Source: an uncultured Planctomycetales bacterium (GTDB lineage: Bacteria > Omnitrophota > Gorgyraeia > Zapsychrales > Zapsychraceae). From it: a stretch of DNA of 64,000 nt. The stretch covers positions 171-64,170 of the forward strand of contig CAZHWM010000024.1 in assembly GCA_964535935.1 (NCBI GenBank). Reading direction: 5' to 3'. Below the pieces are notes generated by a model that saw nothing but the letters and a program-made list of their open reading frames with translations, did no database searches and was not told where the DNA came from. The position numbers were made by a program, and so were the translations under genes. Positions 1 through 64,000 of the stretch are shown here, in pieces (positions within the stretch are counted from its first letter, which is position 1; each line of letters begins with the position of its first letter).

Positions 1-678
1 ATCTACCAACAACCCTTCTATCTGATGAAACATAAAAGAGTGGCTTGCATCAACTGCATCTGGTCTATAAACTCTCCCTGGGATAACAACTGCAAATGGT
101 GGAGTATTTTGCTTCATTATCCGTATCTGTCCTGGTGATGTATGGCTACGTAAAAGTAGGTATCTGCCTTTATTTTCTTTATCTTCCTGTTCGAGGTAGA
201 AAGTATCAAACGCATCCCTAGATGGATGATCAACAGGGATATTAAGTGCAGTAAAATTATGAAATTCTGTCTCAACCTCAGGTCCCTCATGTATAACAAA
301 ACCTAATCGCTCGAATAAAGAACATATCTCATCTATTGTCTGGGTAAGTATATGTTTATGTCCTTGTTCTGTTGCAACACCCGGGATAGTTACGTCTATC
401 AAATTCCTAATATCTATATCAGATGATGCATGGGAAATTGTCTTTTTCTTTTCTTTTATTATATTTTCTATTATTTTGCGAAGACTATTAGCCTGCTTTC
501 CAATAACAGGTTTTTCTTCTACTGACAAGGCAGCAAGTGAGGCATATATTTGAGCAAGCACTCCTTTTTTTCCCAAATACTTAATACGAAACGACTCTAA
601 TTGAGACTGAGATGATATTTCTTTTGCCTCAGCCAATACATCTTGTTCTATCTGTTTAAAATCCCATTTCATATTCAT
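1..678 (-). CDS. pheS: Phenylalanyl-tRNA synthetase alpha subunit, N-terminal part (3' end runs off the window)
   Basis: Absent from the ORF track because it is edge-truncated. Manual minus-strand translation from ATG 678-676 gives MNMKWDFKQIEQDV...RYLLLRSHTSPGQIRIMK...GRVYRPDAVDASHSFMFHQIEGLLVD. The SHTSxxQxR and FHQxEG motifs are class II PheS signatures. Confidence 0.85.
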   Translation of the reverse strand, partial: MNMKWDFKQIEQDVLAEAKEISSQSQLESFRIKYLGKKGVLAQIYASLAALSVEEKPVIGKQANSLRKIIENIIKEKKKTISHASSDIDIRNLIDVTIPGVATEQGHKHILTQTIDEICSLFERLGFVIHEGPEVETEFHNFTALNIPVDHPSRDAFDTFYLEQEDKENKGRYLLLRSHTSPGQIRIMKQNTPPFAVVIPGRVYRPDAVDASHSFMFHQIEGLLVD

Positions 679-735
679 TTGGCCTTTGCAATAACCTTAA
701 ATACAAATTTAAGTTTATTGGTTTATTAGAAAAAT

Positions 736-2199
736 TTACTTCCTCCACGTTGACGGCAACAAGAGCACTAAGATAGAATAAAGTTCCAGCCGTCCTGCCA
801 GCATGAGAAACGTTAATATCCATTTGCCCGGGATAGATATCCATGCATAATTCTGTACTGCGCCTACTTTGCCTAAACCTGGTCCTATATTGCTTAATGT
901 AGCTATAGATGCTGTTATAGCTGTTACAATATCACATTTTTCTGTAATTGTCATCAATATTGCTCCAAAGAAAAATAAAAAGATAAATATAACAAAATAT
1001 GATATCACAGACATTATGAGTCTATCATTGCATTTTGTTGAATTAAATTTAATTGGTAATATAGCATTGGGATATACCATCTGGACTATTGCCCTTAATC
1101 CTACTTTAAGTGATAAAAATATTCGGACAATCTTCATCCCGCCTCCTGTAGAACCGCCGCAACCGCCTATAAACATAAGACAGACAAGCCCAAACCTCAA
1201 CGCATTCGGCCATAAGTCAAAATTTGCTGTAACGTATCCAGTAGTAGTTGTTATAGACACAACCTGAAAGGCTGCTGTCCTTATAGGCGCGGTAACGTCA
1301 CCTCGATTGTAAAGTGCTGCTGCATACAGAATTGTTGCAATGAAAATAAGCCCGAAATAATACCTGAATTCTTCATTCCTAAAATAGGTTTTAAATCTGC
1401 CTCTCATCATCTGATAATGCAACATAAAGTTAGCTCCTGCCAGAAACATAAATACTATTATTACCCATTGTATATATGGTCCATATGCTGCAATGCTGGC
1501 ATTTTTGGTAGAAAACCCTCCTGTTGCCATTGTGCCAAATGTATGACATAAAGCGTCAAAAAGAGGCATTCCTCCTGCCATCAGAAGGATTGTTTCTAAA
1601 AAGGAGAGAAAAAAATATACTCCCCATAATATTTTAGCAGTTTCTTTTATATTCCCCGGCTCTATTCGCTCTACAGTAATCCCTGGAGATTCTGCTTTAT
1701 ACAAACGGTATGCATTCTGACCTAATGCCGGCAGCAATGCTAGACAAAGAACTATGATTCCCATACCACCTAACCAATGCGTGAGGCTCCGCCAAAACAA
1801 TATCCCTTTGGGCAATGCTTCTATGTTTTGGATAACTGTCGCTCCTGTGGTTGTAAAACCGCTCACCGTCTCGAAAAATGCATCTGTATACGTAGGAACC
1901 GATCCTGTTAAAAATAATGGCATCGCTCCAAATAGTGATAAGACTATCCATGAGAGTCCAACAATAGCAAGTCCATCTTTGGCATTGACTTTTTCATAAT
2001 CTTGTTTTTTTATAGGAAATTTCTTTAATATAACAAATGATAAAACAAGCCCGCTAAATATGGTAACAAGAAAAGAACTCACTTCTTTACTATGAATGTT
2101 GTCTTTTATTGCCCAACCAAGAGGTGCTATCATTACGCAGGAGACTATCATCAAAATCCTGCAAATAATATTAAAAACAAATCGTTTATGCATAGGCAA
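736..2199 (-). CDS. trkH: TrkH/KtrB-family potassium uptake membrane protein
   Basis: 487-aa polytopic protein with repeated selectivity-filter-like motifs (GFTTTGATV, MATGGFST, TTTGYVT, GGSTGGGMK). Sits next to trkA. Confidence 0.85.
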   Translation of the reverse strand: MPMHKRFVFNIICRILMIVSCVMIAPLGWAIKDNIHSKEVSSFLVTIFSGLVLSFVILKKFPIKKQDYEKVNAKDGLAIVGLSWIVLSLFGAMPLFLTGSVPTYTDAFFETVSGFTTTGATVIQNIEALPKGILFWRSLTHWLGGMGIIVLCLALLPALGQNAYRLYKAESPGITVERIEPGNIKETAKILWGVYFFLSFLETILLMAGGMPLFDALCHTFGTMATGGFSTKNASIAAYGPYIQWVIIVFMFLAGANFMLHYQMMRGRFKTYFRNEEFRYYFGLIFIATILYAAALYNRGDVTAPIRTAAFQVVSITTTTGYVTANFDLWPNALRFGLVCLMFIGGCGGSTGGGMKIVRIFLSLKVGLRAIVQMVYPNAILPIKFNSTKCNDRLIMSVISYFVIFIFLFFFGAILMTITEKCDIVTAITASIATLSNIGPGLGKVGAVQNYAWISIPGKWILTFLMLAGRLELYSILVLLLPSTWRK

Positions 2200-2264
2200 A
2201 AAAATATATAAAAATAAATTTTTGCAACCGTTTGTTTATTTTTAGTTCGTTAAAAGATATCTTG

Positions 2265-3653
2265 CTATTCTGTCTTTTTATTAAATAGTTCTGGCAAAAT
2301 ACTTTGTTTTCTAGTAAATAATGTTTGTAATTTTTTTACAGCTGTATGTTGACAAAATACTATAACCTTCTCATTTTCTTTAATTTGTGTATCGCCATTG
2401 GCAAGGACTACTTCATCATCACGGCATACTGCACCTACAATGGAATTTTCAGGAAATTTTATATTCTTTATCGGTGCCTTTGTTACTATCGACCCTTTTT
2501 CTGCTATTAATTCTAATGCCTCTGCATTTCCTTCCATTAATTTTGTTACTGCGCTTATGCTTTCTCCTCGTACAAAACTCAGTATTTGTTCAACTGCTAA
2601 CATTTGAGGGTTTATAGCCACATCAATCCCTAAGGCATCTATCATAGAAGTATAGTCTGTATGCTGAGTAATAATTATAGTGGTCTTTGCTCCCATCTTT
2701 TTTGCAAGAACAGCACTAATAAGATTTGTATCATCGTCATCTGAGGCGGCAACAAAAATATCTGTAGCCTCTATACCACTCTCAGCCAATATATCTAATT
2801 CTGAAGCAGAACCATTTAATACCCTCACAGACTCTAACCGTTCAGCTACTGCCTCTGCCTTAATAGGAGATTCTTCCAAAAGAATTATATCTTTTATGTG
2901 TGTTGATAAAGCATTAGCAAGTTGTTCGCCAGTATCTGTTGCACCATAAATAATTACCTTTGACGGCCTTTTTATCTCTGGGTCTACAAATGAAAGAAAT
3001 TCTCCTAAAGATTCGAACGGCAATAAAACATAAATCCTATCTGCTGCCTCTATCGAGGTCTCACCTGAAGGGATAATAACCTCTCCTTTTCTGCTTATAG
3101 CTATTATTAAAAACGGCCAAGGAAAGTCTTCTTCTCGTAGATTTTGTATCTTGATGCCGCATAAAGGAGAGTTTTCAGGGATATCAAATGCCCGTAAGAG
3201 AATTCTTCCGTTTGCAAAATCGCCTACTTCTCGAGCACCTGGGGCCGCAATTGTCTTTTCTATTGCCTGTGAAGCAAGATGTTCTGGATTAATAATAGCA
3301 TCAAGGTTAAAATGACTATAGCCAGAAACTGCTATTTCTTTACTTAGGGATATATTTCGTACTCGTGCGATTTGACGCCGGCAGCCAAAAAAAGAGGCTA
3401 ATGAACATACAACCAGATTAATCTCATCTGATCTAGTTACTGCTATCATTAAATCTGCTTCAGAGATATTCACCTTTTTAAGCGTTTCAGGGTCTGTTCC
3501 ACTTCCACAAACAACCTTTACATCCAATTTCTCATCTGTTTTCTCAACTAATATTTCATTTCTCTCTATTAGATATATTTCATGATTCTCTTCTGCTAAA
3601 CTTTTACAAAGATTATAGCCTATCCTGCCAGCACCAACAACAATAATTCTCAT
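2265..3653 (-). CDS. trkA: Trk system potassium uptake protein TrkA (tandem NAD-binding/RCK domains)
   Basis: MRIIVVGAGRIGYNL Rossmann motif at the N-terminus and a second VIIYGATDTGEQLA Rossmann motif mid-protein. Length ~460 aa. ATG at 3653 is preceded by GAGGG; the track start at 3659 is a TTG two codons upstream. Confidence 0.85.
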   Translation of the reverse strand: MRIIVVGAGRIGYNLCKSLAEENHEIYLIERNEILVEKTDEKLDVKVVCGSGTDPETLKKVNISEADLMIAVTRSDEINLVVCSLASFFGCRRQIARVRNISLSKEIAVSGYSHFNLDAIINPEHLASQAIEKTIAAPGAREVGDFANGRILLRAFDIPENSPLCGIKIQNLREEDFPWPFLIIAISRKGEVIIPSGETSIEAADRIYVLLPFESLGEFLSFVDPEIKRPSKVIIYGATDTGEQLANALSTHIKDIILLEESPIKAEAVAERLESVRVLNGSASELDILAESGIEATDIFVAASDDDDTNLISAVLAKKMGAKTTIIITQHTDYTSMIDALGIDVAINPQMLAVEQILSFVRGESISAVTKLMEGNAEALELIAEKGSIVTKAPIKNIKFPENSIVGAVCRDDEVVLANGDTQIKENEKVIVFCQHTAVKKLQTLFTRKQSILPELFNKKTE

Positions 3654-3751
3654 ACACAACCCTCGTGGTTCAAACCAATATGAAGTAAATAAAGGACGCC
3701 AGTAATTTTGGCGTCCCTATTTTTTAACCCAACCAATATATATTTTTCTAA

Positions 3752-4105
3752 TTAAGATGGATTTCTTGCTATATCCACTAACTTCTTAAATGCAGCAGGC
3801 TCATGGACAGCTAATTCTGATATTTCTTTACGGTTTATCTTTACATTGGCATCAGAAAGACCTTTTATGAAACGACTATAAAGGATACCTTCTTGCTGAC
3901 ATGCGGCATTTATTCTAATAATCCATAGTCGTCTAAATTCTCTCTTTTTTATTTTCCTGTCTCTATATTGATAAACTAACCCTTTTATTACTGAACGCTT
4001 TGCCTGAGAATAACGTCTACTTCTATGCCCAAACTGCCCTCTCGCCTGTTTTAAAATTTTTTTCTTTCTTTTATGTGATGCTACATTTGTCTTTATTCTA
4101 ACCAT
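3752..4105 (-). CDS. rplT: 50S ribosomal protein L20
   Basis: 117 aa, MVRIKTNVASHKRKKKILKQARGQFGHRSRRY... typical bL20. Lies in the infC-rpmI-rplT order. Confidence 0.95.
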   Translation of the reverse strand: MVRIKTNVASHKRKKKILKQARGQFGHRSRRYSQAKRSVIKGLVYQYRDRKIKKREFRRLWIIRINAACQQEGILYSRFIKGLSDANVKINRKEISELAVHEPAAFKKLVDIARNPS

Positions 4106-4295
4106 AAGGGAGCAACCTCCTTATTTTCTTTATATCTGCTTCAGAAACATAAGATGCCTTTTTTAAATTACGTTTTGCCTTTCGCGACATTTTACCTAAA
4201 ATATGCCCACGACCGGCACTTCTCTTTTTAATCTTACCTGTTTTTGTAATACTAAAACGTTTCGCAGCTGATTTGTTTGTCTTTAATTTTTGCAT
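4098..4295 (-). CDS. rpmI: 50S ribosomal protein L35
   Basis: 65 aa, MQKLKTNKSAAKRFSITKTGKIKKRSAGRGHIL, a bL35 signature. Lies between infC and rplT. Confidence 0.95.
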   Translation of the reverse strand: MQKLKTNKSAAKRFSITKTGKIKKRSAGRGHILGKMSRKAKRNLKKASYVSEADIKKIRRLLPYG

Positions 4296-4298
4296 TTT

Positions 4299-4838
4299 TC
4301 AATCCTTATTTTTTTCCTGTTTCTTCCCTGATATCGGCCGAAATACTACAAACATTACCTTCCCTTCCATAGAAGGTTCTTTTTCTGGTTGACCATAGTC
4401 GGCAAGATCTTTTATCATCCTATCTAAAACCTCTCTTCCCAGTTCCTTATGCACAACCTCTCGTCCACGAAAAAACATATTTACCCTAACCTTATCTTTT
4501 TTTTCCAAAAATCCAATCGCGTGTCTCAATTTAGTTTGATAATCACTCTCGGCAATATGCGGTTTCAGCCGTATCTGTTTCAAATGAATAACATGCTGGG
4601 ATTTTTTTATCTTACGTTCTTTTTTGCCCTGATCATATTTATATTTACTATAATCCATTATACGGCATACCGGCGGATTTGCCGTAGGAGCAATCTCAAC
4701 TAAGTCAAGACCATGCTCCTCAGCTAAGCTTAATGCCCTTCGTATGCTAACTACACCTAATTGTTCAGAATCCGGGCCAATAACCCTTACCTCTGGAGCC
4801 TTTATTCGCTCGTTAATTCGAATGAACTTTTGAATAAT
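4299..4838 (-). CDS. infC: Translation initiation factor IF-3, with non-canonical ATT start
   Basis: The track ORF (4299..4658) starts at an internal Met. The same frame continues upstream as IIQKFIRINERIKAPEVRVIGPDSEQLGVVSIRRALSLAEEHGLDLVEIAPTANPPVCRIMDYSK, which is the IF-3 N-domain. It begins at ATT ATT directly after AAAGGAGGTG. Start is 4838, or 4835 for the second ATT. Confidence 0.85.
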   Translation of the reverse strand: MIQKFIRINERIKAPEVRVIGPDSEQLGVVSIRRALSLAEEHGLDLVEIAPTANPPVCRIMDYSKYKYDQGKKERKIKKSQHVIHLKQIRLKPHIAESDYQTKLRHAIGFLEKKDKVRVNMFFRGREVVHKELGREVLDRMIKDLADYGQPEKEPSMEGKVMFVVFRPISGKKQEKNKD

Positions 4839-4918
4839 AGCACCTCCTTTTGTTAACTTTTACTTAACAGATTTTAAGTACTTAGCAGACAATAAACCTG
4901 CTAAAGTCTTTATTAACA

Positions 4919-6655
4919 TTATATTACTTTTTGCTTTGTTTCCTGTATTACTCTTAAAATAAAATCTTTTATAGAGAATATACCTTCATCACCTTTGCCA
5001 TATTTCCTCACAGATACCGTAGTTGTCTCTATTTCTTTATTACCAACAATAAGCAAATAAGGGATTTTCTGCATTGTGTTATCTCTTATACGTTTATTCA
5101 GGCTCTCGTTCCTGTTATCTACAAAAACTCTTATTCCTTTATCCTGCAAATCTTCTTTTACTTTGTCTGCAAAACTATTATGTTCGGTTTTTATTGGTAT
5201 TATAACAGCCTGTGTTGGTGCCAACCATACCGGAAAAGCCCCTGCATAATGCTCAATCAATGTACCAATAAACCTTTCCAAACTACCTAACAAGGCTCGG
5301 TGTATCATTATCGGTTGACTTTCTCCTCCTTCTTCATTAGTATAACTCAAGTTAAACCGTTCAGGCAATGCAAAATCACACTGAATAGTTGCTGCCTGCC
5401 ATTCTCGCTGAAGGGCATCTTTCAACTTGATGTCTATTTTGGGGCCATAAAAAGCACCTTCTCCTTCGTGAATCTGGTATTTAAGTCCTTTTTCCTTCAT
5501 AGATTCTTCTAATGCTGTTGTAGCGATTTCCCATTTTTGTTCGGAACCTATAAATTTCTCTGGACGGGTACTGAGCTCTATTACCACGTCCTTAAAACCA
5601 AAATCCTTTAAAATGTCAAAAACAAAATTTATTACCTCTTTCACTTCTGATTTAATCTGCGATTCTCTACAGAAAATATGCCCGTCATCTTGAGTAAATC
5701 CTCGCACCCGCAATAACCCATGAAGCACACCTGCCTTTTCTTTACGGTAGACAGTTCCTAATTCAAAAAAACGCAACGGCATATCACGCCAAGATCTAAG
5801 CCGTGATTTATATATCAACATATGGCCGGGGCAATTCATTGGTTTTACTGCATACCGCTCATTATCCACATTGAAAAAATACATATTTTCACTATAATAA
5901 TCTGCGTGTCCACTCTGCTCCCATAGGTCTTTCTTCAATATATGAGGAGTGCATACTAGTTCATATCCTCGACGAATATGTTGTGTTTCAATATAATCTA
6001 CTATAATCTTACGAAGCATAGCACCTGCCGGAGAATAAAAAACAAGCCCTGCGCCTGCGGCCTCCTGGAAAAAATTAAAAAGTCCTAACTGGATCCCTAA
6101 TTTACGATGATCTCGTTTCTGAGCTTCATCTAAAATTCTAAGGTATTCATCTAGCTCCTGCTTTGAATAAAAACAAGTACCATATATTCTCTGTAATTGA
6201 GGATTTCTTTCATCCCCTTTCCAATAAGCACCTGCAATCGATAATAACTTAAATGCCTTAATCTGCCCTGCTTTTTCTACATGAGGACCTTTACATAAAT
6301 CAAAGAATCCTGTATCTCCTGTCTTGTAAATTGAAATTTTCTCCTCCTGTATCTCCTCAATTAAATTAAGTTTATATGTCTCTCCTAATTTGGAGAAAAT
6401 CTTAATTGCCTCTTGTTTGTCAACAAAAGTCTGCTCAAATGCTGAATTAGTATCTATAATCTCTTGCATTCGGTTTTCTATCTTTTCAAGATCTTCATCC
6501 GTAAACGGTTCACTTTTATCAAAATCATAATAAAATCCATTTTCAATAGCCGGACCTATTCCCAATTTTACCTCTGGCCAAAGATCCTTTACTGCCTGAG
6601 CTAATATATGAGAACAACTATGCCTTAATTTTTCTAAATCCTTGTTATCTTGCAT
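4919..6655 (-). CDS. thrS: Threonyl-tRNA synthetase (short form, no N-terminal TGS domain)
   Basis: Has the editing-domain HxxxH motif (RHSCSHILAQA), class II catalytic core motifs and a C-terminal anticodon-binding domain. The start is set at MQDNKDLEKL (6655) because the upstream 17 codons of the track ORF overlap tRNA-Val. Confidence 0.9.
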   Translation of the reverse strand: MQDNKDLEKLRHSCSHILAQAVKDLWPEVKLGIGPAIENGFYYDFDKSEPFTDEDLEKIENRMQEIIDTNSAFEQTFVDKQEAIKIFSKLGETYKLNLIEEIQEEKISIYKTGDTGFFDLCKGPHVEKAGQIKAFKLLSIAGAYWKGDERNPQLQRIYGTCFYSKQELDEYLRILDEAQKRDHRKLGIQLGLFNFFQEAAGAGLVFYSPAGAMLRKIIVDYIETQHIRRGYELVCTPHILKKDLWEQSGHADYYSENMYFFNVDNERYAVKPMNCPGHMLIYKSRLRSWRDMPLRFFELGTVYRKEKAGVLHGLLRVRGFTQDDGHIFCRESQIKSEVKEVINFVFDILKDFGFKDVVIELSTRPEKFIGSEQKWEIATTALEESMKEKGLKYQIHEGEGAFYGPKIDIKLKDALQREWQAATIQCDFALPERFNLSYTNEEGGESQPIMIHRALLGSLERFIGTLIEHYAGAFPVWLAPTQAVIIPIKTEHNSFADKVKEDLQDKGIRVFVDNRNESLNKRIRDNTMQKIPYLLIVGNKEIETTTVSVRKYGKGDEGIFSIKDFILRVIQETKQKVI

Positions 6656-6664
6656 AAAAAATAA

Positions 6665-6738
6665 TGGGCCCAAGAGGACTCGAACCTCTGACCTCTTCCA
6701 TGTCAAGGAAGCACTCTAACCAGCTGAGCTATGGGCCC
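6665..6738 (-). tRNA. tRNA-Val (anticodon GAC)
   Basis: Minus-strand read GGGCCCATAGCTCAGCTGGTTAGAGTGCTTCCTTGACATGGAAGAGGTCAGAGGTTCGAGTCCTCTTGGGCCCA. 7-bp acceptor stem, anticodon loop TTGACAT, T-loop GGTTCGAGTCC. No encoded CCA. Confidence 0.9.
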
Positions 6739-6848
6739 CTCTCCTATCAATTTCTATTAAAAAATATCTAACTACTCCTCCAGCTGATAACACAATTTAT
6801 AATAAAGTTAAGATGTATTATCAGCTAAAGTTATAAGATAATAAAATA

Positions 6849-6933
6849 TGCCGGGAGAGGGGGTCGAACCCTCACGTCCACTAGGGACACGGGATTTTAA
6901 GTCCCGATTGTCTACCAGTTCCAACATCCCGGC
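6849..6933 (-). tRNA. tRNA-Leu (anticodon TAA), class II with long variable arm
   Basis: Minus-strand read GCCGGGATGTTGGAACTGGTAGACAATCGGGACTTAAAATCCCGTGTCCCTAGTGGACGTGAGGGTTCGACCCCCTCTCCCGGCA. Anticodon loop CTTAAAA. Long variable arm. Confidence 0.9.
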
Positions 6934-6971
6934 ATTGTTTAATTATTTGTTATTTCATTATCTAGAATAAA

Positions 6972-7043
6972 AGGCGACGAGCGGAATCGAACCGCTGAAT
7001 AATGGTTTTGCAGACCACTGCCTTACCACTTGGCTACGTCGCC
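6972..7043 (-). tRNA. tRNA-Cys (anticodon GCA)
   Basis: Minus-strand read GGCGACGTAGCCAAGTGGTAAGGCAGTGGTCTGCAAAACCATTATTCAGCGGTTCGATTCCGCTCGTCGCCT. Anticodon loop CTGCAAA. Confidence 0.9.
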
Positions 7044-7086
7044 GTCAAGCCTATAATCTTCTCTAAAAAACTATAATCCAACCCCT

Positions 7087-7644
7087 TCAATTATCTTTTA
7101 CTGCCAATTCATTCAATACAGTAGTTACAATATCTCTTACCTCCGCAATATGCCCTTTGCCTATCTTTCCACAAGCAAGACTACCTTCTATAGGAGATAT
7201 AAAACGAATACCATGCTTAACTAACTTAGCACAATTTTCCTTAAAAATAGGATTCTCATACATTCCTGTATTCATAGCAGGGACAATTAATATTTTTGCC
7301 CTTGTTGCCATTGCAATACATGTCAATAAATCATCTGCTATACCACTAGCTATCTTACCTATAATATTTGCCGTTGCAGGCGCAATCAATAATAAATCAG
7401 CTTCTTCTGCTAAATTGATATGCGTTATTGTAGTAGGATATCTCCTATCATTAAACATATCCCTATAAACACGGCCATCAGCTAACGTGAATAAAGTTAA
7501 TGGTGTTATGAAAAATTCAGAATCTTTTGTCATAACCACCGATACTTTTATTCCTTCTTTAGATAATTGCCGTATAATCTCCGCAGATTTATATGCAGCA
7601 ATACTAGCAGTAACACCTAAAATAACATGTCTTTGGTTTGACAC
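7087..7644 (-). CDS. coaC: Phosphopantothenoylcysteine decarboxylase-type flavoprotein (stand-alone CoaC half of CoaBC)
   Basis: 185 aa. ILGVTASIAAYKSAEIIRQL, LIAPATANIIGKIASGIADDLL and PAMNTGMYENP match the N-terminal flavoprotein domain of Dfp/CoaBC. No CoaB ligase domain follows. Confidence 0.75.
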   Translation of the reverse strand: MSNQRHVILGVTASIAAYKSAEIIRQLSKEGIKVSVVMTKDSEFFITPLTLFTLADGRVYRDMFNDRRYPTTITHINLAEEADLLLIAPATANIIGKIASGIADDLLTCIAMATRAKILIVPAMNTGMYENPIFKENCAKLVKHGIRFISPIEGSLACGKIGKGHIAEVRDIVTTVLNELAVKDN

Positions 7645-7732
7645 TGTATACTTCGTCCAATATATATAAACAAAAAACTATTTTATGTTGAAAAGATAAC
7701 CGTTTCTAGAAATTATAATTATAATAATATTA

Positions 7733-7996
7733 TTATTTTATTTCTTCTTTAGAATCTGTTTCTTCTTTCGTTTGGTCCTCTCGGGGCGCAAATTGTTCTG
7801 CAACTTCTTTTAATACTACCTTTCCCTTGGCAATCTCTTCGATTGCAAGAGAAGTTACCTTGTCTGAAGGTTTTCTTTCAACTAAACATGGCTTCCCTTC
7901 TGCCAGTTCCAAGGCCCTTATAGCAGCCATTCGTGTCAAAGCATAAGCACTTCCACCTGCCTTTGGCAATAATTCCTCTAATGGGTATTGTTTCAT
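7733..7996 (-). CDS. rpoZ: DNA-directed RNA polymerase subunit omega
   Basis: MKQYPLEELLPKAGGSAYALTRMAAIRALELAEG... is omega-like. AAGGAGA lies upstream of ATG 7996. The track start (8047) adds 17 unsupported codons. Position upstream of coaC is as in the conserved gmk-rpoZ-coaBC cluster. Confidence 0.8.
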   Translation of the reverse strand: MKQYPLEELLPKAGGSAYALTRMAAIRALELAEGKPCLVERKPSDKVTSLAIEEIAKGKVVLKEVAEQFAPREDQTKEETDSKEEIK

Positions 7997-8198
7997 ATTA
8001 TATTGTCTCCTTGCCTTTTTAAAAATCTTATATACAAAATTTATCAACTACAAAATTATCTTAACTATACAGACACCCCTCCAATACCTTTTCGCTGGAG
8101 CAAAGGTATATATATATATATCATAAGCTTATAATATTGTCAAAAAAAGATACCTTTCAATTAAACATTTTAGATAGATTGTAACTCATAGCACAAGA

Positions 8199-8258
8199 AT
8201 GTCTGTCTCAAGATTATTGGCATTCTATAAAGATCCTTCTGCTATCTACTCGGCTATT
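8199..8258 (+). repeat. Left copy of an imperfect ~60-bp direct repeat bracketing the 8.2-16.0 kb block
   Basis: atgtctgtctcaagattattggcattctataaagatccttctgctatctactcggctatt aligns with 15977-16035 (atgtcaattccaagattaatggtattctataagtccctttcgctagctacttggctgtt). About three quarters of positions are identical by hand alignment with one gap. Confidence 0.5.
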
Positions 8259-8521
8259 TTATTCCACCCTAGAATACAAGCTGACAACATAAATTCCCAC
8301 ATCCACGGCATCATGCAAGACAGGAATAATCTTATCATTCTCTTTTCGAATATCTCCCACCTCGACTATTTACTGGGTTACCCGCAGACAGCAATACTAA
8401 AATTTCAATGCCGATGTCTCTCGAATCCTCTATTGTTATATCTTATAGATGTCTTCCGAAAAACTATTATGAAAAAAATTATCAGGTTTTTATTTGTAAA
8501 ATAAGGCCTATTCAGTAACAA

Positions 8522-11500
8522 CTAATTAGTGGTTAAATTGGTTGAGCCATCCGTTTGAACAGCAAATTTAAATTGAAGGTTACCTCCCGGCGTACCATCA
8601 AAAGAAAGTATTTCCATTTTAGCATAATATCCTTCCCTAGTAATAAAAACATAAACCGTTCCTGCCCCTTCATTAATCACCCCTGCTGTTGTATATCCTG
8701 AAGTAGGCGCTTCTGTAATTTGATTAAATGTTTGCCCTGTAATCTTTTGCAAACCAGTGGTTCCAAAGATTAAATTATCTTCGAAATCCATATCGCTATT
8801 ACTAGATGCTGCGGTAACTTCTACATTTGATGTGGCATCAAACCCAATGCCAGGAAATCCCGGCACATTTAAAATAGGTGTGGTATATACTGTTAATGCA
8901 GCAGATGACGAGGTTACTCCACCTGAATCTTCCACTTCCCCTGCACCTGGTTGCTCAGGGTTACGTTCATCTCTGGCTGTTCTAATTTTACTTACAACAG
9001 ACGGGCTTTTGCCTGAAGCCTGCGCTATCTCTGGAGAAAGAGTGGCATAAATCAAATCACCTCGCAAATTTTTAATCTTCATCTTTCCATCTTCTAAAAC
9101 AAACATAAAAGTAGTGTGCCCGGATGTCCTCTGTTCTTCTCCTGTTTTAATCGGTGTCTGGGTTTTATCCCATTTAGTTGTAACTACAAAAAAATTACTT
9201 CTTTTTTCTATTCTGTTAATATAAATAAGAAGACGAATATTATTAAAAAGATCAAAATCAAATCGAACCCCTTCTTCTAAAAGGGCCTTATTTCCTAAAT
9301 AATCTCGTGAAATGTAACGACTAAAAGCATTTATATCTTTTCTTTCGTAAGCATTTGCTATTTCTTTAACTGTCTTGACAATAAGGGTGTTAAAATTAAC
9401 ATCTTTAAATAAAAATTTATCTACATTAGGAAACAATTTCACCATGGGTTCTCTGCCATCTGCTGTTTGAATCTTTAAAATAAAATCGTAATATCTATCG
9501 GATAATGGCGTAAATGCAAAATGAATATCGGATGCAACTGGAATTTGACTCCATGTCCTGCCCCCATCTATTGAAAACAGCATCTTTTTCGCCTGCTTAG
9601 TAGTAAATAGTTTGGCATCAATTACTATTTCTCCTAGACGTAAATTTTCTTTTGTTAAAATAACTGTCCCTCTGGCATTCTGCAATGACCTCGAATTTAA
9701 ACGTGCATTTTCAATAGAATATCCATAAAATCCTGCTAATCTAAATGGACTCATAGACCTAAGGTCCTGATCCCCTTGCTCTTCAGCTTTCATATATTCT
9801 TTTTTTTGGATACGCTCTGATTCTTTCTCTGCAATCTTACGATTTAATTCAGCTTCATAAGCATGATAATCGCCATTTAACTGTTCTACTCTTTGGGCTA
9901 AATGTGTATACATTCTCCCAATATCACAGGAGATCAATTTTTTTGAGTGCATTGCCTTTTTCGCAGCATCTGTCAAGACGTAATATATTACTTGTTTGGA
10001 CGGACTAAATTTACGATAATACTGCTTTAAAGTTAAATGATGCATTGCTGCTTTACGTTGATCTTCTCGTTGTATATCCTCTTTAGTGGGAATATCCATT
10101 AATCCTGGAACTAATTGAGCAATTTTCTCCATGATTTTACTATATTTCGGATCTCTAGCTCTAACATTCAAAGCCAAACTCAAAGCCCTTTTCAAATTAT
10201 CTTCATAGATAGGAGCACTACTTCTTCCGAGAAGTATGAAGTTAGAACATCTGGCGGCTTTAATATTATTAAGAGACATAATCTTTTCCCATCTATTAAA
10301 ATGTAACGGTGCATTTGAACGAATAAAAGAACGAATATTGTGAGGTAAAGAATCCCATGCTTTCAAAATAGGTTCGACTATTTTATCCAATTCCTTACGC
10401 GTTGCATAATGTGGAAAAGGCTCTGTCATTAACAACATACCATTTAATAGTCTCGCCGGCAACACAACACGATAATCATCATTTATTCCACCCCTTTCGA
10501 TTAATTTTTTCTCCTCCAATTCTTTAAAAAACATCGTTATACGCTTTAGTTTTTTCTCTATATTATCTCTATCTATCTCTTTATTCTTTTGGATTAATTC
10601 AAGCCTATGCACTGCTACATCAAGTTGTGCCGGCAACATCCTTAATTCTTTAATGCTTTCTATAGATTGAGTAATTTTATTTATATTATCTAATGGATTA
10701 AATGATGGATCCACTAAAACACGTATCTGATCAACTTCTGAGGCTGATGGAATATCTAAATTATGGAATTCTTTTATAACTTCATCCCATTCAGCGAATT
10801 TATTTCTTAAATCTGTTGCCTCATTTACCATAACAAGTGGCAATCCCGGATTATTATCTACTGGCGGCAATAATTTAGATAATTGAAGAGGAATTTGATA
10901 TGCTAAAATAGGGGGTTGTTCTACAGGATGTGGCATATAGGTATAGGTTATATTGTCTGCTTCTTTCAATAATTTAACAGCACGATTATATAAAATATTT
11001 GATAATCCAGGTGTTGGCAATACAACTGCTATACGATTACACTGTTCAATAAACAACTCTTCCCGTCTCTTAAGCACTTCTGCTAAACTATGATACGCCT
11101 TATTAATATGTAAAAGTTTAGACAATTCTGTATTATACTCTAATTGTGATGCGCTGAGCAAATTTTCTAAGACATCTTTTGCAATATGAATAGCCGCGCC
11201 CCATGCCTCATTATCCGGGATTGTATCTTGAACCTCAGACGGACGATTAGCAATCACTTCTTGCATTTTCTGACGTATTTTGTGAAAGTATTGACTTTTA
11301 GCAATCAAAACATCTTTTTTCCAAAAATCAATAATATTCTTGGCGCCAATAAAATCTCCTTTATTAAGCTGCAATGTAATTTTCTTCTCAAGTTCAGATT
11401 CATTGCCTGTTAAAGATAATCGCATGGGTTTTTTATCAATATCAAAAACTTGAACAGTGGCTGATACTGAAGAAAAATCAAATTTCTTTAATATTTTAGA

Positions 11501-12844
11501 AAAATATTTTGAATAATAATCCTTAGCTTTCGTCTTATCCTCATAATAAGCTTCTCTATATTTTGGATCTCCTTTATACGCTGGAAACTTTGTAGATATA
11601 ACATCTGTAGAGATATTCTCTTCTAGTGCATCAACTTTATCATTCAATTTAAGTTTCAATTTTAACCACTTTTCTCTCTCTGCATAAAGCGCTCTGGATA
11701 AACTAGGATTTATTCTCTCCATTCTGCTTGCTGCCTCAAGGCAATTTAATTGCCATCTATCAATAGTCTTCTCCAAAGAATAGGCTTTCTTTAGACTAGC
11801 TCCATTTATTTGATTTACCATAGACAACATTTTTTTATATTCTTGTTTGCTCTTCGCTGGCAATTTGACTAAGTTTTTTTCTGCAGCCTTATTCTTTTTT
11901 ATTTCTAAAAACTCTTTTAACATTCTATCGAAATCGTTATGGTAAAAATGGCTCACTCGTTTCACGAAAGCATCAAACTCTGCCATCTGTTTACGCAACC
12001 TCGCTTGCTCCCAAGATAACTTAGCCTGTTTGTTCACATCTTTAATTAAGTGCATAATCCAGCCACGAGCCTTATTTCTCCATTCATTAGCTAAAAGCCT
12101 TATTTCCGCACTTTTTTTTGTATCGATACCCGAACCTATAGACATCCAACTTTTCATATACTCCGACCAACTTTCCTCTGGCCACTGTTCACCTAATGCA
12201 GTCTTAACATATGATTTAACTAAGGCTCTGGTCGAGTCATTAGTTATTAAATACTTATCAAAAAAATAATCTGCCATCTTAGCAGTCTCAGGAATTAAAG
12301 GAGGGCTATCACTATCAGGATCCACAACCCCCATAAGCCTGCGGTCATTTGAACAAATACAATATAAACGTTCTATATCCAAAGCAGCTTGAGAAGACTC
12401 TAGCATCTTATGTGACTGATAGGTCAACTTAGCCATTTCCCATGTTAAGCTTACCAAAGGATTATCAATCGCGCCTACGCCTTGATCTATTGCTGTAAAC
12501 GCAGCATCATCGTAACGGCCTTCTGTCATTGCAATAGAGAAGGTTTCTATGGCTTTTACAGTATCAACTATTTTGCCTATTTTTTCCCTTGCTTCTGGGA
12601 TCTTGGCCTCTGGATCACCAGTCATAAAAGACTCTATCCCGCCTACAGAATCCCACAACCAGTCAGTATATTCATCAGAAGCTGTTTGTCTTAAGCCCTC
12701 TACAACATCCCTTTTAGAGGCCATAGCGGTTGCAGCATTTAAACCTAACTGCACAAACTTAGAGTCCTCGTCGGCACATCCATTAATAGGATGTAACATT
12801 ATTGTAATTACCAAACTTACCCAAAATATTTTTTTTAATGACAT
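8522..12844 (-). CDS. Giant (1440 aa) secreted protein, probable lipoprotein, function unknown
   Basis: GAGGAAAG RBS. Signal peptide MSLKKIFWVSLVITIMLHPINGC with Cys at position 23. Long, mostly helical middle rich in charged residues. The C-terminal third looks like beta-rich modules plus an NTF2/SnoaL-like segment (DINAFSRYISRDYLG...FFVVTTKWD), followed by a Gly/Thr-rich terminal beta domain. I recognise no catalytic motif. Confidence 0.7.
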   Translation of the reverse strand: MSLKKIFWVSLVITIMLHPINGCADEDSKFVQLGLNAATAMASKRDVVEGLRQTASDEYTDWLWDSVGGIESFMTGDPEAKIPEAREKIGKIVDTVKAIETFSIAMTEGRYDDAAFTAIDQGVGAIDNPLVSLTWEMAKLTYQSHKMLESSQAALDIERLYCICSNDRRLMGVVDPDSDSPPLIPETAKMADYFFDKYLITNDSTRALVKSYVKTALGEQWPEESWSEYMKSWMSIGSGIDTKKSAEIRLLANEWRNKARGWIMHLIKDVNKQAKLSWEQARLRKQMAEFDAFVKRVSHFYHNDFDRMLKEFLEIKKNKAAEKNLVKLPAKSKQEYKKMLSMVNQINGASLKKAYSLEKTIDRWQLNCLEAASRMERINPSLSRALYAEREKWLKLKLKLNDKVDALEENISTDVISTKFPAYKGDPKYREAYYEDKTKAKDYYSKYFSKILKKFDFSSVSATVQVFDIDKKPMRLSLTGNESELEKKITLQLNKGDFIGAKNIIDFWKKDVLIAKSQYFHKIRQKMQEVIANRPSEVQDTIPDNEAWGAAIHIAKDVLENLLSASQLEYNTELSKLLHINKAYHSLAEVLKRREELFIEQCNRIAVVLPTPGLSNILYNRAVKLLKEADNITYTYMPHPVEQPPILAYQIPLQLSKLLPPVDNNPGLPLVMVNEATDLRNKFAEWDEVIKEFHNLDIPSASEVDQIRVLVDPSFNPLDNINKITQSIESIKELRMLPAQLDVAVHRLELIQKNKEIDRDNIEKKLKRITMFFKELEEKKLIERGGINDDYRVVLPARLLNGMLLMTEPFPHYATRKELDKIVEPILKAWDSLPHNIRSFIRSNAPLHFNRWEKIMSLNNIKAARCSNFILLGRSSAPIYEDNLKRALSLALNVRARDPKYSKIMEKIAQLVPGLMDIPTKEDIQREDQRKAAMHHLTLKQYYRKFSPSKQVIYYVLTDAAKKAMHSKKLISCDIGRMYTHLAQRVEQLNGDYHAYEAELNRKIAEKESERIQKKEYMKAEEQGDQDLRSMSPFRLAGFYGYSIENARLNSRSLQNARGTVILTKENLRLGEIVIDAKLFTTKQAKKMLFSIDGGRTWSQIPVASDIHFAFTPLSDRYYDFILKIQTADGREPMVKLFPNVDKFLFKDVNFNTLIVKTVKEIANAYERKDINAFSRYISRDYLGNKALLEEGVRFDFDLFNNIRLLIYINRIEKRSNFFVVTTKWDKTQTPIKTGEEQRTSGHTTFMFVLEDGKMKIKNLRGDLIYATLSPEIAQASGKSPSVVSKIRTARDERNPEQPGAGEVEDSGGVTSSSAALTVYTTPILNVPGFPGIGFDATSNVEVTAASSNSDMDFEDNLIFGTTGLQKITGQTFNQITEAPTSGYTTAGVINEGAGTVYVFITREGYYAKMEILSFDGTPGGNLQFKFAVQTDGSTNLTTN

Positions 12845-13122
12845 AATCTTTCCTCGATTCTTTAACGAAAACTGATAATATTAAAATAGTTAGCATTAAT
12901 AAAATATCCATATTATGCATAAAACGATGTTGAATAACATTATAATAGAATAAAACTTCAACTTTACAATGAAGTATATATATGAAGAATGCTATACAAA
13001 CCGTAAACTAATGCCCCTCTATAAAAAAATTCTCAAGTAGTTTATTTATAAAACTGATGTTTTAATCGCATTGAAATATCTAGTCATAAACCTTGGCTGA
13101 CTACAATAACAATTTTCATATA

Positions 13123-14850
13123 CTAAAAAAGGCAAGTATATGTAAGAATCGTCTGCATTTCCTTATAATTTAAATCGCCATCTGCATTCATGTGCCTCGT
13201 CAAATTATATTTCAAGATAATATGTTTATCTTTATTACGTCCAAAAACCCAATCTATTTCCGTAAAATTCTGATAATTCTCATAATCTTTATCTGCCTCT
13301 GCAGCATTACTATCTATAACATTATAGCCAAAACGACTAGATACATTACTTGTTATATAATACTCTCCTGAAAATGAGAGAGATAAATTAACATCTTTGT
13401 TAAAATCTTTTTTACTTCGTCTAATATCAACAGATGGATTTAAAGAAAGATAACATCGTCTGGAAAAAATCTGTAATTCTCTCGCAAAAGAACAATTAAT
13501 CCGGTTAAAATATTCAGATAAACTTTTATCCGCTAAGTTACTGTAAGCACGATATTCATATGAAAAATCTATATTAGTTCCGCCAAATTGGTCTGCTATA
13601 CTAAAACCAGTTGTAATTGTTCTACTCTCTGCTGTATTTGCAGGGTCATCAGAGTTCCGTGACATATACGAATTATAAAACCTAGTATGCAAATTTTTTC
13701 TTGCCCTAGAAGGGAAAACGTCTACATTGATATCTTTCTCATCGGTTATTGTTCTTTTTGACAGGCTGCTATTTTTCAAATGATCCCAATAATAATTTTC
13801 CATAAAAGAAACCGATAAAATGTCATTAAAACGATGATTTATCGTGAATTGATGCTGTATTTTATCTGGTGATGCCGACCCAGTATCAGTATAGAACATA
13901 GGTTGTGTATAATTATACACATACCTATAAATAGTATTCCCTATCTGAAATTCCGGTGCAACATGAAAAGAATTGCCACAACTCTGGTCCTTATCTCCTG
14001 ATGTATCTTCATCAGGGAGATAAAAACTCCTGGCAAATTCATAAACAACAGAAAAATTGTTAACAAAAACTATCTCACCATCAATTGAAAATATGCTATT
14101 TCTTAAATCTTTAAAACTAGATGTCCTATCCGCAGTAGCACTATCATCTTGTATGCTTACAGCCTGCATACCTACACGTATCTTCTGGAACAAAGATGAA
14201 TGATTCAAAGGAAAAGAATCGATTTTTATCCCAAAAACATTTCTTTGAAATTTAGAAGCAGCCTCATCCGCAGCATTTTTTCTAGCAACAACCATCTTAA
14301 CATTAAATCGTTCAGATGACTTCAATTCGAGATTAAATCCTTCAAGAGAAGAATTCAATGTGAAAGGAGAGAATTCGCCGTAAAAATCACCAAATGCGAA
14401 AAGATTATAAGGATTAGATATCTTAAAAGAATATTGTTTAACACGAACGTCCTTACGCGGCTCCAAAGAATATTTATCGGTCTTTCTAAGACGCAATTCG
14501 GTTTCAAAAATATAATCAGAATACAATTTTTCCTGCAAATTTAAATTTAATTCTGTAATATAATCCACGCCTTCTTTCAAAAATGACTTTGATTTATTAC
14601 CGCTTAATTTATTATATTCCAACCTTGTTGAAAACCTACCTTTAATTATACCTGACCTTTGAGATAAAGATCTATGCGAACTAAAATCACATAAATCATG
14701 TAACCTTTCATACAACGAATACTTTCGTTGGTTACCTAATTGGATCTCATCATTACCACCAAGGTAATACACATCAGCCGCAAATAAAATATTATTTGTT
14801 ACAAACAGTAAAAACAAACAACAAAAAAATAAAAGTCTATTTTGATTCAT
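13123..14850 (-). CDS. Putative outer-membrane beta-barrel protein (575 aa), family unknown
   Basis: AGAGGA RBS. Sec signal MNQNRLLFFCCLFLLFVTNNILFA/AD. Alternating hydrophobic pattern rich in Y, N and S. C-terminal ...ILTYTCLF ends in Phe, a typical BAM-targeting beta-signal. Confidence 0.65.
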   Translation of the reverse strand: MNQNRLLFFCCLFLLFVTNNILFAADVYYLGGNDEIQLGNQRKYSLYERLHDLCDFSSHRSLSQRSGIIKGRFSTRLEYNKLSGNKSKSFLKEGVDYITELNLNLQEKLYSDYIFETELRLRKTDKYSLEPRKDVRVKQYSFKISNPYNLFAFGDFYGEFSPFTLNSSLEGFNLELKSSERFNVKMVVARKNAADEAASKFQRNVFGIKIDSFPLNHSSLFQKIRVGMQAVSIQDDSATADRTSSFKDLRNSIFSIDGEIVFVNNFSVVYEFARSFYLPDEDTSGDKDQSCGNSFHVAPEFQIGNTIYRYVYNYTQPMFYTDTGSASPDKIQHQFTINHRFNDILSVSFMENYYWDHLKNSSLSKRTITDEKDINVDVFPSRARKNLHTRFYNSYMSRNSDDPANTAESRTITTGFSIADQFGGTNIDFSYEYRAYSNLADKSLSEYFNRINCSFARELQIFSRRCYLSLNPSVDIRRSKKDFNKDVNLSLSFSGEYYITSNVSSRFGYNVIDSNAAEADKDYENYQNFTEIDWVFGRNKDKHIILKYNLTRHMNADGDLNYKEMQTILTYTCLF

Positions 14851-15256
14851 ATTATCCTCTTCTTCCTAACAATATAATAAATAATAAATTATATATTAAT
14901 CATTATTAAAAAAACTGTATGGTATACATAAAATAATCTTCAGCAAGATTATAGCAATGCAAGGCTAAAGACCTGCATTCCTATAAAAAAGTTATTAAAT
15001 CTTTTATTTATAAGAAAGAAAATTTTTAATGCTAAAATCTAAAAGATTATATATTTTTTCACTAGACTTCCTTTATCCCTGAACTACATATATGCATGAT
15101 TTTACAATCTAATAGGTAATATTTAGAATTCTAATAATCTACTAAGCTTAAAAAAATTATCAGCAATAACTATATGCCATCTTGAGTATCTATTTTATCC
15201 GGACACAATTGGGCAAAAAAATACCGACATGCCAAACTGATTAACATTAACAGGAT

Positions 15257-15264
15257 CCCCCCCC
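15257..15264. repeat. Homopolymeric C8/G8 tract in the ORF-poor region upstream of the beta-barrel gene
   Basis: caggatCCCCCCCCtaag. A G:C run of 8 is conspicuous in this AT-rich context. Confidence 0.6.
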
Positions 15265-15976
15265 TAAGAAATCTTTGACATCTAAACCATGCATCAAACA
15301 AATCATCTATACAAGACAGGAACCTATCAACATTTAAAATTTTTATCAAAATGTCCATTTCTTGCTTAAACTCCAGAATGATTCCATCAATAGAATGAGA
15401 CTCCTTGAAAAAACAAATCACATTAAAATTACGCAATACAAAAGCATATAGTTTCAACTTTTGTGTAGGATTAAATTAGTATTAACTGAAATAAGCCATA
15501 CGGTTTTAGTTTTAACTAAGGACTTAAGACAGATGCTTCCAAAATATCAGTAGAGCTGACAAAATATGTCATCATAAGAATATCTAAAGGCGGCGCGATT
15601 AAAAACACTCCATCAAGATAACTGGTATGGTGAGGAGATATTATGTATGATGAAATATTTTTTATATATTCCCTACCTAAACTCTACGACAATAGAAATA
15701 CGAAATAATATTTTAAATATCAAAACAAAAAAATACCCTCTAACAAATCTAAAAGACGGGCTTAAAACCTATCTTCTTTAAGATTTAAAAATAAAAATCT
15801 TCCTTAGGAATATTCTAACACACAATGGTTTTCTATGCCTGATTAGACTCAATACCTAAAAGCTTTGTAAAATACCTCCAGCTACTCCATAAGTTCACTG
15901 ATTGTATTCACATAAAAATCCATAGCAACTTCTCATGGCAAGATTAGAGATATAAATTATCTCTCCTCTTGGACCA

Positions 15977-16035
15977 ATGTCAATTCCAAGATTAATGGTA
16001 TTCTATAAGTCCCTTTCGCTAGCTACTTGGCTGTT
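15977..16035 (+). repeat. Right copy of the imperfect ~60-bp direct repeat
   Basis: See 8199-8258. Same orientation. Both copies also start spurious ORFs with similar N-termini (MSVSRLLAFYK / MSIPRLMVFYK). Confidence 0.5.
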
Positions 16036-16567
16036 CTATATCCCAAACTTTTCTGAGATGATTTTTATTCCTCCTTTCAATTTCTTTTATCTTCATTTTG
16101 CCAAAATCAGCAATTTATTTTCACATATATATTCTTCCGATTCTCGGCTTTTTTCTATCCTTAATAACCGTTATTTGCCACTCTCCTAAATATATATATA
16201 TCTTTTGCCCCACATAAATAGTATTCCATCTTTTCTATTAAATCATATATGGTCTCTCCCTGGTTTTTATACCTCAATATATCCTAGCCCCTATTCTCCC
16301 TTATATTAGTATGACCTCTTTTACAATCATTTTAGCCTTCTACAATCCTTTTATCTTGCATCACACGCTTTCTTTTTAAATATTTTTTTATCCTTTGGAG
16401 ATATAATCTTTTTGCTATATGAAAATATTATGTTTTGTTTTTGTTTATCATTTAAAGAATAATAGATTTTTTATGATTTGTAGAGCTTTTTTATTTTTTT
16501 TATTACACCTAACATTACAATCTTCTTTTAATTAACATAATAAAATACCACACTCTCTCTATTTATC

Positions 16568-17161
16568 TCAATGACGACTATCAGCTAAATTTAATGCCTC
16601 TGACACAATTATATTTTCAACTTCTCTAACAGCACGTTTTATATCATCATTAATTACAATATAATCATAACGGTCCATCTGTTTTATCTCTTCTTTTGCA
16701 GTCTTTATTCTAAGTCTTAAGGCATTAGGATCCTCTGACGCCCGTTGTTTAAGCCTCTGGCACAAATCCTCAAAAGAAGGTGCCATTATAAAAATCTTAA
16801 CCGCATCAGGAAATACCTCTGCAACCGAATGCGCACCCTTTACATCTATGCATAAAAGAACATTTTGCCCTTGTTTTAAAATATCTTCTACCTGCTTTCG
16901 AGGGGTACCATAATAATTTTCAAACACCTTTTGACATTCCAAAAAATGTTTCCAACGCTGTTTAAATAAAAACATTTTTTTACTAATAAAAAAATAATCC
17001 TTACCATGAACCTCCCCCGGCCGCATCGAACGTGTTGTATAAGTAACAACCCTAACAAGAATATCCTTTATTCTGTTTCTTTTTAAAAGCCGTTTATAAA
17101 TAGTCGTCTTACCTGCGCCAGAGGGCCCGGAGAGTATAAAAATTTTTCCTTTATGCATCAC
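16568..17161 (-). CDS. gmk: Guanylate kinase
   Basis: 197 aa. P-loop ILSGPSGAGKTT. TTRSMRPGEVHGKDYFF is the GMP-binding motif. Confidence 0.9.
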   Translation of the reverse strand: MMHKGKIFILSGPSGAGKTTIYKRLLKRNRIKDILVRVVTYTTRSMRPGEVHGKDYFFISKKMFLFKQRWKHFLECQKVFENYYGTPRKQVEDILKQGQNVLLCIDVKGAHSVAEVFPDAVKIFIMAPSFEDLCQRLKQRASEDPNALRLRIKTAKEEIKQMDRYDYIVINDDIKRAVREVENIIVSEALNLADSRH

Positions 17162-17242
17162 AATAATAAAAAAAATTCATCTCATCCTAATTAATATATT
17201 CATGATAATCCCCCCAAAAAAACACGTAGGATTATTTTTATC

Positions 17243-18064
17243 CTATTCTATATTTTGGGCCTGTTCTCTTATCTTTTCTACCTTACTTTTTATCGATATT
17301 ACAGCACTTGAAACCTGTTTATCTTGTAATTTTGAACCTATTGTATTGGATTCCCTCTGCATCTCCTGTGCAATAAAATCTAATTTTTTCCCAACAGAAG
17401 AAACACTTTTTAATAGCAGTTTGGCTTCAGAAATATAATGGAGAAGACGACAAAGCTCCTCATTTACATCTATATTTTTCTGAAAGGATTTAAATTCCTC
17501 GTCAGTAAACAATTTTCTCTTTTCTTTCAGCACAATCTCTGCCCTACACCTAATATCCTTCACTAAGGCAATCATCTCTTTTAACTTCTTTGACACGTCA
17601 GAGGCAAGAGATCTGCCTTCTCGTCTGCGCATAGCTAACAATCCAAATAAAGCAGATTTTATACCTCTCTCCAATGCAGGCCATACAGTCTCTGCTGATA
17701 CAAGATTAGCTTTTGTTTCCAATACCCCAGGCATATTAATTATATCAGATAAGGTCAAATCATTTTTCAATCCAAATTCTCTCTCTATCATCTTAGCATA
17801 TTGTATATATCTCTTCACCAAATCCTTGTTTAAGACTGCTGCTTGTGAGGACTTCTCGATAACCTTAACTGTTACAGTAATTCTACCTCGTTTGATATCC
17901 TTTTTTATAATCTGGGTGATTTTATTCTCTAAACAGGCAAATCCTGATGGGAGATAAAAGTTAATATCAAGATACCTGTGATTAATACTTCTTAACTCAA
18001 TAAGCATCTTCACAGAAGATGTGGAGATTTGTTTACTCCCAAAACCTGTCATTCCTTTAATCAT
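17243..18064 (-). CDS. yicC: YicC-family stress-induced protein / endoribonuclease
   Basis: 273 aa. N-terminal MIKGMTGFG...ELRSINHRYLDI and C-terminal REQAQNIE are typical YicC_N/DUF1732 patterns. Upstream of gmk, as in many bacteria. Confidence 0.8.
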   Translation of the reverse strand: MIKGMTGFGSKQISTSSVKMLIELRSINHRYLDINFYLPSGFACLENKITQIIKKDIKRGRITVTVKVIEKSSQAAVLNKDLVKRYIQYAKMIEREFGLKNDLTLSDIINMPGVLETKANLVSAETVWPALERGIKSALFGLLAMRRREGRSLASDVSKKLKEMIALVKDIRCRAEIVLKEKRKLFTDEEFKSFQKNIDVNEELCRLLHYISEAKLLLKSVSSVGKKLDFIAQEMQRESNTIGSKLQDKQVSSAVISIKSKVEKIREQAQNIE

Positions 18065-18121
18065 AGTCTGTCCTTTACTACGCCTTTTCCTTAACTGAAA
18101 TATTATGTTTTAACATATCCT

Positions 18122-18991
18122 TTATTCAAAAGAAACTCCCTTTTTTATAATACTCACAATCCTATCAAGTTCATCCATTGAATAATACTCTACAACGAGC
18201 TTCCCTCTGCTTTTCCGAAAAGAAAGGCGCACCTTTGTTCCTAATAATTTTTGTAATTTTTCCTCAAGGGCAATTAATTCGTGAGCTATTGCATCCTGTT
18301 TGGGTCCTCGCTGCCCTTTTTTATTAGTCTGACGCGCTAGCTTTACCATACGTTCAATCTCGCGAACAGACAATTTTTTCTTAGTTACCATCTCAAATAA
18401 ATTCATCTGTTCCTCGGTGTCATCGGAACCAAGCAATGCACGGGCATGACCTGTAGTAATCTGCCCTTTTACTAATGCCTCTCTTATACGTGATGGTAGT
18501 TTTAATAGCCGCAACATATTAATTATTGTAGTAGTTCCCTTACCTACTGAACGAGCAATCTCATTATAAGTAAAATTAAATTCTTCCATCAGTCTTTTAT
18601 ACGCCTCTGCCTCCTCAATGGGATTGAGGTCCTCCCGTTGAATATTCTCTACTAATGCCAAAATCAAAGATTCATTATCAGATACTTCTTTAATTATAAC
18701 AGGAACCTTAACCAAGTTTATTGCCCTAGCAGCCCGCAACCTACGCTCTCCGGCTATCACTTCATAGCCATCCCCCTGTTTGCGCACAAGAATAGGCTGT
18801 AATACCCCTTTCTCTTTTATTGAGACCTTCAACTCTTCTAATTTTGCATCGTCATAATCTGAACGGGGCTGAAGACTATTATCTCTTATCAATGCTGTAT
18901 CTACATATGCAACAACATTTTCATCAACAGAACTATTTTCTTTTTCAGGAATAAGAGCTGATAACCCTTTACCCAAAACTCTTTTAGACAT
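18122..18991 (-). CDS. parB: Chromosome partitioning protein ParB/Spo0J
   Basis: MSKRVLGKGLSALI N-terminus, the ParB-box GERRLRAA arginine patch and an HTH region. GGAGGGTGGT lies directly upstream of ATG 18991. Confidence 0.9.
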   Translation of the reverse strand: MSKRVLGKGLSALIPEKENSSVDENVVAYVDTALIRDNSLQPRSDYDDAKLEELKVSIKEKGVLQPILVRKQGDGYEVIAGERRLRAARAINLVKVPVIIKEVSDNESLILALVENIQREDLNPIEEAEAYKRLMEEFNFTYNEIARSVGKGTTTIINMLRLLKLPSRIREALVKGQITTGHARALLGSDDTEEQMNLFEMVTKKKLSVREIERMVKLARQTNKKGQRGPKQDAIAHELIALEEKLQKLLGTKVRLSFRKSRGKLVVEYYSMDELDRIVSIIKKGVSFE

Positions 18992-19058
18992 ACCACCCTC
19001 CATAGGGAAATTTCATTATTAACACATAATTTATTTAAATATAAACAGATACAACAAA

Positions 19059-19829
19059 ATGTCCACTCTGAATACCTTTTTTCTTATCTATTTATCATAT
19101 CAAAATAGACATTTTTATCATCATCTCTTTTATCTACTCTACACACTTTTTTTATTAAACAAGAAAATATCTTTAATAAATTTCTTATTTACAATCTCAA
19201 AATAAACACTCCCATTATCTTTGTTCATTGTCCACTCTAAAAAACACCTTAACTCTTTTAGTTAGAATATATTAGAAATAAATGTCCACTCTGAACTATC
19301 TATTAAGCCTTCTTCTTTTCACATTCAGAGTGGACATTTTATCATAACTCATTAAAATACAATAAAATAAAAGAAATTCAGAGTGGACAAAAAAATGAGA
19401 TAGAAATGTCCACTCTGAATATCAATTTTTCAAAATAAATAAAAATATACTTTATGGTTGTCTATTTTCTTTAATATATTTATACTCTCGTCTCAAAACA
19501 AACAAATCTAAAAATGTCCACTCTAAAAAAATAATCTAACTTCTTTAATTACAACATATTACAAATAAATGTCCACTCTGAATTTTCTATTTAACCTTCT
19601 CCTAGACACTATTCAAAAAAACATTCCTATATTACTCTCTTTTATCTTCTTTATCCTATTTAACTAACACAAAAAATACTAACTTATATGCCAACATCTC
19701 CATTCTAAATCATTACCTTTCAACTTCTTTCTCATTATAAATCAGAGTGGACATTTCTAATTTGTCCACTCTAAAAAATTATTTAATTACTTTATTTACA
19801 ATATATTACAAATAAATGTCCACTCTAAA
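19059..19829. repeat. Array of 11 copies (plus 1 degenerate) of the 14-nt motif (A/T)TGTCCACTCT(G/A)AA in the parB-parA gap
   Basis: Plus orientation: 19059-19072, 19228-19241, 19282-19295, 19406-19419, 19514-19527, 19569-19582, 19762-19775, 19816-19829. Minus orientation: 19324-19337, 19377-19390, 19741-19754. Degenerate: 19696-19709. Three ~68-bp composite units (19228-19295, 19514-19582, 19762-19829) each hold two boxes 54-55 bp apart with a conserved spacer ...ATATTA(C/G)AAATAA. Confidence 0.9.
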
Positions 19830-19853
19830 CTATATATACTAAAAACTAAAAAA

Positions 19854-20669
19854 TCAATCCCTTCGAAACAAATCCGGAGAATTTTCTTTCACTTCATCTA
19901 CCTGTTCTGGCTCCATACCAATAAACTCAAAAGCTAATTCTTTATATCTCTGTGCACCTATAGAATGACTATCATACAAATTAATAGGCTTGCCATGACT
20001 TGGAGCCTCGCTAAGTTTTATATTTCTTGGAATAATAGTATTATATACCTTATCTTTAAAATATGTCTTTATCTCATTTATAACTTCTGATGTTAAATTT
20101 GTCCTAAAATCTGCCATAGTTAATAACACACCCTCTATACATAGAGAAGAATTAAGGTCATTTTTTATTAATTGAATAGTATTTAACAATTGCGATACCC
20201 CTTCCAATGCATAAAATTCACACTGTATAGGAATAAGGATAGAATCACTAGCTACAAGTGCATTCAATGTTAATAATCCCAAAGATGGTGGTGAGTCTAT
20301 AAAAATATAATCATATTTTTCTTTTATAGGTTCAAGCGCCTTTTTTAACCTATTTTCTCTTGAAAAAGCCCCAACTAATTCTATTTCTGCTCCTGTTAAA
20401 TTAATATTACAAGGAATAAGATCTATACCTATACATATATCCCTCATTATAGTCTCTTCTACTGTACTCTTATTTAGCAATAAATCATAAACAGATTTAT
20501 TTAACTCATTTTTATTTACACCTACCCCACTCGTAGCATTACCTTGAGGGTCCGCATCAACAAGCAAAACCCTTTTCCCTAGCTCCCCCAGACTCGCAGA
20601 TAGGTTAACAGCAGTGGTTGTTTTTCCCGTGCCACCTTTTTGATTACAAATAGATATACTTTTTGCCAT
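19854..20669 (-). CDS. parA: Chromosome partitioning ATPase ParA/Soj
   Basis: MAKSISICNQKGGTGKTTTAVNLS is a deviant Walker A. VLLVDADPQGNAT matches ParA. ATG 20669 is preferred; the track start 20684 is a GTG five codons upstream. Confidence 0.9.
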   Translation of the reverse strand: MAKSISICNQKGGTGKTTTAVNLSASLGELGKRVLLVDADPQGNATSGVGVNKNELNKSVYDLLLNKSTVEETIMRDICIGIDLIPCNINLTGAEIELVGAFSRENRLKKALEPIKEKYDYIFIDSPPSLGLLTLNALVASDSILIPIQCEFYALEGVSQLLNTIQLIKNDLNSSLCIEGVLLTMADFRTNLTSEVINEIKTYFKDKVYNTIIPRNIKLSEAPSHGKPINLYDSHSIGAQRYKELAFEFIGMEPEQVDEVKENSPDLFRRD

Positions 20670-20739
20670 TTTTATAATTTTCACATGAAATAAAAAAATA
20701 ATTAATAATAATTAAAATATAAAAAACAACAAAATTTCA

Positions 20740-20946
20740 CTATTGTCCACTCTGCTGTTTTTTCAAAGATACCTTTATCTTTGCTGGCTTCGCTGCCTTC
20801 ATACCAAACAATCCTTTCTTCTCTTCACATACTATTTTAACAATAATATCTTCTCTGGACACTTTTAGCATATTCATGGCCTTTTTTATTGCATCTTCTA
20901 CAGTATTCCCCTCCACTTCTATGCTTTTTGATAAATTATTATCCAT
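20740..20946 (-). CDS. Jag/KhpB N-terminal-domain-only protein (68 aa)
   Basis: IEVEGNTVEDAIKKAMNMLKVSREDIIVKIVCEEKKGLFGMKAAKPAKIKV matches the Jag_N pattern. Located downstream of yidC, as jag normally is. No KH or R3H domains follow. Confidence 0.65.
   Translation of the reverse strand: MDNNLSKSIEVEGNTVEDAIKKAMNMLKVSREDIIVKIVCEEKKGLFGMKAAKPAKIKVSLKKQQSGQ
20743..20756 (+). repeat. Outlying copy of the TGTCCACTCT motif (TTGTCCACTCTGCT)
   Basis: Overlaps the last codons of the jag-N ORF, ~75 bp upstream of the parA start. Confidence 0.7.
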
Positions 20947-21057
20947 TTTTCCCCCTATTATCCATTTAAATAATTTCTGCGGGAAAACAAACCATTAATA
21001 TTTTAGAGGAAACTAAATTCTGTATTTTAAAATTTGTATTTAACCAACCATGGTTTA

Positions 21058-21071
21058 ATGTCCACTCTGGA
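21058..21071 (+). repeat. Outlying copy of the TGTCCACTCT motif (ATGTCCACTCTGGA)
   Basis: Lies between the yidC stop (21084) and the jag-N start (20946). Confidence 0.7.
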
Positions 21072-21083
21072 TAAAATTTTAAA

Positions 21084-22676
21084 TTATTTATTTTTAATCC
21101 TAGCTAATTTCCATTGTGTAAAACAAGATAATAAATTATTTGTTGTCCAATATAACGTTAAACCACTAGCAAATTTATAAAATATGGCGCCAAAAAATAT
21201 CGGCATTAATATCCGCATCATCTTTTGTTGAGCCTCTTGCTCCGGATCCATATTTGCCATATTAGCAGATGACAATCTTTGTTGAAAAAACATTAAAAAC
21301 ATTATTATGATAGGTAAAATATTTATCTCATTTCCTATGAAAGGTAAATTAATTGGTAAAATAAACAATCTATCAGGTGCTGTTAAATCCTTTATCCATA
21401 AAAAACTAGCATCTTTAAATGCTACATCTCTCCATAAAGCCTGTAATAATCCTAAAAATATAGGCATCTGCAGAAACATTGGTAAGCATCCCGCCATAGG
21501 ATTAACATTGTTCCTTTTATAAAGTTCCATTATCTCTATATTAAGTTTTTGCGGATTATTTTTATATTTTTCTTTTAATGCTGCCATCTGTGGTTGCAGC
21601 GCCTGCATCTTACGCATAGAAATCATATTTTTTAATGTTATAGGATAGGTAATACTATATACTAAAATACTCATTATAATAATACATATTCCCCAATTTG
21701 GAATAAATTTATGTAACGCATGTATAATACGATTTACTATCTTTCCCATAATATCAAATAATCCCCATTTATAGTATCTTTTAATTTTGGTAAAATCGGG
21801 GTCTATTTGTTTTAAAATATCCCAACTTTCAGGCCCTATATATATTAAAGAAACAAAATTAAAATTTTCTTTGTTTTTTATATTTTTTGGAATAACTATT
21901 ATATTGGCATGCTCAGAATTTTTTACATGAATAATATATCCTGATGTTTCATATTTAGGCTTTATAATAGCACAATAGTATTTATCTCTAAATCCAGTCC
22001 AAATAACGTGTCCTGTAATATAACGTTCTTCTTTTTTAGAAAATTTATAAGCATTATTTTTTCTGAACATGCCTTTATCAGAATAAATAACATATTCTAA
22101 TAGTGATCTATTTCTAGCACTCAAACTACTTTTTTTAATTTTCGTCATATCTAAAGAATATGTATTTATTTTTAATATATTATTATTTCTAGATTTATTT
22201 TTATAATATATATTAATATTAGAATTTATAATATAATTATTATTTAATATATATTGTTTTATTATTTTAATATTATTATTTTTATATTCATAAACAATAG
22301 TATTTTTTGTAATTTTTTTTAATAAAAATAAAACAGTATCGTATGGTATAAGTTCATTAATTTGTGTTATTGGGAGCCTTACATTGTAATTTTTAATAAA
22401 AATATCTTTTAATACTCCTCCTATATTAGAAAATTTAGCAATAAATTGCTTTGTTTCTATAGTAGTAATATTTTCATTAATTCTATTATTAGATGAAAGT
22501 TTGGAAGATTTAACAATCTTAGAATTTGATAATGAGGAACTTTCCTTGGTTTCTATAGCATCATGTTTTAATATATGATGATAACCTGGCTTTGATTTCT
22601 GAGGTGGGTTTAACAGCGACCAGAAATACAACACCAGAAATGATAGCGTTGCTGCTAATATAAGTCTTTTTTCCAT
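21084..22676 (-). CDS. yidC: Membrane protein insertase YidC (long, diderm-type with periplasmic P1 domain)
   Basis: 530 aa. N-terminal TM segment, large P1 domain, conserved C-terminal core (MRKMQALQPQMAALKEKYKNNPQKLNIEIMELYKRNNVNPMAGCLPMFLQMPIF). Follows yidD. Confidence 0.9.
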   Translation of the reverse strand: MEKRLILAATLSFLVLYFWSLLNPPQKSKPGYHHILKHDAIETKESSSLSNSKIVKSSKLSSNNRINENITTIETKQFIAKFSNIGGVLKDIFIKNYNVRLPITQINELIPYDTVLFLLKKITKNTIVYEYKNNNIKIIKQYILNNNYIINSNINIYYKNKSRNNNILKINTYSLDMTKIKKSSLSARNRSLLEYVIYSDKGMFRKNNAYKFSKKEERYITGHVIWTGFRDKYYCAIIKPKYETSGYIIHVKNSEHANIIVIPKNIKNKENFNFVSLIYIGPESWDILKQIDPDFTKIKRYYKWGLFDIMGKIVNRIIHALHKFIPNWGICIIIMSILVYSITYPITLKNMISMRKMQALQPQMAALKEKYKNNPQKLNIEIMELYKRNNVNPMAGCLPMFLQMPIFLGLLQALWRDVAFKDASFLWIKDLTAPDRLFILPINLPFIGNEINILPIIIMFLMFFQQRLSSANMANMDPEQEAQQKMMRILMPIFFGAIFYKFASGLTLYWTTNNLLSCFTQWKLARIKNK

Positions 22677-22684
22677 AACATGCT

Positions 22685-22897
22685 TTACCTTACAGGATCA
22701 TATCCCCCTTTTGATAATGGAGAACATCTCATGATACGTATAATTGCCTTTATTCCTCCTAAAAAAATCCCGTATTTCTGTATCGCCTCCAACGTATATC
22801 TTGAACAGGTGGGATAAAACCTGCATTTTCCCGGAAAAATTACAGCACTTATTTTTTGATAACAAATTATAAAAATTTTTATAATTTTTATAATCAT
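22685..22897 (-). CDS. yidD: Membrane protein insertion efficiency factor YidD
   Basis: 70 aa. [31 protein letters not shown]...[16 protein letters not shown] is the YidD signature. Confidence 0.9.
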
Positions 22898-22982
22898 TAA
22901 TAAAAATTATATATAATATTATATATATATTAAAAAAAAATATATATATTTAAATTTATAATTTTAATAATTTATATAATAA
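22896..22982. other. ~87-bp tract containing only A and T (candidate DNA-unwinding element)
   Basis: No G or C between the yidD start codon and position 22983. Lies inside the 169-bp yidD-rpmH spacer where rnpA normally sits. Confidence 0.5.
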
Positions 22983-23066
22983 CAATTATGGAAAGCTGTA
23001 TATTTAAACTTATATCATTTTAACGAAAGACAAACAATATAAATTATACTTTATTTTATCTTTCAT

Positions 23067-23204
23067 CTATATAGTTAAGCACTTGCGACCTTTTGCTCGT
23101 CTTCGTTTTAATACAGCTCTTCCTGTATCAGACTCCATTCTTTTACGAAATCCATGAGTCCTCTTGCCTTTTAATTTACTTATTGTTTTAAGATTCTTTT
23201 TCAT
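23067..23204 (-). CDS. rpmH: 50S ribosomal protein L34
   Basis: Below the track size cutoff. Manual translation gives [45 protein letters not shown] (45 aa), a classic bL34 pattern. Confidence 0.9.
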
Positions 23205-23764
23205 GATTTGTAAATTATATCATATGCCATTTCTTAGTCAAGTTATTTCAAAAAGCTTGATTTAATTCTCTTTATATTATTATTTTGTTTTTCTTTTTGA
23301 ATAGTAACGTAACTAAAAAACAATTTCAACATCTATTTTGCTTTTTTTACTAAGAACTTAACTTATTATTAATGTAAAAGATAAAACGATATATTTTCGA
23401 CGGTAAGTTTACTATTTTTTTATTCAATAATATAAAAAATAATAAAAGACTTCACAATTTTATTTATAATAATTTATATTCGTCGGTATTTACCTTGCAT
23501 ATAAAATCGCAGTTGAAATAAAAATTTTCTTTGATATAATAAAATGCTTTTTTATAAAAATTTAAAAAGGCATGTATCTTTATACAATCAAACATGTTTT
23601 ATGCCTGTTTTACTTATCGTAATTTACAACATTTTAATTGGTTAGATATTTTATCTTATAGGCATACTCTTAAAAAGCATTGCCAACCTTGGTCAATAGT
23701 CTGTCTGGCTATTATATGTATTTTGAATATTAATTATTTTTTGATGTATATAGTATTTATTGCC

Positions 23765-23886
23765 TCATTCACATACTATCCTAAATTTTTATTATTTTGG
23801 AGTTGTGAATAACTTGTGAACAACTTTTTTATTTTTTTTATAACTTATTATAATTAAACAAGTTACAAAAATAAAAGTTATTCACC
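23765..23886. promoter_or_regulatory. Cluster of four DnaA-box-like 9-mers (TTATNCACA type) just upstream of dnaA
   Basis: TCATTCACA 23765-23773. TGTGAATAA 23804-23812 (complement TTATTCACA). TGTGAACAA 23815-23823 (complement TTGTTCACA). TTATTCACC 23878-23886. Confidence 0.6.
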
Positions 23887-23929
23887 GATATTTTTAATCT
23901 TGTTTAAACAATTTTTTACAGGGGCTATT

Positions 23930-25270
23930 ATGACATTAAAAAAAATATGGGAACAATCACAAAATAGAATAAAAAAAAGAATAGGCGCTACATCCTATGA
24001 AACATGGTTTTCCGCATTAAATATAAAAGAAAAGAATAATAATATACTTCTAATAGAAACTCCTGATGCCTTTTTTAAAAATTGGATTGTAGAACATTAT
24101 AAAAATGTTATTAATGATGAAATAAATAATATATCCTCTTCTAAAATACAAATAGAATTTGGAGTAAATCCTAATATAATAGAAAAAACAACTCAAGAAC
24201 GCCTTACTAAACTTGAACTAGGATTTAAAGAATCTGAAAATAGTAATACTTTAAATCTTAATTCAAGATTTACATTTGAAAATTTTGTTATAGGCCCGTC
24301 AAACCGTTTCGCGTGTGCTGCATGTCTCGCTGTTGCAGAATCACCAGCGAAAACCTATAATCCCCTTTTTATATATGGAAAAGTTGGTCTTGGAAAAACA
24401 CATCTCATTCAAGCAATAACACATAAAATAAAAGAATTACATCCACATTTAAAATATTGTTATATTTCTTCAGAAAGATTTACTAATGAACTTATAGATG
24501 CAATTCGTACACGTTCAACCTCTGAATTTAGAAAAAAATATAGAGAAATAGATGTATTGCTTATAGATGATATCCAATTTATTGCGGGAAAAGAATCGAC
24601 ACAAGAAGAATTTTTTCATACATTCAATTATTTACACAATAATAGAAAACAAATAATAATTACTTCAGATCATCCTCCAAAACAAATAACTCATTTGGAA
24701 GAACGGCTAACATCAAGGTTTGCATGGGGACTCATAGCTGATATACAACCCCCTGACTTTGAAACAAGGGTTGCTATATTAAGAAAAAAAGTTGAAAAAG
24801 AGACAGTAAATGTCCCTGAGGATGTCATTTTCTTTATTGCGGATCAAATAAAATCTAATATAAGAGAACTTGAAGGCGCCCTTGTACGTGTAGCCGCTTA
24901 TTCTTTATTAGAAGATAAACCTATCACTCTTAATATGACAAAAATTATTTTGAAAGATATGGTAAAAGAGGCTACAAAAAATATAAATGTAGAAATGATA
25001 CAAAAATGTGTATGTAATTTTTTTAAAGTATCTTTAAATGATTTAAAGGCATATAAAAGAAATAAAAATATTATACTTCCCAGACAGATAGCTATGTATT
25101 TATCACGACAATTAACTAATATGTCATTACCTGAAATAGGTCGTGCTTTTGGTAGAAAAGATCACGCAACTGTAATGCATTCTTGTAAAAAAATAGAAAA
25201 AGATATTAACTCAAATGAAGAATTAAAGAGTATTTTAACTAAAATCACGGCTATCTTAATGGAATGCTAA
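23930..25270 (+). CDS. dnaA: Chromosomal replication initiator protein DnaA
   Basis: Walker A GKVGLGKTHL, Walker B LLIDDIQF, domain IV HTH ...GRKDHATVMHSCKKIE. ATG 23930 is preceded by AGGGG. The track start 23900 is a TTG ten codons upstream. Confidence 0.95.
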   Translation: MTLKKIWEQSQNRIKKRIGATSYETWFSALNIKEKNNNILLIETPDAFFKNWIVEHYKNVINDEINNISSSKIQIEFGVNPNIIEKTTQERLTKLELGFKESENSNTLNLNSRFTFENFVIGPSNRFACAACLAVAESPAKTYNPLFIYGKVGLGKTHLIQAITHKIKELHPHLKYCYISSERFTNELIDAIRTRSTSEFRKKYREIDVLLIDDIQFIAGKESTQEEFFHTFNYLHNNRKQIIITSDHPPKQITHLEERLTSRFAWGLIADIQPPDFETRVAILRKKVEKETVNVPEDVIFFIADQIKSNIRELEGALVRVAAYSLLEDKPITLNMTKIILKDMVKEATKNINVEMIQKCVCNFFKVSLNDLKAYKRNKNIILPRQIAMYLSRQLTNMSLPEIGRAFGRKDHATVMHSCKKIEKDINSNEELKSILTKITAILMEC

Positions 25271-25412
25271 ATTAAATAATAAAAATGTAGCAAGAATTAT
25301 TATATTTTTTTTAAATTTTTTAAATAGAAATAAGTGAGTTATTATATTATTATTCATAGGTTGTAAATTATATAACCAATTATAATAAAAATAGTTACGT
25401 CTCTAATATAAT

Positions 25413-25421
25413 TTATTCACA
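25413..25421 (+). promoter_or_regulatory. DnaA-box-like TTATTCACA in the dnaA-dnaN spacer
   Basis: One mismatch to the E. coli-type consensus TTATCCACA, at the tolerated N position. Confidence 0.45.
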
Positions 25422-25489
25422 ACCGCTACTTATATTACTACTATAATAATTATTTTATTAATAGTATGTTATAAAAGAAAGGAAAGTCT

Positions 25490-26590
25490 ATGAAAATAAA
25501 AGTATTAAAAGAAAAATTATTAACAGGACTTCAGACTGTTCAAAATATTGTATCAAATAAAATAACACTTCCTATATTATCTAATATATTATTAGAAGCA
25601 AAAAATGGAAAATTAAGATTATGTGCTACTGATTTAGATATAGGAATATCTTGTGAATATCCTGTTGATATCCTTGAAGAAGGGGCAATAACTATTCCTG
25701 CAAAAAAAGTTACAGATATTGTTAGAGAAATGCCATCAGGAGAAATATTAATTTATACTCAGAGAAATAATCAGATAGAGATAGAATGTGATAGATGTAG
25801 GTTTAAATTAAATGGATTGCCTAAAGATGAGTTTCCTAAATTTCCTGAAGTAAAAGATAAAGAACGTATTACTATTGAACAGACGGTTTTGAAAGAAATG
25901 TTAGATATGACATATTTTGCTGTTTCTTATGAAGAATCAAGATATGTATTAAATGGGGTGTTATTTGAGATATCTGGTAAAATAATGTGTACTGTTGCAG
26001 CAGATGGTAGACGTTTAGCAAAAATGGAAAAAGAGATTTTGTCTCCAATTGAAGATGATATTAAAGTGATAATACCTATTAAAGCAGTACAGGAAATATT
26101 AAGAAATTTAAATGATGAAGGTGATGTTTTTATGATTATAGGGAATAATCAAGTGTTATTTGATATTAATAGTGTATTAATTACTACACGTATTATAGAA
26201 GGAGAATTTCCAAACTATCAACAGGCTATACCACCTCCTTCAGAAAATAAAATAAAGATAAAGACAAATGATTTATTAAGTGCTATAAGAAGGGCTAATC
26301 TTTTATCTACTACAGATTTTCAAGCTGTGAAATTTGAAGTATTTAGTAATAAAATGGTGATTTCCAAAAATACTCCTAATATAGGAGAATCAAGAGAAGA
26401 GATCCCAATAGAGAATAATGGTCCTAAGATTGTTGTTGGATATAGTCCAAATTTTTTTATTGATGTGTTGAAGCATATAACAAGAGAATATATTGATTTG
26501 GAACTTGTTAGTATGGAAGGTAATTCTATTATTCGTGCTGTGATAAGACTTGACGGGTATTTATATCTTGTAATGCCTATGAGTATATAG
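25490..26590 (+). CDS. dnaN: DNA polymerase III beta sliding clamp
   Basis: 366 aa. N-terminus MKIKVLKEKLLTGLQTVQNIVSNKITLPILSNILLEA is typical. Position immediately after dnaA. Confidence 0.9.
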   Translation: MKIKVLKEKLLTGLQTVQNIVSNKITLPILSNILLEAKNGKLRLCATDLDIGISCEYPVDILEEGAITIPAKKVTDIVREMPSGEILIYTQRNNQIEIECDRCRFKLNGLPKDEFPKFPEVKDKERITIEQTVLKEMLDMTYFAVSYEESRYVLNGVLFEISGKIMCTVAADGRRLAKMEKEILSPIEDDIKVIIPIKAVQEILRNLNDEGDVFMIIGNNQVLFDINSVLITTRIIEGEFPNYQQAIPPPSENKIKIKTNDLLSAIRRANLLSTTDFQAVKFEVFSNKMVISKNTPNIGESREEIPIENNGPKIVVGYSPNFFIDVLKHITREYIDLELVSMEGNSIIRAVIRLDGYLYLVMPMSI

Positions 26591-26630
26591 TATTATCATA
26601 TTTTATTAATATTTAAAAATTTGTGAAAAA

Positions 26631-29392
<2,762 letters not shown>

Positions 29393-29435
29393 ATGAACGA
29401 TAAAAAAATGTTATTTATGTGAAAGGCATAAACAG

Positions 29436-31889
29436 ATGAGAGACTTGACTATAAAGGAAAAGGTTATACCCGTTTATATAGAAGATGAGATGAAGAATTC
29501 TTATCTATCCTATTCGATGAGTGTTATTGTAGGACGCGCCTTGCCTGATGTAAGGGATGGGTTAAAACCTGTTCATAGACGGGTACTTTTTGCAATGAAA
29601 GAATTAAGATTAGAACATAATAAAGCTTATAAAAAATGTGCCCGTATTGTAGGGGAGGTTTTGGGAAAGTATCATCCTCACGGTGATATGGCTGTTTATG
29701 ACACATTGGTACGTATGGTTCAGGATTTTTCTTTAAGGTATCCTCTTGTTGATGGTCAGGGTAATTTCGGGTCTATAGATGGAGATGCAGCAGCAGCAAT
29801 GCGATATACAGAGGCGCGTATGGCGGCTATTACAGATGAGATGCTGGCAGATATAGAAAAGAATACAGTAGATTTTGCCCCTAACTTTGATGCAACTCTT
29901 AAAGAACCTGTTATTCTTCCTGCCGCCTTGCCCAATCTTTTAATAAATGGATCCAGTGGCATAGCTGTTGGTATGGCGACTAATATGCCGCCTCATAATT
30001 TAGGAGAGGTTGTAGAGGCTATTGTATATTTAATAGACCATCCAGATGCTGATATTAAACAGCTTAACAAAATTATAAAAGGTCCTGATTTTCCAACAGG
30101 TGGTATAATCTGCGGAATAGAAGGTATTGTTAATGCATATACTACAGGAAGGGGTAAAATAACTTTACGTGCAAAGGCAAATATAGAACGACAAAAAGGG
30201 AATAAAGATAGTATTATTATTACTGAATTGCCATATCAGGTTAACAAAGCCAATCTTATTGCAGCTATTGCAGGGCTTGTCCAAAATAAAAAGATAGAAG
30301 GTATAACCGATGTCCGCGATGAAAGTGATAAGGATGGTATACGTGTTGTAGTTGAACTAAGAAGGGATGTAGAGCCGCAAATAATATTAAATTATCTTTA
30401 TAAGCATACGCAATTGGAGGTTACCTTTGGCATTATTAATTTGGCCTTGGTTAATAATGGTCCCAAGATATTAAATCTTAAACAAATATTACTACATTTT
30501 ATAGAACATAGACGGAAAATTATACGTAGACGTACGCAGTTTGATCTGGATAGGGCATTACGCAGGGCGCATATTCTTGAGGGGTTAAGGATAGCATTAA
30601 AGGTAATTAACCAGATTATTAAAACTATAAGGGAATCCAAGACTTCTTCAGAGGCAAAGGTGGCCTTGATGGATAAATTTAAATTGTCAGAGATACAGGC
30701 TCAGGCTATTCTTGAAATGCAGCTTCAGAGGCTTACGGCACTTGAGCAAGATAAGATAGAATCTGAGTATCAGTCTCTTCTAAAAGATATAGAAAATTAT
30801 CGAGCTATACTTTCTTCAGAGGATAAGATAGAAGAGATAATAAAAGAAGAACTTCTTCTTATAAAGAAAAAGTATGCTGATGAGAGGAGAACAGAGATAG
30901 CAGCACGTGCCGAGGAGATAGAGATAGAAGATCTTATAGCAGAGGAGGATATGGCAATTACTATTAGTAATTCAGGATATATAAAACGTTTAGCTGTAGC
31001 CTCATACAGAAAGCAGAGAAGGGGCGGCAGGGGGGTTTCTGCTATGACAACAAGAGAAGAGGATTTTGTTAAACATCTATTTATTGCCTCTTCTAAAGAT
31101 TATTTATTAATATTTTCTAATAAAGGGGTTGTTCATTGGCTTAAGGCATATGAGATACCTATCGCCTCAAGAAGTGCAAAAGGGAAAAACATAGTAAATC
31201 TTTTATCTATAGGTAAAGAAGAAAAGATAAGTTCTATAGTTGCTGTAAGGGGGTTTTCAGAGGATAGATATCTTGTAATGGCAACAGCAAATGGAAATAT
31301 AAAAAAGACAAAATTATCGGCGTTTAAGAATCCTAGAAGAGGAGGGATCGTAGCGATAACACTTCAGAAGGGCGATAGGCTTATAGGAGCATCTTTAAGC
31401 GACGGGACTAATGATATATTATTAGTTACTAAAAATGGTAAGTCCCTACGTTTTAATGAAAAGCAGTTACGTGATATGGGGCGAGCAGCAAGAGGGGTTA
31501 GGGGAATTAAATTAGATAAAGATGATGAAGTTGTAAGTATGTTGGTTTTTCGTTCAGATATAGCTAAAACCGGATGCTCGTTTCTTACAGTTACTTCATT
31601 GGGATTTGCAAAAAGATCGGATTTTAGTTTTTATAGGACACAGTCCAGGGGAGGAAAAGGGATTATTAATATAAAGGTAACAGAACGAAATGGCCATGTT
31701 GTAGGTGCGCTTCCTGTTATGGTAGATGATGAGGTTATGGCTGTTACAAAAGAAGGGATGATTGTTAGGTGTCCTTTGAGTGATATTCGCCAGACTGGTA
31801 GAAGTACTCAAGGGGTAAAGCTTATTAATTTAAGCAAAGGAGATGAAGTAGCATCTGTTGCAAATGTTGTGAATAAGGCAGGTGAATGA
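29436..31889 (+). CDS. gyrA: DNA gyrase subunit A
   Basis: [24 protein letters not shown], active-site [12 protein letters not shown]-terminal beta-pinwheel repeats. Confidence 0.95.
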
Positions 31890-31938
31890 TATCAGAATAA
31901 TAAGATTGGTTATATAGAAAGCTGTATTTACTAAAAGA

Positions 31939-31966
31939 AAAGGGATTTCATTATTGAAATCCCTTT
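31939..31966. terminator. Hairpin between gyrA and the convergent tRNA-Glu (possible bidirectional terminator)
   Basis: AAAGGGATTTCA-ttat-TGAAATCCCTTT gives a 12-bp perfect stem with a 4-nt loop. A/T-rich on both sides. Confidence 0.6.
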
Positions 31967-31975
31967 CAAAATATA

Positions 31976-32049
31976 CGACCCCAGCGGGATTTGAACCCGC
32001 GCTGCAAGCTTGAAAAGCTTGTGTCCTAACCGGGCTAGACGATGGGGTC
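31976..32049 (-). tRNA. tRNA-Glu (anticodon TTC)
   Basis: Minus-strand read GACCCCATCGTCTAGCCCGGTTAGGACACAAGCTTTTCAAGCTTGCAGCGCGGGTTCAAATCCCGCTGGGGTCG. Anticodon loop TTTTCAA. Confidence 0.9.
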
Positions 32050-32206
32050 TTAAAATAATTTTTGTGTATCGGCAAGAGTATTTTATTATAATAAAGATTT
32101 AAGGCGGGTCAAGTTTTTTTTATTTTTGATGTTTTACGAATAATATTATCACTAATTAGTTAGTGAGAAAGATGGATTGTTGTAATTTTTATGGAAAGGT
32201 AAGTTT

Positions 32207-33190
32207 ATGTTAGATGTGATGTTTTATGAGGTTTTTGATGAGGAAGAAAGATTATTAAGAAATTATATGCCATATTATATTAAGGCTGAGTATACTTCTG
32301 ACACTATTCAAGAGGCCGCACCAACAATATTGCCAGCGAGATTAATTAGTATAAGAACACAGTCTGTAATTCCTATTGAATGGGCAGATAAATTGGATGG
32401 GATTTTGAGCCGCAGTCAGGGATATGATCATCTTATTGCATATTGCAGAAATACTAAAAGCAATATACCTTGTGGATATCTTAATGATTATTGTTCAAGG
32501 GCTGTTGCAGAGCATGCAGTTATGGTTATGATCTCGCTTTTTAGAAAATTGAGGCTGCAGATAGAAAAGTTTCGAAGATTTGATAGGGAAGAAATAACAG
32601 GCAGAGAATGTATGGGGCGTTCTGCTTTAATTATAGGAGTTGGAAGAATAGGTTCTACCATAGCAGAGATTTTAGCTGCTTTCAAGATGCGGGTGTTGGG
32701 AGTAGATATAGTAAAACGGAGCAATATTGTTAAATATGTTTCTTTGGATGAAGGGATAAAAGTATCGGATGTTATTTTTTGCGCCTTGCCTCTTACGAAG
32801 GATACTTATGGTATGTTAAATTATAATGTGTTAAGCAAGGTAAAAAATGGTGCCTTATTTATTAATATTTCAAGAGGGGAGATTGCTCCAGAGACAGATT
32901 TAGCAAGGTTGTTGTTAGAGAGAAAGTTGGCAGGTGCAGGATTGGATGTATTTTCTGCTGAAGGCAGTCTTGCTTGTTATTTGAGGAGTGCAAATATAGG
33001 ATGCTTGCCAGAAAAGTTTAGTGGTATAACAGAATTGTTAGGTATGTATAATGTTATTCTTACTCCTCATAATGCGTTCAATACTATGGAGGCAGTTGAT
33101 CGAAAGGCTCGAGAGAGTGTGGAGTCAATAGTTTTATTTTTAAAAGAAGGCAGGTTCCCTTTTTTTATACAAAGTAATGAAATAATTTGA
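32207..33190 (+). CDS. D-isomer-specific 2-hydroxyacid dehydrogenase family protein
   Basis: 327 aa. NAD-binding GVGRIGSTIAEIL, later ...NISRGE... and ...LTPHNAF... (catalytic His region) typical of the family. Substrate unknown. Confidence 0.7.
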   Translation: MLDVMFYEVFDEEERLLRNYMPYYIKAEYTSDTIQEAAPTILPARLISIRTQSVIPIEWADKLDGILSRSQGYDHLIAYCRNTKSNIPCGYLNDYCSRAVAEHAVMVMISLFRKLRLQIEKFRRFDREEITGRECMGRSALIIGVGRIGSTIAEILAAFKMRVLGVDIVKRSNIVKYVSLDEGIKVSDVIFCALPLTKDTYGMLNYNVLSKVKNGALFINISRGEIAPETDLARLLLERKLAGAGLDVFSAEGSLACYLRSANIGCLPEKFSGITELLGMYNVILTPHNAFNTMEAVDRKARESVESIVLFLKEGRFPFFIQSNEII

Positions 33191-33351
33191 AACGATTTTT
33201 TATTAAAAGACCTTGTTTTTTTGGCGTTTACAGGGTATACTTAATATATTAAAGTAAGGAAAGGTATTATTCTGTAAAAGAAGTCTGAAATAATCTTTCA
33301 ATAAAATGTAATATTAGTAATATATTTAATTTTTAGAAAAAGAGGGATAAA

Positions 33352-34299
33352 ATGAAAAAGATAACTCTATTTTTTTGTTTTTTATTATTTACAGGCGTAG
33401 GATGTGATAAGATAACGGCATTGTATAATCAGCTTTCCCCCTCCACTTCTACAAATACAAAGGGTATACTTGCAATTAAAAAAGAAAAAAACAAGGTGTC
33501 AAAATCACGAATGTCAAAGCAACCAGAATCTTTATCTGATGATGTGGTGGCCAGAGTGGGAGATTGGACTATTACGATAGACGAATTTAATGATAGATTA
33601 AAGGCTGTAAAAGAGGTAATGCCTAAATTTGATATAAAAGACATAAAAAATAAGAAAGATGTCTTACAGGAATTAATACGACAGCAACTTCTTGTTGAAG
33701 CTGCGGAAAAAGAAGGGTTAGCTGATAGCAAGCAGATAAAGCAAGCAGTAGAAGAATTTCGCAGAACATTATTAGTGCGCGAGATGGTAAAAAAACTCAT
33801 AAAAGGTATAGATGTAAGTGATTCAGAGGCATTAGATTTTTATAATAAAAATAAAGATAAAATAATAGAACCGGTATCTTTTCATGTTAGATTAATAAAG
33901 GTTAAATCTAAGTTAAAGGCAAATGAATTATATGTAAATCTTTTAAAAGGTGCAAATTTTGCTCAACTTGCTCAAGAGAATTCTATAGGGAAGAATGCAT
34001 CCAAGGGAGGAGATTTAGGATTTGTAAAAGAAATGAAAGATTTGCCATTTCCGGAAATGGCAAAACCATTGCTGTCTTTAGATGAAGGAGAAATAAGTGA
34101 TGTGTTTAAATGTCCCGGTGGTTATTGTATTATTAAATTAGAGGAAAAGAAAGGTGGAAATCCAAAGCCTTTTGCAGAGGTTAAGGATCTTATAAAAGAA
34201 AATCAAAAATTACTTAAACAACAAAAAGCGGTAGATAATTATATAAAAAAGTTAAAAAAGCAGATAAATGTGGAAGTAAATGAATCTCTCTTAGAATAA
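33352..34299 (+). CDS. Parvulin-type peptidyl-prolyl isomerase lipoprotein (PrsA/SurA-like)
   Basis: Lipobox LFTGVGC. SurA_N-like helical region. PpiC/rotamase motif ...ENSIGKNASKGGDLGFV...GEISDVFKCPGGYCIIKLEE. Confidence 0.75.
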   Translation: MKKITLFFCFLLFTGVGCDKITALYNQLSPSTSTNTKGILAIKKEKNKVSKSRMSKQPESLSDDVVARVGDWTITIDEFNDRLKAVKEVMPKFDIKDIKNKKDVLQELIRQQLLVEAAEKEGLADSKQIKQAVEEFRRTLLVREMVKKLIKGIDVSDSEALDFYNKNKDKIIEPVSFHVRLIKVKSKLKANELYVNLLKGANFAQLAQENSIGKNASKGGDLGFVKEMKDLPFPEMAKPLLSLDEGEISDVFKCPGGYCIIKLEEKKGGNPKPFAEVKDLIKENQKLLKQQKAVDNYIKKLKKQINVEVNESLLE

Positions 34300-34345
34300 A
34301 ATATGAGTTGTATGCTTAAAATTGCCCTTTTGTGGGAGGGAAAAT

Positions 34346-35227
34346 ATGAATTTAGAAACTAAAAAACAGGTAGCTATTTTGGCTTTGGCAGTAGGTCTAG
34401 GTGTTGTGGCGGCTTTTGGTATGAGTCAGTATGTTCAGAGTAGAATATCTCAGGAAACCAAAAGATTGGCAAAGGAATATCAAAAGAAATATCCTGTGCT
34501 TCTTGATCAAATGGATTTGATGAAGAGAAAGATTAATCAGTTGTCGGCCAGACAAGAAGCTATTGTTAGGCAGCAACAGGAAAGTAGTAAGAGAATAGCT
34601 GCGCAACGCACAGGGACGGTTAATCCTGTGGTACCTATGTCTTCTTTTTCTGTAAGGACACCTTTAGGAAAACGGGCTGTGACAATTCAAATAGATTCGT
34701 TATCTGCAGTCGGTGGATTAATTAATCCAGGAGATTTTGTTGATGTAATAGCTAATCTTAAGGTTCCGGCGGAAAGGAATAATCCTAAAAGCAAGAAAAG
34801 GGAAACAAGTGTTGTTTTGTTTCAAAATGTTCAGATATTATCTGTAGGAACTAATTTTAATCCTGTAGGAAGTAAGCCCGCTTATATAAATCAGGCGAAA
34901 GCGAGATCTTTGAGGGTAACTTTGGCTTTAGATCCTCAACAGATAGGATTTCTTACATTTGCCCAGAGGCATGGCAAATTACAGCTTGCTTTACGATCAC
35001 CAGCAGAACATAATACAAAGATTACACAGGTCCCGACATGGGATAGTTTATCTAAATATATATTAAAGCATCAAGGGACAAAAATTAGTATACCTAACAA
35101 GGAAAGAAAAAAGATTAAAAGATCCAAGAAGAAAAAAAGAATAAAACCAGTTCTTATTCCGGAGAAAAAAGAAGAAGCAAGGCCGTTGATTAAGATTTTT
35201 AAAAGAGGGACAGAAACCAGTCTATAA
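34346..35227 (+). CDS. cpaB: Flp pilus assembly protein CpaB/RcpC
   Basis: GGGAGGG RBS plus ATG 34346. N-terminal TM anchor. SAF-like and RcpC motifs (GKRAVTIQIDSLSAVGGLINPGDFVDVIANL, VLFQNVQILSVG). Lys-rich C-terminal tail. Confidence 0.8.
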   Translation: MNLETKKQVAILALAVGLGVVAAFGMSQYVQSRISQETKRLAKEYQKKYPVLLDQMDLMKRKINQLSARQEAIVRQQQESSKRIAAQRTGTVNPVVPMSSFSVRTPLGKRAVTIQIDSLSAVGGLINPGDFVDVIANLKVPAERNNPKSKKRETSVVLFQNVQILSVGTNFNPVGSKPAYINQAKARSLRVTLALDPQQIGFLTFAQRHGKLQLALRSPAEHNTKITQVPTWDSLSKYILKHQGTKISIPNKERKKIKRSKKKKRIKPVLIPEKKEEARPLIKIFKRGTETSL

Positions 35228-35284
35228 TTTTAATATTAAAATATTAAATAAAAATTTTTATTAATTATTTTTTAGGATAAAAAA

Positions 35285-36877
35285 ATGAAAACTTTAAAAA
35301 TATTAACATTTATATTCTTATTTATAGGAAACTATATTTTTTTATATAATAATATAGTTATGGCAGATAACTATGGTTGGAACGATGGTCCTTTTTCAGA
35401 CGAGATCCAGATGATAAAAGGAGATTTGACGACTATTCATGGGAAAAATATTTCTCAGGTGTCTGTATCTAATCCGGATGTTGCTGATATTGCTGATGCT
35501 GATCAAGATCATGTTATGATTTCTGCTATGGATACGGGGCAAACAGCTTTGTTTGTATGGGATGATTCGGGGAAAAGGACGTTTATGATATATGTTTATG
35601 ATCAAAATTTGGATTTGCTTAAGGATAGAATAAAGCAGTTATTGAAATCAGCGGATTTATTAGATGGAATTACATTAAAAGTAAATAATAAGGAAGGGAA
35701 GGTTGTGTTAACAGGGGAGCTTACAAAGGAAGATAAAAAGGAATATGATAAAATTGTGGAACCATTTTATGATGATATCATTGATTTAGTAAAAGAGAAA
35801 AGAAAAAAAGACTTAATAGAGGTAGATGTAGAGGTTACACAGTTAGATACAACTCTTGCTAAAGAATTGGGTTTTGAATGGCCTGAAACATCTTTGAAGT
35901 ATGAGGAAAAAATGCCAGTTTTTGATGGATCCGTGGGAGATTTTTTTAAGATAGGAGATTTTTCTAGAACTTCCCAATTGTTAAGTATAGTCCATGCTCT
36001 TCTTCAAGAAGGGAAGGCTAAGATACTATCTAATCCTCGTATAGTGGTAAAAGATGGAGAAAAGGCTTCTTTCCTTGTGGGGGGAGAGGTTCCAATTGTT
36101 ACTACTACCTATCATGAGCAGACTGGGGTGAGTACAGAAAAGGTTACTTATAGGGATTACGGCGTTTCTCTTGCGATACAACCTCAAATTATAGAAAATA
36201 AGATTGATATGGTCTTGAGTGTGGAGATTAGTGATATAGCTGGCGATTATAAGGCAGGAGATGATGTCGCATTTACTACACAAACAGCGGATACTAAGTT
36301 ATGTTTGGATGACAATCAAACTATAGTATTGGCTGGGTTGATTAAAAATTATGAGTCATCTATTGTTAAAAAGGTCCCTTTTTTGGGAGATGTTCCTATC
36401 TTAGGAGCTTTGTTTAGATATAAGGGGCAAACTGCTCCAAATAAAGGTTCAGAGATTGTGATTTCTTTAACCCCTAGAATATTAACTAAAAAACATAGAA
36501 ATAATAGAGGAAGAGGACATAAACTTATAAATAATAAGGTTTCTCTAAAGAATTATAAACATTATTATAGAGGAATTCCTCATGCTATGGTGTCTTATGT
36601 TAATAAAATCAAAAATGAGATTTCTCAAGCAATAGTATATCCACAAAAGGCATGGGAGAAGGGTTGGGAAGGAGAAGTTGATTTAGATATGCATATATTA
36701 AGTGATGGGACCTTGGCTTTTGCATTAGTTGAGAAATCTTCAGGACATGATATATTTGATGAGAATGCCCTTAGAACAGCTAAAAATATGGCTCCTTTTG
36801 ACAAGTTTCCTCCCAATGTAAATCTACAAGAAATTGATATAACAGTTCCTATAGTATATAAATTAGAAAATTATTAA
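35285..36877 (+). CDS. cpaC: CpaC/RcpA-type secretin with a C-terminal TonB_C-like domain
   Basis: Signal peptide. Pilus N-terminal (BON-like) region ...VSVSNPDVADIADADQDHVMISAMDTGQTALFVW. Secretin core (ILSNPRIVVKDGEKASFLVGGEVPIV...KVPFLGDVPILGALFR). The last ~100 aa (IVYPQKAWEKGWEGEVDLDMHILSDGTLAFALVEKSSGHDIFDENALRTAKNMAPFDKFP) fit the TonB C-terminal domain pattern. Confidence 0.8.
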   Translation: MKTLKILTFIFLFIGNYIFLYNNIVMADNYGWNDGPFSDEIQMIKGDLTTIHGKNISQVSVSNPDVADIADADQDHVMISAMDTGQTALFVWDDSGKRTFMIYVYDQNLDLLKDRIKQLLKSADLLDGITLKVNNKEGKVVLTGELTKEDKKEYDKIVEPFYDDIIDLVKEKRKKDLIEVDVEVTQLDTTLAKELGFEWPETSLKYEEKMPVFDGSVGDFFKIGDFSRTSQLLSIVHALLQEGKAKILSNPRIVVKDGEKASFLVGGEVPIVTTTYHEQTGVSTEKVTYRDYGVSLAIQPQIIENKIDMVLSVEISDIAGDYKAGDDVAFTTQTADTKLCLDDNQTIVLAGLIKNYESSIVKKVPFLGDVPILGALFRYKGQTAPNKGSEIVISLTPRILTKKHRNNRGRGHKLINNKVSLKNYKHYYRGIPHAMVSYVNKIKNEISQAIVYPQKAWEKGWEGEVDLDMHILSDGTLAFALVEKSSGHDIFDENALRTAKNMAPFDKFPPNVNLQEIDITVPIVYKLENY

Positions 36878-36972
36878 TTTTTTAACTGTGTAAAAGCTAA
36901 CGAAGCCCTATAATTATTATTTAGATTTTTATTAAGTGTTTTATTTTATAATTTATATATAAGGTTGTAGTT

Positions 36973-39132
36973 ATGAGTGTAAAAATAATTACGATATTTA
37001 GCAATAAAGGTGGAGTAGGCAAGACTTTTATTGCCGTTAATCTATCCACTGTTTTTGCTCTTGAAGGTAAAAAGGTTTTATTGATAGATTTAGATTTTCA
37101 GGCAGGACAAGAGATAGCGAGAATGTTTAACATTGCTCCACGTATGGCAATAGTAGATGTAGTGGATCAGATAGAGGTTTCAGATAAACCAGAAATTGTT
37201 ATGGAGAATACTAGTAGGCATTCTTGTGGATTGCATTTTATTCCGGCTGTACGTAATACGAAACAGTTGGCAAAAATTGACAGAGATAAAATAACAGTTT
37301 TTTTAGAGCGAGCGGCTCAGTATTATGATTATATTATTATAGATGGAGGAAAGACTTTTAGTGATACATTAATATCCGCATTTGATATGTCTAATCTTAT
37401 TTTGTTGATAGCTACTCCTGATGTATTGGCTGTATATCAAGTAAAGTGGTGTATAGATGTGCTTCAAAAGTTACAGTTTCCTCTTAAAATGGTAAAACTT
37501 ATTTTAAATCGTTCTGAGAGTAGGGGGAGTGTTGCTTGGCAGGAGGTTCGTTCTGTGTTGCCATGTGAGATATTCGGGCATGTCCCATCTGATGGTAAGA
37601 CCGTAGGGATGGCATTAAATAGAGGAATTCCGTGTGTGATAGATAGTCCTAGAAGCAGGGTATCTGATGCCTTTAATAAAATAGCTAATATGTTGAGACA
37701 AGAATCTGTATATGTCCCGGTTACCGATGTGAAAAAGTTACGGGATACAGAGGGGTTAGTTAGGCCAGGGGGTTTTTGGGAGAAGTTTGGGGTATCGCAG
37801 CATGTGCAAATGGGAGAAGTGGCATTTTCTGTACAAGAAGATGATATTATTGTTCTTAAACGTAAAATACATGAAAAATTAATAAAAAGGCTTAATTTAG
37901 ATGGAATTACTGTGGACGTGTTGAGTGATTCTAATACATTGCAACGAGTTAGAAAGACAGCAGAGGAAGTGGTAGGCAATTTATTAATGGAAGAGTCTGC
38001 TGGGAGGGCTATGTCGCGAGAGGAGAGGGTATATCTTGTAAAAGATATAGTAAATGAGTCTTTGGGCTTAGGTCCTTTAGAAGACTTTCTTGCTGACCCG
38101 GAGATAACCGATATTATGGTAAATAATAAGGATGAGATTTATGTAGAAAAAAAAGGGAAACTTATTCTTACGAATAAGAGATTTGTTTCAGATGCAAAGG
38201 TAAGGGCTATTATTGATAGAATTATAGCACCGTTAGGAAGAAGAATAGATGAGTCTACTCCAATGGTAGATGCCCGTTTGCCAGATGGTTCTAGAATAAA
38301 TGCAATTATTCCACCACTTTCTTTAGGAGGACCTATGATTACTATACGTAAATTTGGCCAGGAGCGGTTAAAAATAGATGATTTGTTATATAAATATCAT
38401 AGCCTTACACCAGAAATGGCAGATTTTCTACGTGCTTGTGTGTGGGGAAGAAAAAATATTATTATTTCTGGAGGGACAGGTTCAGGGAAGACAACATTGC
38501 TTAATGTTATATCAGAATTTATACCAGATGGGGAACGTATTATTACAATAGAGGATGCTGCAGAGTTAAAACTTAAGAAGAGCCATTGGGCTAGATTAGA
38601 GTCTCGGCCCCCCAATGTGGAAGGGAAGGGAGAGGTTACCATAAGAGATTTATTTATTAATAGTTTACGTATGCGGCCGGATAGAATAGTTATAGGGGAG
38701 TGTCGAGGCCCAGAGGTCCTTGATATGCTACAGGCAATGAATACAGGTCATGATGGTTCAATGACCACGCTACATGCTAATTCTACACGAGATGCCTTAA
38801 TTAGAATGCATTCTATGATTTTGTTAAGCGGGATAGAGCTTCCTGTTAGGGCGATTAATGAAATGATATCTTCTGCGATTCATATTATTGTGCATGCAAG
38901 CAGGTATTCTGATGGATCAAGAAAGATTACAGGAATTACTGAAACTATTGGGTTAAGTGAAGATTTTTATGTCGAGATGGCGGATATATTTATTTTTAAG
39001 CAGACAGCTTTGGATAAAGATGGTAAAGTTTTGGGACATTTTGAACCTACAGGATATGTTCCTAAGTGTTATGATGAATTTATTACAAGAGGAATTCATT
39101 TAGATAAGAGTATTTTTGAAAAGAAATCATAA
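36973..39132 (+). CDS. tadA: Fusion of a TadZ/CpaE-like MinD/ParA ATPase domain to a TadA/CpaF secretion ATPase
   Basis: aa 1-~250: KIITIFSNKGGVGKTFIAVNLS deviant Walker A, MinD/ParA fold. aa ~330-719: T2SSE ATPase with Walker A GGTGSGKTTLLN, Asp box, Walker B RIVIGECRG, His box TGHDGSMTTLHAN. Confidence 0.85.
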   Translation: MSVKIITIFSNKGGVGKTFIAVNLSTVFALEGKKVLLIDLDFQAGQEIARMFNIAPRMAIVDVVDQIEVSDKPEIVMENTSRHSCGLHFIPAVRNTKQLAKIDRDKITVFLERAAQYYDYIIIDGGKTFSDTLISAFDMSNLILLIATPDVLAVYQVKWCIDVLQKLQFPLKMVKLILNRSESRGSVAWQEVRSVLPCEIFGHVPSDGKTVGMALNRGIPCVIDSPRSRVSDAFNKIANMLRQESVYVPVTDVKKLRDTEGLVRPGGFWEKFGVSQHVQMGEVAFSVQEDDIIVLKRKIHEKLIKRLNLDGITVDVLSDSNTLQRVRKTAEEVVGNLLMEESAGRAMSREERVYLVKDIVNESLGLGPLEDFLADPEITDIMVNNKDEIYVEKKGKLILTNKRFVSDAKVRAIIDRIIAPLGRRIDESTPMVDARLPDGSRINAIIPPLSLGGPMITIRKFGQERLKIDDLLYKYHSLTPEMADFLRACVWGRKNIIISGGTGSGKTTLLNVISEFIPDGERIITIEDAAELKLKKSHWARLESRPPNVEGKGEVTIRDLFINSLRMRPDRIVIGECRGPEVLDMLQAMNTGHDGSMTTLHANSTRDALIRMHSMILLSGIELPVRAINEMISSAIHIIVHASRYSDGSRKITGITETIGLSEDFYVEMADIFIFKQTALDKDGKVLGHFEPTGYVPKCYDEFITRGIHLDKSIFEKKS

Positions 39133-39155
39133 GAAAATATAGATAAGTATTTACC

Positions 39156-39500
39156 TTGAAAATTATTAATAAGACTTCCAATATAACTATTGCAGAAAAG
39201 GCTGTCGTTGCAAATAGTTTCCTATCTAGATTGGTGGGTCTTCTTAATAGAAGGTTCCTTCCAAAAGGAGAGGCTCTCATTATTACAAAGTGTAAATCCA
39301 TCCATATGTTTTTTATGAAGTTTCCAATAGACGCTATCTTTGTAGACAAGAATAATCATGTAGTAGGGATAGTAAAAAATATTAAGCCATTTCAGTTAAG
39401 TCCTGTTTTTATCTCTTCGAATTATGTTATAGAAGCACCTGTAGGGACTATTGTTAAGGCAAGGGTTGCTATAGGGGATAATATTGAATTGCAACAATAG
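39156..39500 (+). CDS. DUF192-family protein
   Basis: 114 aa, TTG start. ANSFLSRLVGLLNRRFLPKGEALIITKCKSIHMFFMKFPIDAIFVDKNNHVVGI matches the DUF192 (COG1430) pattern. Confidence 0.6.
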   Translation: MKIINKTSNITIAEKAVVANSFLSRLVGLLNRRFLPKGEALIITKCKSIHMFFMKFPIDAIFVDKNNHVVGIVKNIKPFQLSPVFISSNYVIEAPVGTIVKARVAIGDNIELQQ

Positions 39501-39526
39501 TTATAATTGAAGAAAGATTTTGTAAG

Positions 39527-41425
39527 ATGGGGACAGTTTATAAGGTAAGAGAAGAAGTGAAGGATTTTATTATTTCTACAAGAAAAAAGAATCCTTCTTT
39601 TAGTTGTAGAATATTAGCCGAACTAGTGGCAGATAAGTTTCATATAACGATTTCTAAGTCGTATGTTAATACTATATTAAAAAGGGCGAAATTGAATGGT
39701 CCTCTGGGTAGAAAGATAACTATTCGACGGAATGCCCGTAGAATTATTATCCCTAAAGAAAAAAAAGAACAGATTTTTCGTAGTATACAACAAGTCGAAG
39801 TCGCTACTAAACTAAATAAAGATGAGTTTGAAAAAGAAAATTTGATTCAAAAAAATGTTGAAATAAATAATGATAACAGAGATAAGAAACTTATAGAGAA
39901 ATCTAATTTGGATATGCCAGAGGATGTTTTTATTAATATGAAAACATCTAGAACGAAAAGAATGAATCTGCGTCAAGGGCCTTATCGTCGAATGGGAACT
40001 ATTTTTTTGAATGCGGCTGAGTGGACAGCAACAGAATATTCAGTTTTAGGCAGGATTATTTTACGATATATACAAGAAAAGAAAAGAGAAAATCGTTGGG
40101 ATGGATTGTTTAATAGAGTTATGCGGAATATATATAGAGAAAATAGAATATTTGATTTAGGCTGTATTTTCCCAAGATATTTAGATAATCAGAAAGAATT
40201 ATATTTAGGTGCTTTATGTGGGGTTTTGATGGCATATGGAGATGGTTTCAACAATAAAGCCTTTAGTAGATTGGCAGATTATGGGCTATATACATTGAAT
40301 GGAATTTATGAAGAGATAGACATAGCTTCATTTGTGGTATGGTTAAGGCAACAGATAATAGGAGATTCTTTTGTTATAGAATATTTAAAAGAAAAGGATA
40401 GTTTTTTTGCGGAGCTTGCAGGGATACAAATTAATTTAAATTCTGGGGCAAAAATTTTTTTTGATAGCAATAGAGAGTTAAAAGGTTTTTTAAAAAAAGA
40501 AAAAACAATACCTATGAAACGGGCTTTATCTATGGCTTCTAAGCAGATTATTGCAAATACAGAACCAGCTGTATTCTTTTGCGAACTGCAAAACAAAGAT
40601 GATTATAAGAGATTTTATGATATTATTTCAGCATTTGAGAATATATCAGGGGATGGAATACGGTCTCTGGCATTATGTGATTTAGACGGTCAGTTAGTAG
40701 TTGATTTTGATATTATTCCAAGAATAAAAAGAAAATTTATTTTAGGTGTGTTATGCATGGATAAAGATAATTCACCTTTAATATCAACATATTCGACGGA
40801 TAAACAGAGAGTGGTGTATCTTGAATCTATAAATAAGCTAATATGGTTTTATGAAGATGTTCAAGATATTATTGTTTCTAAAAACAACGATAAAATAAGG
40901 GTAAGGAGAATATGTATAGATAAATACGATGATTTTAAAGATAAGATGATAATAATAACTAACGATGTAAATAATAAGGCAGATAAGATTATAGATAAAT
41001 GTTTTTATTCAATGTTGATATATAATAGTAAAAAAAATATAAATATAAATATTGTAAAAGAACTAAAACAATTAGATGGGAATAAAAAAGAAAAACAAAA
41101 TTCTTGTTTTTTTAATTCTTCTTTGAAAAGTATTTCTTTATGGGATATAGTTGTTGATTATACTAATACGTTGATAGAATATAGTGAAAGAGAATTTATG
41201 TTTAATAAGTTTTGTAATAATAGGGAGATATTACAATCATGGTTAAATTTCCCAGGATTCGTTTATGAAGGCAATAAATGTTTATCAATAATCCTTCTTC
41301 CACCCGTAGATTATCAATATATGGATTATTTAAATTTGGCTGTTTATGAGTTAAACAGTAGAGAGATATATGATTTTTTTGGAAGAAAATTATATATTGA
41401 TATAGAAAAAAATAAAGCAATTTAA
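39527..41425 (+). CDS. 632-aa protein with N-terminal HTH-like segment, otherwise unrecognised
   Basis: The first ~60 aa (VKDFIISTRKKNPSFSCRILAELVADKFHITISKSYVNTILKRA) look like a transposase- or regulator-style HTH. The remainder is Asn/Lys/Ile-rich with no motif I recognise. Confidence 0.5.
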   Translation: MGTVYKVREEVKDFIISTRKKNPSFSCRILAELVADKFHITISKSYVNTILKRAKLNGPLGRKITIRRNARRIIIPKEKKEQIFRSIQQVEVATKLNKDEFEKENLIQKNVEINNDNRDKKLIEKSNLDMPEDVFINMKTSRTKRMNLRQGPYRRMGTIFLNAAEWTATEYSVLGRIILRYIQEKKRENRWDGLFNRVMRNIYRENRIFDLGCIFPRYLDNQKELYLGALCGVLMAYGDGFNNKAFSRLADYGLYTLNGIYEEIDIASFVVWLRQQIIGDSFVIEYLKEKDSFFAELAGIQINLNSGAKIFFDSNRELKGFLKKEKTIPMKRALSMASKQIIANTEPAVFFCELQNKDDYKRFYDIISAFENISGDGIRSLALCDLDGQLVVDFDIIPRIKRKFILGVLCMDKDNSPLISTYSTDKQRVVYLESINKLIWFYEDVQDIIVSKNNDKIRVRRICIDKYDDFKDKMIIITNDVNNKADKIIDKCFYSMLIYNSKKNININIVKELKQLDGNKKEKQNSCFFNSSLKSISLWDIVVDYTNTLIEYSEREFMFNKFCNNREILQSWLNFPGFVYEGNKCLSIILLPPVDYQYMDYLNLAVYELNSREIYDFFGRKLYIDIEKNKAI

Positions 41426-41447
41426 TGTTATAGTAAAGTCTTTGCTC

Positions 41448-41475
41448 TTGACTCTTTTGGGTTATATGATATACT
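41448..41475 (+). promoter_or_regulatory. Sigma70-like promoter for the flp cluster (TTGACT-16 nt-TATACT)
   Basis: -35 TTGACT 41448-41453. -10 TATACT 41470-41475. About 200 nt upstream of the first flp start. Confidence 0.55.
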
Positions 41476-41527
41476 TTAAAAGTGTAGGATGAGTTATAAT
41501 AAATATGTTTTTTGATAAGCTAGTTAT

Positions 41528-41645
41528 ACACCATAATATGGTGTTTTATTCCTTTTACCATGAAGAAAGGTAAAAGGACCCTTATTTTTTGAGGGATAAA
41601 TTGCCTTTAGAATTCTTTCCTTGCTTGTGAGGGACGCAGGCAAGG
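41528..41645 (+). promoter_or_regulatory. Structured 5' leader with three hairpins, two followed by U-tracts
   Basis: ACACCAT-aat-ATGGTGT then TTTATT (41528-41550). CCTTTTACC-9 nt-GGTAAAAGG (41551-41577) with TTTTTT at 41585-41590. CCTTGCTTG-9 nt-CAGGCAAGG (41619-41645). Confidence 0.5.
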
Positions 41646-41684
41646 TAAGGCATGGTCATTTGCTGGACACGTAAGGTAACCGCG

Positions 41685-41858
41685 ATGTGGTACGGCAAAA
41701 TAATAAAAAAGATAAAAAATAAAAGGGCTCAAAGTATATTAGAATATACCATGGTCGCGGCTGTCATAGGAGCTGCAGCAGTGGCAATGGCTACCTACGT
41801 GTTTCGCTCTGTCCAGGCAACACAGCAAATGATTCAAAAAGAATCCCAAGCAGAATAA
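41685..41858 (+). CDS. flp: Flp-type prepilin 1 (57 aa)
   Basis: MWYGKIIKKIKNKRA|QSILEYTMVAAVIGAAAVAMATYVF: basic leader, xxxEY motif, hydrophobic helix. The track ORF starts 11 codons further upstream. Confidence 0.75.
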   Translation: MWYGKIIKKIKNKRAQSILEYTMVAAVIGAAAVAMATYVFRSVQATQQMIQKESQAE

Positions 41859-41909
41859 ATAAAAAGAAGATTATAAATTAAAGGAAATAGTTTTTAAGGA
41901 GGAGAAATA

Positions 41910-42131
41910 ATGCTTAAAATGTATATAAAACCGAAGGCAACAAGAAAAAAGAAAGGCCAAAGTACAGTTGAGTATCTTATTTTAATTGGCTGTGTAATGG
42001 CAGCTTTGGTTATATTTTTGAGACCAAACGGTATCTTTCATAAGAGATTAAATTCTACGTTGAATACAGTGACTTCAGATATGACAAACCTGGCAACTAG
42101 AATGATAAAATCTCATCCGGTTGCTCCTTAA
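41910..42131 (+). CDS. flp: Flp-type prepilin 2 (73 aa)
   Basis: AAGGAGGAG RBS. MLKMYIKPKATRKKKG|QSTVEYLILIGCVMAALVIFL. Confidence 0.8.
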   Translation: MLKMYIKPKATRKKKGQSTVEYLILIGCVMAALVIFLRPNGIFHKRLNSTLNTVTSDMTNLATRMIKSHPVAP

Positions 42132-42230
42132 TAGAGGGCAGTGTTAAAAATAATATTAATTAAAAATAAGTGTTTTTAGTTAAGATAATTGCAAGGCAAT
42201 TAACCTAACAATCTTTAGGAGGTAAAATAA

Positions 42231-42617
42231 ATGTTTAGAAAATTGGTTAAAAATAAAAAGGCACAAAATACAGCCGAATATGCGATACTAATTTCTTTGG
42301 TTGTGGCTGGTATTATTGCAATGCAGACCTTTGCTCAGAGGGCCATTCAGGCACGAATCCGTGATGCTGCTCACTATGGAGCGGATATTACTACTACTGT
42401 TCCAACTGGTGGAGTAACGATTAATGGAACAGTGCAGGCAGAACCTTATTATTTAGATACGAACTATCAAATCAGCAGATATGATGCATCGACAAAGTCA
42501 ATTGATGCTACTAAAACAGTTGGTGGGGTTAAGCAGCAGTCTTTTGGTAATAATGTTAGGGCAAGTGGAGGCTATTCTAGGTCTTCGTTTGGTGGAGCTT
42601 ATGGTACGATTAAATAA
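42231..42617 (+). CDS. Long Flp-like prepilin 3 (128 aa)
   Basis: TAGGAGGT RBS. MFRKLVKNKKA|QNTAEYAILISLVVAGIIAMQTFAQRAIQARIRDAA... Confidence 0.75.
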   Translation: MFRKLVKNKKAQNTAEYAILISLVVAGIIAMQTFAQRAIQARIRDAAHYGADITTTVPTGGVTINGTVQAEPYYLDTNYQISRYDASTKSIDATKTVGGVKQQSFGNNVRASGGYSRSSFGGAYGTIK

Positions 42618-42701
42618 ATTAGTAAGCTAAAGAAGGAAAAAATAAAATTATTTTATAAATATAATTAGAAAATAGAGAGCTAAAATTAGGAGGATTATCT
42701 G

Positions 42702-43040
42702 ATGATTAAATATTTTAATAATAAAAAAAAGAGAAAGAAAGGGCAGACAACACTAGAATATGCTATTTTGGTGATTATAATTATAGCTGCTCTTATTTCT
42801 ATTCAGACATATATTAAGAGAGGTATACAAGGTAGATTAAGAAGCGCAGCTGATGATATAGGTGATCAATATTCTCCAGGGAATACAAATGTGGTAGTAC
42901 GAACCGTTTCTAAGAGTACAACTCTTGATAGAAATCTTCAAGGTGATTCAAAATCTACATTATTGTCGGATGAAGTTAGTAATACCACAACTAATATAAC
43001 CATTGTGAATGGTGTATGGTCATTCTGGGGTGGTAAATAA
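42702..43040 (+). CDS. Long Flp-like prepilin 4 (112 aa)
   Basis: TAGGAGGA RBS. MIKYFNNKKKRKKG|QTTLEYAILVIIIIAALISIQTYIKRGIQGRLRSAADDIGDQYSPG. Confidence 0.8.
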   Translation: MIKYFNNKKKRKKGQTTLEYAILVIIIIAALISIQTYIKRGIQGRLRSAADDIGDQYSPGNTNVVVRTVSKSTTLDRNLQGDSKSTLLSDEVSNTTTNITIVNGVWSFWGGK

Positions 43041-43078
43041 TTTTTTAATTGTTTTGGTTTTGTAAAAACAGACAAAGG

Positions 43079-43110
43079 GGCCTGCATGGAATATGCAGGC
43101 CTTTTGTTTT
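43079..43110 (+). terminator. Rho-independent terminator after prepilin 4
   Basis: GGCCTGCAT-ggaat-ATGCAGGCC followed by TTTTGTTTT. Confidence 0.8.
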
Positions 43111-43116
43111 ATATTC

Positions 43117-43145
43117 TTGTTATTTGGTAATAAAAATAGTATAAT
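43117..43145 (+). promoter_or_regulatory. Sigma70-like promoter (TTGTTA-17 nt-TATAAT) immediately before prepilin 5
   Basis: -35 43117-43122. -10 43140-43145. The ATG at 43155 lies only 9 nt after the -10 and has no SD, so the mRNA may be leaderless. Confidence 0.5.
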
Positions 43146-43154
43146 TATAGTATA

Positions 43155-43535
43155 ATGATAAGGATATTAAAAGAAATAAAAGGACAATCTATTGCCGGGG
43201 AATATGCTTTATTGTTTTCTCTCGTGGTGGCAGTAGTGATTGCTATGGGAGTTTTTATTAAACGATCTATACAGGCTAGATGGTTCGATACACGAGACTA
43301 TATAGTTTTGTCAGCTAATGCTTATGTGGATGGCTACTATAATGGTCCTCTTTATTATGAATACGAGCCATATTATACTAATACCACTACAGATACAAAG
43401 AGGGCAGAAATAGTAGAACAACGGCTTTTGGCGTCTCATTCCGGACATCCTGTAGGTATTTCTAGAAGAATAGAAGATATGCATGTTGATATGTTTACTA
43501 ATAGTATAACCGCTCCACCAAAAGATGCGGATTAA
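43155..43535 (+). CDS. Long Flp-like prepilin 5 (126 aa)
   Basis: MIRILKEIKG|QSIAGEYALLFSLVVAVVIAMGVFIKRSIQARW... Confidence 0.7.
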   Translation: MIRILKEIKGQSIAGEYALLFSLVVAVVIAMGVFIKRSIQARWFDTRDYIVLSANAYVDGYYNGPLYYEYEPYYTNTTTDTKRAEIVEQRLLASHSGHPVGISRRIEDMHVDMFTNSITAPPKDAD

Positions 43536-43887
43536 GAGAGAAAATGATATTATGAATAGCTTTTTTTTTAATAGTCGTGGTCAAAGTCTTTTGCAGTATA
43601 CTATGATTTTAGGAATAACAGCCACGGTTTTTATTGTGATGGCGCCTATGCTTAGAAGACTGTCACAGGGATTTATAAAAGTTGCAGCAGATCAGATAGG
43701 AACACAACAGAACGGAGAACAGAGTTTTGATTTGCGAGGTGGGTATTTAAAAAATAGTGTTCAATGGCGGGGTGGTTTTACGGATAAAAAGACACAGGAG
43801 TTTGCTGGGAATATTACTTATTCTTATAATGATGAGACGCAAGCATGGTCTAAGAGTGAGGTGGATATGGGATTTTCTTCTAAATAG
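43525..43887 (+). CDS. Long Flp-like prepilin 6 (120 aa; alternative start 43552)
   Basis: ...MNSFFFNSRG|QSLLQYTMILGITATVFIVMAPMLRRLSQGFIKVAADQIG. Start uncertain: 43525 overlaps prepilin 5 by 11 nt. Confidence 0.7.
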   Translation: MRIKRENDIMNSFFFNSRGQSLLQYTMILGITATVFIVMAPMLRRLSQGFIKVAADQIGTQQNGEQSFDLRGGYLKNSVQWRGGFTDKKTQEFAGNITYSYNDETQAWSKSEVDMGFSSK

Positions 43888-43930
43888 AAATTTAATTTGT
43901 CTTTATAATATATTGAGGTATAAAAGTAAT

Positions 43931-44245
43931 ATGAAAATTTTTAAGAAACAGGCACAGGTTACGATAGAATATGTTACTCTTGTTGTTATTGTTATAGGCG
44001 GATTAATTGCTATGAGTATATATTTTAAACGAGCAATGCAAGGCAGGTGGAGGTCTGCTTTGGATAATTTAGGTGAACAATATGACCCCCGTTTCGCAAA
44101 CACGGACATAAGACATAAATTATATAGTCATTCTGTAACTAAAATACGGGCAATAAATGCAGATGGAGGCTGGTATACTAGTAGGACAGATGAGATTGTG
44201 ACCAACGAACTCAAGACAGGGTATCGTTCTATTGGTGCGTATTGA
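43931..44245 (+). CDS. Long Flp-like prepilin 7 (104 aa)
   Basis: MKIFKKQA|QVTIEYVTLVVIVIGGLIAMSIYFKRAMQGRWRSALDNLGEQYDP. GAGGT lies upstream. The track ORF (from 43757) carries an unsupported 58-codon extension overlapping prepilin 6. Confidence 0.75.
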   Translation: MKIFKKQAQVTIEYVTLVVIVIGGLIAMSIYFKRAMQGRWRSALDNLGEQYDPRFANTDIRHKLYSHSVTKIRAINADGGWYTSRTDEIVTNELKTGYRSIGAY

Positions 44246-45663
44246 TGAGGGAAGATATTAGGATGGATTATTTAGAGCAGAGATATAGGCAAAAGAAAGA
44301 TTATCGAAAGGCCCAGGCGGTAATTGAATTAGCTGTTTTTGGAGCTGTTCTTATATTTGTAATAGGTCTTATCGTACGTCAACAGATAAACTATTCTTTA
44401 GTGCAAAATCAGCAACTTAGGGCTATGCGGTGGGCTATGGCTCTGTCTCATATGCATTCAGAGGGATTAATTGATATAGGAGGAGGGTCTGATGGGGATA
44501 TGTCCAGAAACAACGCGGGAGTAATAGTAGTCGAAGATCGGCTGACAGCAGATGCAGGTAAATATGGGGCAGTAAATAGGATACCATTGATTGCTATGGG
44601 AGATGCTACTCATAGTAGAAATTTGTATATGCCTATGGAGTATGGAGAACGATATAATCTTTCTGTTACAGATATGATTATAAATGGCCAGCATTTTGTA
44701 TTTACAACAGGAGATTTTAGACAGGTAAATCTTGACCCTTCTTCAGGTGGGTGTCCTGTTTTATGGAAAAGGGCATATAATTATCCTTATGTTCAGTTTC
44801 AGAGTGAGTGGTGTTCAAAAGATCCTTGTCCAGGGGGAGCTAGTGCATGGAATACAGTATCATGGAGATTTGATTTAGATCACAGTGGGTTTAAATCGTC
44901 TCCGCCAGTTGCTGAACCAGATGTTCCGGCTAGTCCTGCTAGTTTAAGGCAGAGATTTACATGGCAATGGGAGCCAATATCTTTTCATGATATTGATCCT
45001 GATGATAATAAAAATGTCTTTGTTGATGTAGATTGGTGTTGTCAATATGCCCCATGGTCTTCTCAGCCATGGTGTAGTAGAGGAGGAGACCCTGAACCAG
45101 AGTATGTTATGAAGAGAAAAGGATCTATAGGGTATGTGTATGATACGCAATTAGGAGACCTTGATTTTTCTTCAGATCAACAACCCCCACCAGGCTTATT
45201 AAGAGATAGAGATATAGAAACATATGTATTAGATGATAAAAATGGAACATATATGCGGGTGGAGGAGGGGGAAAAGCATGATCCTTCTAAATCAGGAATA
45301 TTGTCTTTGTTTATTCGTACAACACAAAAGAAACATTCTATAGATATAGTACAGAGGATTATACAATTAAGCAATGATACAAATAGGTTTTGTGATAGGA
45401 ATCATAAGCCGACTTGTTCTCCTGGTTCTAATCCGGCAGATTGTGCTAGTGCCTTATGGACAGCAGCGGTCCCAAATCCAGTAAAGGCATGTTCTGATTG
45501 TATGGGGGCCAATGCGACTGTTACTTGTATGGATGAGGGAGATATGTCTGCCCATCCTCCTAGACGACCTAGAATTTTTGTCAGAAGTAGGATACTTGAT
45601 AGGCACGGTAGGCGTTGGGCCACCAATTTGGATAAAGATCCCTATATTAATATTCATAGATAA
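44245..45663 (+). CDS. Large TadE-like pseudopilin (~472 aa), rich in Cys, Trp and Pro
   Basis: The ATG overlaps the prepilin 7 stop (TGATG). N-terminus ...DYRKA|QAVIELAVFGAVLIFVIGLIV is a TadE-like class III signal. 12 Cys by my count (for example DVDWCCQYAPWSSQPWCSRGG). Confidence 0.7.
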   Translation: MREDIRMDYLEQRYRQKKDYRKAQAVIELAVFGAVLIFVIGLIVRQQINYSLVQNQQLRAMRWAMALSHMHSEGLIDIGGGSDGDMSRNNAGVIVVEDRLTADAGKYGAVNRIPLIAMGDATHSRNLYMPMEYGERYNLSVTDMIINGQHFVFTTGDFRQVNLDPSSGGCPVLWKRAYNYPYVQFQSEWCSKDPCPGGASAWNTVSWRFDLDHSGFKSSPPVAEPDVPASPASLRQRFTWQWEPISFHDIDPDDNKNVFVDVDWCCQYAPWSSQPWCSRGGDPEPEYVMKRKGSIGYVYDTQLGDLDFSSDQQPPPGLLRDRDIETYVLDDKNGTYMRVEEGEKHDPSKSGILSLFIRTTQKKHSIDIVQRIIQLSNDTNRFCDRNHKPTCSPGSNPADCASALWTAAVPNPVKACSDCMGANATVTCMDEGDMSAHPPRRPRIFVRSRILDRHGRRWATNLDKDPYINIHR

Positions 45664-45677
45664 TATTTTTATAAATA

Positions 45678-45962
45678 ATGAAAAATAACCTTAAAATGAT
45701 TAAAGGGAAAAAAGCGCAAGTAATAATGGAATTTTCTTTATGTATGTTTATTATTTTTTTGATGATTTTTGCTTTGGTAAAGATTTTAAGATGGACAGGG
45801 ATAGATTTGGTAGAAAGAAGAAGGGCCCATGATAAGGCATTACATCAACCAATAAAGGAAGATTATTCTTATAGCGCTCCATGGCAGGGGCCTTTAAAGC
45901 AAATAGATCCTTATTTTTATGGTTCTTATTCGATGAATGCAGTGTGGAAGGGTGCATATTAA
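45678..45962 (+). CDS. Small TadE/TadF-like pseudopilin (94 aa)
   Basis: MKNNLKMIKGKKA|QVIMEFSLCMFIIFLMIFALVKILRW. Confidence 0.7.
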   Translation: MKNNLKMIKGKKAQVIMEFSLCMFIIFLMIFALVKILRWTGIDLVERRRAHDKALHQPIKEDYSYSAPWQGPLKQIDPYFYGSYSMNAVWKGAY

Positions 45963-45988
45963 TTTTTTAGAAATAATGAGGGGAGAAA

Positions 45989-48900
45989 GTGATTTTTAAT
46001 CATAACAACAGATTAGAAAAAGGGCAGGTAGGATTGATATTAATTTTTTTGGTAGCAATTGCACTTATTGTTTATGCTGTGACTATGAATGTTGGTGCTA
46101 TGAGCAAAACAAAGACTCTTGTAACAATTGCAGCAAATACAGGGGCTAGTTATATGGCCTCTGCAATGGCTAGTTATGGTCAGAAAATACTACAGGAAGA
46201 GATGGGCGGCCATAGGAAGAAATGTGCCTCAACGAACCTTTTGGTAATGATTATATCTTTTATTATAGCGGTAATAATTGTTGTTGTTAGTTGGGGTAGC
46301 GGGACGGCATTGGCTTTTGCGATTATAGGTTTAGCACTTTCTGCGATAGCTATTGTTATACAGATGGTTGTAATTCAGCCTAAGATAACAGATTTATGGA
46401 ATTCTATAATGGCGAAAATGATGGGGCCTGCTGACAGAATTGTTGAGACGGGTATTTTGACAGGATTAAGACATGCTGTTACGGATAATGCTAAGGTCCC
46501 GGATGTTTATGATTTAGATATGGATGGCAAATTTGGATTTATAGGAGATAAACCTGTTGATACAGTAGGTAGATTTTCTGTATATTATAATGAACGGCTT
46601 AAGGAAATAAAAAAGGTTTATGATTCTAAGGTATTAGAGAATTTTAGGTATGCATTAGCAGATTTTATATATAAGAGTCCGTCTTTTTCAAAACCATCAG
46701 GATATCCTTATGCAGAAACTCCTGACTGGGGGATATTTGATCCCATTGATTGTGATAGTTATCCTGGGGATCCATGTTGTCAGGCAAATCCGCCTTCAAT
46801 ATGTAATCGGTGTTGTGTCCCGGCTCAAGTTCCGGATTTGGATTATAAAGGGAATCCTATTCTTGATAGTAGTGGGAATCTTGTGATGATTGATGTGCGG
46901 CCAGCTTGTTGTGATGCTGTCGGGACAGGTGTTCCAAGTTGCGGTAGTTCTACTATATGTTCAGCTAACAGTGCCTATCCAAATGATTCTCCTCCTCCTA
47001 GCTCTTATTATCCTTGGTTATATGATCCTTCTTATCAGAATACCATGAATAATGATCCTTCTAAGCCAAATTATTTTGTTTCTTTTTTAGAGGCATTAGG
47101 AAGAGACGATGAACGTCCTGATTATTTTAGGGATCCGGTAGATATAAATGATAACCCTCAAATATCGCATGCCTCTGTAGGGACACCAGCAGGTTATTAT
47201 ATAGAGGATGCTACAGGATATGTTAATGATCCCAGTATATTTGGTGCATATTATGGTAAGATGGATAGACGCCCAGGAATTTTTCCATTTTTTTATAAGA
47301 TAGCTGATTGGGGTATGGATTTAAATAAAATAACTCCTCTTAATCCTGCTACAGAAGAACATTGTTATTGGTGCGATTCAAGAGATACTGTTAATTGTGC
47401 TAGTTGTCCGTCTATACCTACTCCTTTGACTATTCCATATCATCCACTTGAATTATTACCACAATTATCTTTGCCTGTGGATCCTTCTACACTCACTTAT
47501 AATACTACTTATTTTGTAGATGGGACTAATAATCCAGTTGATTTAGCCAATCCGAATAATCCCCCTTTGGCTGTGGATAAGATTACATTGCCTGGCAATA
47601 TTTTAGCAGCAGAAACGGATTGCGCAGAAGAGGCCTTTGCAGATGCAGATGGAAATGGTGTGATAGATAATCCCAATTTAGGGTTTTGGAAAAGAGGGAT
47701 AGAAAGATTTTGTAATTTGGAAGATCCGCCAGAATGGCCATATGAATTAGGGTGTCATTTTTCGCCTATTAATGCTACTCATAATCATTTATGTGATTAT
47801 CCTGATGGTGCGCCTGATGCGGCATGGTCAGAATGTGATTGCAGTCATCCTGATAGCGATCCTGATAAGACTACGTTTAGAGCAGATATTATTGATGACT
47901 GGGTATATGGTATGTATGAGATGGTAAAGTTTTCCGCTACTTTAATAAATATGACTCCCTTGCAACTATCTCAGAATGTTGAAAAATGGTATTCTACAGC
48001 AATGGATTGGTTCGGTGAGGATGGTGCTGCACAAAAATGGAAGGATGAGATAAAAGAAGTAGCCTCTCGAATTAGAAAGTGGATTGAAAAGACGAGCTAT
48101 GCAGGTGCGAATTGCAATGAGGTTTGGTGCGTTCCTCCTTCTAGTGATCCTTCAAATCCTGGAAGCAGCTGTCCGGGGGTCCCAGATGAAGAGTTAATGA
48201 CGATAGATTCAAATAATAATGGAGTTGAAGGAGATATGGAGGATATAGTTTCTTGTCTTAATTACAATGTAGAGGGATATGACCAAAGAGGATTCTTTCG
48301 TATGAAGAAATGTCTTGATAATTGTAGCAACAGTAATTGTCAACGCTTGCCCAAAACAAATCAATTTGGAGATCCATATACATGGCCAGCAGCCCCATCT
48401 AGTTTTGATGAAACGGTTAGTTGTACAGGTAGCGGGAGCGGTGGTTGGAATACATCTGATCCTTGGTATATTGCATTACAGGATAATATCAAAAAGACCA
48501 ATAATCCTAAAGGGACAGATAATGGTAATGCAACTAGATTTGATAAATGTGCCCATACTTGTTCTTTAGAGTATTGTTATAAATTACCAAGGTCTTTAGT
48601 CCCGAATATCCCTGCTACTGGTAATTATGACTCCCAGAATTATCATCCAGTTGATCCTGCTAATGCAGATGCGGATTGGATAGATATTGTTTCTTTTAGA
48701 GATTGTTTAGAGCATTGTAGTGATGCTAATTGTATGAGTGAGAGCAATGGAGGACCATTGCCAGAAGTGCGTAGTAGAGATGGGATACCGTATTCCGCTA
48801 CATATCCTAATAGTGGTGTATTTAATGAAACTGTGGATTGTGTGGGGTGGGCACCGGGCAATGCATGGTATGATGCGGTTGAGACTAATCTCGCAGAGGC

Positions 48901-49993
48901 ATCTCATAATGCCAATCCGGATTATGCAGGAGTAGAGCAGATGTTATCATGTTTTTATTCATGTAGCGATAGTAATTGTCAAGCTATGCCAACGGTACAG
49001 GATGACGGAACAGCTTATACTTGGCCAGCAGATCCCTTTAGTTTTGATGAAACTGTGGAATGTACTGCAGGTGTTGGGAACCCTTTGCCTGCGGGGGCAT
49101 GGAGAAAGGATCTTGTTGCTAATGTTTTACAGGCAACAGGTGGGGCAGGGGTATCGTCTTGTGATTTAAACCCTGGCGGATGGCTTAATTTGACAGAACA
49201 AAGTGCGTTAGAGGCAAAAAATCAGGTTGCAAAGTTTAAACAACGTAGAAATTTTTTGGAAGCTCGAGTTAAAGAAGCCAAAAATATATTAAATATCTTG
49301 GATACAGCATATACTAATTTTAATAATTTTTTGAGTCAAGCAGTAAAAGACTTAGAAACAGACATAATTAATAATTATTATAAGTCTAATCCTTCTGCTT
49401 TGCCAAGATATGTTGTATATGGATGGAAGACAGATAGTTCTTCAGGGCGTAGCCCAGGGTGGCATGTTGTAAAGGTTGAGACGCATATTCCTACGAGATG
49501 TAATAATGCCTGTGATGTGAGCCAGACAGGACCAGCGAAATGGCCTAGGGTGAAGACTTGGACGGAAAATTGGGGCACAAAACGGTGTTATAAATTAATC
49601 AATACAGATGGGGTTGTAAAGATAAGGGTGACGAGATATGATGAACAGGCAAACGAAGATAAGCTTATAAAGTTTCCTAATGGTATGCCAATATGGAAGT
49701 TTAGGTTTGTCGATTCAAGAAGACCGTTTTATGCGGGAGATTTGGATAAAATATGTGGCCTTTTGGCATTAAAGGACCCACCTCCTGAATTATTGCCGGC
49801 AGGAGTTAGTGATATATATGCAGGGGCATTTTTGATGAATAAAAGAAATTCAACCAATTCAGCTTGTTGGGATTATGTTCATAGGTTGCTTGCATCAGGG
49901 GTTACAACTGAGACATGTGCAGAATATTATTATCATTCTAAACCAGATGAGGATATAGGATTGAAATTTGTCCCTTGCACACATCCTTTTTAA
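45989..49993 (+). CDS. Giant TadG-like protein (1334 aa), ~48 Cys, two extra TM helices, internal Cys-module repeats
   Basis: GAGGGGAG RBS plus GTG start. N-terminus NRLEKG|QVGLILIFLVAIALIVYAVTMNVGAMSKTKTLVTIAANTGASYMASAMAS fits the TadG N-terminal pattern. Two more hydrophobic helices at aa ~80-130. The large remainder is rich in Cys, Pro, Asp and Trp. Confidence 0.75.
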   Translation: MIFNHNNRLEKGQVGLILIFLVAIALIVYAVTMNVGAMSKTKTLVTIAANTGASYMASAMASYGQKILQEEMGGHRKKCASTNLLVMIISFIIAVIIVVVSWGSGTALAFAIIGLALSAIAIVIQMVVIQPKITDLWNSIMAKMMGPADRIVETGILTGLRHAVTDNAKVPDVYDLDMDGKFGFIGDKPVDTVGRFSVYYNERLKEIKKVYDSKVLENFRYALADFIYKSPSFSKPSGYPYAETPDWGIFDPIDCDSYPGDPCCQANPPSICNRCCVPAQVPDLDYKGNPILDSSGNLVMIDVRPACCDAVGTGVPSCGSSTICSANSAYPNDSPPPSSYYPWLYDPSYQNTMNNDPSKPNYFVSFLEALGRDDERPDYFRDPVDINDNPQISHASVGTPAGYYIEDATGYVNDPSIFGAYYGKMDRRPGIFPFFYKIADWGMDLNKITPLNPATEEHCYWCDSRDTVNCASCPSIPTPLTIPYHPLELLPQLSLPVDPSTLTYNTTYFVDGTNNPVDLANPNNPPLAVDKITLPGNILAAETDCAEEAFADADGNGVIDNPNLGFWKRGIERFCNLEDPPEWPYELGCHFSPINATHNHLCDYPDGAPDAAWSECDCSHPDSDPDKTTFRADIIDDWVYGMYEMVKFSATLINMTPLQLSQNVEKWYSTAMDWFGEDGAAQKWKDEIKEVASRIRKWIEKTSYAGANCNEVWCVPPSSDPSNPGSSCPGVPDEELMTIDSNNNGVEGDMEDIVSCLNYNVEGYDQRGFFRMKKCLDNCSNSNCQRLPKTNQFGDPYTWPAAPSSFDETVSCTGSGSGGWNTSDPWYIALQDNIKKTNNPKGTDNGNATRFDKCAHTCSLEYCYKLPRSLVPNIPATGNYDSQNYHPVDPANADADWIDIVSFRDCLEHCSDANCMSESNGGPLPEVRSRDGIPYSATYPNSGVFNETVDCVGWAPGNAWYDAVETNLAEASHNANPDYAGVEQMLSCFYSCSDSNCQAMPTVQDDGTAYTWPADPFSFDETVECTAGVGNPLPAGAWRKDLVANVLQATGGAGVSSCDLNPGGWLNLTEQSALEAKNQVAKFKQRRNFLEARVKEAKNILNILDTAYTNFNNFLSQAVKDLETDIINNYYKSNPSALPRYVVYGWKTDSSSGRSPGWHVVKVETHIPTRCNNACDVSQTGPAKWPRVKTWTENWGTKRCYKLINTDGVVKIRVTRYDEQANEDKLIKFPNGMPIWKFRFVDSRRPFYAGDLDKICGLLALKDPPPELLPAGVSDIYAGAFLMNKRNSTNSACWDYVHRLLASGVTTETCAEYYYHSKPDEDIGLKFVPCTHPF
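48300..49150 (+). repeat. Four protein-level repeats of a Cys module inside the 1334-aa ORF
   Basis: KKCLDNCSNSNCQRLP...YTWPAAPSSFDETVSCTG; FDKCAHTCSLEYCYKLP...; FRDCLEHCSDANCMSE...YPNSGVFNETVDCVG; MLSCFYSCSDSNCQAMP...YTWPADPFSFDETVECTA. The shared signature is C-x3-C-x5-C. Confidence 0.75.
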
Positions 49994-50011
49994 GGAGAGA
50001 TTTTATTCTTA

Positions 50012-50383
50012 ATGAAAAGAAAAATGAGACAATATGGCCAAGCGACATTAGAACTTGTAGCAATTATTATATTAATATTATCAGCTTTACTTATATTTCA
50101 GAAGTATATAGTTCGTACGATGATGGGGAGATGGAAGATGGCAGGGGATGCATTGGGTAAGGGGAAGATATATTCTCCTAGTAGTACTGTAGAATGTGCT
50201 TATGAATATCGTTTTAGTCCGCCTCCAGGTGCATGGTATGATGTAAAATGTTTTTATGCAGATCCATCATGTCCACCAGCATGTTTTTCTCCATCGGGAT
50301 TTGGGGCTGATCCAGCTAAGTGTAGGGCATGTGTAAGCAAATGTTATAATCCTGCTTGTGAAGATGATTGGGGCGGGACATAA
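50012..50383 (+). CDS. Flp-like prepilin with Cys-rich C-terminal domain (123 aa)
   Basis: AAGGAGAG upstream. MKRKMRQYG|QATLELVAIIILILSALLIFQKYIVRTMMGRWKMAGDALGKGKIYSP. 8 Cys in the last ~62 aa. Confidence 0.75.
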   Translation: MKRKMRQYGQATLELVAIIILILSALLIFQKYIVRTMMGRWKMAGDALGKGKIYSPSSTVECAYEYRFSPPPGAWYDVKCFYADPSCPPACFSPSGFGADPAKCRACVSKCYNPACEDDWGGT

Positions 50384-50401
50384 AAAGGAGAAGGTGATAT
50401 T

Positions 50402-51259
50402 ATGTTGTTTTTTATATTGTTACTTACTTTTGTTACAGTTACGCTTATTGGATATGTAGTAATACCAGGACTGTATAGTAGCGCTGCTGTTGTAAGTGAC
50501 AAGCGCCAGCAGATATTGTCTCATCATATGGAAAATTTAATGTCTCGTAAAGAGGCGCAAAAGTTGAGTAAGATTTTTATTATAGCGCCTTTTGTTCTTG
50601 CTGGTGCGTTTTTCTTGCTATTTCCAGAGGATTTTAGGTTGGTTGGGGTGTTGATAGGTTTTGCAGGAGGATTGATTTTGCCTGGTGTGTATATACGTTT
50701 ATTAGTAAAGATGACGCGAGAGAAATTCAATGACCAGTTAGTAGATGCCTTACTTATTATGTCTAGTTCGTTTCGAGGTGGCTTGAGTTTAATACAGGCA
50801 TTGGAATCAGTTGTAGAGGAAATGCCAGATCCTATCAATAATGAATTCGGCATAGTTCTTGGAGAGAATAAAATGGGGGTTTCGTTAGAGGAGGCATTGA
50901 ATCATTTGTATAATCGTATGCCGTCTACGGCCTTACAGCAGATGATTACAGCTATTTTGCTTGCTCGTGAGACAGGAGGAAATCTCCCTGTGGTTTTTGG
51001 TCGTATTGTTACGAATATAAGAGAAAATAAAAAGATAAAACAGAATTTAGCCACTTTAACTATTCAAGGAAAGATACAAGGTGTGGTTATGTCTATTTTG
51101 CCATTGGCCTTTGCCTCAGTGCTTTATTCTGCAAATAGAAGGATTTTTGAGAATATGTTTCATTCAGATATGGGCAGGTCTCTGTTATTGTATTGTGTAA
51201 TATCGTGGGCGATAGGGGCATTTATGATTTGGAAGATAAGTACATTTGAAGAAGTTTAA
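50402..51259 (+). CDS. tadB: Tad platform protein TadB (T2SSF/GspF-like)
   Basis: 285 aa. AAAGGAGAAGG RBS. N-terminal TM, cytoplasmic T2SSF-like helical domain (DQLVDALLIMSSSFRGGLSLIQALESV), C-terminal TM pair. Confidence 0.8.
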   Translation: MLFFILLLTFVTVTLIGYVVIPGLYSSAAVVSDKRQQILSHHMENLMSRKEAQKLSKIFIIAPFVLAGAFFLLFPEDFRLVGVLIGFAGGLILPGVYIRLLVKMTREKFNDQLVDALLIMSSSFRGGLSLIQALESVVEEMPDPINNEFGIVLGENKMGVSLEEALNHLYNRMPSTALQQMITAILLARETGGNLPVVFGRIVTNIRENKKIKQNLATLTIQGKIQGVVMSILPLAFASVLYSANRRIFENMFHSDMGRSLLLYCVISWAIGAFMIWKISTFEEV

Positions 51260-51295
51260 GCAGTAAAAATGTTAAGATGAAATAAAGGAGATATA

Positions 51296-52180
51296 GTGAT
51301 GTTAACATTTATTTTATTATTTTCATATTTATGTGTATTTGCATTTATATTAGGGATGAATCCTATAGATTTTGAAGCACGTCCCACATTAGAATCTTTA
51401 GGATTGACTCCAGAAGAGACAAAAAAGAAAAATCAATTTTTATTTATTTTTAGAAAATTGGCGAATATTAATAAACCTTTATGTACAGGTGCTATAGAGA
51501 GGCGGCTTATTAAGGATTTAAGGATAGCACATCTTAATATAACCCCAGAAGAATTTATGTTGATAAAGGAGCTTTTATTTGTTTTAACCGCTTTTATTTT
51601 ACTGCCTATAGCCTCCCCTGATATCTTTACAGGAGTAGTGTTAATATGTCTGTGTATAGGTTTTGTCTTGCCAGAGGTTTGGCTTAAAAGTAGAATAAAA
51701 AAGGTAAAGGAGACCATAAAGAAAGAGCTCCCAGATGCTATCGATTTATTGGGATTGTGTGTTAATGCAGGGCTTGATTTTATGTTATCTTTAAAATGGG
51801 TAGTAGAGAAGTCTAAGCCATCTGTTATGATAGAAGAATTAAATACTGTGCTACAAGAAATTAATGTAGGGAAAACAAGAAGGGATGCTATAAAAGATAT
51901 GGCTAACCGTTATGAATTACCAGATCTTTATACTTTTGCCAGAACATTAATTCAGGCAGATAAAATGGGGACCTCTGTTACAGAGGCATTTAATATCCTT
52001 TCAGAAGATATGAGACTTGCGAGGTATAGAAGAGGAGAACAGATGGCCTTGAAGGCTCCTATGAAGATGTTAATACCTCTTTTATTTTTTATTTTTCCAG
52101 TAGTAGGTGTGTTGGTCGCAGGCCCTATCTTGATTGATTTTATGGAGAACAATCCATTTAGTAGCTTTGCAGGAAAGTGA
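51296..52180 (+). CDS. tadC: Tad platform protein TadC (T2SSF/GspF-like)
   Basis: 294 aa. ELPDAIDLLGLCVNAGLDFMLSLKWV...GTSVTEAFNILSEDMRLARYRRGEQMALKAPMKMLIPLLFF is the typical T2SSF domain. Start GTG 51296 or ATG 51299. Confidence 0.8.
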   Translation: MMLTFILLFSYLCVFAFILGMNPIDFEARPTLESLGLTPEETKKKNQFLFIFRKLANINKPLCTGAIERRLIKDLRIAHLNITPEEFMLIKELLFVLTAFILLPIASPDIFTGVVLICLCIGFVLPEVWLKSRIKKVKETIKKELPDAIDLLGLCVNAGLDFMLSLKWVVEKSKPSVMIEELNTVLQEINVGKTRRDAIKDMANRYELPDLYTFARTLIQADKMGTSVTEAFNILSEDMRLARYRRGEQMALKAPMKMLIPLLFFIFPVVGVLVAGPILIDFMENNPFSSFAGK

Positions 52181-52308
52181 TATGTCTTTTTAAAAGAAAT
52201 AAATTCTCAACGAATTCTCTTCCTTTATATTTTTTATCCATGATATAATGATACTGTTTTTTTGGCTATATTTTATTAAAGACTACATCTTTAGGAAAGG
52301 TATTTTAT

Positions 52309-54009
52309 ATGCAGGAGAAAGCATCTATCAAACATTCACAGGATTTTATTCGTGAGATTATAGCAGAGGATATCAAGACAGGGAAGAATGAAGGTAGAAT
52401 ACATACGCGTTTTCCTCCTGAACCTAATGGATATCTTCATATAGGTCATGCGAAATCTATATGCCTTAATTTTGGTGTTGCTGAGGAATATGAAGGAGGG
52501 GTATGTAATTTGAGATTTGATGATACAAATCCCTGTAAGGAAGAAGAAGAATATGTTAATGCAATAAGAAGGGATGTTCGCTGGTTAGGCTTTGATTGGG
52601 GAGATAGGGAGTATTTCGCTTCTGATTATTTTGATAAATTGTATGATTATGCAGTTGAGCTTATAAAGAAGGGGAAGGCGTATGTGTGCCATTTGACATC
52701 TGATGAGATACGGGAGTATAGGGGGACATTAACAGAGCCGGGAAAAGAAAGCCCTTATAGGAATCGTTCTATTAAGGAAAATTTAGAGCTTTTTGATCGG
52801 ATGCGTAAAGGAGAGTTTAAGGATGGAGAATGTGTACTTCGTGCAAAAATAGATATGGCTTCTCCTAATATATGTATGCGAGATCCTACTATATATCGTA
52901 TTAGACATGCTAATCATCATCGAACAAGAGATAACTGGTGCATTTATCCGATGTATGATTTTGCCCATTGTCTTTCAGATTCTATTGAGGGGATTACGCA
53001 TTCTTTATGTACCTTAGAATTTGAAAATAATAGAGCTCTTTATGATTGGATATTAGATCAATTAGATGTGAAGTGTCATCCTAGACAAATAGAGTTTGCT
53101 AGGTTGAATTTGAGTTATACTGTTTTGAGTAAGAGAAAACTATTAGAATTGGTTGAAGGAGGCTACGTTAACGGTTGGGATGATCCTAGGATGCCTACTT
53201 TATCCGGTTTACGGCGACGGGGTGTTCCGCCAGAAGCTATACGGAATTTTTGTAGCAAGATAGGAGTAGCTAAATTTAATAGTATAGTAGATATATCTTT
53301 ATTAGAGTATTGTATTCGGGAATATTTAAACAGGTATGCACCTAGGCGTATGGCAGTTTTGCGTCCTTTAAAGGTGGTTATTGATAATTATCCTGAAGAT
53401 AAGGTGGAGATGGTTGATGCAATTAATAATCCAGAAGATCCATCAATGGGAATACGTAAGGTCCCGTTTTCAAAGATACTTTATATAGAACAGGATGATT
53501 TTAGAATAGATCCTCCTAAGAAATTTTTTCGTTTATCTCCTGGTAAAGAAGTGCGGTTAAGATATGCGTATTTTATTAAATGTGTGGATGTAAAACAGGA
53601 TGCCAATGGAAATATAATCGAACTTATATGCACATATGACCCGGCATCTTTTGGAGGGAATTCACCAGATGGTCGTAAGGTTAAAGGGACTATACATTGG
53701 GTTTCAGCAAGACATGCAATTACGGCAGAAGTAAGGTTATATGATAGGTTATTTATAAAAGAAAATCCTGTTGAGGATAAAGATTTAGATTATAAACAGT
53801 TTTTAAACCAGAACTCTTTAGAGATATTAAAAGGTTGTTTATTAGAGCCTGCCTTAAAGGATGCCTCGTATGGGGAACGGTTTCAGTTTGAACGACTGGG
53901 ATATTTTTGTTTGGATCCAGATAGCACAGATAAAAATTTGGTATTTAATAGAACTATAACACTTAAAGACTCTTGGAAGAAGATAGAAAATAAAAATAAG
54001 CAGTCATAA
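52309..54009 (+). CDS. glnS: Glutaminyl-tRNA synthetase
   Basis: 566 aa. [17 protein letters not shown] (HIGH), VLSKRKL (KMSKS-type). Overall pattern and length favour GlnRS over GluRS. Confidence 0.85.
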
Positions 54010-54048
54010 TTATATAAATTATATTTACAGATATGGAACACATATATA

Positions 54049-55335
54049 ATGGAATTTTATGCAGACCTTCATATTCATTCTAGATTTTCTCGGGCCACAA
54101 GTAGAGATCTTACATTATCGAATTTATGGAAGTGGGCACAATTAAAAGGAATTCAGGTTATTGCTACTGGGGATTTTCTCCATCCAGGATGGTTGTCAGA
54201 GATAAAACAACAACTTGAACCAGCAGAAACTGGTTTTTTTAAATTAAAGCAAGATTTTATATCCAAAAATATTATATTACCTTCGGCTTGTAGATCAGAG
54301 GTAAGGTTTATTTTGTCTGTAGAGGTTGCTAATATATATAAAAAAGATGGAAAGGTAAGAAAGATACATAACGTAATTTTTGTTCCAACTATATCAGCAG
54401 CAGAAAAAATACAAAAGAAATTAGATGCTATAGGAAATATACGGGCTGATGGGAGGCCTATCTTAGGGCTTGACAGCCATGATTTACTTGAAATTGTAGT
54501 GGAATCTGATCCTTTATCTTTTCTTGTACCTGCGCATATATGGACACCATGGTTTTCTGTTTTAGGCTCAAAAGGAGGCTTTGATAGTATAGAAGAGTGT
54601 TTTGGGGATTTAACCAAATATATTTTTGCCTTAGAAACAGGACTTTCCTCAGATCCTGCAATGAATTGGAGGTTATCTCAGTTAGATAGATATGTATTAA
54701 TATCTAATTCCGATGCCCATTCAGTGTCAAAATTAGGCAGAGAGGTAACTATCTTTGATACAGAACTGTCTTATCCTGCTATGCGTAAGGCATTAGAGGA
54801 TCCTAAAGATAAAGGTTTAATTGGAACAGTGGAATTTTTCCCAGAAGAGGGAAAATATCATTACGATGGACATAGGCAGTGCAAGGTTAGATTATCTCCA
54901 AAAGAGACCTTAAGATTGAAAGGGCGGTGTCCTGTATGTGGTAAACCTGTAACTGTTGGGGTTATGAATAGGGTGGAGGAATTGGCGGATAGGGAAGAAG
55001 GAGAGAAATCTAGTCGATGGCGGCCATATTATAGTTTTATTCCATTAATAGAAATAATAGCAGAATGTAGAGGAATAAAAAGTGTTAATAGCCAAGGAGT
55101 ACAATTATTATATAATAATATGCTTGCAAAATTAGGCAGTGAATTTTATATTCTACGTCGAGCACCATTAAAAGAAATAGAGAAACTTGCAGGAGATATG
55201 ATAGCCGAAGGTATTCGCAGGATGAGAGAAGGTAAAGTATGTATTGCACCAGGATATGATGGTGAGTATGGAACAATACGATTGTTTGCGGAGAATGAAC
55301 GCCCTTTAGCAGGCGGACAACAGATATTATTTTAA
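54049..55335 (+). CDS. PHP-domain protein resembling endonuclease Q (TIGR00375-like)
   Basis: 428 aa. N-terminal ADLHIHSRFSRATS PHP metal site, later NSDAHS. CxxC zinc ribbon GRCPVCGKPVTVGVMNRVEEL. Confidence 0.55.
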   Translation: MEFYADLHIHSRFSRATSRDLTLSNLWKWAQLKGIQVIATGDFLHPGWLSEIKQQLEPAETGFFKLKQDFISKNIILPSACRSEVRFILSVEVANIYKKDGKVRKIHNVIFVPTISAAEKIQKKLDAIGNIRADGRPILGLDSHDLLEIVVESDPLSFLVPAHIWTPWFSVLGSKGGFDSIEECFGDLTKYIFALETGLSSDPAMNWRLSQLDRYVLISNSDAHSVSKLGREVTIFDTELSYPAMRKALEDPKDKGLIGTVEFFPEEGKYHYDGHRQCKVRLSPKETLRLKGRCPVCGKPVTVGVMNRVEELADREEGEKSSRWRPYYSFIPLIEIIAECRGIKSVNSQGVQLLYNNMLAKLGSEFYILRRAPLKEIEKLAGDMIAEGIRRMREGKVCIAPGYDGEYGTIRLFAENERPLAGGQQILF

Positions 55336-55417
55336 ATAAGTTATTTCTTTTTATGTTTATATTATAAATCAACAAGGTTAATTATGACATGAAGAGGAAT
55401 AAGGTTAATGGTAAGAA

Positions 55418-57445
55418 ATGTTGTGTTTAGAAACACTTAACTCTTTGCAAAAGCAGGCAGTTTTATGTGATGAACAACATCTATTGATAGTAGCCGGCCC
55501 TGGAACTGGTAAAACCCATACTATAACCTACCGTATAGCAAGGCTTGCTGAGCAGTTGACAGGTTCTGCTGATATTCTTGCGATAACTTTTACTAATAAA
55601 GCAGCCGAGCATTTAGCACATAGACTTAAAAGTATATTTCCACAGATAAATAATAGGGTTTATTTAAAGACTTTTCATGGATTTGCTTTTGACCTATTGC
55701 GTAGATATCCAGAGAAAGCCGGTTTATCTGAAGGTGGGCGCATAATTAGCCCTATTGAGGCGAGATATTTTATTAAAGAGGCATGTAGTAAGGTAGGGCA
55801 GAAGATAGGTTATGGAGAAGGTATTAAAGAGATTTCTAAATGGAAGTTAGCTCAAAATACAGATGATGTGCCTGCTTATGTTAATGAATATAATCGTTTA
55901 TTAAAAGTAAATGGATTATTGGATTTTGATGATATTCTTATAAAGACAGTTACATTGCTAGAAGATAATGATGATGTATTAACATATTTGAGGCATATGT
56001 TCCCGGTTGTTTTTGTTGATGAGTATCAAGATATCAATTGGTTACAGCATGAATTGTTAAAACTTTTAATAGGAAATACAGGTTGTCTTACTGCTATAGG
56101 CGATCCTAATCAATCTATATATGGTTTTCGAGGGGCAACCCCTCATTTTTTTGAATGTTTTCAGCAGGAATTCTGGCCATCTAAAGTATTGTCCCTTAAG
56201 GATAATTATAGGAGTGATGCTAATATTTTAGAGGCTGCCTCACAGGTTATTGCTAGTGGACAACGTTTTGATGTCCCTGCTATTGTTTCTGTAAAAGGTA
56301 AGTTAGGAGATCTTGTTATTCATCATGCTCCTACAGATAAAGCAGAGGCAGAGTATGTTGTTCATTCTATAGAGAAGATGGTGGGCGGGACAAGTATGTT
56401 TTCTCATGATTCTGCCCGTGTGGATACGTTTGTAGAAGGTAGTAGAAGTTTTTCTGAGATAGCTGTTTGTTTTAGGTTGAATAGTCAAAGATACGTTTTA
56501 GAAGAGGCATTTGATAGGGCAGGGATACCGTATCAATCTTTTGGAGATTGTTCTTTGCTTGAGCTAAGGGGAGTTTCAGAGATGGTTTCTTTTGTGACTT
56601 TATTTTTAGGAGGGACAGTTTCTGTTGCATCTGCTTTAGCTCTTTTGGAATTTATCATATGTGGATTAGGACAACAATCATTAGCAAGGTTACGACGATA
56701 TTGGATTGATAAGAGAAATATTTCTTTAGAGGATATGAAATCTGTTTTGAAGGTGGATATTATTAGTTCTAGGGCAGCAAGATATTTGTATGATATGATT
56801 ATTACAACAGAGCCAATTTTGAGTATAGAAAATGCAACAGATTTTTTTAATATACTTAATAAAGTAAAAAATCTGCCGGCATGGGATAGACTTTTATCAG
56901 CAGATAAACGATTAGGAGAAAATATATATAAATTAGAGAGAACTATAGGGAATTTTTATTTCTATCCACAAGTATGTGATAGTAATTGTAAAAAAATAGA
57001 TTCAGAAAAGATAGATGATAGTTGTTTTTGTTTTTCTCGTAATAATATTCATGAATTTGCCGATCTTTTATCGTTGCAGGGGCCAGAGGATATGTTTGAG
57101 TTTAACGCAGAAAAGGTGTCCCTTCTTACTTTACATGCCTCAAAGGGGCTTGAATTTTCTGTAGTTTTTATTGTTGGATGTGAGGAGGGCATTTTGCCTT
57201 TACATTATTCAGGAGAAGAAGGGAATTTAGATGAAGAGAGAAGGTTATTTTATGTAGGTATGACAAGGGCAAAAGAGGAATTAATATTAACTCATGCGAG
57301 ACGTAGAGTTATATATGGAAGAAGTGTTTATAATTCACCTTCAAGATATTTACAAGATATAGAGGAAGAACTTAAACGATATGAACATACTAATAAAAAT
57401 AAGAAAAGGAAAATCTATCAGCAAAGACAAACAACATTTTTTTAG
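55418..57445 (+). CDS. UvrD/Rep/PcrA-family SF1 DNA helicase
   Basis: Walker A AGPGTGKTHT, FVDEYQDIN (motif II), GDPNQSIYGFRGA, NYRS, TLHASKGLEFSVVF, YVGMTRAKEEL. Confidence 0.85.
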   Translation: MLCLETLNSLQKQAVLCDEQHLLIVAGPGTGKTHTITYRIARLAEQLTGSADILAITFTNKAAEHLAHRLKSIFPQINNRVYLKTFHGFAFDLLRRYPEKAGLSEGGRIISPIEARYFIKEACSKVGQKIGYGEGIKEISKWKLAQNTDDVPAYVNEYNRLLKVNGLLDFDDILIKTVTLLEDNDDVLTYLRHMFPVVFVDEYQDINWLQHELLKLLIGNTGCLTAIGDPNQSIYGFRGATPHFFECFQQEFWPSKVLSLKDNYRSDANILEAASQVIASGQRFDVPAIVSVKGKLGDLVIHHAPTDKAEAEYVVHSIEKMVGGTSMFSHDSARVDTFVEGSRSFSEIAVCFRLNSQRYVLEEAFDRAGIPYQSFGDCSLLELRGVSEMVSFVTLFLGGTVSVASALALLEFIICGLGQQSLARLRRYWIDKRNISLEDMKSVLKVDIISSRAARYLYDMIITTEPILSIENATDFFNILNKVKNLPAWDRLLSADKRLGENIYKLERTIGNFYFYPQVCDSNCKKIDSEKIDDSCFCFSRNNIHEFADLLSLQGPEDMFEFNAEKVSLLTLHASKGLEFSVVFIVGCEEGILPLHYSGEEGNLDEERRLFYVGMTRAKEELILTHARRRVIYGRSVYNSPSRYLQDIEEELKRYEHTNKNKKRKIYQQRQTTFF

Positions 57446-57506
57446 TCTAACTCTAACTCATGTTTCTATTCTGCACTATTTAACCTTGTTGATTTGTGCA
57501 GGATGT

Positions 57507-58010
57507 ATGTTGATGGGAGTTGTTGTGTTGTCTGGATGTGATGTTGTTTATCGTTTTTTAGATAAACCCGGAGCAGAAGAAAAGGCTTTAATTGGGAATG
57601 CCTTGCCTTATGAACCTAATCCTACAGTAGAACAGATTCAATCATTATTAAAGGTTTATGGATATTATTCAGCAAAGATAGATGGGATTTTGGGTAGGAA
57701 AACCAGAGCTGCTATTGCAAGGTTTCAACGTGACAATGGACTTGAAGAGACCCGTTTTGTTGACCGTAATACATGGGATAGGATGAATATATTTGAAGGG
57801 ACAGAGCTTATACATAATGGAAGACTAAATATTAGGTTGATTCAGAAAATATTGCAGAATGAGGAATTTAATCCGGGTAAGGTTGATGGAAAATTAGGCC
57901 CTAAAACAACAGCAGCGATTAAGGCCTTTCAAAAGGCACATGGTCTTATTCCCGATGGCAAGGTAGGATATAAAACTTTGTGTGTTTTTCGCCGTTATAT
58001 AAAATTATGA
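57507..58010 (+). CDS. Lipoprotein with two peptidoglycan-binding (PG_binding_1-like) repeats
   Basis: MLMGVVVLSGC lipobox. DGILGRKTRAAIARFQRDNGL and DGKLGPKTTAAIKAFQKAHGLIPDGKVG. The track start (57381) overlaps the helicase gene, so the start is uncertain. Confidence 0.7.
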   Translation: MLMGVVVLSGCDVVYRFLDKPGAEEKALIGNALPYEPNPTVEQIQSLLKVYGYYSAKIDGILGRKTRAAIARFQRDNGLEETRFVDRNTWDRMNIFEGTELIHNGRLNIRLIQKILQNEEFNPGKVDGKLGPKTTAAIKAFQKAHGLIPDGKVGYKTLCVFRRYIKL

Positions 58011-58085
58011 CAAAAAATTTGGTTTTTATAGGAAGATATAATATATACTTATATTAGAGAGAAAAGTTTAACAGAGGAATAGGTA

Positions 58086-59939
58086 ATGTTGTTAAGATAT
58101 TTTTTTGTAACATGTTGTATTACATTATTTAGTGTGAAGGCTTGTTTGGGGGGAGAATTGAATGTTTCTACTTACTATACTTCTGTAAGTGGAAAGTATA
58201 GATATATTAGATTGGTTCCACGTTCTTCAGCTGTTACGTGTGATAGTTCTAAGAATGGTTTAATTTATTATAACAAAGACTCATCCCAGTTAATGGTGTG
58301 TAGAGATTCCATTTGGTCGCATTTAGGTGGCCCTTGGGAGTCGGTGGATTTTATAGGTCGAACTGATGTTTATTTGAAGGATACAGGGTTAAAGTCGTTA
58401 TATGTAGGAATGGGAACTGTTAATCCGGAATTTAGGCTTACGTTAGATAAAGGTGCAAGTTTGCCAGATGGTGGGATTTTGGCAATAGGCACGTATGGTT
58501 CAGGACAGGATTTGGTAACCTCAGGGGCAGGGACAAGGTTTATATGGTATCCAAAGAAGGCTGCGTTTAGAGTTGGATATGTTGATGGAAATCAATGGGA
58601 TGATGTAAATATTGGAGATTATTCTATAGGTTTGGGAGTGAATTCTCTTGCCTCTGGGGAGTCGTCTGTTAGTATCTCTGGAATTAGTATCACTACTAAA
58701 GCAGAAGGAGATTTTTCAGTTGCTTTTGCAGGGGGGACGGCAACAGGAAGCGCGTCTTTTGCTTTTGGGGGGGATGCGACAGGAGCTGATTCGTTAAGGA
58801 TAGGAACGTTGTTGGTGTCAGGGGGGAGTACGGCTGAAGACTCTGTTGCTATAGGGCAAGGGGCAATGTCTTTGGCAGATGTATCCTTAGCAGTAGGGGA
58901 AAAAGTTCAGGCTCATTCCTATTGTTTGAGTGTTTTTGGTAGTCAGAATGAGTGGTCGTCGACATATAGTCTTACATCTTGGGTAGATACGGATCCTTTG
59001 TTTGAGATAGGGGGGACAAATGATCTTGTTGGGTCTGCGACGATGTCAGTTTTTAGGTTATTAAAAAATGCCAAATTGGATGTTGGGGAACATGCAGTTA
59101 CCCCAGAATTTAGGCTTACGTTAGACAAAGGTGCGAGTTTGCCAGATGGTGGGATTTTGGCAATAGGCACGTATGGTTCAGGTAGTAGTTTAACTACTGC
59201 AGGAGGTGGAACACGTTTTATATGGTATCCAAAGAAGGCCGCGTTTAGGGCTGGATGGGTTAATTCTTCAGAGTGGGATGATATAAATATAGGAGATTTT
59301 TCTTTAGGTTTGGGGGGGGCTTCTAAGGCTACAGGGGTGGCAGGGACAGCTATATCCTCTATATTCGGAGATGTCTCAGATTATGCAACTGGTATTTTTG
59401 CCGGTGCAACAGGTGATTATTCTTTGGCTTTGGGAAATTCTGGCATAGCAGAAGGGGTCAATTCTGTTGTTATCGGGGGGGGGGCAGTTGAAGCAGCAGG
59501 GGATGGTTCTATGTGTATAGGCGCAATGGCTCCTGCTAGTGGAATCTATTCTTTGTCTTTTGGGAGTGCAGGAGCACAGGCTGCTTATTCGGTTGCGATG
59601 GGTTATTATAGTATCTCCGCAGGAAGCCTTACTTCATGGATAGATACGGATCCGTTATTTGTAATAGGAAGAGGCAGTATTATTTGGGGGGCTCCGGAAA
59701 ATATTTTTACTTTATTAAAAAACGGTAATATATGTTTTGGTTTTTACTCTTCTTCCAGCTATTATCCTCCTAGGTCTAAGGTTGTAGTAAAAGGATATGT
59801 TCAGGAAGATACTATTTCCGGAGCACCTCCAGCCGGTGATTGTTCTTTAGATTATGCTGGAAGGATGAAATTCGATAGCGCTAATAATAGATTGTATATA
59901 TGTAATGGAACAACTTGGGTTCATGCAGATTTATATTAA
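58086..59939 (+). CDS. Secreted fibre/adhesin-like repeat protein, paralog 1 (617 aa)
   Basis: Signal peptide. N- and C-terminal Cys-loop bookends (VTCDSSKNGLIYYNKDSSQLMVCRDSIW; GDCSLDYAGRMKFDSANNRLYICNGTTW). Two EFRLTLDKGASLPDGGILAIGTYGSG...TRFIWYPKKAAFR modules. YadA-head-like Gly/Ser/Ala repeats. Confidence 0.75.
   Translation: MLLRYFFVTCCITLFSVKACLGGELNVSTYYTSVSGKYRYIRLVPRSSAVTCDSSKNGLIYYNKDSSQLMVCRDSIWSHLGGPWESVDFIGRTDVYLKDTGLKSLYVGMGTVNPEFRLTLDKGASLPDGGILAIGTYGSGQDLVTSGAGTRFIWYPKKAAFRVGYVDGNQWDDVNIGDYSIGLGVNSLASGESSVSISGISITTKAEGDFSVAFAGGTATGSASFAFGGDATGADSLRIGTLLVSGGSTAEDSVAIGQGAMSLADVSLAVGEKVQAHSYCLSVFGSQNEWSSTYSLTSWVDTDPLFEIGGTNDLVGSATMSVFRLLKNAKLDVGEHAVTPEFRLTLDKGASLPDGGILAIGTYGSGSSLTTAGGGTRFIWYPKKAAFRAGWVNSSEWDDINIGDFSLGLGGASKATGVAGTAISSIFGDVSDYATGIFAGATGDYSLALGNSGIAEGVNSVVIGGGAVEAAGDGSMCIGAMAPASGIYSLSFGSAGAQAAYSVAMGYYSISAGSLTSWIDTDPLFVIGRGSIIWGAPENIFTLLKNGNICFGFYSSSSYYPPRSKVVVKGYVQEDTISGAPPAGDCSLDYAGRMKFDSANNRLYICNGTTWVHADLY
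58767..58773 (+). repeat. G7 homopolymer inside paralog 1
   Basis: ttttGGGGGGGatg. Further G6 runs at 58148, 58731, 58821, 59010 and 59686. Confidence 0.9.
59312..59319 (+). repeat. G8 homopolymer inside paralog 1
   Basis: tttGGGGGGGGct encodes L-G-G-A. Confidence 0.9.
59475..59484 (+). repeat. G10 homopolymer inside paralog 1 coding sequence
   Basis: atcGGGGGGGGGGcag encodes I-G-G-G-A in the current in-frame state. Confidence 0.9.
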
Positions 59940-59955
59940 TTAAGAGGTTGAAAAA

Positions 59956-61689
59956 ATGAATAAAATAAGAGTTATATTATACATACTAATATCTTTAAAT
60001 ATTTCTGGGATTTTATGGGCAGGAAAGTTTAAGATTACTTCATTTTATCCACCACCTTATGCGGGTTATGATAAGTTGAGATTTTTCCCAGATTCTGTTG
60101 CTGGGATGGTATGTGATGCTTCTATGGAAGGCTTGATTTTTTATAATAATACGGCGCATCAATTATTAGTTTGTAAAAGTGTGAAAGGAACTTATTCGTG
60201 GGTTAATTTTGAGGGGGTTTGGATACAAGAGGATAGTGGAAGTTTGGGCAATGTTTATTTGAAAGATACCTATTCTAAGGAATTTTTTGTTGGCATAGGA
60301 ACAAAGGTCCCAGAATTTCATTTAACATTAGATAAAGGTGCGAGTTTGCCAGATGGTGGAATTTTGGCAATAGGCACGTATGGTTCAGGACAGGATTTAG
60401 TAACTTCAGGGGCAGGGACAAGGTTTATATGGTATCCAAAGAAGGCCGCGTTGCGGGCAGGGTATGTTGATGGAAATCAATGGGATGATGTAAATATTGG
60501 AGATTATTCAGCAGCGTTTGGGAATAGCACATTGGCTTCTGGTAGTGGAGCATGTGCATTAGGAAGCCATACTGTTTCTTCTGGAAGGGCGTCTTTTTCG
60601 GCAGGTAATACTACTGTTGCCTCAGGGGATTGGTCTGTTGCATTAGGGGACCATACTGTTTCTTCCGGGAATTATTCTTTTTCTGCAGGATTGTATACAG
60701 AGGCAAAGGCAAGGGATTCTATAGCATTAGGAAGGTATAATGTAATCTCAGGAGATTCTACAACATGGATTGAAACAGATCCGTTATTTGTTATCGGCAA
60801 TGGTTCAGATAATTTAAATCGACATAATGCTTTGACGTTGTTAAAAAACGGCAGTTTAGGGGTGAATACGGCGGCTGTAGAATTTCGTTTAACATTAGAT
60901 AAAGGTGCGAATTTGCCAGATGGTGGAATTTTGGCAATAGGCACGTATGGTTCAGGACAGGATTTAGTAACTTCAGGGGCAGGGACAAGGTTTATATGGT
61001 ATCCAAAGAAGGCCGCGTTACGGGCAGGGTATGTTGGTGGAAATCAATGGGATGATGTAAATATTGGAGATTATTCAGCAGCGTTTGGAAATAGCACCCT
61101 GGCTTCTGGTAGTGCTTCTTTTGCTTCTGGAGACAATACTAAGGCCTTAGGAGAGGCATCTTTTGCCACAGGCAAAGATACAGTTGCTTCAGGGGTAGCA
61201 TCTTTTGCTTCCGGAGAGGGTAGCGTTGCTTCAGGGGATTATTCTTTTGCCGCGGGCAAAGATACAGTTGCTTCAGGGGTAGCATCTTTTGCTTCCGGAG
61301 AAGGTAGCGTTGCTTCAGGGGATTATTCTTTTGCCGCAGGATATTATGTTGTTGCTCAGGCTTATGATTCAGTTGTTTTTGGAAGATATAATGAAATTAT
61401 GGGGAATTCAACAGTATGGCAGGGTACGGATCCAATATTTGTTATAGGAAATGGTACGGATAATTTAAATCGGCATAATGCCTTTACAGTCTTAAAAAAT
61501 GGCAATGTGGGGATAGGAACGAGTAGCCCCAAGTCTAGTTTGCAGGTTAAGGGATATTTTCAATTAAATGTTTTGTTATCATCTCCACCAGCTTTAGATT
61601 GTTCTTTTCAGACTAAAGGCAGAATGGTTTTTTCTTCCTCATCTGGGAAATTATATATATGCAATGGGAGCAATTGGGTGGGGTTTTAG
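59956..61689 (+). CDS. Secreted fibre/adhesin-like repeat protein, paralog 2 (577 aa)
   Basis: Same architecture as paralog 1. Repeats of the SxAxGxxTxASGxxSxAxG type. DPLFVIGNGSDNLNRHNALTLLKNGSLGVNT / DPIFVIGNGTDNLNRHNAFTVLKNGNVGIGT neck-like motifs. C-terminal LDCSFQTKGRMVFSSSSGKLYICNGSNW. Confidence 0.75.
   Translation: MNKIRVILYILISLNISGILWAGKFKITSFYPPPYAGYDKLRFFPDSVAGMVCDASMEGLIFYNNTAHQLLVCKSVKGTYSWVNFEGVWIQEDSGSLGNVYLKDTYSKEFFVGIGTKVPEFHLTLDKGASLPDGGILAIGTYGSGQDLVTSGAGTRFIWYPKKAALRAGYVDGNQWDDVNIGDYSAAFGNSTLASGSGACALGSHTVSSGRASFSAGNTTVASGDWSVALGDHTVSSGNYSFSAGLYTEAKARDSIALGRYNVISGDSTTWIETDPLFVIGNGSDNLNRHNALTLLKNGSLGVNTAAVEFRLTLDKGANLPDGGILAIGTYGSGQDLVTSGAGTRFIWYPKKAALRAGYVGGNQWDDVNIGDYSAAFGNSTLASGSASFASGDNTKALGEASFATGKDTVASGVASFASGEGSVASGDYSFAAGKDTVASGVASFASGEGSVASGDYSFAAGYYVVAQAYDSVVFGRYNEIMGNSTVWQGTDPIFVIGNGTDNLNRHNAFTVLKNGNVGIGTSSPKSSLQVKGYFQLNVLLSSPPALDCSFQTKGRMVFSSSSGKLYICNGSNWVGF
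61171..61338 (+). repeat. Perfect-frame tandem duplication, 2 x 84 bp, in paralog 2
   Basis: ggcaaagatacagttgcttcaggggtagcatcttttgcttccggaga(g/a)ggtagcgttgcttcaggggattattcttttgccgc(g/a) occurs twice with 2 nt differences. It encodes GKDTVASGVASFASGEGSVASGDYSFAA twice. Confidence 0.9.
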
Positions 61690-61723
61690 TATAAATATAT
61701 TTTAGATTAGAGGATGAGATAGA

Positions 61724-63604
61724 ATGAGAAAGGTAACTATTTTTTATTTTATTTTTATTGTACTAATAAATGCAATTAATGTTGTAAATGCTGGAATGGT
61801 TAAGTTAACGACTTTTTATGCTGCGCCCATTGGAGCCTATGATAGATTGCGTTTAGTCCCTCGTTCTTCGGCAGGTTTGGTCTGTGATGCCTCAATGGAA
61901 GGGTTGATGTATTATGATAGTGGAACAAATGATGTTTATTTATGTAGAGACACAGGGGTTGCTACATGGGATATTTTAGGTGGGGTATGGAAACAAGAGA
62001 ATGTTGGAGGTATAGGAGATATTTTTTTACGAAATGTTTTTTTGGATTTATACGTGGGGATAGATGCAAAAGATCCTGAATTTAGATTAACTTTGGATAA
62101 GGGGAACAGTATCCCGGATGGAGGAATTCTGGCAATAGGCACATTAGATTATCCAATAGGAACTTATCCATCACTTACTACATTGAATACAGCAGGGGCA
62201 GGGACAAGGCTTATATGGTATCCAAAGAAAGCAGCGTTTAGGGCAGGGTATGTTGATGGAACCCAGTGGGATGATAGTAATATAACAGGTCCTTCGGTTG
62301 GAATTGGCAAAAATGATGAAGTTCCAGCAGGTGTTGCTATAGGCATATCGAATGCATCTGCTGGCGGAGGGATTAGTATAGGTGAGGGGAATATACCGGC
62401 AGGGGGGATGATGGTTTCTATGGGGTTGCAGACCCATGCAAATGGTATTTGTTCTTTTTCTGCTGGGGAGGGAACGTCTTCTGCGGGAGAAAGCGCGGCA
62501 TTTGGATATCATACCAAGATAACAACAGGGGTGTTTGCAGTGGGAGAAGGGACAGATGCGTATTCTGTAGGTTCAGTTGCTATGGGCAGGTATAATGTGG
62601 AAACAGGAGATACTGTTAATTGGGTAGATACGGATCCAATATTTGTTATAGGGAATGGTTCGGATGATTTAAATCGGCATAATGCGTTAACTATATTAAA
62701 AAATGGGAGCGTAGGATTAAATACCTCTGATGTAGAATTTCGTTTGACTTTGGATAAAGGAGAGACAACGCCGGATGGTGGGATTTTGGCAATAGGCACA
62801 TTAGATTATCCAGTAGGAAGCTACCCATCGCTTACTACATTGAATACAGCAGGTGCTGGGACGCGGTTTATATGGTATCCAAGGAAGGCTGCGCTGCGAG
62901 CGGGGTATGTTAATGGAACCCAGTGGGATGATGTCAATATAGGTATAGGGTCTATAGCTATAGGTAAAAATGTTAAGGCTGCCGGGGATTGGTCTGTTGC
63001 TTTGGGAGAAGATACATCTGCTGGTGTAGCGGTTTCAAGTTCCATATCTAATCATGATTTTTCTTTTGGAAAAACTACATCGGCATCTGGATGGTATTCT
63101 ATAGCAGGAGGTCTAGATAGTATTGCCTCTGGTCAAGGTGCGGTATCTTTGGGTGATGCTACAAAAGCTGAAGGGAGCTGTTCTGTTTCTATGGGAAAAG
63201 ATACTGTTGCTAAGGGAGATTTTTCGGTTTCTGTTGGGATTGGGACATATACTGAGGTGGCTGATTCTTTTGTAATGGGTAGATATAATATTCCGGCGGT
63301 TGATTCGGATCCTTCTACAGTTTCAGGTGATGAAAATTTATTCGTTATAGGGAACGGCACAAGTAGTAGCTCTACTCATAATATTTTTACTGTTTTATCT
63401 AATGGAAATATAGGAATAGGAATCAATGATCCAAAGTCTACTTTGCATGTTAAAGGATATATTCAAATAGATACCGTGACAGCCCCGCCCCCTAAGTCAG
63501 CATGTAAGAGTTTTTATGCAGGTAGGATGATTTTTGATACTACAAATAATTGTTTATACATTTGTTCCGGTAGTAATTGGATTTCCAAGGTATTTACTCC
63601 ATAG
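61724..63604 (+). CDS. Secreted fibre/adhesin-like repeat protein, paralog 3 (626 aa)
   Basis: Same architecture with more diverged modules (EFRLTLDKGNSIPDGGILAIGTLDYPIGTYPSLTTLNTAGAGTRLIWYPKKAAFRAGYVDG). C-terminal SACKSFYAGRMIFDTTNNCLYICSGSNW. Confidence 0.75.
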   Translation: MRKVTIFYFIFIVLINAINVVNAGMVKLTTFYAAPIGAYDRLRLVPRSSAGLVCDASMEGLMYYDSGTNDVYLCRDTGVATWDILGGVWKQENVGGIGDIFLRNVFLDLYVGIDAKDPEFRLTLDKGNSIPDGGILAIGTLDYPIGTYPSLTTLNTAGAGTRLIWYPKKAAFRAGYVDGTQWDDSNITGPSVGIGKNDEVPAGVAIGISNASAGGGISIGEGNIPAGGMMVSMGLQTHANGICSFSAGEGTSSAGESAAFGYHTKITTGVFAVGEGTDAYSVGSVAMGRYNVETGDTVNWVDTDPIFVIGNGSDDLNRHNALTILKNGSVGLNTSDVEFRLTLDKGETTPDGGILAIGTLDYPVGSYPSLTTLNTAGAGTRFIWYPRKAALRAGYVNGTQWDDVNIGIGSIAIGKNVKAAGDWSVALGEDTSAGVAVSSSISNHDFSFGKTTSASGWYSIAGGLDSIASGQGAVSLGDATKAEGSCSVSMGKDTVAKGDFSVSVGIGTYTEVADSFVMGRYNIPAVDSDPSTVSGDENLFVIGNGTSSSSTHNIFTVLSNGNIGIGINDPKSTLHVKGYIQIDTVTAPPPKSACKSFYAGRMIFDTTNNCLYICSGSNWISKVFTP

Positions 63605-63894
63605 TTATAAGGGTTGTATAGATTTTGTGGTCCTTTCCGTAGTTTCTTTTTAAATCTAAAAGCAACTTTAAATCAAGGGTTAGAATTATACCTTTTAAGA
63701 TTAAAAAATGATTGTTTATCTCTGTCCCTGTAAGATGTGGGCCGTTAAAATCTTATAAATTTTATTTTTAAAGTCGATATTTTTTATAAAATTGAATGAG
63801 TTGTGGTATTTTTTAGAATAATACCATTTTTCGTAATGGAAAAATGAAAAGTATAGTGATATACTAATAAAAGTTGGTTGTGGGGGAGGGTTTT

Positions 63895-64000
63895 ATGAAA
63901 GTGTTCAATAGTTTTTATGCAGTTGTTTTTGATTTAGATGGGGTTATAACTAAAACAGCATTAGTCCATGCTGCAGCGTGGAAAGATATGTTTGACGGAT
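63895..64000 (+). CDS. HAD-superfamily hydrolase (beta-phosphoglucomutase-like), 5' part only
   Basis: GGGGGAGGG RBS, ATG 63895. MKVFNSFYAVVFDLDGVITKTALVHAAAWKDMFDG carries HAD motif I DxDGV. Runs off the window. Confidence 0.6.
   Translation, partial: MKVFNSFYAVVFDLDGVITKTALVHAAAWKDMFDG

Follow-up and report, generated by a model that had tools for sequence, protein, structure and literature searches.

To our knowledge, outer-membrane machines built from a β-barrel and a partner protein, such as Lpt, Mtr, Sus, Slam and two-partner secretion, form a small and well-documented set. The LptD barrel, which has 26 strands, moves a lipid and depends on a partner protein within its lumen. MtrB, also a barrel of 26 strands, forms a sheath around one protein and keeps another at the cell surface, and HmuY, a haemophore of the cell surface, supplies an outer-membrane barrel. 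Here, we analyse a pair of genes from the window, the whole 64,000-nucleotide stretch of DNA under study, that encode a 575-aa predicted barrel and a 1440-aa partner, the giant, and compare this cassette with the systems that it most resembles.

Like LptD, the cassette barrel has 26 strands, as counted in an AlphaFold2 (AF2) model, and most related loci have a gene for a small lipoprotein beside that for the barrel, which recalls LptD–LptE. However, the barrel lacks both the LptD/OstA Pfam signature and the N-terminal β-jellyroll, and LptD was not found among its best 50 Foldseek matches. The putative partner is NTF2-like rather than LptE-like and comes with an Ig domain, a HmuY-like domain and a giant helical protein; moreover, the cassette is not universal but rare and patchily distributed. 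The best structural match to the barrel is MtrB of MtrCAB (6r2q_B; TM-score 0.53 normalised to the query), but with 9% identity, no MtrB_PioB Pfam match and no CXXCH haem motif in the partner, the resemblance is generic only.

Two-partner secretion and Slam systems likewise place a barrel gene beside that of a large secreted or surface partner, with all components passing through Sec. The cassette differs from TpsB/TpsA pairs in having no POTRA domain and no TPS/haemagglutination Pfam match, in its 26 strands as against 16, and in a cargo that is α-helical instead of β-helical, with the shared module at the C-terminus. It differs from Slam/type XI systems in the lack of a DUF560 or TPR match, in strand number (26 versus 14) and in a cargo cysteine that is not conserved, and from TonB-dependent receptors and SusCD in being plug-less, with 26 strands versus 22 and no Pfam match. 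Pfam, NCBIfam and Foldseek thus agree with a preliminary description of the locus, which had recognised no POTRA, TPS, Slam or SusCD signature. The combination of a large barrel with a long helical rod protein is shared with Omp-alpha/Omp-beta of Thermotogae and with OmpM/SlpA, but neither cassette protein has an SLH or OmpA-like match, and the cassette is accessory and apparently mobile, not a core envelope component. Finally, profile comparison with the PDB shows that the giant ends in ~135 residues with homology to HmuY-like lipoproteins (PF14064). They form one domain of a 1440-aa protein, however, the haem-ligating residues are not conserved, and the adjoining barrel is not a TonB-dependent receptor.

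Locus organisation

The minus strand of the window carries two co-oriented open reading frames (ORFs). The main features of the locus are as follows.

15976-16039, plus strand: direct repeat, left-hand copy, gmk side
13123-14850, minus strand: barrel gene, 575 aa (ORF and translation, 59-homologue alignment, AF2 model)
12845-13122, minus strand: AT-rich intergenic gap of 278 bp between the barrel and giant genes
8522-12844, minus strand: giant gene, 1440 aa, a predicted Sec-exported fusion of a helical 'passenger' and an Ig-NTF2-HmuY-like module
8198-8262, plus strand: direct repeat, right-hand copy, rpoZ side

The pair splits the gene string yicC-gmk/rpoZ-coaC between gmk and rpoZ, and a 65-nt direct repeat flanks both sides of the block (copies 77% identical; pairwise E 8.6e-9). 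Together, these observations fit an inserted block, as the preliminary description had it, and its coordinates for the two genes and the gap were exact. Scans with PADLOC and PHROGs gave no match, so that an origin from a phage or a defence system has little in its favour.

Of the 11 loci of the fused type, as found in Omnitrophota, 10 have a tightly packed gene for an NTF2-like lipoprotein of ~150 aa at the position of the gap, so that by this comparison a gene appears to have been lost from these 278 bp. Searches of the gap by tblastn and blastn found no remnant of the small gene (best E 0.14), and no NTF2-like small ORF was found across the whole window. The gap had previously been taken to suggest separate promoters. 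It is poor evidence for them, because it resembles a lost-gene site and promoter-like matches are not enriched over shuffles.

Since the small lipoprotein gene is missing here, the window copy could be what is left of an insertion, in decay and no longer functional, and the gene-free, AT-rich stretch of 1.7 kb upstream of the pair might be read in the same way. Against this, both ORFs are unbroken over 1.7 and 4.3 kb, each with a good ribosome-binding site; the barrel and the giant retain the invariant residues of their families; and independent assemblies yielded identical genes. The small gene is, moreover, absent from most loci outside Omnitrophota. We regard decay as very improbable.

The barrel protein

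An AGAGGA ribosome-binding site precedes the ATG of the barrel gene, and the product begins with a signal peptide (residues 1-24, MNQNRLLFFCCLFLLFVTNNILFA, followed by ADVYY). In an alignment of 59 homologues, the mature N-terminus, ADVYYLG, is conserved, and the final Phe of the C-terminal sequence ...TYTCLF is invariant. The strands were located in the AF2 model.

13129-14652, minus strand: 26 β-strands, residues 67-574 (DSSP strand list of the AF2 model)

The model (mean pLDDT 89.4) comprises these strands and an N-terminal extension of ~40 residues; all the connecting loops are of 14 aa or fewer, and there is no plug domain. The earlier prediction of an outer-membrane barrel, made from the signal peptide and the terminal motif, is supported by this model, in which the barrel would be wide, 26-stranded and plug-less. 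Conservation is concentrated on the inside, the strand entropy being 1.31 bits for lumen-facing and 1.94 bits for lipid-facing positions (p 1.8e-9), and the positions conserved at 90% or above, many of them charged, number 48 facing the lumen and 17 facing the lipid; barrels in general often show higher conservation of lumen-facing residues.

Neither Pfam nor NCBIfam gave a match to the window barrel at E ≤ 1, and profile A1 of the family returned only noise against PDB sequences. One homologue, P0037, scored 25.0 bits with BBP2_2 (PF10082; cut-off 23.7) over 90 residues, and the window barrel and two other homologues have no match to this family. Foldseek retrieved generic large barrels with 7-12% identity. 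The capsule barrel GfcD was rejected as a candidate, as it comprises more than one barrel, of which the C-terminal one is gated and has 13 strands (PMC11494523).

The giant protein

Three regions can be distinguished upstream of the C-terminal module.

12773-12844, minus strand: signal peptide, residues 1-24 (N-termini of ~80 homologues)
11810-12772, minus strand: all-α N-terminal domain, residues 25-345 (alignments A2/A3)
9725-11809, minus strand: variable helical core, residues 346-1040 (AF2 model)

The giant had been described as a putative lipoprotein. A signal peptide is present, and Cys23 lies in a lipobox-like I-N-G-C sequence, although Asn at position -2 is atypical of the consensus [LVI][ASTVI][GAS]C. 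The lipoprotein assignment itself is doubtful because the cysteine is not conserved: most of the ~80 homologues lack it and have signal-peptidase-I sites of the A-x-A type instead, and INGC↓A of the giant aligns with the NRCAFA↓DDD sites of its nearest relatives. Judged from this alignment, cleavage by signal peptidase I at GCA↓DED is likely, and the giant is probably not a lipoprotein. No transmembrane segment or CXXCH motif is present in the mature protein.

An AF2 model of residues 1-1140 (pLDDT 81) is ~90% α-helical across residues 1-1040, with helices of up to 67 residues; the core consists of very long helices and one small mixed α/β part. Mean identity along the chain is 55% in the N-terminal domain (N-domain), 26% in the core, 41% in the Ig-like domain, 57% in the NTF2-like domain and 29% in the HmuY-like domain, and the N-domain is the most widely conserved part. 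The giant has no match in Pfam or NCBIfam, the N-domain profile A3 gave noise only against PDB sequences, and Foldseek searches of the model against the PDB and BFVD returned nothing at E ≤ 1e-3 save Ig-fold matches. A third, word-indexed homologue search with the N-domain profile added three fragments only. Pfam searches of distant N-domain relatives and alternative passengers revealed no known domains, apart from one neighbouring TPR protein.

Conserved ends around a variable middle would suit a spacer, and the barrel might accordingly hold a long helical rod within the periplasm and so set the spacing or stiffness of the envelope, as with Omp-alpha/Omp-beta of Thermotoga and OmpM/SlpA. The gene for the long-helix protein adjoins that for a large barrel, SlpA is among the Foldseek matches of the barrel, and a barrel homologue from Endomicrobiaceae has a weak precomputed SlpA_C match. 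The TM-score to SlpA is just 0.31-0.34, however, and Pfam and NCBIfam find neither an SLH or OmpA-like domain nor any other that binds peptidoglycan. With 101 N-domain clusters among 1.84 billion representatives, the family is rare, and it is patchily distributed, unlike a core envelope component, and the divergent tandem paralogues and swapped passengers described below are not expected of a spacer. A periplasmic tether is, in our view, improbable, and we prefer to see the barrel as the seat of a docking module that carries variable proteins.

The C-terminal module

The module, whose standing as the constant partner of the barrel (see below) was overlooked in the preliminary description, is made up as follows.

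9428-9724, minus strand: Ig-like domain, first of the module, residues 1041-1139 (strands 1044-1136, Big_13, Foldseek)
9020-9427, minus strand: NTF2-like (SnoaL/DUF4440-like) domain, residues 1140-1275 (SnoaL_2, SnoaL_3 and DUF4440 matches)
8930-9019, minus strand: low-complexity linker ahead of the HmuY-like domain, residues 1276-1305
8525-8929, minus strand: HmuY-like β domain, residues 1306-1440 (profile A8 against the PDB)

The Ig-like domain matches Ig folds in Foldseek, and Big_13 (bacterial Ig-like domain, PF19077) matches occur in 11 of 17 module proteins. The NTF2-like domain gives weak but repeated Pfam matches, to SnoaL_3 (4/14), DUF4440 (4/14) and SnoaL_2 (3/14), with a best E of 2.7e-5; the window domain itself matches the SnoaL/DUF4440 models at 0.043 only, and profile A7 gave noise against PDB sequences. 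As it is also found in small lipoproteins and in alternative large proteins, it is, on present sequences, the signature domain of the system. For the HmuY-like domain, profile A8 retrieved the PDB entries 8b6a (6.8e-9), 6eu8 (4.7e-8), 3u22 (1.6e-6), 3h8t (1.9e-5) and 6r2h (3.2e-5), and Pfam HmuY is matched in 3 of 16 members (best E 3.7e-5). The long helical region and β-rich C-terminal modules first noticed in the translation are thus recovered, in the AF2 model and in these Big_13, SnoaL/DUF4440 and HmuY matches.

The NTF2-like and HmuY folds are classic small-molecule binders, and with homology to HmuY evident from profile A8, the two domains could bind a bulky hydrophobic or planar molecule (a lipid, a tetrapyrrole or similar), with the barrel as its channel and the helical protein as a scaffold. 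LptD, of the same strand number, moves a lipid, and the related loci belong for the most part to anaerobes that live in sediments, guts and reactors. Against such ligand handling, the HmuY-like domain is 29% conserved, and no column of A8 has a His, Met or Cys majority, the highest being Met in 5 of 16 members in one column. There is no TonB box, no plug and no conserved inner-membrane transporter nearby, and a helical protein of ~1000 aa would be left without a role. We find this explanation unlikely and return to the module as a docking device.

Distribution, fusion and swapping

The preliminary description called the pair orphans. In fact, databases hold 62 barrel relatives (identity 35-58%) and ~100 N-domain clusters, and related loci were found in 35 species genomes. 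Of the 31 loci in which this could be tested, 29 place the barrel beside a member of the N-domain giant family. They come from at least eight phylum-level groups of bacteria that have two membranes and are mostly anaerobic (Omnitrophota, Elusimicrobiota, Nitrospirota, Campylobacterota, Desulfobacterota, Proteobacteria MAGs, Halanaerobium and one cyanobacterial MAG). This co-occurrence corroborates the functional link proposed earlier between the two genes and clearly contradicts the outcome, a lack of co-occurrence, that would have refuted it. The available sequence of L028 and L029 has a giant and no barrel. In the reverse test, starting from barrel matches, L040, L043 and L044 each proved to have the module. 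Flanking genes vary, and no conserved neighbours other than barrel, giant and module were found across the related loci.

Within Omnitrophota, the module is fused to the helical protein; outside this phylum, it is a stand-alone gene of ~430 aa, as at an Endomicrobiaceae locus, where a separate 424-aa protein matches residues ~1043-1398 of the window giant (tblastn E 7.6e-17). The NTF2-containing C-terminal part of the module bears unrelated N-terminal regions in L043, L014, L011, L037 and L029, and in L014 and L043 it is the full module that is so joined. L044 has barrel and module with no passenger, whereas L003, L007, L014 and L028 carry paralogous giant genes in tandem. Because the module is found on unrelated large proteins at some loci and with no large protein at one, we conclude that, as far as gene content can tell, it is the Ig-NTF2-HmuY-like module, rather than the helical giant itself, that constantly partners the barrel. 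We read the window pair as a minimal form, reduced to two genes, of an outer-membrane cassette that is conserved and self-contained. The cassette appears to move between genomes, its patchy taxonomic distribution suggesting horizontal transfer.

One barrel alongside one to three large proteins that have only the C-terminal module in common, with N-terminal parts variable or swapped and with probable horizontal spread, is also what might be expected of dedicated export resembling two-partner secretion. The barrel would then be a transient translocon and the module a secretion tag, and the giant, as an effector or toxin, would be set free in the medium or passed to a target cell. Yet POTRA, TPS domain and β-helix are all absent and the strands number 26, not 16; L044 has barrel and module without a cargo; no passenger has a toxin or enzyme domain; and in Foldseek comparisons the likeness of the giant to pore-forming toxins is within noise (MakB probability 0.13). 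We judge dedicated export to be improbable.

Proposed mechanism

The sequences show the anatomy of the domains, the co-occurrence of the genes, fusion and fission of the module, and the swapping of passengers. We favour, at a probability of roughly 0.45, a complex of barrel and docking module that anchors or exports variable large proteins; we infer this complex, and with it the occupancy of the lumen, the side of the membrane on which the giant lies and the role. All components would be exported by Sec, and the 575-aa protein, once inserted in the outer membrane, would form a wide barrel of 26 strands without a plug. If the analogy with LptD–LptE, MtrB–MtrA and the FimD plug holds, such a barrel with short loops must be filled by something. 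The Ig-NTF2-HmuY-like module could dock at or inside it, probably through its conserved NTF2-like domain, and in related loci the small NTF2-like lipoprotein may join the docked module. The module would then anchor, or carry across the membrane, the large variable α-helical protein, covalently fused to it in Omnitrophota and a separate polypeptide in other phyla. The outcome would be a helical structure anchored in the outer membrane and probably surface-exposed, its conserved ends touching the machinery and its variable middle facing outward; candidate roles are adhesion or a surface layer, ligand capture and export. We know of no good precedent for a barrel that exports a helical protein of 1400 aa without an energy source, and this counts against the mechanism.

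A bolder and more doubtful proposal, which we consider rather unlikely, is that the cassette represents an unrecognised type of outer-membrane display or secretion, in which the barrel would recognise the C-terminal docking module and export or anchor interchangeable giants without POTRA, TonB or ATPase, and which would have spread horizontally among anaerobic double-membraned bacteria, Omnitrophota among them.

Significance

What the preliminary description raised as a possibility, an undescribed surface system, now looks like an undescribed outer-membrane system, as neither the barrel nor the helical part is assigned by Pfam, NCBIfam, PADLOC, PHROGs or the PDB. It is a multi-gene system of at least eight phylum-level groups whose barrel, N-domain and helical proteins have no counterpart in Pfam, NCBIfam, the PDB or the literature, and literature searches on the motifs KWWIFG and DYFFNKY, on an NTF2-like partner with a barrel lumen and on giant proteins of Omnitrophota retrieved nothing relevant. 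Fusion and fission of the module, together with passenger swapping, lead to the prediction that module and barrel bind and that passengers are interchangeable. Cultured, named hosts, Halanaerobium congolense (DSM 11287) and Thermodesulfovibrio yellowstonii, open an experimental route.

Omnitrophota are ultra-small and possibly host-dependent, and their cell surface and lifestyle are poorly understood. The cassette would provide a candidate for a structure at their surface, and it is one that may be present two or three times over, as diverged copies in tandem.

Organisation of the locus

The open reading frames, both on the minus strand, match exactly the co-oriented pair of the preliminary description, together with its 278-bp spacing, and Shine-Dalgarno-like sequences precede the ATG of both genes.

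Features of the locus
8198-8262, 65-nt direct repeat, copy between the giant gene and rpoZ
8522-12844, minus strand, gene for the giant protein (ORF, 1440 aa)
12845-13122, gap of 278 bp between the barrel and giant genes
13123-14850, minus strand, barrel gene (ORF, 575 aa)
15976-16039, 65-nt direct repeat, copy between gmk and the barrel gene

The order of genes on this strand is yidC, parA, parB, yicC, gmk, an AT-rich stretch of 1.7 kb, barrel, giant, rpoZ, a CoaC-type flavoprotein gene, three tRNAs and thrS. The string yicC-gmk-rpoZ-coaBC is widespread in Bacillus subtilis and many other genomes, so that the block carrying the pair breaks it here. The copies of the direct repeat flank the whole block (77% identity, E 8.6e-9, pairwise blastn) and may have been left by the insertion or recombination event that brought the genes into the yicC-gmk-rpoZ-coaC string. 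With a gene string interrupted and a direct repeat on either side, "inserted block" was a reasonable description; the GC content of the block is not distinctive except in the AT-rich spacer.

In that spacer (14851-16567, 1.7 kb at 27-30% GC), ORFs do not exceed 95 aa, and neither an Rfam match nor similarity to the cassette proteins was found; it is unusually long non-coding DNA for a probably small genome. The locus lies near a typical replication-origin neighbourhood (17243-25270, with yicC, parB, parA and yidC on the minus strand), in which there is also a 456-aa plus-strand ORF at 23900-25270.

Distribution of related loci

Neither protein matched a Pfam or NCBIfam model at E ≤ 1. Among 5.8 billion proteins searched, the barrel has 62 relatives at 35-58% identity, those named by source being almost all labelled Candidatus Omnitrophota, which makes an Omnitrophota genome the most likely origin of the window; identical genes are present in GCA_006243085.1 and in sequencing run SRR6439371. 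The family defined by the conserved N-terminal domain of the giant protein is rare, with just 101 clusters (50% identity) among 1.84 billion representatives, 54 of them at E<1e-30.

When a single genome of each species was scanned with a profile of this domain (N-domain), 35 loci were recovered. The hosts are Omnitrophota, Elusimicrobiota (Endomicrobiaceae, Elusimicrobium), Nitrospirota (Thermodesulfovibrio), Campylobacterota (Sulfurospirillum, Sulfuricurvum), Desulfobacterota (Desulfobacula, Geobacter, Syntrophorhabdaceae), MAGs labelled Alpha- or Gammaproteobacteria, the isolate Halanaerobium congolense DSM 11287 and a Cyanobacteria-labelled MAG. With related loci recovered from so many phyla, the pair can no longer be called orphan. 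Two Alphaproteobacteria-labelled MAG contigs (L018 and L030) carry a fused cassette of the Omnitrophota type, and the Omnitrophota barrel profile matches their barrels at E 1e-162 to 1e-165; this points either to mis-binning of the contigs or to horizontal transfer in the recent past.

Every ORF in the scanned loci, and in loci fetched by exact protein look-up, was searched with HMMs. Of the 31 loci with enough flank, 29 have a barrel homologue adjoining the N-domain gene, so the proposed linkage of the two families holds across genomes. Chance adjacency of unrelated genes is ruled out by these co-occurrence data. Since the adjacency is maintained and the flanks contain no further gene family conserved across loci, we conclude from gene order that the cassette is a functional unit, found in differing genomic neighbourhoods across genomes.

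The barrel protein

The 575-residue protein has the typical N-terminal signal peptide and the C-terminus ...TYTCLF on which its assignment as an outer-membrane barrel was based. The AlphaFold2 model (59-sequence alignment; mean pLDDT 89.4, pTM 0.77) bears out the assignment, with 26 β-strands over residues 67-574. All connecting loops are of 14 residues or fewer, and the model contains no plug domain. Residues 18-40 are disordered in the model, and the mature N-terminus within this stretch, A-x-x-V-Y-Y-L-G, is conserved in the alignment. Foldseek comparison with the PDB returned generic large barrels alone, at 7-12% identity, the best being the 26-strand MtrB (TM-score 0.53), with FimD ushers at 0.45-0.47 and SlpA at 0.31-0.34. 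One barrel homologue marginally passes PF10082 (BBP2_2); the window barrel does not.

When strand faces were assigned by hydrophobicity, the lumen proved the more conserved, with an entropy of 1.31 bits at lumen-facing versus 1.94 bits at lipid-facing positions (Mann-Whitney p 1.8e-9). Positions conserved at 90% or above number 48 on the lumen side and 17 on the lipid side, many being Arg, Asp or Glu. Because the barrel is wide, short-looped and plug-less, something must presumably fill it, as partners do in LptD-LptE and MtrB-MtrA and the plug does in FimD.

The giant protein

The giant protein comprises the following segments.

Segments of the giant protein (residues; basis)
1-24, signal peptide (homologue N-termini)
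25-345, conserved N-terminal domain (alignments)
346-1040, variable helical core (AlphaFold2 and identity)
1041-1139, Ig-like domain (Big_13 matches in 11 of 17 related module proteins)
1140-1275, NTF2-like domain (weak but recurrent matches to SnoaL and DUF4440)
1276-1305, low-complexity linker
1306-1440, HmuY-like domain (profile against PDB)

The AlphaFold2 model of residues 1-1140 (39 sequences; pLDDT 81, pTM 0.43) is almost wholly α-helical, in keeping with the long helical region noted earlier; the longest helices span 40-67 residues and a β domain (1044-1136) follows the helical part. Structure searches of the PDB and of viral models yielded nothing significant for the helical part, which also matched no anti-phage defence or phage family. 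The mature protein contains neither a transmembrane segment nor a CXXCH motif.

The β-rich C-terminal modules foreseen in the preliminary description correspond to the Ig-like, the putative NTF2-like and the HmuY-like domains. The last of these matches PDB entries 8b6a (6.8e-9), 6eu8 (4.7e-8), 3u22 (1.6e-6) and 3h8t (1.9e-5). No His, Met or Cys is conserved in its alignment, which means that it does not preserve the haem ligands. A rival reading of the pair is a ligand channel in which binding would fall to the NTF2-like and HmuY-like domains; the HmuY fold is the sole part of the giant protein placeable in a known family, and it lacks the functional residues. Across giant proteins of this fused type, mean pairwise identity is 55% in the N-domain, 26% in the core, 41% in the Ig-like, 57% in the NTF2-like and 29% in the HmuY-like domain.

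Architecture of the cassette in relatives

Outside the Omnitrophota, the gene order is barrel, sometimes a protein of about 165 aa with an NTF2-like domain, a protein of about 430 aa and an N-domain/helical protein of about 1100-1300 aa. The 430-aa protein is made up of three domains, Ig-like, NTF2-like and HmuY-like (hereafter the module), and is homologous to residues 1043-1398, approximately, of the window giant (tblastn E 7.6e-17). Directly past the cleavage site, the free-standing module has the nearly invariant mature N-terminus KWWIFG, seen in an Endomicrobiaceae locus (L001, 6712-7986) and 15 other loci (alignment A5); in L001 the barrel is accompanied by a 424-aa module and a core protein of 1144 aa. 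This motif and A-x-x-V-Y-Y-L-G of the barrel, disordered in the AlphaFold2 model, are candidate strands for mutual pairing. In the Omnitrophota, the helical protein carries the module fused to its C-terminal end, which brings the whole to 1440-1550 aa. The barrel and giant genes are separated there by a gene for an NTF2-like protein of about 150 aa, in which a clear lipobox is usual.

The module, or its NTF2-containing part, also ends large proteins with unrelated N-terminal regions, none containing a known domain (1356 aa in L043, 1597 and 1344 aa in L014, 988 aa in L011, 1078 aa in L037, and a further example in L029). In one locus of the Omnitrophota, L044, the giant is absent and the barrel is accompanied by the small lipoprotein and a free module of 436 aa. 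Because the module is both joined to unrelated N-termini and found free, the comparison indicates that it is the constant partner of the barrel and that its passengers are interchangeable, the N-domain/helical protein being one among several. Behind a single barrel there may be two or three large module-bearing genes in tandem, including diverged copies of the giant gene, some with wholly different N-terminal regions, a pattern that resembles surface- or cargo-protein diversification.

Tandem module-bearing genes
L014, 3000-16671
L003, 3430-12329
L007, 7845-16879
L028, 7659-16500

In L040, an Omnitrophota locus that includes the small lipoprotein and is the closest relative (its barrel is 58% identical), type II secretion/type IV pilus-like genes (MshEN/T2SSE ATPase, T2SSF, pseudopilins) directly follow the cassette at 16867-21737; in L004, a gene of the T2SSE family lies about 2.3 kb downstream. 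These neighbours could reflect coincidence or a functional link.

Proposed arrangement and known systems

Fusion and fission of the module, passenger swapping, conserved ends around a variable middle, tandem paralogues and the conserved charged lumen lead us to favour, tentatively and at a rough probability of 0.45, a complex in which the module sits in or on the barrel and secures a large and variable helical protein to the outer membrane; complex formation, lumen occupancy, topology and role are what we infer here. The module would occupy or cap the plug-less 26-strand barrel, contact being made most likely by the conserved NTF2-like domain, with the small NTF2-like lipoprotein as an accessory, and the helical protein would probably lie on the cell surface.

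Alternatively, the giant protein might be released as an exported effector, in a two-partner-like manner, or the pair might form a periplasmic tether like Omp-α/Omp-β or OmpM. Tests on defining domains were negative for two-partner secretion and OmpM/SlpA, as they were for Slam, SusCD/TonB-dependent receptors, LptD/E and MtrCAB, in agreement with the earlier failure to recognise POTRA, TPS, Slam or SusCD signatures. LptD and MtrB match the window barrel in strand number alone. No description of the cassette or its motifs was found in the literature. The docked complex that we favour would be an outer-membrane barrel-plus-partner assembly previously undescribed in the literature searched; there is a smaller but real chance that it represents display or secretion machinery of a new type.

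Peculiarities of the window copy

Ten of the 11 fused-type barrel-bearing loci have the gene of about 150 aa, the window copy alone being without it; the gap at 12845-13122 contains no remnant of it, and the whole 64-kb window has no ORF for a small NTF2-like lipoprotein. The cassette genes of relatives are 2-60 nt apart and operon-like. As regards the separate promoters proposed earlier from the gap, the window locus has promoter-like matches at no higher a rate than shuffled sequence. The window copy might be regarded as a decaying remnant; its pair nevertheless provides the minimal set of most non-Omnitrophota loci, namely barrel, module and N-domain protein.

The N-terminus of the giant protein reads MSLKKIFWVSLVITIMLHPINGC/ADEDSK. 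Its earlier designation as a lipoprotein is doubtful: a Cys does end the signal peptide, but Cys23 is not conserved among about 80 homologues and Asn at -2 is atypical for a lipobox. Most of these homologues' signal peptides end in ordinary A-x-A sites (for example, VFA/ED, SLA/SE and INA/GS). Because the closest relatives have ...NRCAFA/DDD, the window sequence ...INGCA/DED is most simply read as a signal-peptidase-I site containing a chance Cys. The window copy both lacks the small lipoprotein gene and has a lipobox-like I-N-G-C at the end of the giant signal peptide, and this Cys might conceivably compensate for the absent lipoprotein.

Follow-up and report, generated by a model that had tools for sequence, protein, structure and literature searches.

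The window (the whole stretch of DNA analysed, 64 kb) contains a par locus in a chromosomal housekeeping synteny, with dnaA-dnaN-gyrB, rpmH-yidD-yidC and yicC-gmk around it. The array of repeats in it is origin-proximal, at a distance of 4-6 kb from both dnaA and the minimum of the G-C skew. The genes (assigned with Pfam), the array of repeats between parA and parB, and the other elements discussed below are the following:

18122-19003, minus strand: parB, with the domains ParB_N, HTH_ParB and ParB_C
19038-19065, minus strand: promoter-like element TGGACA-16-TATATT reading towards parB (10/12 matches)
19057-19832, both strands: array of (A/T)TGTCCACTCT(G/A)AA filling the parA-parB spacer, with 8 exact copies on the plus and 3 on the minus strand, at 19060, 19229, 19283, 19327 (minus), 19380 (minus), 19407, 19515, 19570, 19744 (minus), 19763 and 19817
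About 19100-19114, 19130-19143, 19196-19209, 19613-19626 and 19696-19709: decayed copies, from the alignment with the relative L082
19228-19303, plus strand: first composite unit, a direct pair of boxes at a distance of 54 bp whose spacer (..TTAGAATATATTAGAAATAA..) is A/T-rich and conserved; L082 has this unit too
19377-19419, both strands: inverted box pair, 17 bp between boxes
19515-19590, plus strand: second composite unit, with 55 bp from box to box and the spacer ..TTACAACATATTACAAATAA..
19741-19775, both strands: inverted box pair, 9 bp between boxes
19762-19837, plus strand: third composite unit, with 54 bp from box to box and the spacer ..TTACAATATATTACAAATAA..
19854-20669, minus strand: parA (extended to 20684 in the mechanical ORF listing), Soj-type, without N-terminal HTH
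20679-20690: decayed relic of a palindromic parS site, TTTCACATGAAA (also written out as TTTTCACATGAAAT), lying 10 nt ahead of the start of parA
20740-20946, minus strand: jag-N, an ORF with Jag_N only
20741-20756, plus strand: single motif copy TATTGTCCACTCTGCT, within jag-N at its 3′ end and some 75 nt ahead of the start codon of parA; degenerate in L082
21056-21071, plus strand: single motif copy TAATGTCCACTCTGGA between yidC and jagN
21084-22676, minus strand: yidC

The gap between parA and parB (19004-19853, 850 bp) contains no ORF of 60 aa or more, as described in the initial annotation. A small ORF of 48 aa (19059-19205) was rejected because a 56-bp indel interrupts it in L082. The repeated element is the 13-base motif TGTCCACTCT (in the written-out form used for oligonucleotides, TGTCCACTCTGAA). 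Thirteen exact copies lie within 2 kb, at 19060-21068, with about 2 expected across the whole 64 kb. With at most one mismatch, there are 15 matches in the 64 kb against 1.95 ± 1.39 expected, and none of 100 shuffles reaches 15. The one further exact copy, at 5907 inside thrS, lacks the flanking consensus and is found again at the same place in thrS of L082, so that it looks like a coincidence of the coding sequence.

The 11 good copies first reported in the gap are all exact; the single degenerate copy reported with them is replaced by at least five decayed ones when the gap is aligned with L082, and the sites in the 850 bp number 11-16. The two inverted pairs and the three composite units with boxes 54-55 bp apart were all recovered, as were the copies upstream of parA and of jag-N (exact motif at 20744 and 21059). 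Spacing and orientation of the sites in the array are irregular. In the spacer of the composite units, no match to the IHF consensus WATCAANNNNTTR was seen by eye. The −35 hexamer of the putative parB promoter sits within the first motif copy, and both hexamers are kept in L082. An Rfam scan of 18.5-26 kb gave no match; a role as RNA is unlikely, since the array of the relative L088 consists of direct repeats only and hairpins cannot form there.

In L082 (ParB 91% identical), the array is conserved site by site, with some sites decayed in either lineage: the boxes are exact, while the spacers have diverged and carry indels. The yidC-jagN spacer of L082 contains four motif copies. Nothing comparable occurs elsewhere in the 64-kb window or in 20 kb of L082; the motif keeps to two par-operon spacers, and the scatter typical of REP/MITE elements, named at the outset as a refuting observation, is not seen over these two stretches. 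In L088 (ParB 76% identical), the entire 290-bp spacer is made of about 10 tandem 23-bp units with TGTCCAATCTGGACCA, in which GTCCA-ATC-TGGAC forms a 5-3-5 palindrome without mismatch, as in a site bound by a dimer. Across the relatives, the conserved word is TGTCCA-N-TCT-G/A-R-A, and the comparison leaves motif position 7 free. This core is common to three lineages with completely different repeat architectures, copy number and arrangement differing among them. In L081, L084 and L085, the assemblies break at the array.

In the sister clade without the array, parA and parB abut (17-33 nt apart), so that the spacer has been inserted in the array lineage alone. There, yidC and jagN are merely 4-5 nt apart and parS-like palindromes are present upstream of parA. 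The three array-bearing lineages, from a minor group within Omnitrophota, an uncultured phylum, are not independent of each other, and the link between array and ParB helix described below thus counts as a single evolutionary event. The best match in a ParB scan of a genome collection is 52% identical, which means that the lineage is absent from that collection; its matches serve here solely as background for parS and R173. A search for ParA homologues found no new close relative, ParA being too conserved, and a search with the 56 aa around the ParB recognition helix gave 3 candidates. A scan of metagenomes with the pattern TGTCCAMTCT-N15-45-TGTCCAMTCT returned at least 120 unrelated tandem repeats; ParA, ParB, YicC or Jag is encoded in none of the matches listed.

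ParB and ParA are the sole DNA-binding proteins consistently encoded beside the array in all three lineages. In the window, the CTPase and HTH domains of ParB are intact and the recognition helix reads GKGTTTIIN, with GKGTTT(I/V)IN common to the ParB of the three lineages. In Caulobacter numbering, the window ParB has G172, T173, T174, and I177; the corresponding residues in relatives are D, R, S, and S/T/A/G. Among the 113 other nearest ParB homologues, residue 172 is D, N, or E, residue 173 is R in 105 and otherwise S, I, or V, and residue 177 is S, T, A, or G; G172, T173, and I177 are never found in that set. The residues that read parS are R173 and G201, together with the conserved Q162, G170, K171, S172, N178, and R204; R173 H-bonds to guanine-1 of parS and is invariant among the parS-specific variants of a selection over 160,000 variants, S172 likewise contacts DNA, and K184 is permissive for new DNA specificity (PMC7383237). 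In the window ParB, G170, K171, N178, G201, R204, and K184 are present, with S172 replaced by G and R173 by T. In these residues, the window ParB departs from what a chromosomal parS centromere calls for in its partner.

Canonical parS is also missing. With up to 3 mismatches, no match above chance occurs in the 64-kb window, and the motif itself is unlike parS, in line with the initial annotation. As an origin-proximal site at the parAB operon, the array belongs with parS; as a 16-bp palindrome TGTTNCACGTGAAACA with few mismatches, it does not. In our own alignment, motif and parS share only a partial identity of the TCCAC/TGT..TGAA type, the alternative alignments giving 5/7 to 7/13 identities and leaving a descent of the motif from parS conjectural. 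The parS core TTCACGTGAA is present in 50 of 91 loci (80 parB loci of other genomes plus copies of this lineage and of near relatives) and absent from the window, L082, and L086. Functional parS-like sites could occur elsewhere in the genome, beyond the 64-kb window.

The relic upstream of parA occupies exactly the place in the jagN-parA spacer where the sister genomes L089, L212, and L213 have intact TTTCACGTGAAA palindromes (sister-type site written out: TTTTCACGTGAAAA). At the same position, L002, with R173 in its ParB, has AGTTTCAC... In the sisters without R173 (with I, V, or S instead), guanine-1 of parS is replaced by T, A, or C. Over the sequences compared here, residue 173 and parS guanine-1 show a graded co-variation.

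We suggest, with about even confidence, that the adjacent chromosomal ParB, which would no longer be able to read parS, uses the array as a replacement centromere specific to this lineage, in effect a parS that has diverged strongly. The initial annotation had listed three candidates without choosing; the plasmid-style centromere for the ParAB pair is now favoured and a module for oriC or DnaA titration disfavoured, while the operator array for another regulator keeps some probability. By its short direct and inverted repeats adjoining par genes, the array groups with the repeat centromeres of plasmids. By setting, it does not group with plasmids or phages carrying a type Ia, Ib, or II cassette: the synteny is chromosomal, ParA is of the Soj type, and there is no RHH ORF.

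In the scenario that we envisage, the ancestor would have had one or two parS palindromes directly upstream of parA. In the clade of this genome, ParB would first have lost R173 and the palindromes guanine-1. In the sub-lineage of the window, the helix would have shifted further to G172, T173, T174, and I177, the old parS would have decayed, and the new asymmetric word TGTCCA-N-TCT-G-R-A would have multiplied, both in the yidC-jagN spacer and into the array that separates parA from parB. We infer that ParB binds the motif and loads and spreads from the array: ParB dimers would nucleate on many sites, with GTCCA as the strong half and TG(G/A)A(C/T) as the weaker partner, close as CTP clamps and then spread, building near the origin a partition complex on which ParA would act. 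Since one site overlaps the −35 of the parB promoter-like element, the array probably autoregulates parB as well.

Canonical ParB dimers bind palindromes of 16 bp. Against a centromere, the word is asymmetric in the window, with a degenerate right half and an invariant central C9 opposite a freely varying N7, its counterpart by symmetry, and the sites are irregular in spacing and orientation. The 44 bp conserved between the boxes of the composite units find no explanation in a ParB centromere and hint at a second factor.

The asymmetry and the conserved spacer lend some weight to a platform for a DNA-binding protein encoded elsewhere (nucleoid-organising, regulatory, or a second ParB-like protein), with the changes in the ParB helix unrelated; we regard this as unlikely. 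An asymmetric word of 13 nt and composite units with a conserved inter-box spacer are atypical of ParB, one copy is placed like an operator over the −35 of the parB promoter-like element with others in the spacers upstream of jag and parA, and the tie between ParB and motif is indirect. However, no candidate gene accompanies the array across the three lineages, the large ORFs specific to the window are missing from L082, and more than 11 sites in 850 bp would be unusual for a transcription factor. Such a protein would also make coincidences of the loss of parS, of three helix substitutions never seen in the 113 other nearest homologues, and of the position of the array inside the par operon.

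A cluster of divergent DnaA boxes to which domain IV of DnaA would bind, whether as a titration or regulatory module like datA or the DBCs or as an accessory to oriC, is improbable (background on DnaA-DNA recognition: PMC5043019 and PMC7561715). In its favour, TGTCCAC matches TTGTCCACA at 7 of 9 positions, four motif copies read TTGTCCACT, the array is within the origin region, and the DnaA of the window and of L082 share a lineage-specific change, T435A, in the DNA-reading helix. But relatives have C, T, or A at motif position 7, the would-be essential C8 of the DnaA box, whereas TCTG, beyond the 9-mer, never varies, and at position 9 a T stands in place of A. Against the definition of a DnaA box as TTWTNCACA with at most 2 mismatches and conservation centred on CACA, the sites fall outside, most copies reading ATGTCCACT with 3 mismatches. 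The dnaA promoter and the dnaA-dnaN spacer lack the motif and have instead conserved TTATTCACA, TTGTTCACA, and TTATTCACC boxes, so that the separate boxes previously noted next to dnaA are indeed there. K432 and A435 in the window DnaA form an Epsilon/Delta-type signature, which goes with TTCAC-core boxes, and such boxes flank dnaA in the window. In Epsilon- and Delta-proteobacteria, the A435 variant accompanies boxes with a TTCAC core, and for the DnaA of H. pylori a C is unfavourable at the fifth position of the box (PMC5043019).

The gap has neither a DnaA-trio run nor a run of A/T only longer than 20 nt (the longest is 20 nt), and thus no adjacent trio with an A/T-rich unwinding element; a conserved element of DnaA box and DnaA-trio is present at 25413-25443, in the dnaA-dnaN spacer (criteria of PMC8287927). 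The cumulative G-C curve reaches its minimum at 24692, within dnaA and not in the gap, a position confounded by gene orientation; between 22 and 25.5 kb it hardly changes. The skew is −0.55 in the gap, and parA and yidC to the right of the gap have a negative skew at third codon positions (GC3), values subject to the same confounding. With C8 variable, boxes and trio of its own at dnaA, and the minimum at 24692, the earlier proposal of a displaced or second oriC or of a DnaA-titration module is disfavoured.

A second origin of the iteron type, or what is left of a plasmid or phage origin after integration, with a Rep- or DnaD-like initiator, is very improbable. The tandem 23-bp units of L088 do resemble plasmid iterons, and the phage fragment L192 has four internal repeats GACAAAAATGTCCACTCTGAA inside a gene for a DnaD-like replisome organiser. 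Yet no initiator gene is found near the array in any of the lineages, the array is flanked by housekeeping genes whose synteny is conserved, and the gap has no DUE-like A/T run. The lead from L192 was dropped because no homologue of its protein is encoded in the window and the match of its flanks is within chance (3 of at least 120 loci with the 10-mer also match in the flanks, about 5-6 being expected by a rough estimate). A functionless selfish or neutral repeat, REP/MITE-like or a minisatellite generated by slippage, might account for the assembly breaks and the varying copy number and arrangement, but is hardly credible given exact boxes between divergent spacers, a motif confined to two par-operon spacers, and one core word kept through wholly different architectures.

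A complete re-specification of an origin-proximal ParB away from parS, from the universal 16-bp palindrome to an asymmetric 13-bp word in a plasmid-like array inside the parAB operon, with sisters keeping the intermediates (ParB without R173 and parS without guanine-1), is a possibility to which we give slightly less than even credence. Few DNA sites bound by proteins in bacteria are as conserved as parS, and the sole well-studied escape from it is, to our knowledge, the Noc paralogue. The present case would then be the first natural re-specification of such a ParB outside that paralogue. It would constitute a natural experiment on the co-evolution of a protein-DNA interface with the essential function retained, the intermediate steps being frozen in the sisters; it would test whether loading of the CTP clamp needs a symmetric site, and it would provide an orthogonal ParB/centromere pair usable for labelling of DNA loci.

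Several known systems share features with this locus. Like the clusters of DnaA boxes (oriC, datA, the B. subtilis DBCs), the array has short asymmetric words in both orientations near dnaA, with a core like TTGTCCACA; the pattern of conservation does not fit, and the organism's own DnaA boxes and DnaA-trio are located elsewhere. Automated finders of parS or oriC may mis-assign such arrays as DnaA-box clusters. In the type Ib and II centromeres (R1 parC, pB171 parC, TP228 parH), to which ribbon-helix-helix (RHH) adaptors bind, many short direct or inverted repeats cover the par promoter and act as centromere and operator at once, as the array may do; the adjacent protein is here a canonical HTH ParB, with no gene for an RHH adaptor. 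In the type Ia systems, F sopC consists of 12 repeats of 43 bp, and P1 parS of asymmetric box A and box B around an IHF site; as P1 shows, heptamer boxes that are not palindromic can serve ParB HTH domains when the DNA is bent. Both are arrays or asymmetric arrangements for a ParB-family protein beside par genes. In those systems, ParA has an N-terminal HTH and the centromere is downstream of parB, whereas the present locus is chromosomal with a Soj-type ParA.

Compared with the chromosomal ParABS systems, in which ParB/Spo0J clamps load at parS, the sites are not 16-bp palindromes, ParB lacks R173, and 11-16 sites separate two genes that normally abut. The likeness is otherwise close: ParB is full-length, with intact N-terminal LGKGL, GERRxRA, and ENIQRE boxes, HTH, and C-terminal dimerisation domain, ParA is of the Soj type, and the sites cluster around an origin-proximal par operon. 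Noc is a ParB paralogue re-specified for NBS by R173Q, G201R, and K179/K184 (PMC7383237). In the window, the substitutions are different (G172, T173, T174, and I177, with G201 kept), and it is apparently the sole origin-proximal ParB itself, still paired with ParA, and not a duplicated copy given another role, that would have been re-specified. Noc and NBS nevertheless offer the precedent of a few helix residues, including 173, changing specificity in the presence of the permissive lysine 184.

In the gap between parA and parB, the short repeat TGTCCACTCT (core TGTCCA-N-TCT) forms an array for which ParB is the best candidate binder. The window covers an origin region in an Omnitrophota genome rich in A/T, and the closest named homologs of its ParB are all from Omnitrophica/Omnitrophota. 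On the minus strand, the order is gmk, yicC, parB, an 850-bp gap, parA, a Jag_N-only ORF, yidC, yidD, and rpmH, with dnaA, dnaN, dciA, and gyrB next on the plus strand.

18122–19003, minus strand, parB
19854–20669, minus strand, parA
20740–20946, minus strand, Jag_N-only ORF (68 aa)

In that short ORF, Jag/KhpB is reduced to the Jag_N domain, without the KH and R3H domains, a form kept clade-wide (loci L082, L090, L212, and L213). Between rpmH and yidD (22898–23066), rnpA is absent and a 169-bp spacer, its first 85 bp pure A/T, stands instead; rnpA is seemingly missing at that position in related loci as well. Two large ORFs without Pfam match, of 1440 aa (8522–12844, minus strand) and 575 aa (13123–14850, minus strand), are an insertion between gmk and the flavoprotein/thrS genes by comparison with L082, where those genes adjoin closely.

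The repeat occurs in 13 exact copies over 19060–21068 (11 in the parA–parB gap, one at 20744, and one at 21059). Chance would give about two across the 64 kb, and the observed count is reached in none of 100 shuffles. The array reported in the initial annotation is thus borne out, and its inverted pairs and three composite units (76 nt each) are all recovered; its tally of degenerate copies is too low, with at least five further decayed copies emerging on comparison with a relative. The composite units contain a conserved 44-bp A/T-rich spacer with a 10-bp-phased ATTACAA/ATTAGAA duplication, which, by analogy with P1 parS, where IHF serves as second factor, may be a bend or a second-factor site. 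The sole exact copy in the window outside the par locus (5907–5916) lies within thrS. Since it is without the flanking consensus and has a counterpart in the L082 thrS ortholog (14614), it is a coding coincidence rather than a site.

The same array was sought in related genomes and is present in two relatives. In L082 (GCA_054039975.1; an identical ParB occurs in L083, GCA_054043285.1), ParB is 91% identical to that of the window, the synteny is the same, and the parA–parB gap is 900 bp. There are 22 sites (20 TGTCCA-N-TCT and two TGTCTA-N-TCT), 18 between parA and parB and four in the yidC–jagN spacer. When the two gaps are aligned, the boxes are exact and the spacers divergent with indels, and some sites have decayed in only one of the two genomes, as expected of redundant, putative binding sites under selection, a selfish repeat being the less likely account. 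In the short contig L088 (ParB 76% identical), the parA–parB spacer is only ∼290 bp and consists almost wholly of ∼10 tandem 23-bp units carrying TGTCCAATCTGGACCA. The word invariant in the three lineages is TGTCCA-N-TCT, then G>A, R, and A. In the L088 word, GTCCA-ATC-TGGAC makes a perfect 5-3-5 palindrome; the window copies have a degenerate right half (TGAAT, TGAAC, TGGAT, or TAAAA). The sisters L089, L212, and L213 (ParB 55%–57% identical, synteny identical) have no array, and their parA and parB are just 17–33 nt apart, which makes spacer and array an insertion peculiar to the sub-lineage of the window. Short-read assemblies of the window lineage (Logan contigs L081, L084, and L085) break within the array, 340–390 bp upstream of parB, so that such arrays will be under-represented in metagenome assemblies.

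No parS with three or fewer mismatches occurs above chance in the 64 kb of the window. The 10-bp parS core is present in 50 of 91 loci compared (80 parB loci from other genomes plus copies of the window lineage and near relatives). The sisters have, in the jagN–parA spacer, one or two palindromes (T/A/C)TTTCACGTGAAA(A), parS-like but without guanine-1:

L089, 8884–8899, palindrome (T/A/C)TTTCACGTGAAAA
L212, 8852–8867 and 8885–8900, palindromes of the same type
L213, 9115–9130 and 9138–9153, palindromes of the same type

At the exact place of these palindromes, the window holds a decayed relic, TTTCACATGAAA (20679–20690), and L082 reads TTTCACATGGAA. ParB of all three array-bearing lineages has the recognition helix GKGTTT(I/V)IN. 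Among the 113 other nearest ParB homologs, residue 172 (Caulobacter numbering) is D, N, or E, residue 177 is S, T, A, or G, S174 occurs in 109, and R173 in 105 (otherwise S, I, or V); hence, G172, T173, and I177 are never seen among them outside the window lineage. In ParB, S172 and R173 contact parS, with R173 H-bonding to guanine-1; R173 did not vary among the parS-specific variants recovered from 160,000 variants under selection, and new specificity is permitted by a lysine at 179 or 184 (Jalal et al., PMC7383237). The window ParB has K184. Another parB locus, L002, combines R173 with AGTTTCAC... upstream of parA; in the sisters, which carry I, V, or S there, the palindromes lack guanine-1; and in the window lineage, T173 goes with a dead palindrome and the new array. 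This looks like a graded co-variation of residue 173 with parS position 1. With the array confined to three related lineages, its association with the changed helix counts as one evolutionary event. The motif shares TCCAC with the GTTCCAC-type parS half-site and, in an ungapped alignment with the full site, TGT...TGAA.

A serious rival is that some protein other than ParB binds the array: the word is asymmetric and irregularly spaced, unlike canonical ParB sites and the way ParB reads DNA there. The loss of parS and the residues at 172, 173, and 177 favor ParB as the candidate. The window ParB keeps the LGKGL N-terminal motif, GERRLRA, ENIQRE, G201, R204, and the C-terminal dimerization domain, and should function as a CTP clamp. 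Its dimers would nucleate at the many sites of the array, close as CTP clamps, and then spread; the resulting partition complex beside the origin would be what ParA acts on. The −35 hexamer (TGGACA) of a promoter-like element, TGGACA-16-TATATT, reading into parB and conserved in L082, falls within copy 1, and there are further copies in the jagN and parA upstream spacers; the array thus probably serves as an autoregulatory operator too, in the manner of plasmid centromeres.

A displaced or second oriC, or a DnaA-titration module, had also been proposed, and is disfavored; the array is probably neither a DnaA-box cluster nor an origin. Read as a DnaA box, the motif has at its would-be critical C8 a C, T, or A depending on the relative, has T at position 9, and continues with four invariant bases past the 9-mer. 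It is found in neither spacer flanking dnaA, where a different, conventional box family occurs:

23765–23773, upstream of dnaA, box TCATTCACA, the only one not conserved in L082
23804–23812, minus strand, upstream of dnaA, box TTATTCACA, conserved in L082
23815–23823, minus strand, upstream of dnaA, box TTGTTCACA, conserved in L082
23878–23886, upstream of dnaA, box TTATTCACC, conserved in L082
25413–25421, dnaA–dnaN spacer, box TTATTCACA, conserved in L082

The four upstream boxes (23765–23886) are of the TT(A/G)TTCAC(A/C) type, three of them kept in L082. In the dnaA–dnaN spacer (25413–25470), TTATTCACA is followed by ACCG (a short G/C spacer), CTACTTATATTACTACTA, and an A/T-only run, a probable unwinding element; after ACCG, CTA CTT ATA TTA CTA CTA gives six lower-strand 3′-NAN-5′ trios, three of them the consensus 3′-GAT-5′. 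The orientation is presumably the incC arrangement of B. subtilis. The element, common to the window, L082, and the distant L089 (TTTTACACA-ATCT-CTACTATTATTACTAC), has the composition of a basal unwinding system (box with at most two mismatches, spacer of 0–16 bp, at least three trios; PMC8287927) and is probably the real oriC unwinding site. In the window and in L082, DnaA has the sequence RKDHATVMHS, with K432 and A435 (E. coli numbering); at 435, the sister clade has T instead. Among Epsilon/Delta-proteobacteria, K432 together with S, T, or A at 435 pairs with TTCAC-core boxes, and H. pylori DnaA disfavors C at box position 5 (PMC5043019). By its residues, the K432/A435 signature fits TTATTCACA boxes, not TGTCCAC. 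The cumulative G–C minimum, suggested as a check, lies not at the array but at 24692, inside dnaA (plateau 22–25.5 kb), a test confounded by gene orientation, as is the skew of the gap (−0.55), to the right of which parA and yidC stay negative at third codon positions. The gap has no A/T-only run >20 nt; such runs occur in the dnaA–dnaN spacer (32 and 22 nt) and the yidD–rpmH spacer (85 nt). An iteron origin is likewise less likely. In the phage fragment L192 (1300–1440), a DnaD-like replisome-organizer gene (phrog_7498) has four internal repeats, GACAAAAATGTCCACTCTGAA, which look like an origin within the gene, as in lambda O; L192 and the window motif have a 16-mer in common, probably by chance.

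In comparison with known systems, the array resembles, in function, a ParABS centromere assembled like a plasmid array (sopC, parC). The earlier proposal of a parC-style centromere holds for this build, but not for the other marks of plasmid centromeres: the gene order around it is that of a chromosome, the ParA is of Soj type, and no RHH adaptor is present. The array also lacks the defining sequence feature of parS, and the adjoining ParB lacks R173. For the underlying event, the ParB-to-Noc specificity switch is the nearest precedent; unlike there, the protein that switched here appears, from the sequences compared, to be the working ParB itself.

Follow-up and report, generated by a model that had tools for sequence, protein, structure and literature searches.

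The seven small genes p1 to p7 are genuine and conserved, encode subunits of a Tad-type (type IVc) pilus and occur all across the uncultured phylum Omnitrophota. They make up an unnamed pilin family, and the machine, the locus and the glutamine at the first mature position (+1) are all of known kinds. The genes lie in a 64,000-nucleotide stretch of DNA, here called the window, and were first pointed out in a sequence-only reading of it as seven adjacent prepilin ORFs of 57 to 128 amino acids. All seven are present on the + strand exactly where that reading placed them; its observation is confirmed, its interpretation only in part. Arrows in the following list mark the processing site, and the start of p6 was set at 43552 from orthologue comparison.

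41685-41858, + strand: p1, 57-aa Flp-sized prepilin, KRA↓QSILEY, mature protein about 41 aa
41910-42131, + strand: p2, 73-aa prepilin, KKG↓QSTVEY
42231-42617, + strand: p3, 128-aa prepilin, KKA↓QNTAEY; QRAIQAR in the helix and, past this motif, QAEPYY (class consensus QYEPYY)
42702-43040, + strand: p4, 112-aa prepilin, KKG↓QTTLEY; complete helix motif YIKRGIQGRLRSAADDIGDQYSP
43155-43535, + strand: p5, 126-aa prepilin, KG↓QSIAGEY; KRSIQARW in the helix; EYEPYY motif
43552-43887, + strand: p6, 111-aa prepilin, RG↓QSLLQY; RRLSQGFIKVAADQIG in the helix
43931-44245, + strand: p7, 104-aa prepilin, QA↓QVTIEY; complete helix motif YFKRAMQGRWRSALDNLGEQYDP; conserved C-terminal signature (class consensus G.wT.R.D ... 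vg.y)

Comparison with two relatives revealed purifying selection in every gene of the locus, the C-terminal halves of the pilins included. For the seven pilin genes, dN/dS ranges from 0.04 to 0.26 (p1, 0.16; p2, 0.06-0.16; p3, 0.16-0.18; p4, 0.04 against the related locus L001; p5, 0.16-0.26; p6, 0.14-0.22; p7, 0.09-0.11). A lack of such selection had been named beforehand as grounds for giving up the ORFs; these values show constraint.

All seven precursors carry a K/R-rich leader of 8-16 residues that ends in G or A and is followed by glutamine, and in 7/7 a tyrosine at +6 precedes a hydrophobic stretch. The basic leader and the pattern (G/A)↓Q-x-x-x-(E/Q)-Y that had been described for the set, with Gln at +1 in every member, are thus borne out. 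Glutamate occupies +5 in five of the seven; p6 has Gln there, and in p5 the Glu is shifted by one inserted residue (QSIAGEY), which is real and kept in the orthologues from L001, L004, L040 and L073. Position +3 holds Thr, not Ser, in p2, p3, p4 and p7. We scanned all six frames of the whole 64-kb window with a detector that asked for G, A or S at -1, E or Q at +5 or +6, a hydrophobic stretch of 14 uncharged residues, one or more K or R upstream and a start codon nearby, and that made no demand for Gln. It returned exactly ten sites, each with Gln at +1 and each on the + strand in the interval 41.7-50.1 kb: the seven pilin genes and three further genes downstream, with none outside the locus. 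Since all ten fall into one locus, chance is excluded. The same signature pervades 83 related loci, where 95% of 626 small prepilin ORFs have Gln at +1; Glu is found at +5 in 537/540 (99%), Tyr at +6 in 472/540 and Thr at +3 in 56%.

The +1 glutamine is neither unusual nor new, being already present in annotated bacterial Flp pilins and in substrates of the archaeal peptidase EppA. For EppA, Gln at +1 is a known specificity determinant that is needed for cleavage (PMC4390842). On the bacterial side, EEEG↓QGLVEY occurs in PF04964-positive proteins from Desulforudis, Firmicutes, Chloroflexus, Rifleibacteriota and Desulfobacteria that NCBI calls “Flp family type IVb pilin.” A cut behind the G or A at -1, exposing Gln as the first residue, would be made by a prepilin peptidase whose gene lies elsewhere. 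This processing is an assumption, since a search for Peptidase_A24 genes that covered most window ORFs of 100 aa or longer, the 10 kb downstream and three related 20-kb loci (L001, L005 and L007) came up empty; nor was an EppA-like gene seen in this DNA. Once exposed, the N-terminal Gln may cyclise to pyroglutamate, an idea put forward as speculation in the sequence-only reading. Its sole precedent is in the archaeal Epd pilus, as the major pilin of Methanococcus maripaludis bears an N-terminal pyroglutamate (PMC4471445).

The genes surrounding the array, which lie 10.4-28.3 kb past the start of dnaA, are those of a tad locus:

33352-34299, + strand: SurA-like peptidyl-prolyl isomerase, conserved first gene of the locus (Pfam Rotamase_2, Rotamase_3, SurA_N)
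34322-35227, + strand: RcpC/CpaB (PF16976, E 9e-25)
35285-36877, + strand: secretin of RcpA/CpaC type with C-terminal TonB_C domain (PF00263 1e-41, PF13629 8e-11, PF03544 1.5e-15)
36973-39132, + strand: fusion of a TadZ-like ParA/MinD ATPase (AAA_31/ParA, residues 4-240) with a CpaF/TadA assembly ATPase (T2SSE, 365-640)
39156-39500, + strand: DUF192 protein, conserved within the locus (PF02643 4.7e-18; also in L001 and L005)
39527-41425, + strand: 632-aa protein ahead of the pilin array, function unassigned (weak HTH_32 match only)
44242-45663, + strand: 473-aa protein with prepilin-like N terminus RKA↓QAVIEL, start codon uncertain (no Pfam match; dN/dS 0.12)
45678-45962, + strand: 94-aa prepilin-like protein, KKA↓QVIMEF, weakly TadE-like (PF07811, 14.0 bits)
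45989-49993, + strand: 1334-aa Cys/Pro-rich protein with pilin-like leader EKG↓QVGLIL (no Pfam match; dN/dS 0.10)
50012-50383, + strand: 123-aa prepilin-like protein, YG↓QATLEL, with partial motif VRTMMGRWKMAGDALG and Cys-rich C terminus (dN/dS 0.11)
50402-51259, + strand: TadB-like inner-membrane platform protein (PF00482 1.2e-17; dN/dS 0.02)
51296-52180, + strand: TadC-like inner-membrane platform protein (PF00482 7.8e-14; dN/dS 0.035)

The presence of RcpC, a secretin, a CpaF-type ATPase and two T2SSF platform genes upholds the assignment of the seven proteins to the Tad prepilins of the Flp superfamily. The best solved relative of the assembly ATPase is CpaF (E 2.7e-116, 393 bits), with archaeal FlaI reaching only 3.6e-35. 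The 632-aa gene has the highest dN/dS of the locus (0.40), and its counterparts measure 618 aa in L001 and 978 aa in L005. Four downstream proteins had been described as larger relatives with the same leader and mostly Glu at +5. Their leaders are indeed prepilin-like, but two of the four are merely 94 and 123 aa long; Glu is found at +5 in the 473-, 94- and 123-aa proteins, and the 1334-aa protein has Ile. Counterparts of the 473-aa protein are 462-476 aa long in L001, L005 and L007, and the 94-aa class follows its gene immediately in 40/48 loci. The 1334-aa protein, with counterparts of 1336 aa in L001 and 1018 aa in L005, is a candidate TadG-like large subunit or adhesin.

Tad loci have been reported in Omnitrophota, where they are expressed in V. 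archaeovorus and occupy 12.4-29.8 kb of its chromosome (Seymour et al. 2023, PMC10066038), and a 2023 preprint mentions the small genes in passing and records the isomerase gene as conserved in the locus (West-Roberts et al., bioRxiv 10.1101/2023.11.21.568195). Our window holds the complete Omnitrophota gene set, namely a Rotamase_2 isomerase (at an equivalent position in L001, L006 and L007), RcpC, secretin, ATPase, small genes with a class III signal and two T2SSF genes. In both reports, however, the small genes went unanalyzed; what is worked out here is how they fall into seven fixed classes and in which order, together with the helix motif, the statistics of the +1 Gln and the terminator-like hairpin behind p4. 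The preprint calls the conserved locus a secretion system preceding giant genes, and the machine might accordingly be mainly a type II-like secretion or delivery device: instead of a long adhesive fibre, the many pilin-like proteins would form a short periplasmic pseudopilus that forces giant surface proteins, or effectors, out via the secretin. This would agree with the ORFs of about 4,300 aa after TadC in L005 and L007, with the unusual TonB_C domain on the secretin and with a major subunit accompanied by several minor ones with globular parts, as in GspG-K. We nevertheless consider it unlikely, as the CpaF-type motor, the split TadB/TadC platform and RcpC are the Tad pilus set, and as TadC in the window is followed by a GlnRS gene, with no giant gene of thousands of codons directly downstream. 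Tad systems, moreover, are known to act as pilus machines. Both roles could be combined in one apparatus.

How the seven subunits relate to one another is best seen across species. In 48 species' loci with full flanks, each class occurs in 41 to 48 (p1, 47; p2, 47; p3, 48; p5, 41; p6, 41; p7, 42), every class has its own consensus sequence, and the commonest gene order is p1-p2-p3-p4-p5-p6-p7-p94. The mature N terminus of p3 is 69% identical across the phylum and that of p4 73% on average, with the N-terminal 56 residues of p4 almost invariant among 48 homologues. As the most conserved member, p4 is the candidate main subunit. Separate orthologous classes in the same order throughout the phylum are better explained by a fixed set of different subunits than by alternative major pilins. 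Both possibilities had been raised in the sequence-only reading, of which the defined set is favored and the alternative major subunits are disfavored. If the paralogues, with their common leader and helix, were major pilins expressed singly or in changing combinations, as a means of antigenic or functional variation, the far greater variability between species of their C-terminal parts than of their N termini would be accounted for. We regard this as very improbable, because each class keeps its signature and its place, sizes spread from 57 to 128 aa, the selection described above acts on all classes and on their C-terminal halves, and neither inverted repeats nor switching elements were noticed. 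Turnover of copy number and order, usual in variation systems, is not seen here.

Compared with the curated pilin families, the seven proteins stand near Flp and outside it. They share the Flp signature of a leader with G or A as its last residue, then XXXXEY and a hydrophobic helix, with p5 and p6 deviating at the Glu, yet none reaches the PF04964 threshold of 32.2 bits; the best score is 13.7 bits (p4), p1 has no match at E <= 1, and a single one of 48 p4-family members matches at E <= 0.01. The L005 orthologue of p1 does have a precomputed PF04964 Flp_Fap match, and hhalign aligns the p4 family with G↓Q-type Flp at a probability of 80% (E 1.4e-5) over 45 columns, a suggestive match in a short, hydrophobic region. 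The closest likeness is to the G↓QGLVEY subgroup of Flp from Firmicutes, Chloroflexus and Rifleibacteriota, which likewise combines a short leader ending in Gly and a hydrophobic helix with Gln, Glu and Tyr at +1, +5 and +6, and Flp genes also neighbor CpaF/TadA, TadB, TadC, RcpC and secretin. In contrast, the leaders are basic here (KKKG) and acidic there (EEEG), Flp systems have one or two flp genes in place of seven fixed classes, and no tadV lies inside this locus. Only p1 (about 41 aa) and p2 (about 57 aa) have the mature size of Flp, which is essentially all-helical and about 40-60 aa long. The mature p3 to p7 (about 96-117 aa; precursors of 104-128 aa) add the KR.IQGR...D..G.Q helix extension and a probably beta-rich C-terminal part, with beta strands predicted beyond the helix.

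A second likeness is to the archaeal Epd pilins of M. maripaludis (PF04021/UPF0333), which share the (K/R)G↓Q-x-(S/T)-x-E site with Gln at +1. The class III signal Q-x-S-x-E after a (K/R)-G site is present in our set with Thr mostly replacing Ser. PF04021 gives the best Pfam match, which is below its threshold of 23.7 bits (p4, 21.9 bits; p2, 20.9 bits; no match for the remaining five); 16/48 p4-family members match at E <= 0.01. The Epd system, like the present one, has a split TadB/TadC-like platform. It differs from our locus, which is bacterial and has a secretin, RcpC and a CpaF-type ATPase, and to our knowledge the KR.IQGR motif is not among the described Epd features. In the Epd pilus, a single major pilin is accompanied by several minor ones that are essential (PMC3875500), and no system is more closely related to Tad than Epd (PMC6668835). 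That the set is an Epd-type module acquired recently from archaea that served as prey or hosts and then joined to a bacterial machine could be argued from this resemblance, from the JGI label “UPF0333 family” on many members of the motif family and from the predation of V. archaeovorus on a methanogen (PMC10066038), but we give it hardly any credence: ordinary Flp pilins from several bacterial phyla carry G↓Q...EY as well, the set extends across the phylum in a vertically conserved order, the ATPase is much nearer bacterial CpaF than archaeal FlaI, and, all Tad systems being thought ancient descendants of an Epd-like system (PMC6668835), the likeness is explained without recent transfer.

A third comparison concerns the minor subunits. 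Like TadE/TadF/TadG and the type IVa/T2SS (GspH-K) minor pilins, the locus encodes, downstream, several pilin-like proteins with the processing site of the major pilin, including, as in TadE/F/G, one very large member (the 1334-aa protein). It differs from TadE/F/G in subunit number (seven small and four others) and in sequence; the sole match to PF07811 (TadE) is that of the 94-aa protein (E 0.057), below the threshold of 22.9 bits. For minor pilins, a role in priming or at the tip is expected.

The motif claimed for p3 to p7 and the 123-aa protein fared unevenly. Its complete form, KR.(I/M)QGR(W/L)R.A.D..G.QY.P, is confined to p4 and p7. The other four proteins have the core (K/Q/R/V)R..(Q/M)(G/A)(R/F), common to all six, with fragments of the remainder. 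Nor does it follow the hydrophobic helix, as had been thought: AlphaFold2 places it inside one continuous helix (residues 17-57 in p4, 2-50 in p7), with pLDDT above 80 over about residues 15-50 in the p4 model. In these models the motif is predicted to form the amphipathic second (outer) half of a single long N-terminal helix. The C-terminal domains of p4 and p7 are modeled with low confidence (pLDDT about 45-65), including a long beta hairpin beyond the helix of p7, and no PDB structure matches the p4 model. That the motif lies outside the curated families proved correct, no Pfam or NCBIfam match attaining its cut-off; it is absent from the annotated Flp/TadE families, where it might have been common. 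Around 1,500 protein clusters contain it, nearly all from Omnitrophota, and relatives of p4 occur in 236 species-representative genomes, almost all labeled Omnitrophota among the 80 listed. The motif is therefore common, not rare, yet essentially confined to this phylum.

Taken together, the seven genes probably encode the small subunits (prepilins) of an Omnitrophota Tad-type, type IVc pilus that would work as follows. The hydrophobic helix would anchor each precursor in the inner membrane, and after processing the CpaF-type ATPase and the TadB/TadC platform would polymerise the subunits via their long N-terminal helices into a fibre that leaves through the RcpC/secretin channel. The KR.IQGR...D..G.Q motif may provide a common packing surface that lets different subunits join one fibre. 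The seven represent ancient distinct classes in constant order rather than interchangeable copies. A division into abundant and minor subunits is suggested by the hairpin behind p4, the strong ribosome-binding sites of p2 to p4 and the very strong conservation of p3 and p4. It is tempting to speculate that p1 to p4 are abundant shaft subunits, the main one being p4 or the Flp-sized p1, and that p5 to p7 and the 473-, 94-, 1334- and 123-aa proteins are low-abundance minor subunits for assembly priming or the tip.

The expression signals behind this division are the following:

41448-41475, + strand: promoter-like site TTGACT-16-TATACT, TG-extended, 5' of p1 (consensus scan, 10/12 matches)
43075-43115, + strand: intrinsic-terminator-like hairpin with a 14-bp stem and a T-run, in the p4/p5 gap (RNAfold -25 kcal/mol, z = -3.9)
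43117-43145, + strand: putative promoter-like site TTGTTA-17-TATAAT, immediately 5' of p5

The site 5' of p1 is weak evidence, because such sites are no more numerous in the region than in shuffled sequence. AGGAGG ribosome-binding sites precede p2 and p4, and p5 has no Shine-Dalgarno sequence. The p4-specific terminator-like hairpin is new in this analysis. A hairpin with a T-run lies 3' of p4 in 39/69 loci (57%, with a strict detector) and after each other pilin gene in 0-1 of about 60. Its stem sequences vary from locus to locus, the widest intergenic gap is likewise the one after p4, and the promoter-like site at p5 is kept in L001 and L003.

The window covers a region of a bacterial chromosome around the replication origin, where the GC skew changes sign near 24 kb, and includes one co-oriented locus.

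Main features of the window and its prepilin-like genes
23900-25270: dnaA, followed by dnaN, with yidC, parA and parB on the opposite side
33.3-52.2 kb: the co-oriented locus, first half: SurA-like prolyl isomerase, RcpC/CpaB, secretin with C-terminal TonB_C, fusion of a TadZ-like ParA ATPase with a T2SSE ATPase
33.3-52.2 kb: the same locus, second half: DUF192 protein, 632-aa unknown protein, pilin array, four other pilin-like genes, two T2SSF platform genes (TadB/TadC)
41685-44245, +: pilin array, p1 to p7, seven consecutive ORFs of 57, 73, 128, 112, 126, 111 and 104 aa
43075-43115: hairpin with a 14-bp stem, then a T-run, between p4 and p5
44242-45663, +: 473-aa protein with the same kind of N-terminus as p1-p7
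45678-45962, +: 94-aa protein (p94), same kind of N-terminus
45989-49993, +: 1334-aa protein, same kind of N-terminus, Ile at +5
50012-50383, +: 123-aa protein, same kind of N-terminus

Searched against solved structures, the ATPase of the locus matched CpaF with an E value of 2.7e-116 and archaeal FlaI with one of 3.6e-35; with these genes, the locus is of the Tad (type IVc pilus) type. It lies 10.4-28.3 kb past the start of dnaA, and the expressed Tad locus of Velamenicoccus archaeovorus occupies 12.4-29.8 kb of its chromosome (Seymour et al., PMC10066038). Neither the scanned ORFs of the window, nor the next 10 kb downstream (read from an identical ENA contig), nor three related 20-kb loci yielded a prepilin peptidase gene. 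Less probably, the locus may serve mainly to secrete or deliver giant proteins, as West-Roberts et al. suggest (10.1101/2023.11.21.568195); giant ORFs lie downstream of two related loci in other genomes (L005 and L007), but no giant ORF follows the locus in the window.

One 719-aa protein of the locus (36973-39132, +) combines the TadZ-like ParA/MinD ATPase with the CpaF/TadA ATPase, which classical tad loci encode separately; this fusion recurs in L005, L007 and a further related locus, L001 (713-720 aa). The secretin (35285-36877, +) carries its C-terminal TonB_C domain (PF03544, 1.5e-15) in a pairing unusual for secretins, kept in L001, L005, L006 and L007. Between the ATPase and the pilin array lies the DUF192 (COG1430) gene (39156-39500, +), whose position is kept in L001 and L005 and which has no known role in Tad systems. 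The 632-aa protein immediately ahead of the pilins (39527-41425, +) gave only a weak HTH match; no gene of the locus evolves faster (63% identity and dN/dS 0.40 against L001), and the positional counterpart in L005 has 978 aa.

Within the Tad locus, all of p1-p7 share a short K/R-rich leader ending in Gly or Ala, then Gln as the first residue after the predicted cleavage site (+1), Tyr at +6 and an uncharged hydrophobic stretch; the +5 residue is Glu, apart from Gln in p6 and one extra residue ahead of the Glu in p5. We ran a neutral detector (G/A/S at -1, E/Q at +5 or +6, a hydrophobic 14-mer, at least one upstream basic residue and a start codon, with Gln at +1 not required) on the six frames of the window. 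It returned ten sites, every one of them in the Tad locus and with Gln at +1, so the pattern is real and far beyond chance; the 1334-aa protein falls outside the ten because of its Ile at +5. The seven prepilins with +1 Gln described in the sequence-only reading are thus present as ORFs and are recovered without asking for the Gln. The long motif of that reading, taken here as KR.(I/M)QGR(W/L)R.A.D..G.QY.P, held up less evenly, being complete in p4 and p7 only and reduced to its core in p3, p5, p6 and the 123-aa protein. The 1334-aa protein, Cys- and Pro-rich behind its pilin-like leader, has no Pfam domain and contains repeated '...C...NC...' segments; it could be a disulfide-rich tip adhesin.

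Four relatives carry all seven genes in unchanged order: three of them are near (two NCBI assemblies and a Logan contig; p7 84% identical), and the fourth is a more distant ENA contig (p7 74% identical). For p1-p7, pairwise dN/dS ranged from 0.04 to 0.18 when the closer relative was compared and from 0.11 to 0.26 with the distant one, with dS of about 0.3-2; TadB, TadC and the ATPase gave 0.02-0.04. The range among relatives, 0.04-0.26, answers a doubt raised along with the original proposal, namely that the ORFs might lack purifying selection. This selection acts on both the N- and the C-terminal halves of the pilins, and a search for positive selection in the C-terminal halves saw none (omega 0.04-0.45). 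Orthologue conservation and dN/dS together rule out p1-p7 as spurious ORFs.

Applied to 83 related loci, the neutral detector picked out 626 small prepilin ORFs; each was assigned to its best-matching paralogue in the window, and order was scored in the 48 loci with full flanks. The exact order p1-p2-p3-p4-p5-p6-p7-p94 was found in 22/48, most of the remaining loci having one gene missing or one extra, and each class occurred in 41-48 of the 48. Outside the N-terminus that they have in common, the classes each carry a consensus of their own: AMSTYVFRSVQATQ in p1, QYEPYY in p3, EYEPYY in p5, IKVvaDQvG in p6 and QGRWK..vDdlGdQYDPr ... G.wT.R.D in p7. Over the first 45 mature residues, mean phylum-wide identity falls from p4 (0.73) through p3 (0.69) and p1 (0.62) to p7 (0.59), and in the C-terminal parts it is 0.26-0.36. 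In this survey, p1-p7 are a fixed set, not a variable battery. The sequence-only reading had left a choice between alternative major subunits and a defined set: the former, in which the paralogues would replace one another as the major pilin, is disfavoured by the fixed orthology, and the latter gains from classes that keep both their consensus and their order.

How widely is this set distributed, and does it belong to a curated family? A profile search with the N-terminal 60 residues as query retrieved 299 clusters (at 90% identity), nearly all of 100-115 aa and either unnamed or called 'hypothetical protein [Candidatus Omnitrophota]', the JGI label often being 'UPF0333 family'. The alignment and profile search proposed with the motif were carried out on p4: HMMER with a 48-sequence alignment, run exhaustively against 1.84 billion representatives, gave 4,317 matches at E <= 1e-3 and 1,501 at E <= 1e-10. 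A p4 relative is encoded in 236 genomes (one genome per GTDB species); the 80 listed of these are either Omnitrophota by name or MAGs under a generic label ('uncultured Planctomycetales' and the like), and those with enough flank show the same array of small prepilin-like genes. The window itself therefore most probably comes from a member of Omnitrophota. The same locus stands in records labelled Phycisphaerae, Saccharibacteria or Planctomycetales (L006/L014, BPJO01000031.1; L009; many 'uncultured Planctomycetales' MAGs), which are either mislabelled Omnitrophota MAGs or cases of locus transfer; in L006, which seems to be GC-rich, several of the pilin ORFs are broken.

When all ten pilin-like proteins were scanned with Pfam and NCBIfam, every match stayed under the gathering cut-offs, in agreement with the original remark that the motif is not associated with described Flp families; searching PDB sequences with the N-terminal profile returned nothing meaningful. 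Among 48 members of the p4 family, 16 matched PF04021 (archaeal class III signal peptide/UPF0333 family) and one PF04964 (Flp/Fap pilin). In a profile-profile comparison, the p4 family matched the G|Q Flp group (the bar marks the cleavage site) with a probability of 80% and E 1.4e-5 over a short hydrophobic region. We regard p1-p7 as an unnamed pilin family that is restricted to the phylum and organised in seven defined classes within a known machine type, and not as a new kind of system. An Omnitrophota Tad locus has already been described (PMC10066038), and its small genes were left unanalysed both there and in 10.1101/2023.11.21.568195.

The predicted cleavage site is strongly conserved. 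Among the 626 ORFs, position -1 is G in 405, A in 204 and S in 17, and +1 is Q in 597 (95%); +3 is T in 304/540, +5 is E in 537/540 and +6 is Y in 472/540. The +1 Gln is a phylum-wide property of Omnitrophota loci; about 5% of the surveyed ORFs lack it, so it is strongly preferred, not obligatory. One orthologue of the 123-aa protein (L005, 16791-17195) reads KRA|ASMIEY, with Ala in its place. Nor is the residue new or peculiar. A synthetic Flp probe composed for the purpose retrieved 537 clusters of PF04964-positive proteins, those named in their sources being 'Flp family type IVb pilin' or 'Flp/PilA' from Desulforudis, Clostridiales, Firmicutes, Chloroflexus, Rifleibacteriota and Desulfobacteria, and EEEG|QGLVEY was present in 20/20 inspected sequences; the probe itself contains G|Q, so the result establishes the existence of annotated Flp pilins with G|Q and not how frequent they are among all Flp. 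In the archaeal Epd (EppA-dependent) pilus, the closest relative of Tad systems (PMC6668835), cleavage by EppA requires +1 Gln (PMC4390842). Compared with the archaeal class III and Flp models, the Omnitrophota signature, (K/R)G|Q-x-T-x-E-Y behind a basic leader, is closer to class III. A recent transfer of the pilin set from archaea is disfavoured, and we rejected it given the CpaF-like ATPase and the G|Q of ordinary bacterial Flp pilins.

Structure prediction, proposed at the outset for filaments, was run for single subunits of p4 and p7 and gave confident helices with low-confidence C-termini. AlphaFold2 models p4 (48-sequence alignment) as a single continuous helix over residues 17-57, with pLDDT >80 at about 15-50 and low-confidence strands after it, and p7 (9 sequences) as a helix over residues 2-50 plus a long hairpin, its C-terminal part being of low confidence; Foldseek with the p4 model against the PDB found no match with E below 1. 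The motif had been placed after the hydrophobic helix, but in both models it sits inside the continuous helix; as modelled, it makes up the second, amphipathic half of helix alpha-1, as in other type IV pilins. In p4, hydrophobic residues recur every 3-4 positions (I38, I42, L46, A49/A50, I53, Y57), and the K, R, Q, G, R, D and G between them are invariant. We infer that the KR.IQGR motif provides a common packing surface in the fibre.

Putative expression signals divide the array after p4. The hairpin between p4 and p5 folds with z = -3.9, and a stem of at least 9 bp plus a T-run within 130 nt 3' of the gene was found after p4 in 39/69 loci, probably an undercount since the detector tolerates no bulges, and after each other pilin gene in 0-1 of about 60. 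It persists across species though stem sequences vary, and a median of 132 nt separates p4 from the next gene, compared with 18-51 nt at the other gaps of the array. Ribosome-binding sites (AGGAGG) precede p2, p3 and p4 and are weak or absent on p5-p7; an Rfam scan in and near the array found no known RNA element. Immediately 3' of the hairpin, in 43117-43155 (+), lies a promoter-like site with a -10 box (TATAAT, 43140-43145) that ends 9 nt ahead of the start codon of p5. No Shine-Dalgarno sequence precedes p5, and use of the site would make its mRNA leaderless or nearly so. The element is kept in L001 and L003, where the start codon lies about 35 nt further on. The simplest reading would be a strongly expressed p1-p4 unit closed by an attenuating terminator; p5 onward would depend on read-through or on a weaker promoter.

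In a Tad pilus built from this set, a peptidase acting in trans would cut after G/A, CpaF with TadB/TadC would extract the subunits from the membrane and polymerise them, and the fibre would exit via RcpC and the secretin. The abundant subunits would be p1-p4, the main one p4 or the Flp-sized p1, and p5-p7 with the 473-, 94-, 1334- and 123-aa proteins would be minor or tip subunits, by analogy with minor pilins generally and with those of the Epd pilus, several of which are essential (PMC3875500). The sequences show that the genes are real and which family and type of locus they belong to, as well as the fixed order and the position-specific hairpin; cleavage, pyroglutamate formation, subunit abundance and co-assembly are inferences. 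It is tempting to go further and speculate that the pilus is a true heteropolymer, in which co-transcribed, abundant and distinct p1-p4 form the shaft via the KR.IQGR surface, each with an N-terminal pyroglutamate from its +1 Gln in archaeal style, and the seven-protein minor complex (p5-p7 and the 473-, 94-, 1334- and 123-aa proteins) makes a large tip for seizing prey or presenting giant proteins; taken as a whole, this is a long shot. If true, it would mean a pilus architecture unlike that of any studied Tad system.

Omnitrophota are widespread, uncultured, ultra-small and thought to be predators or parasites, and the Tad locus ranks among the main genomic arguments for that way of life. 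With seven small and four other pilin-like subunits known to form a fixed set, marked by a helix motif that defines the family and by a conserved transcription-stop-like hairpin after the fourth gene, the fibre becomes directly testable, and proteomics, antibodies, cryo-EM model building and annotation all gain concrete targets; about 1,500 'hypothetical' protein clusters could get names. The set also adds a data point on the persistence of the archaeal-type Q-x-S/T-x-E signal in bacterial Tad systems.

Elsewhere in the window, three tandem paralogues of 617, 577 and 626 aa (58086-63604, +) have YadA-head-like repeats, with an 84-bp tandem repeat at 61117-61341, and are probable surface adhesins; a peptidoglycan-binding protein (57381-58010) lies ahead of them. 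Two large ORFs have no Pfam domain (8522-12844, -, 1440 aa; 13123-14850, -, 575 aa); the signal-peptide-like N-terminus and C-terminal aromatic residue (Phe) of the second suggest an outer-membrane beta-barrel, and beside it runs a 1.7-kb AT-rich stretch without an ORF >95 aa (14850-16568). Just upstream of dnaA, GC content drops to 22% (22000-24000), and AT-rich tandem repeats (22157-22981) span the 3' part of yidC and the yidC-dnaA intergenic region; this AT-rich region is probably oriC. A 428-aa protein (54049-55335, +) had no Pfam match in our scan, and its orthologue carries a precomputed match to PF27218 (MJ0043_C), a domain named for an archaeal protein.
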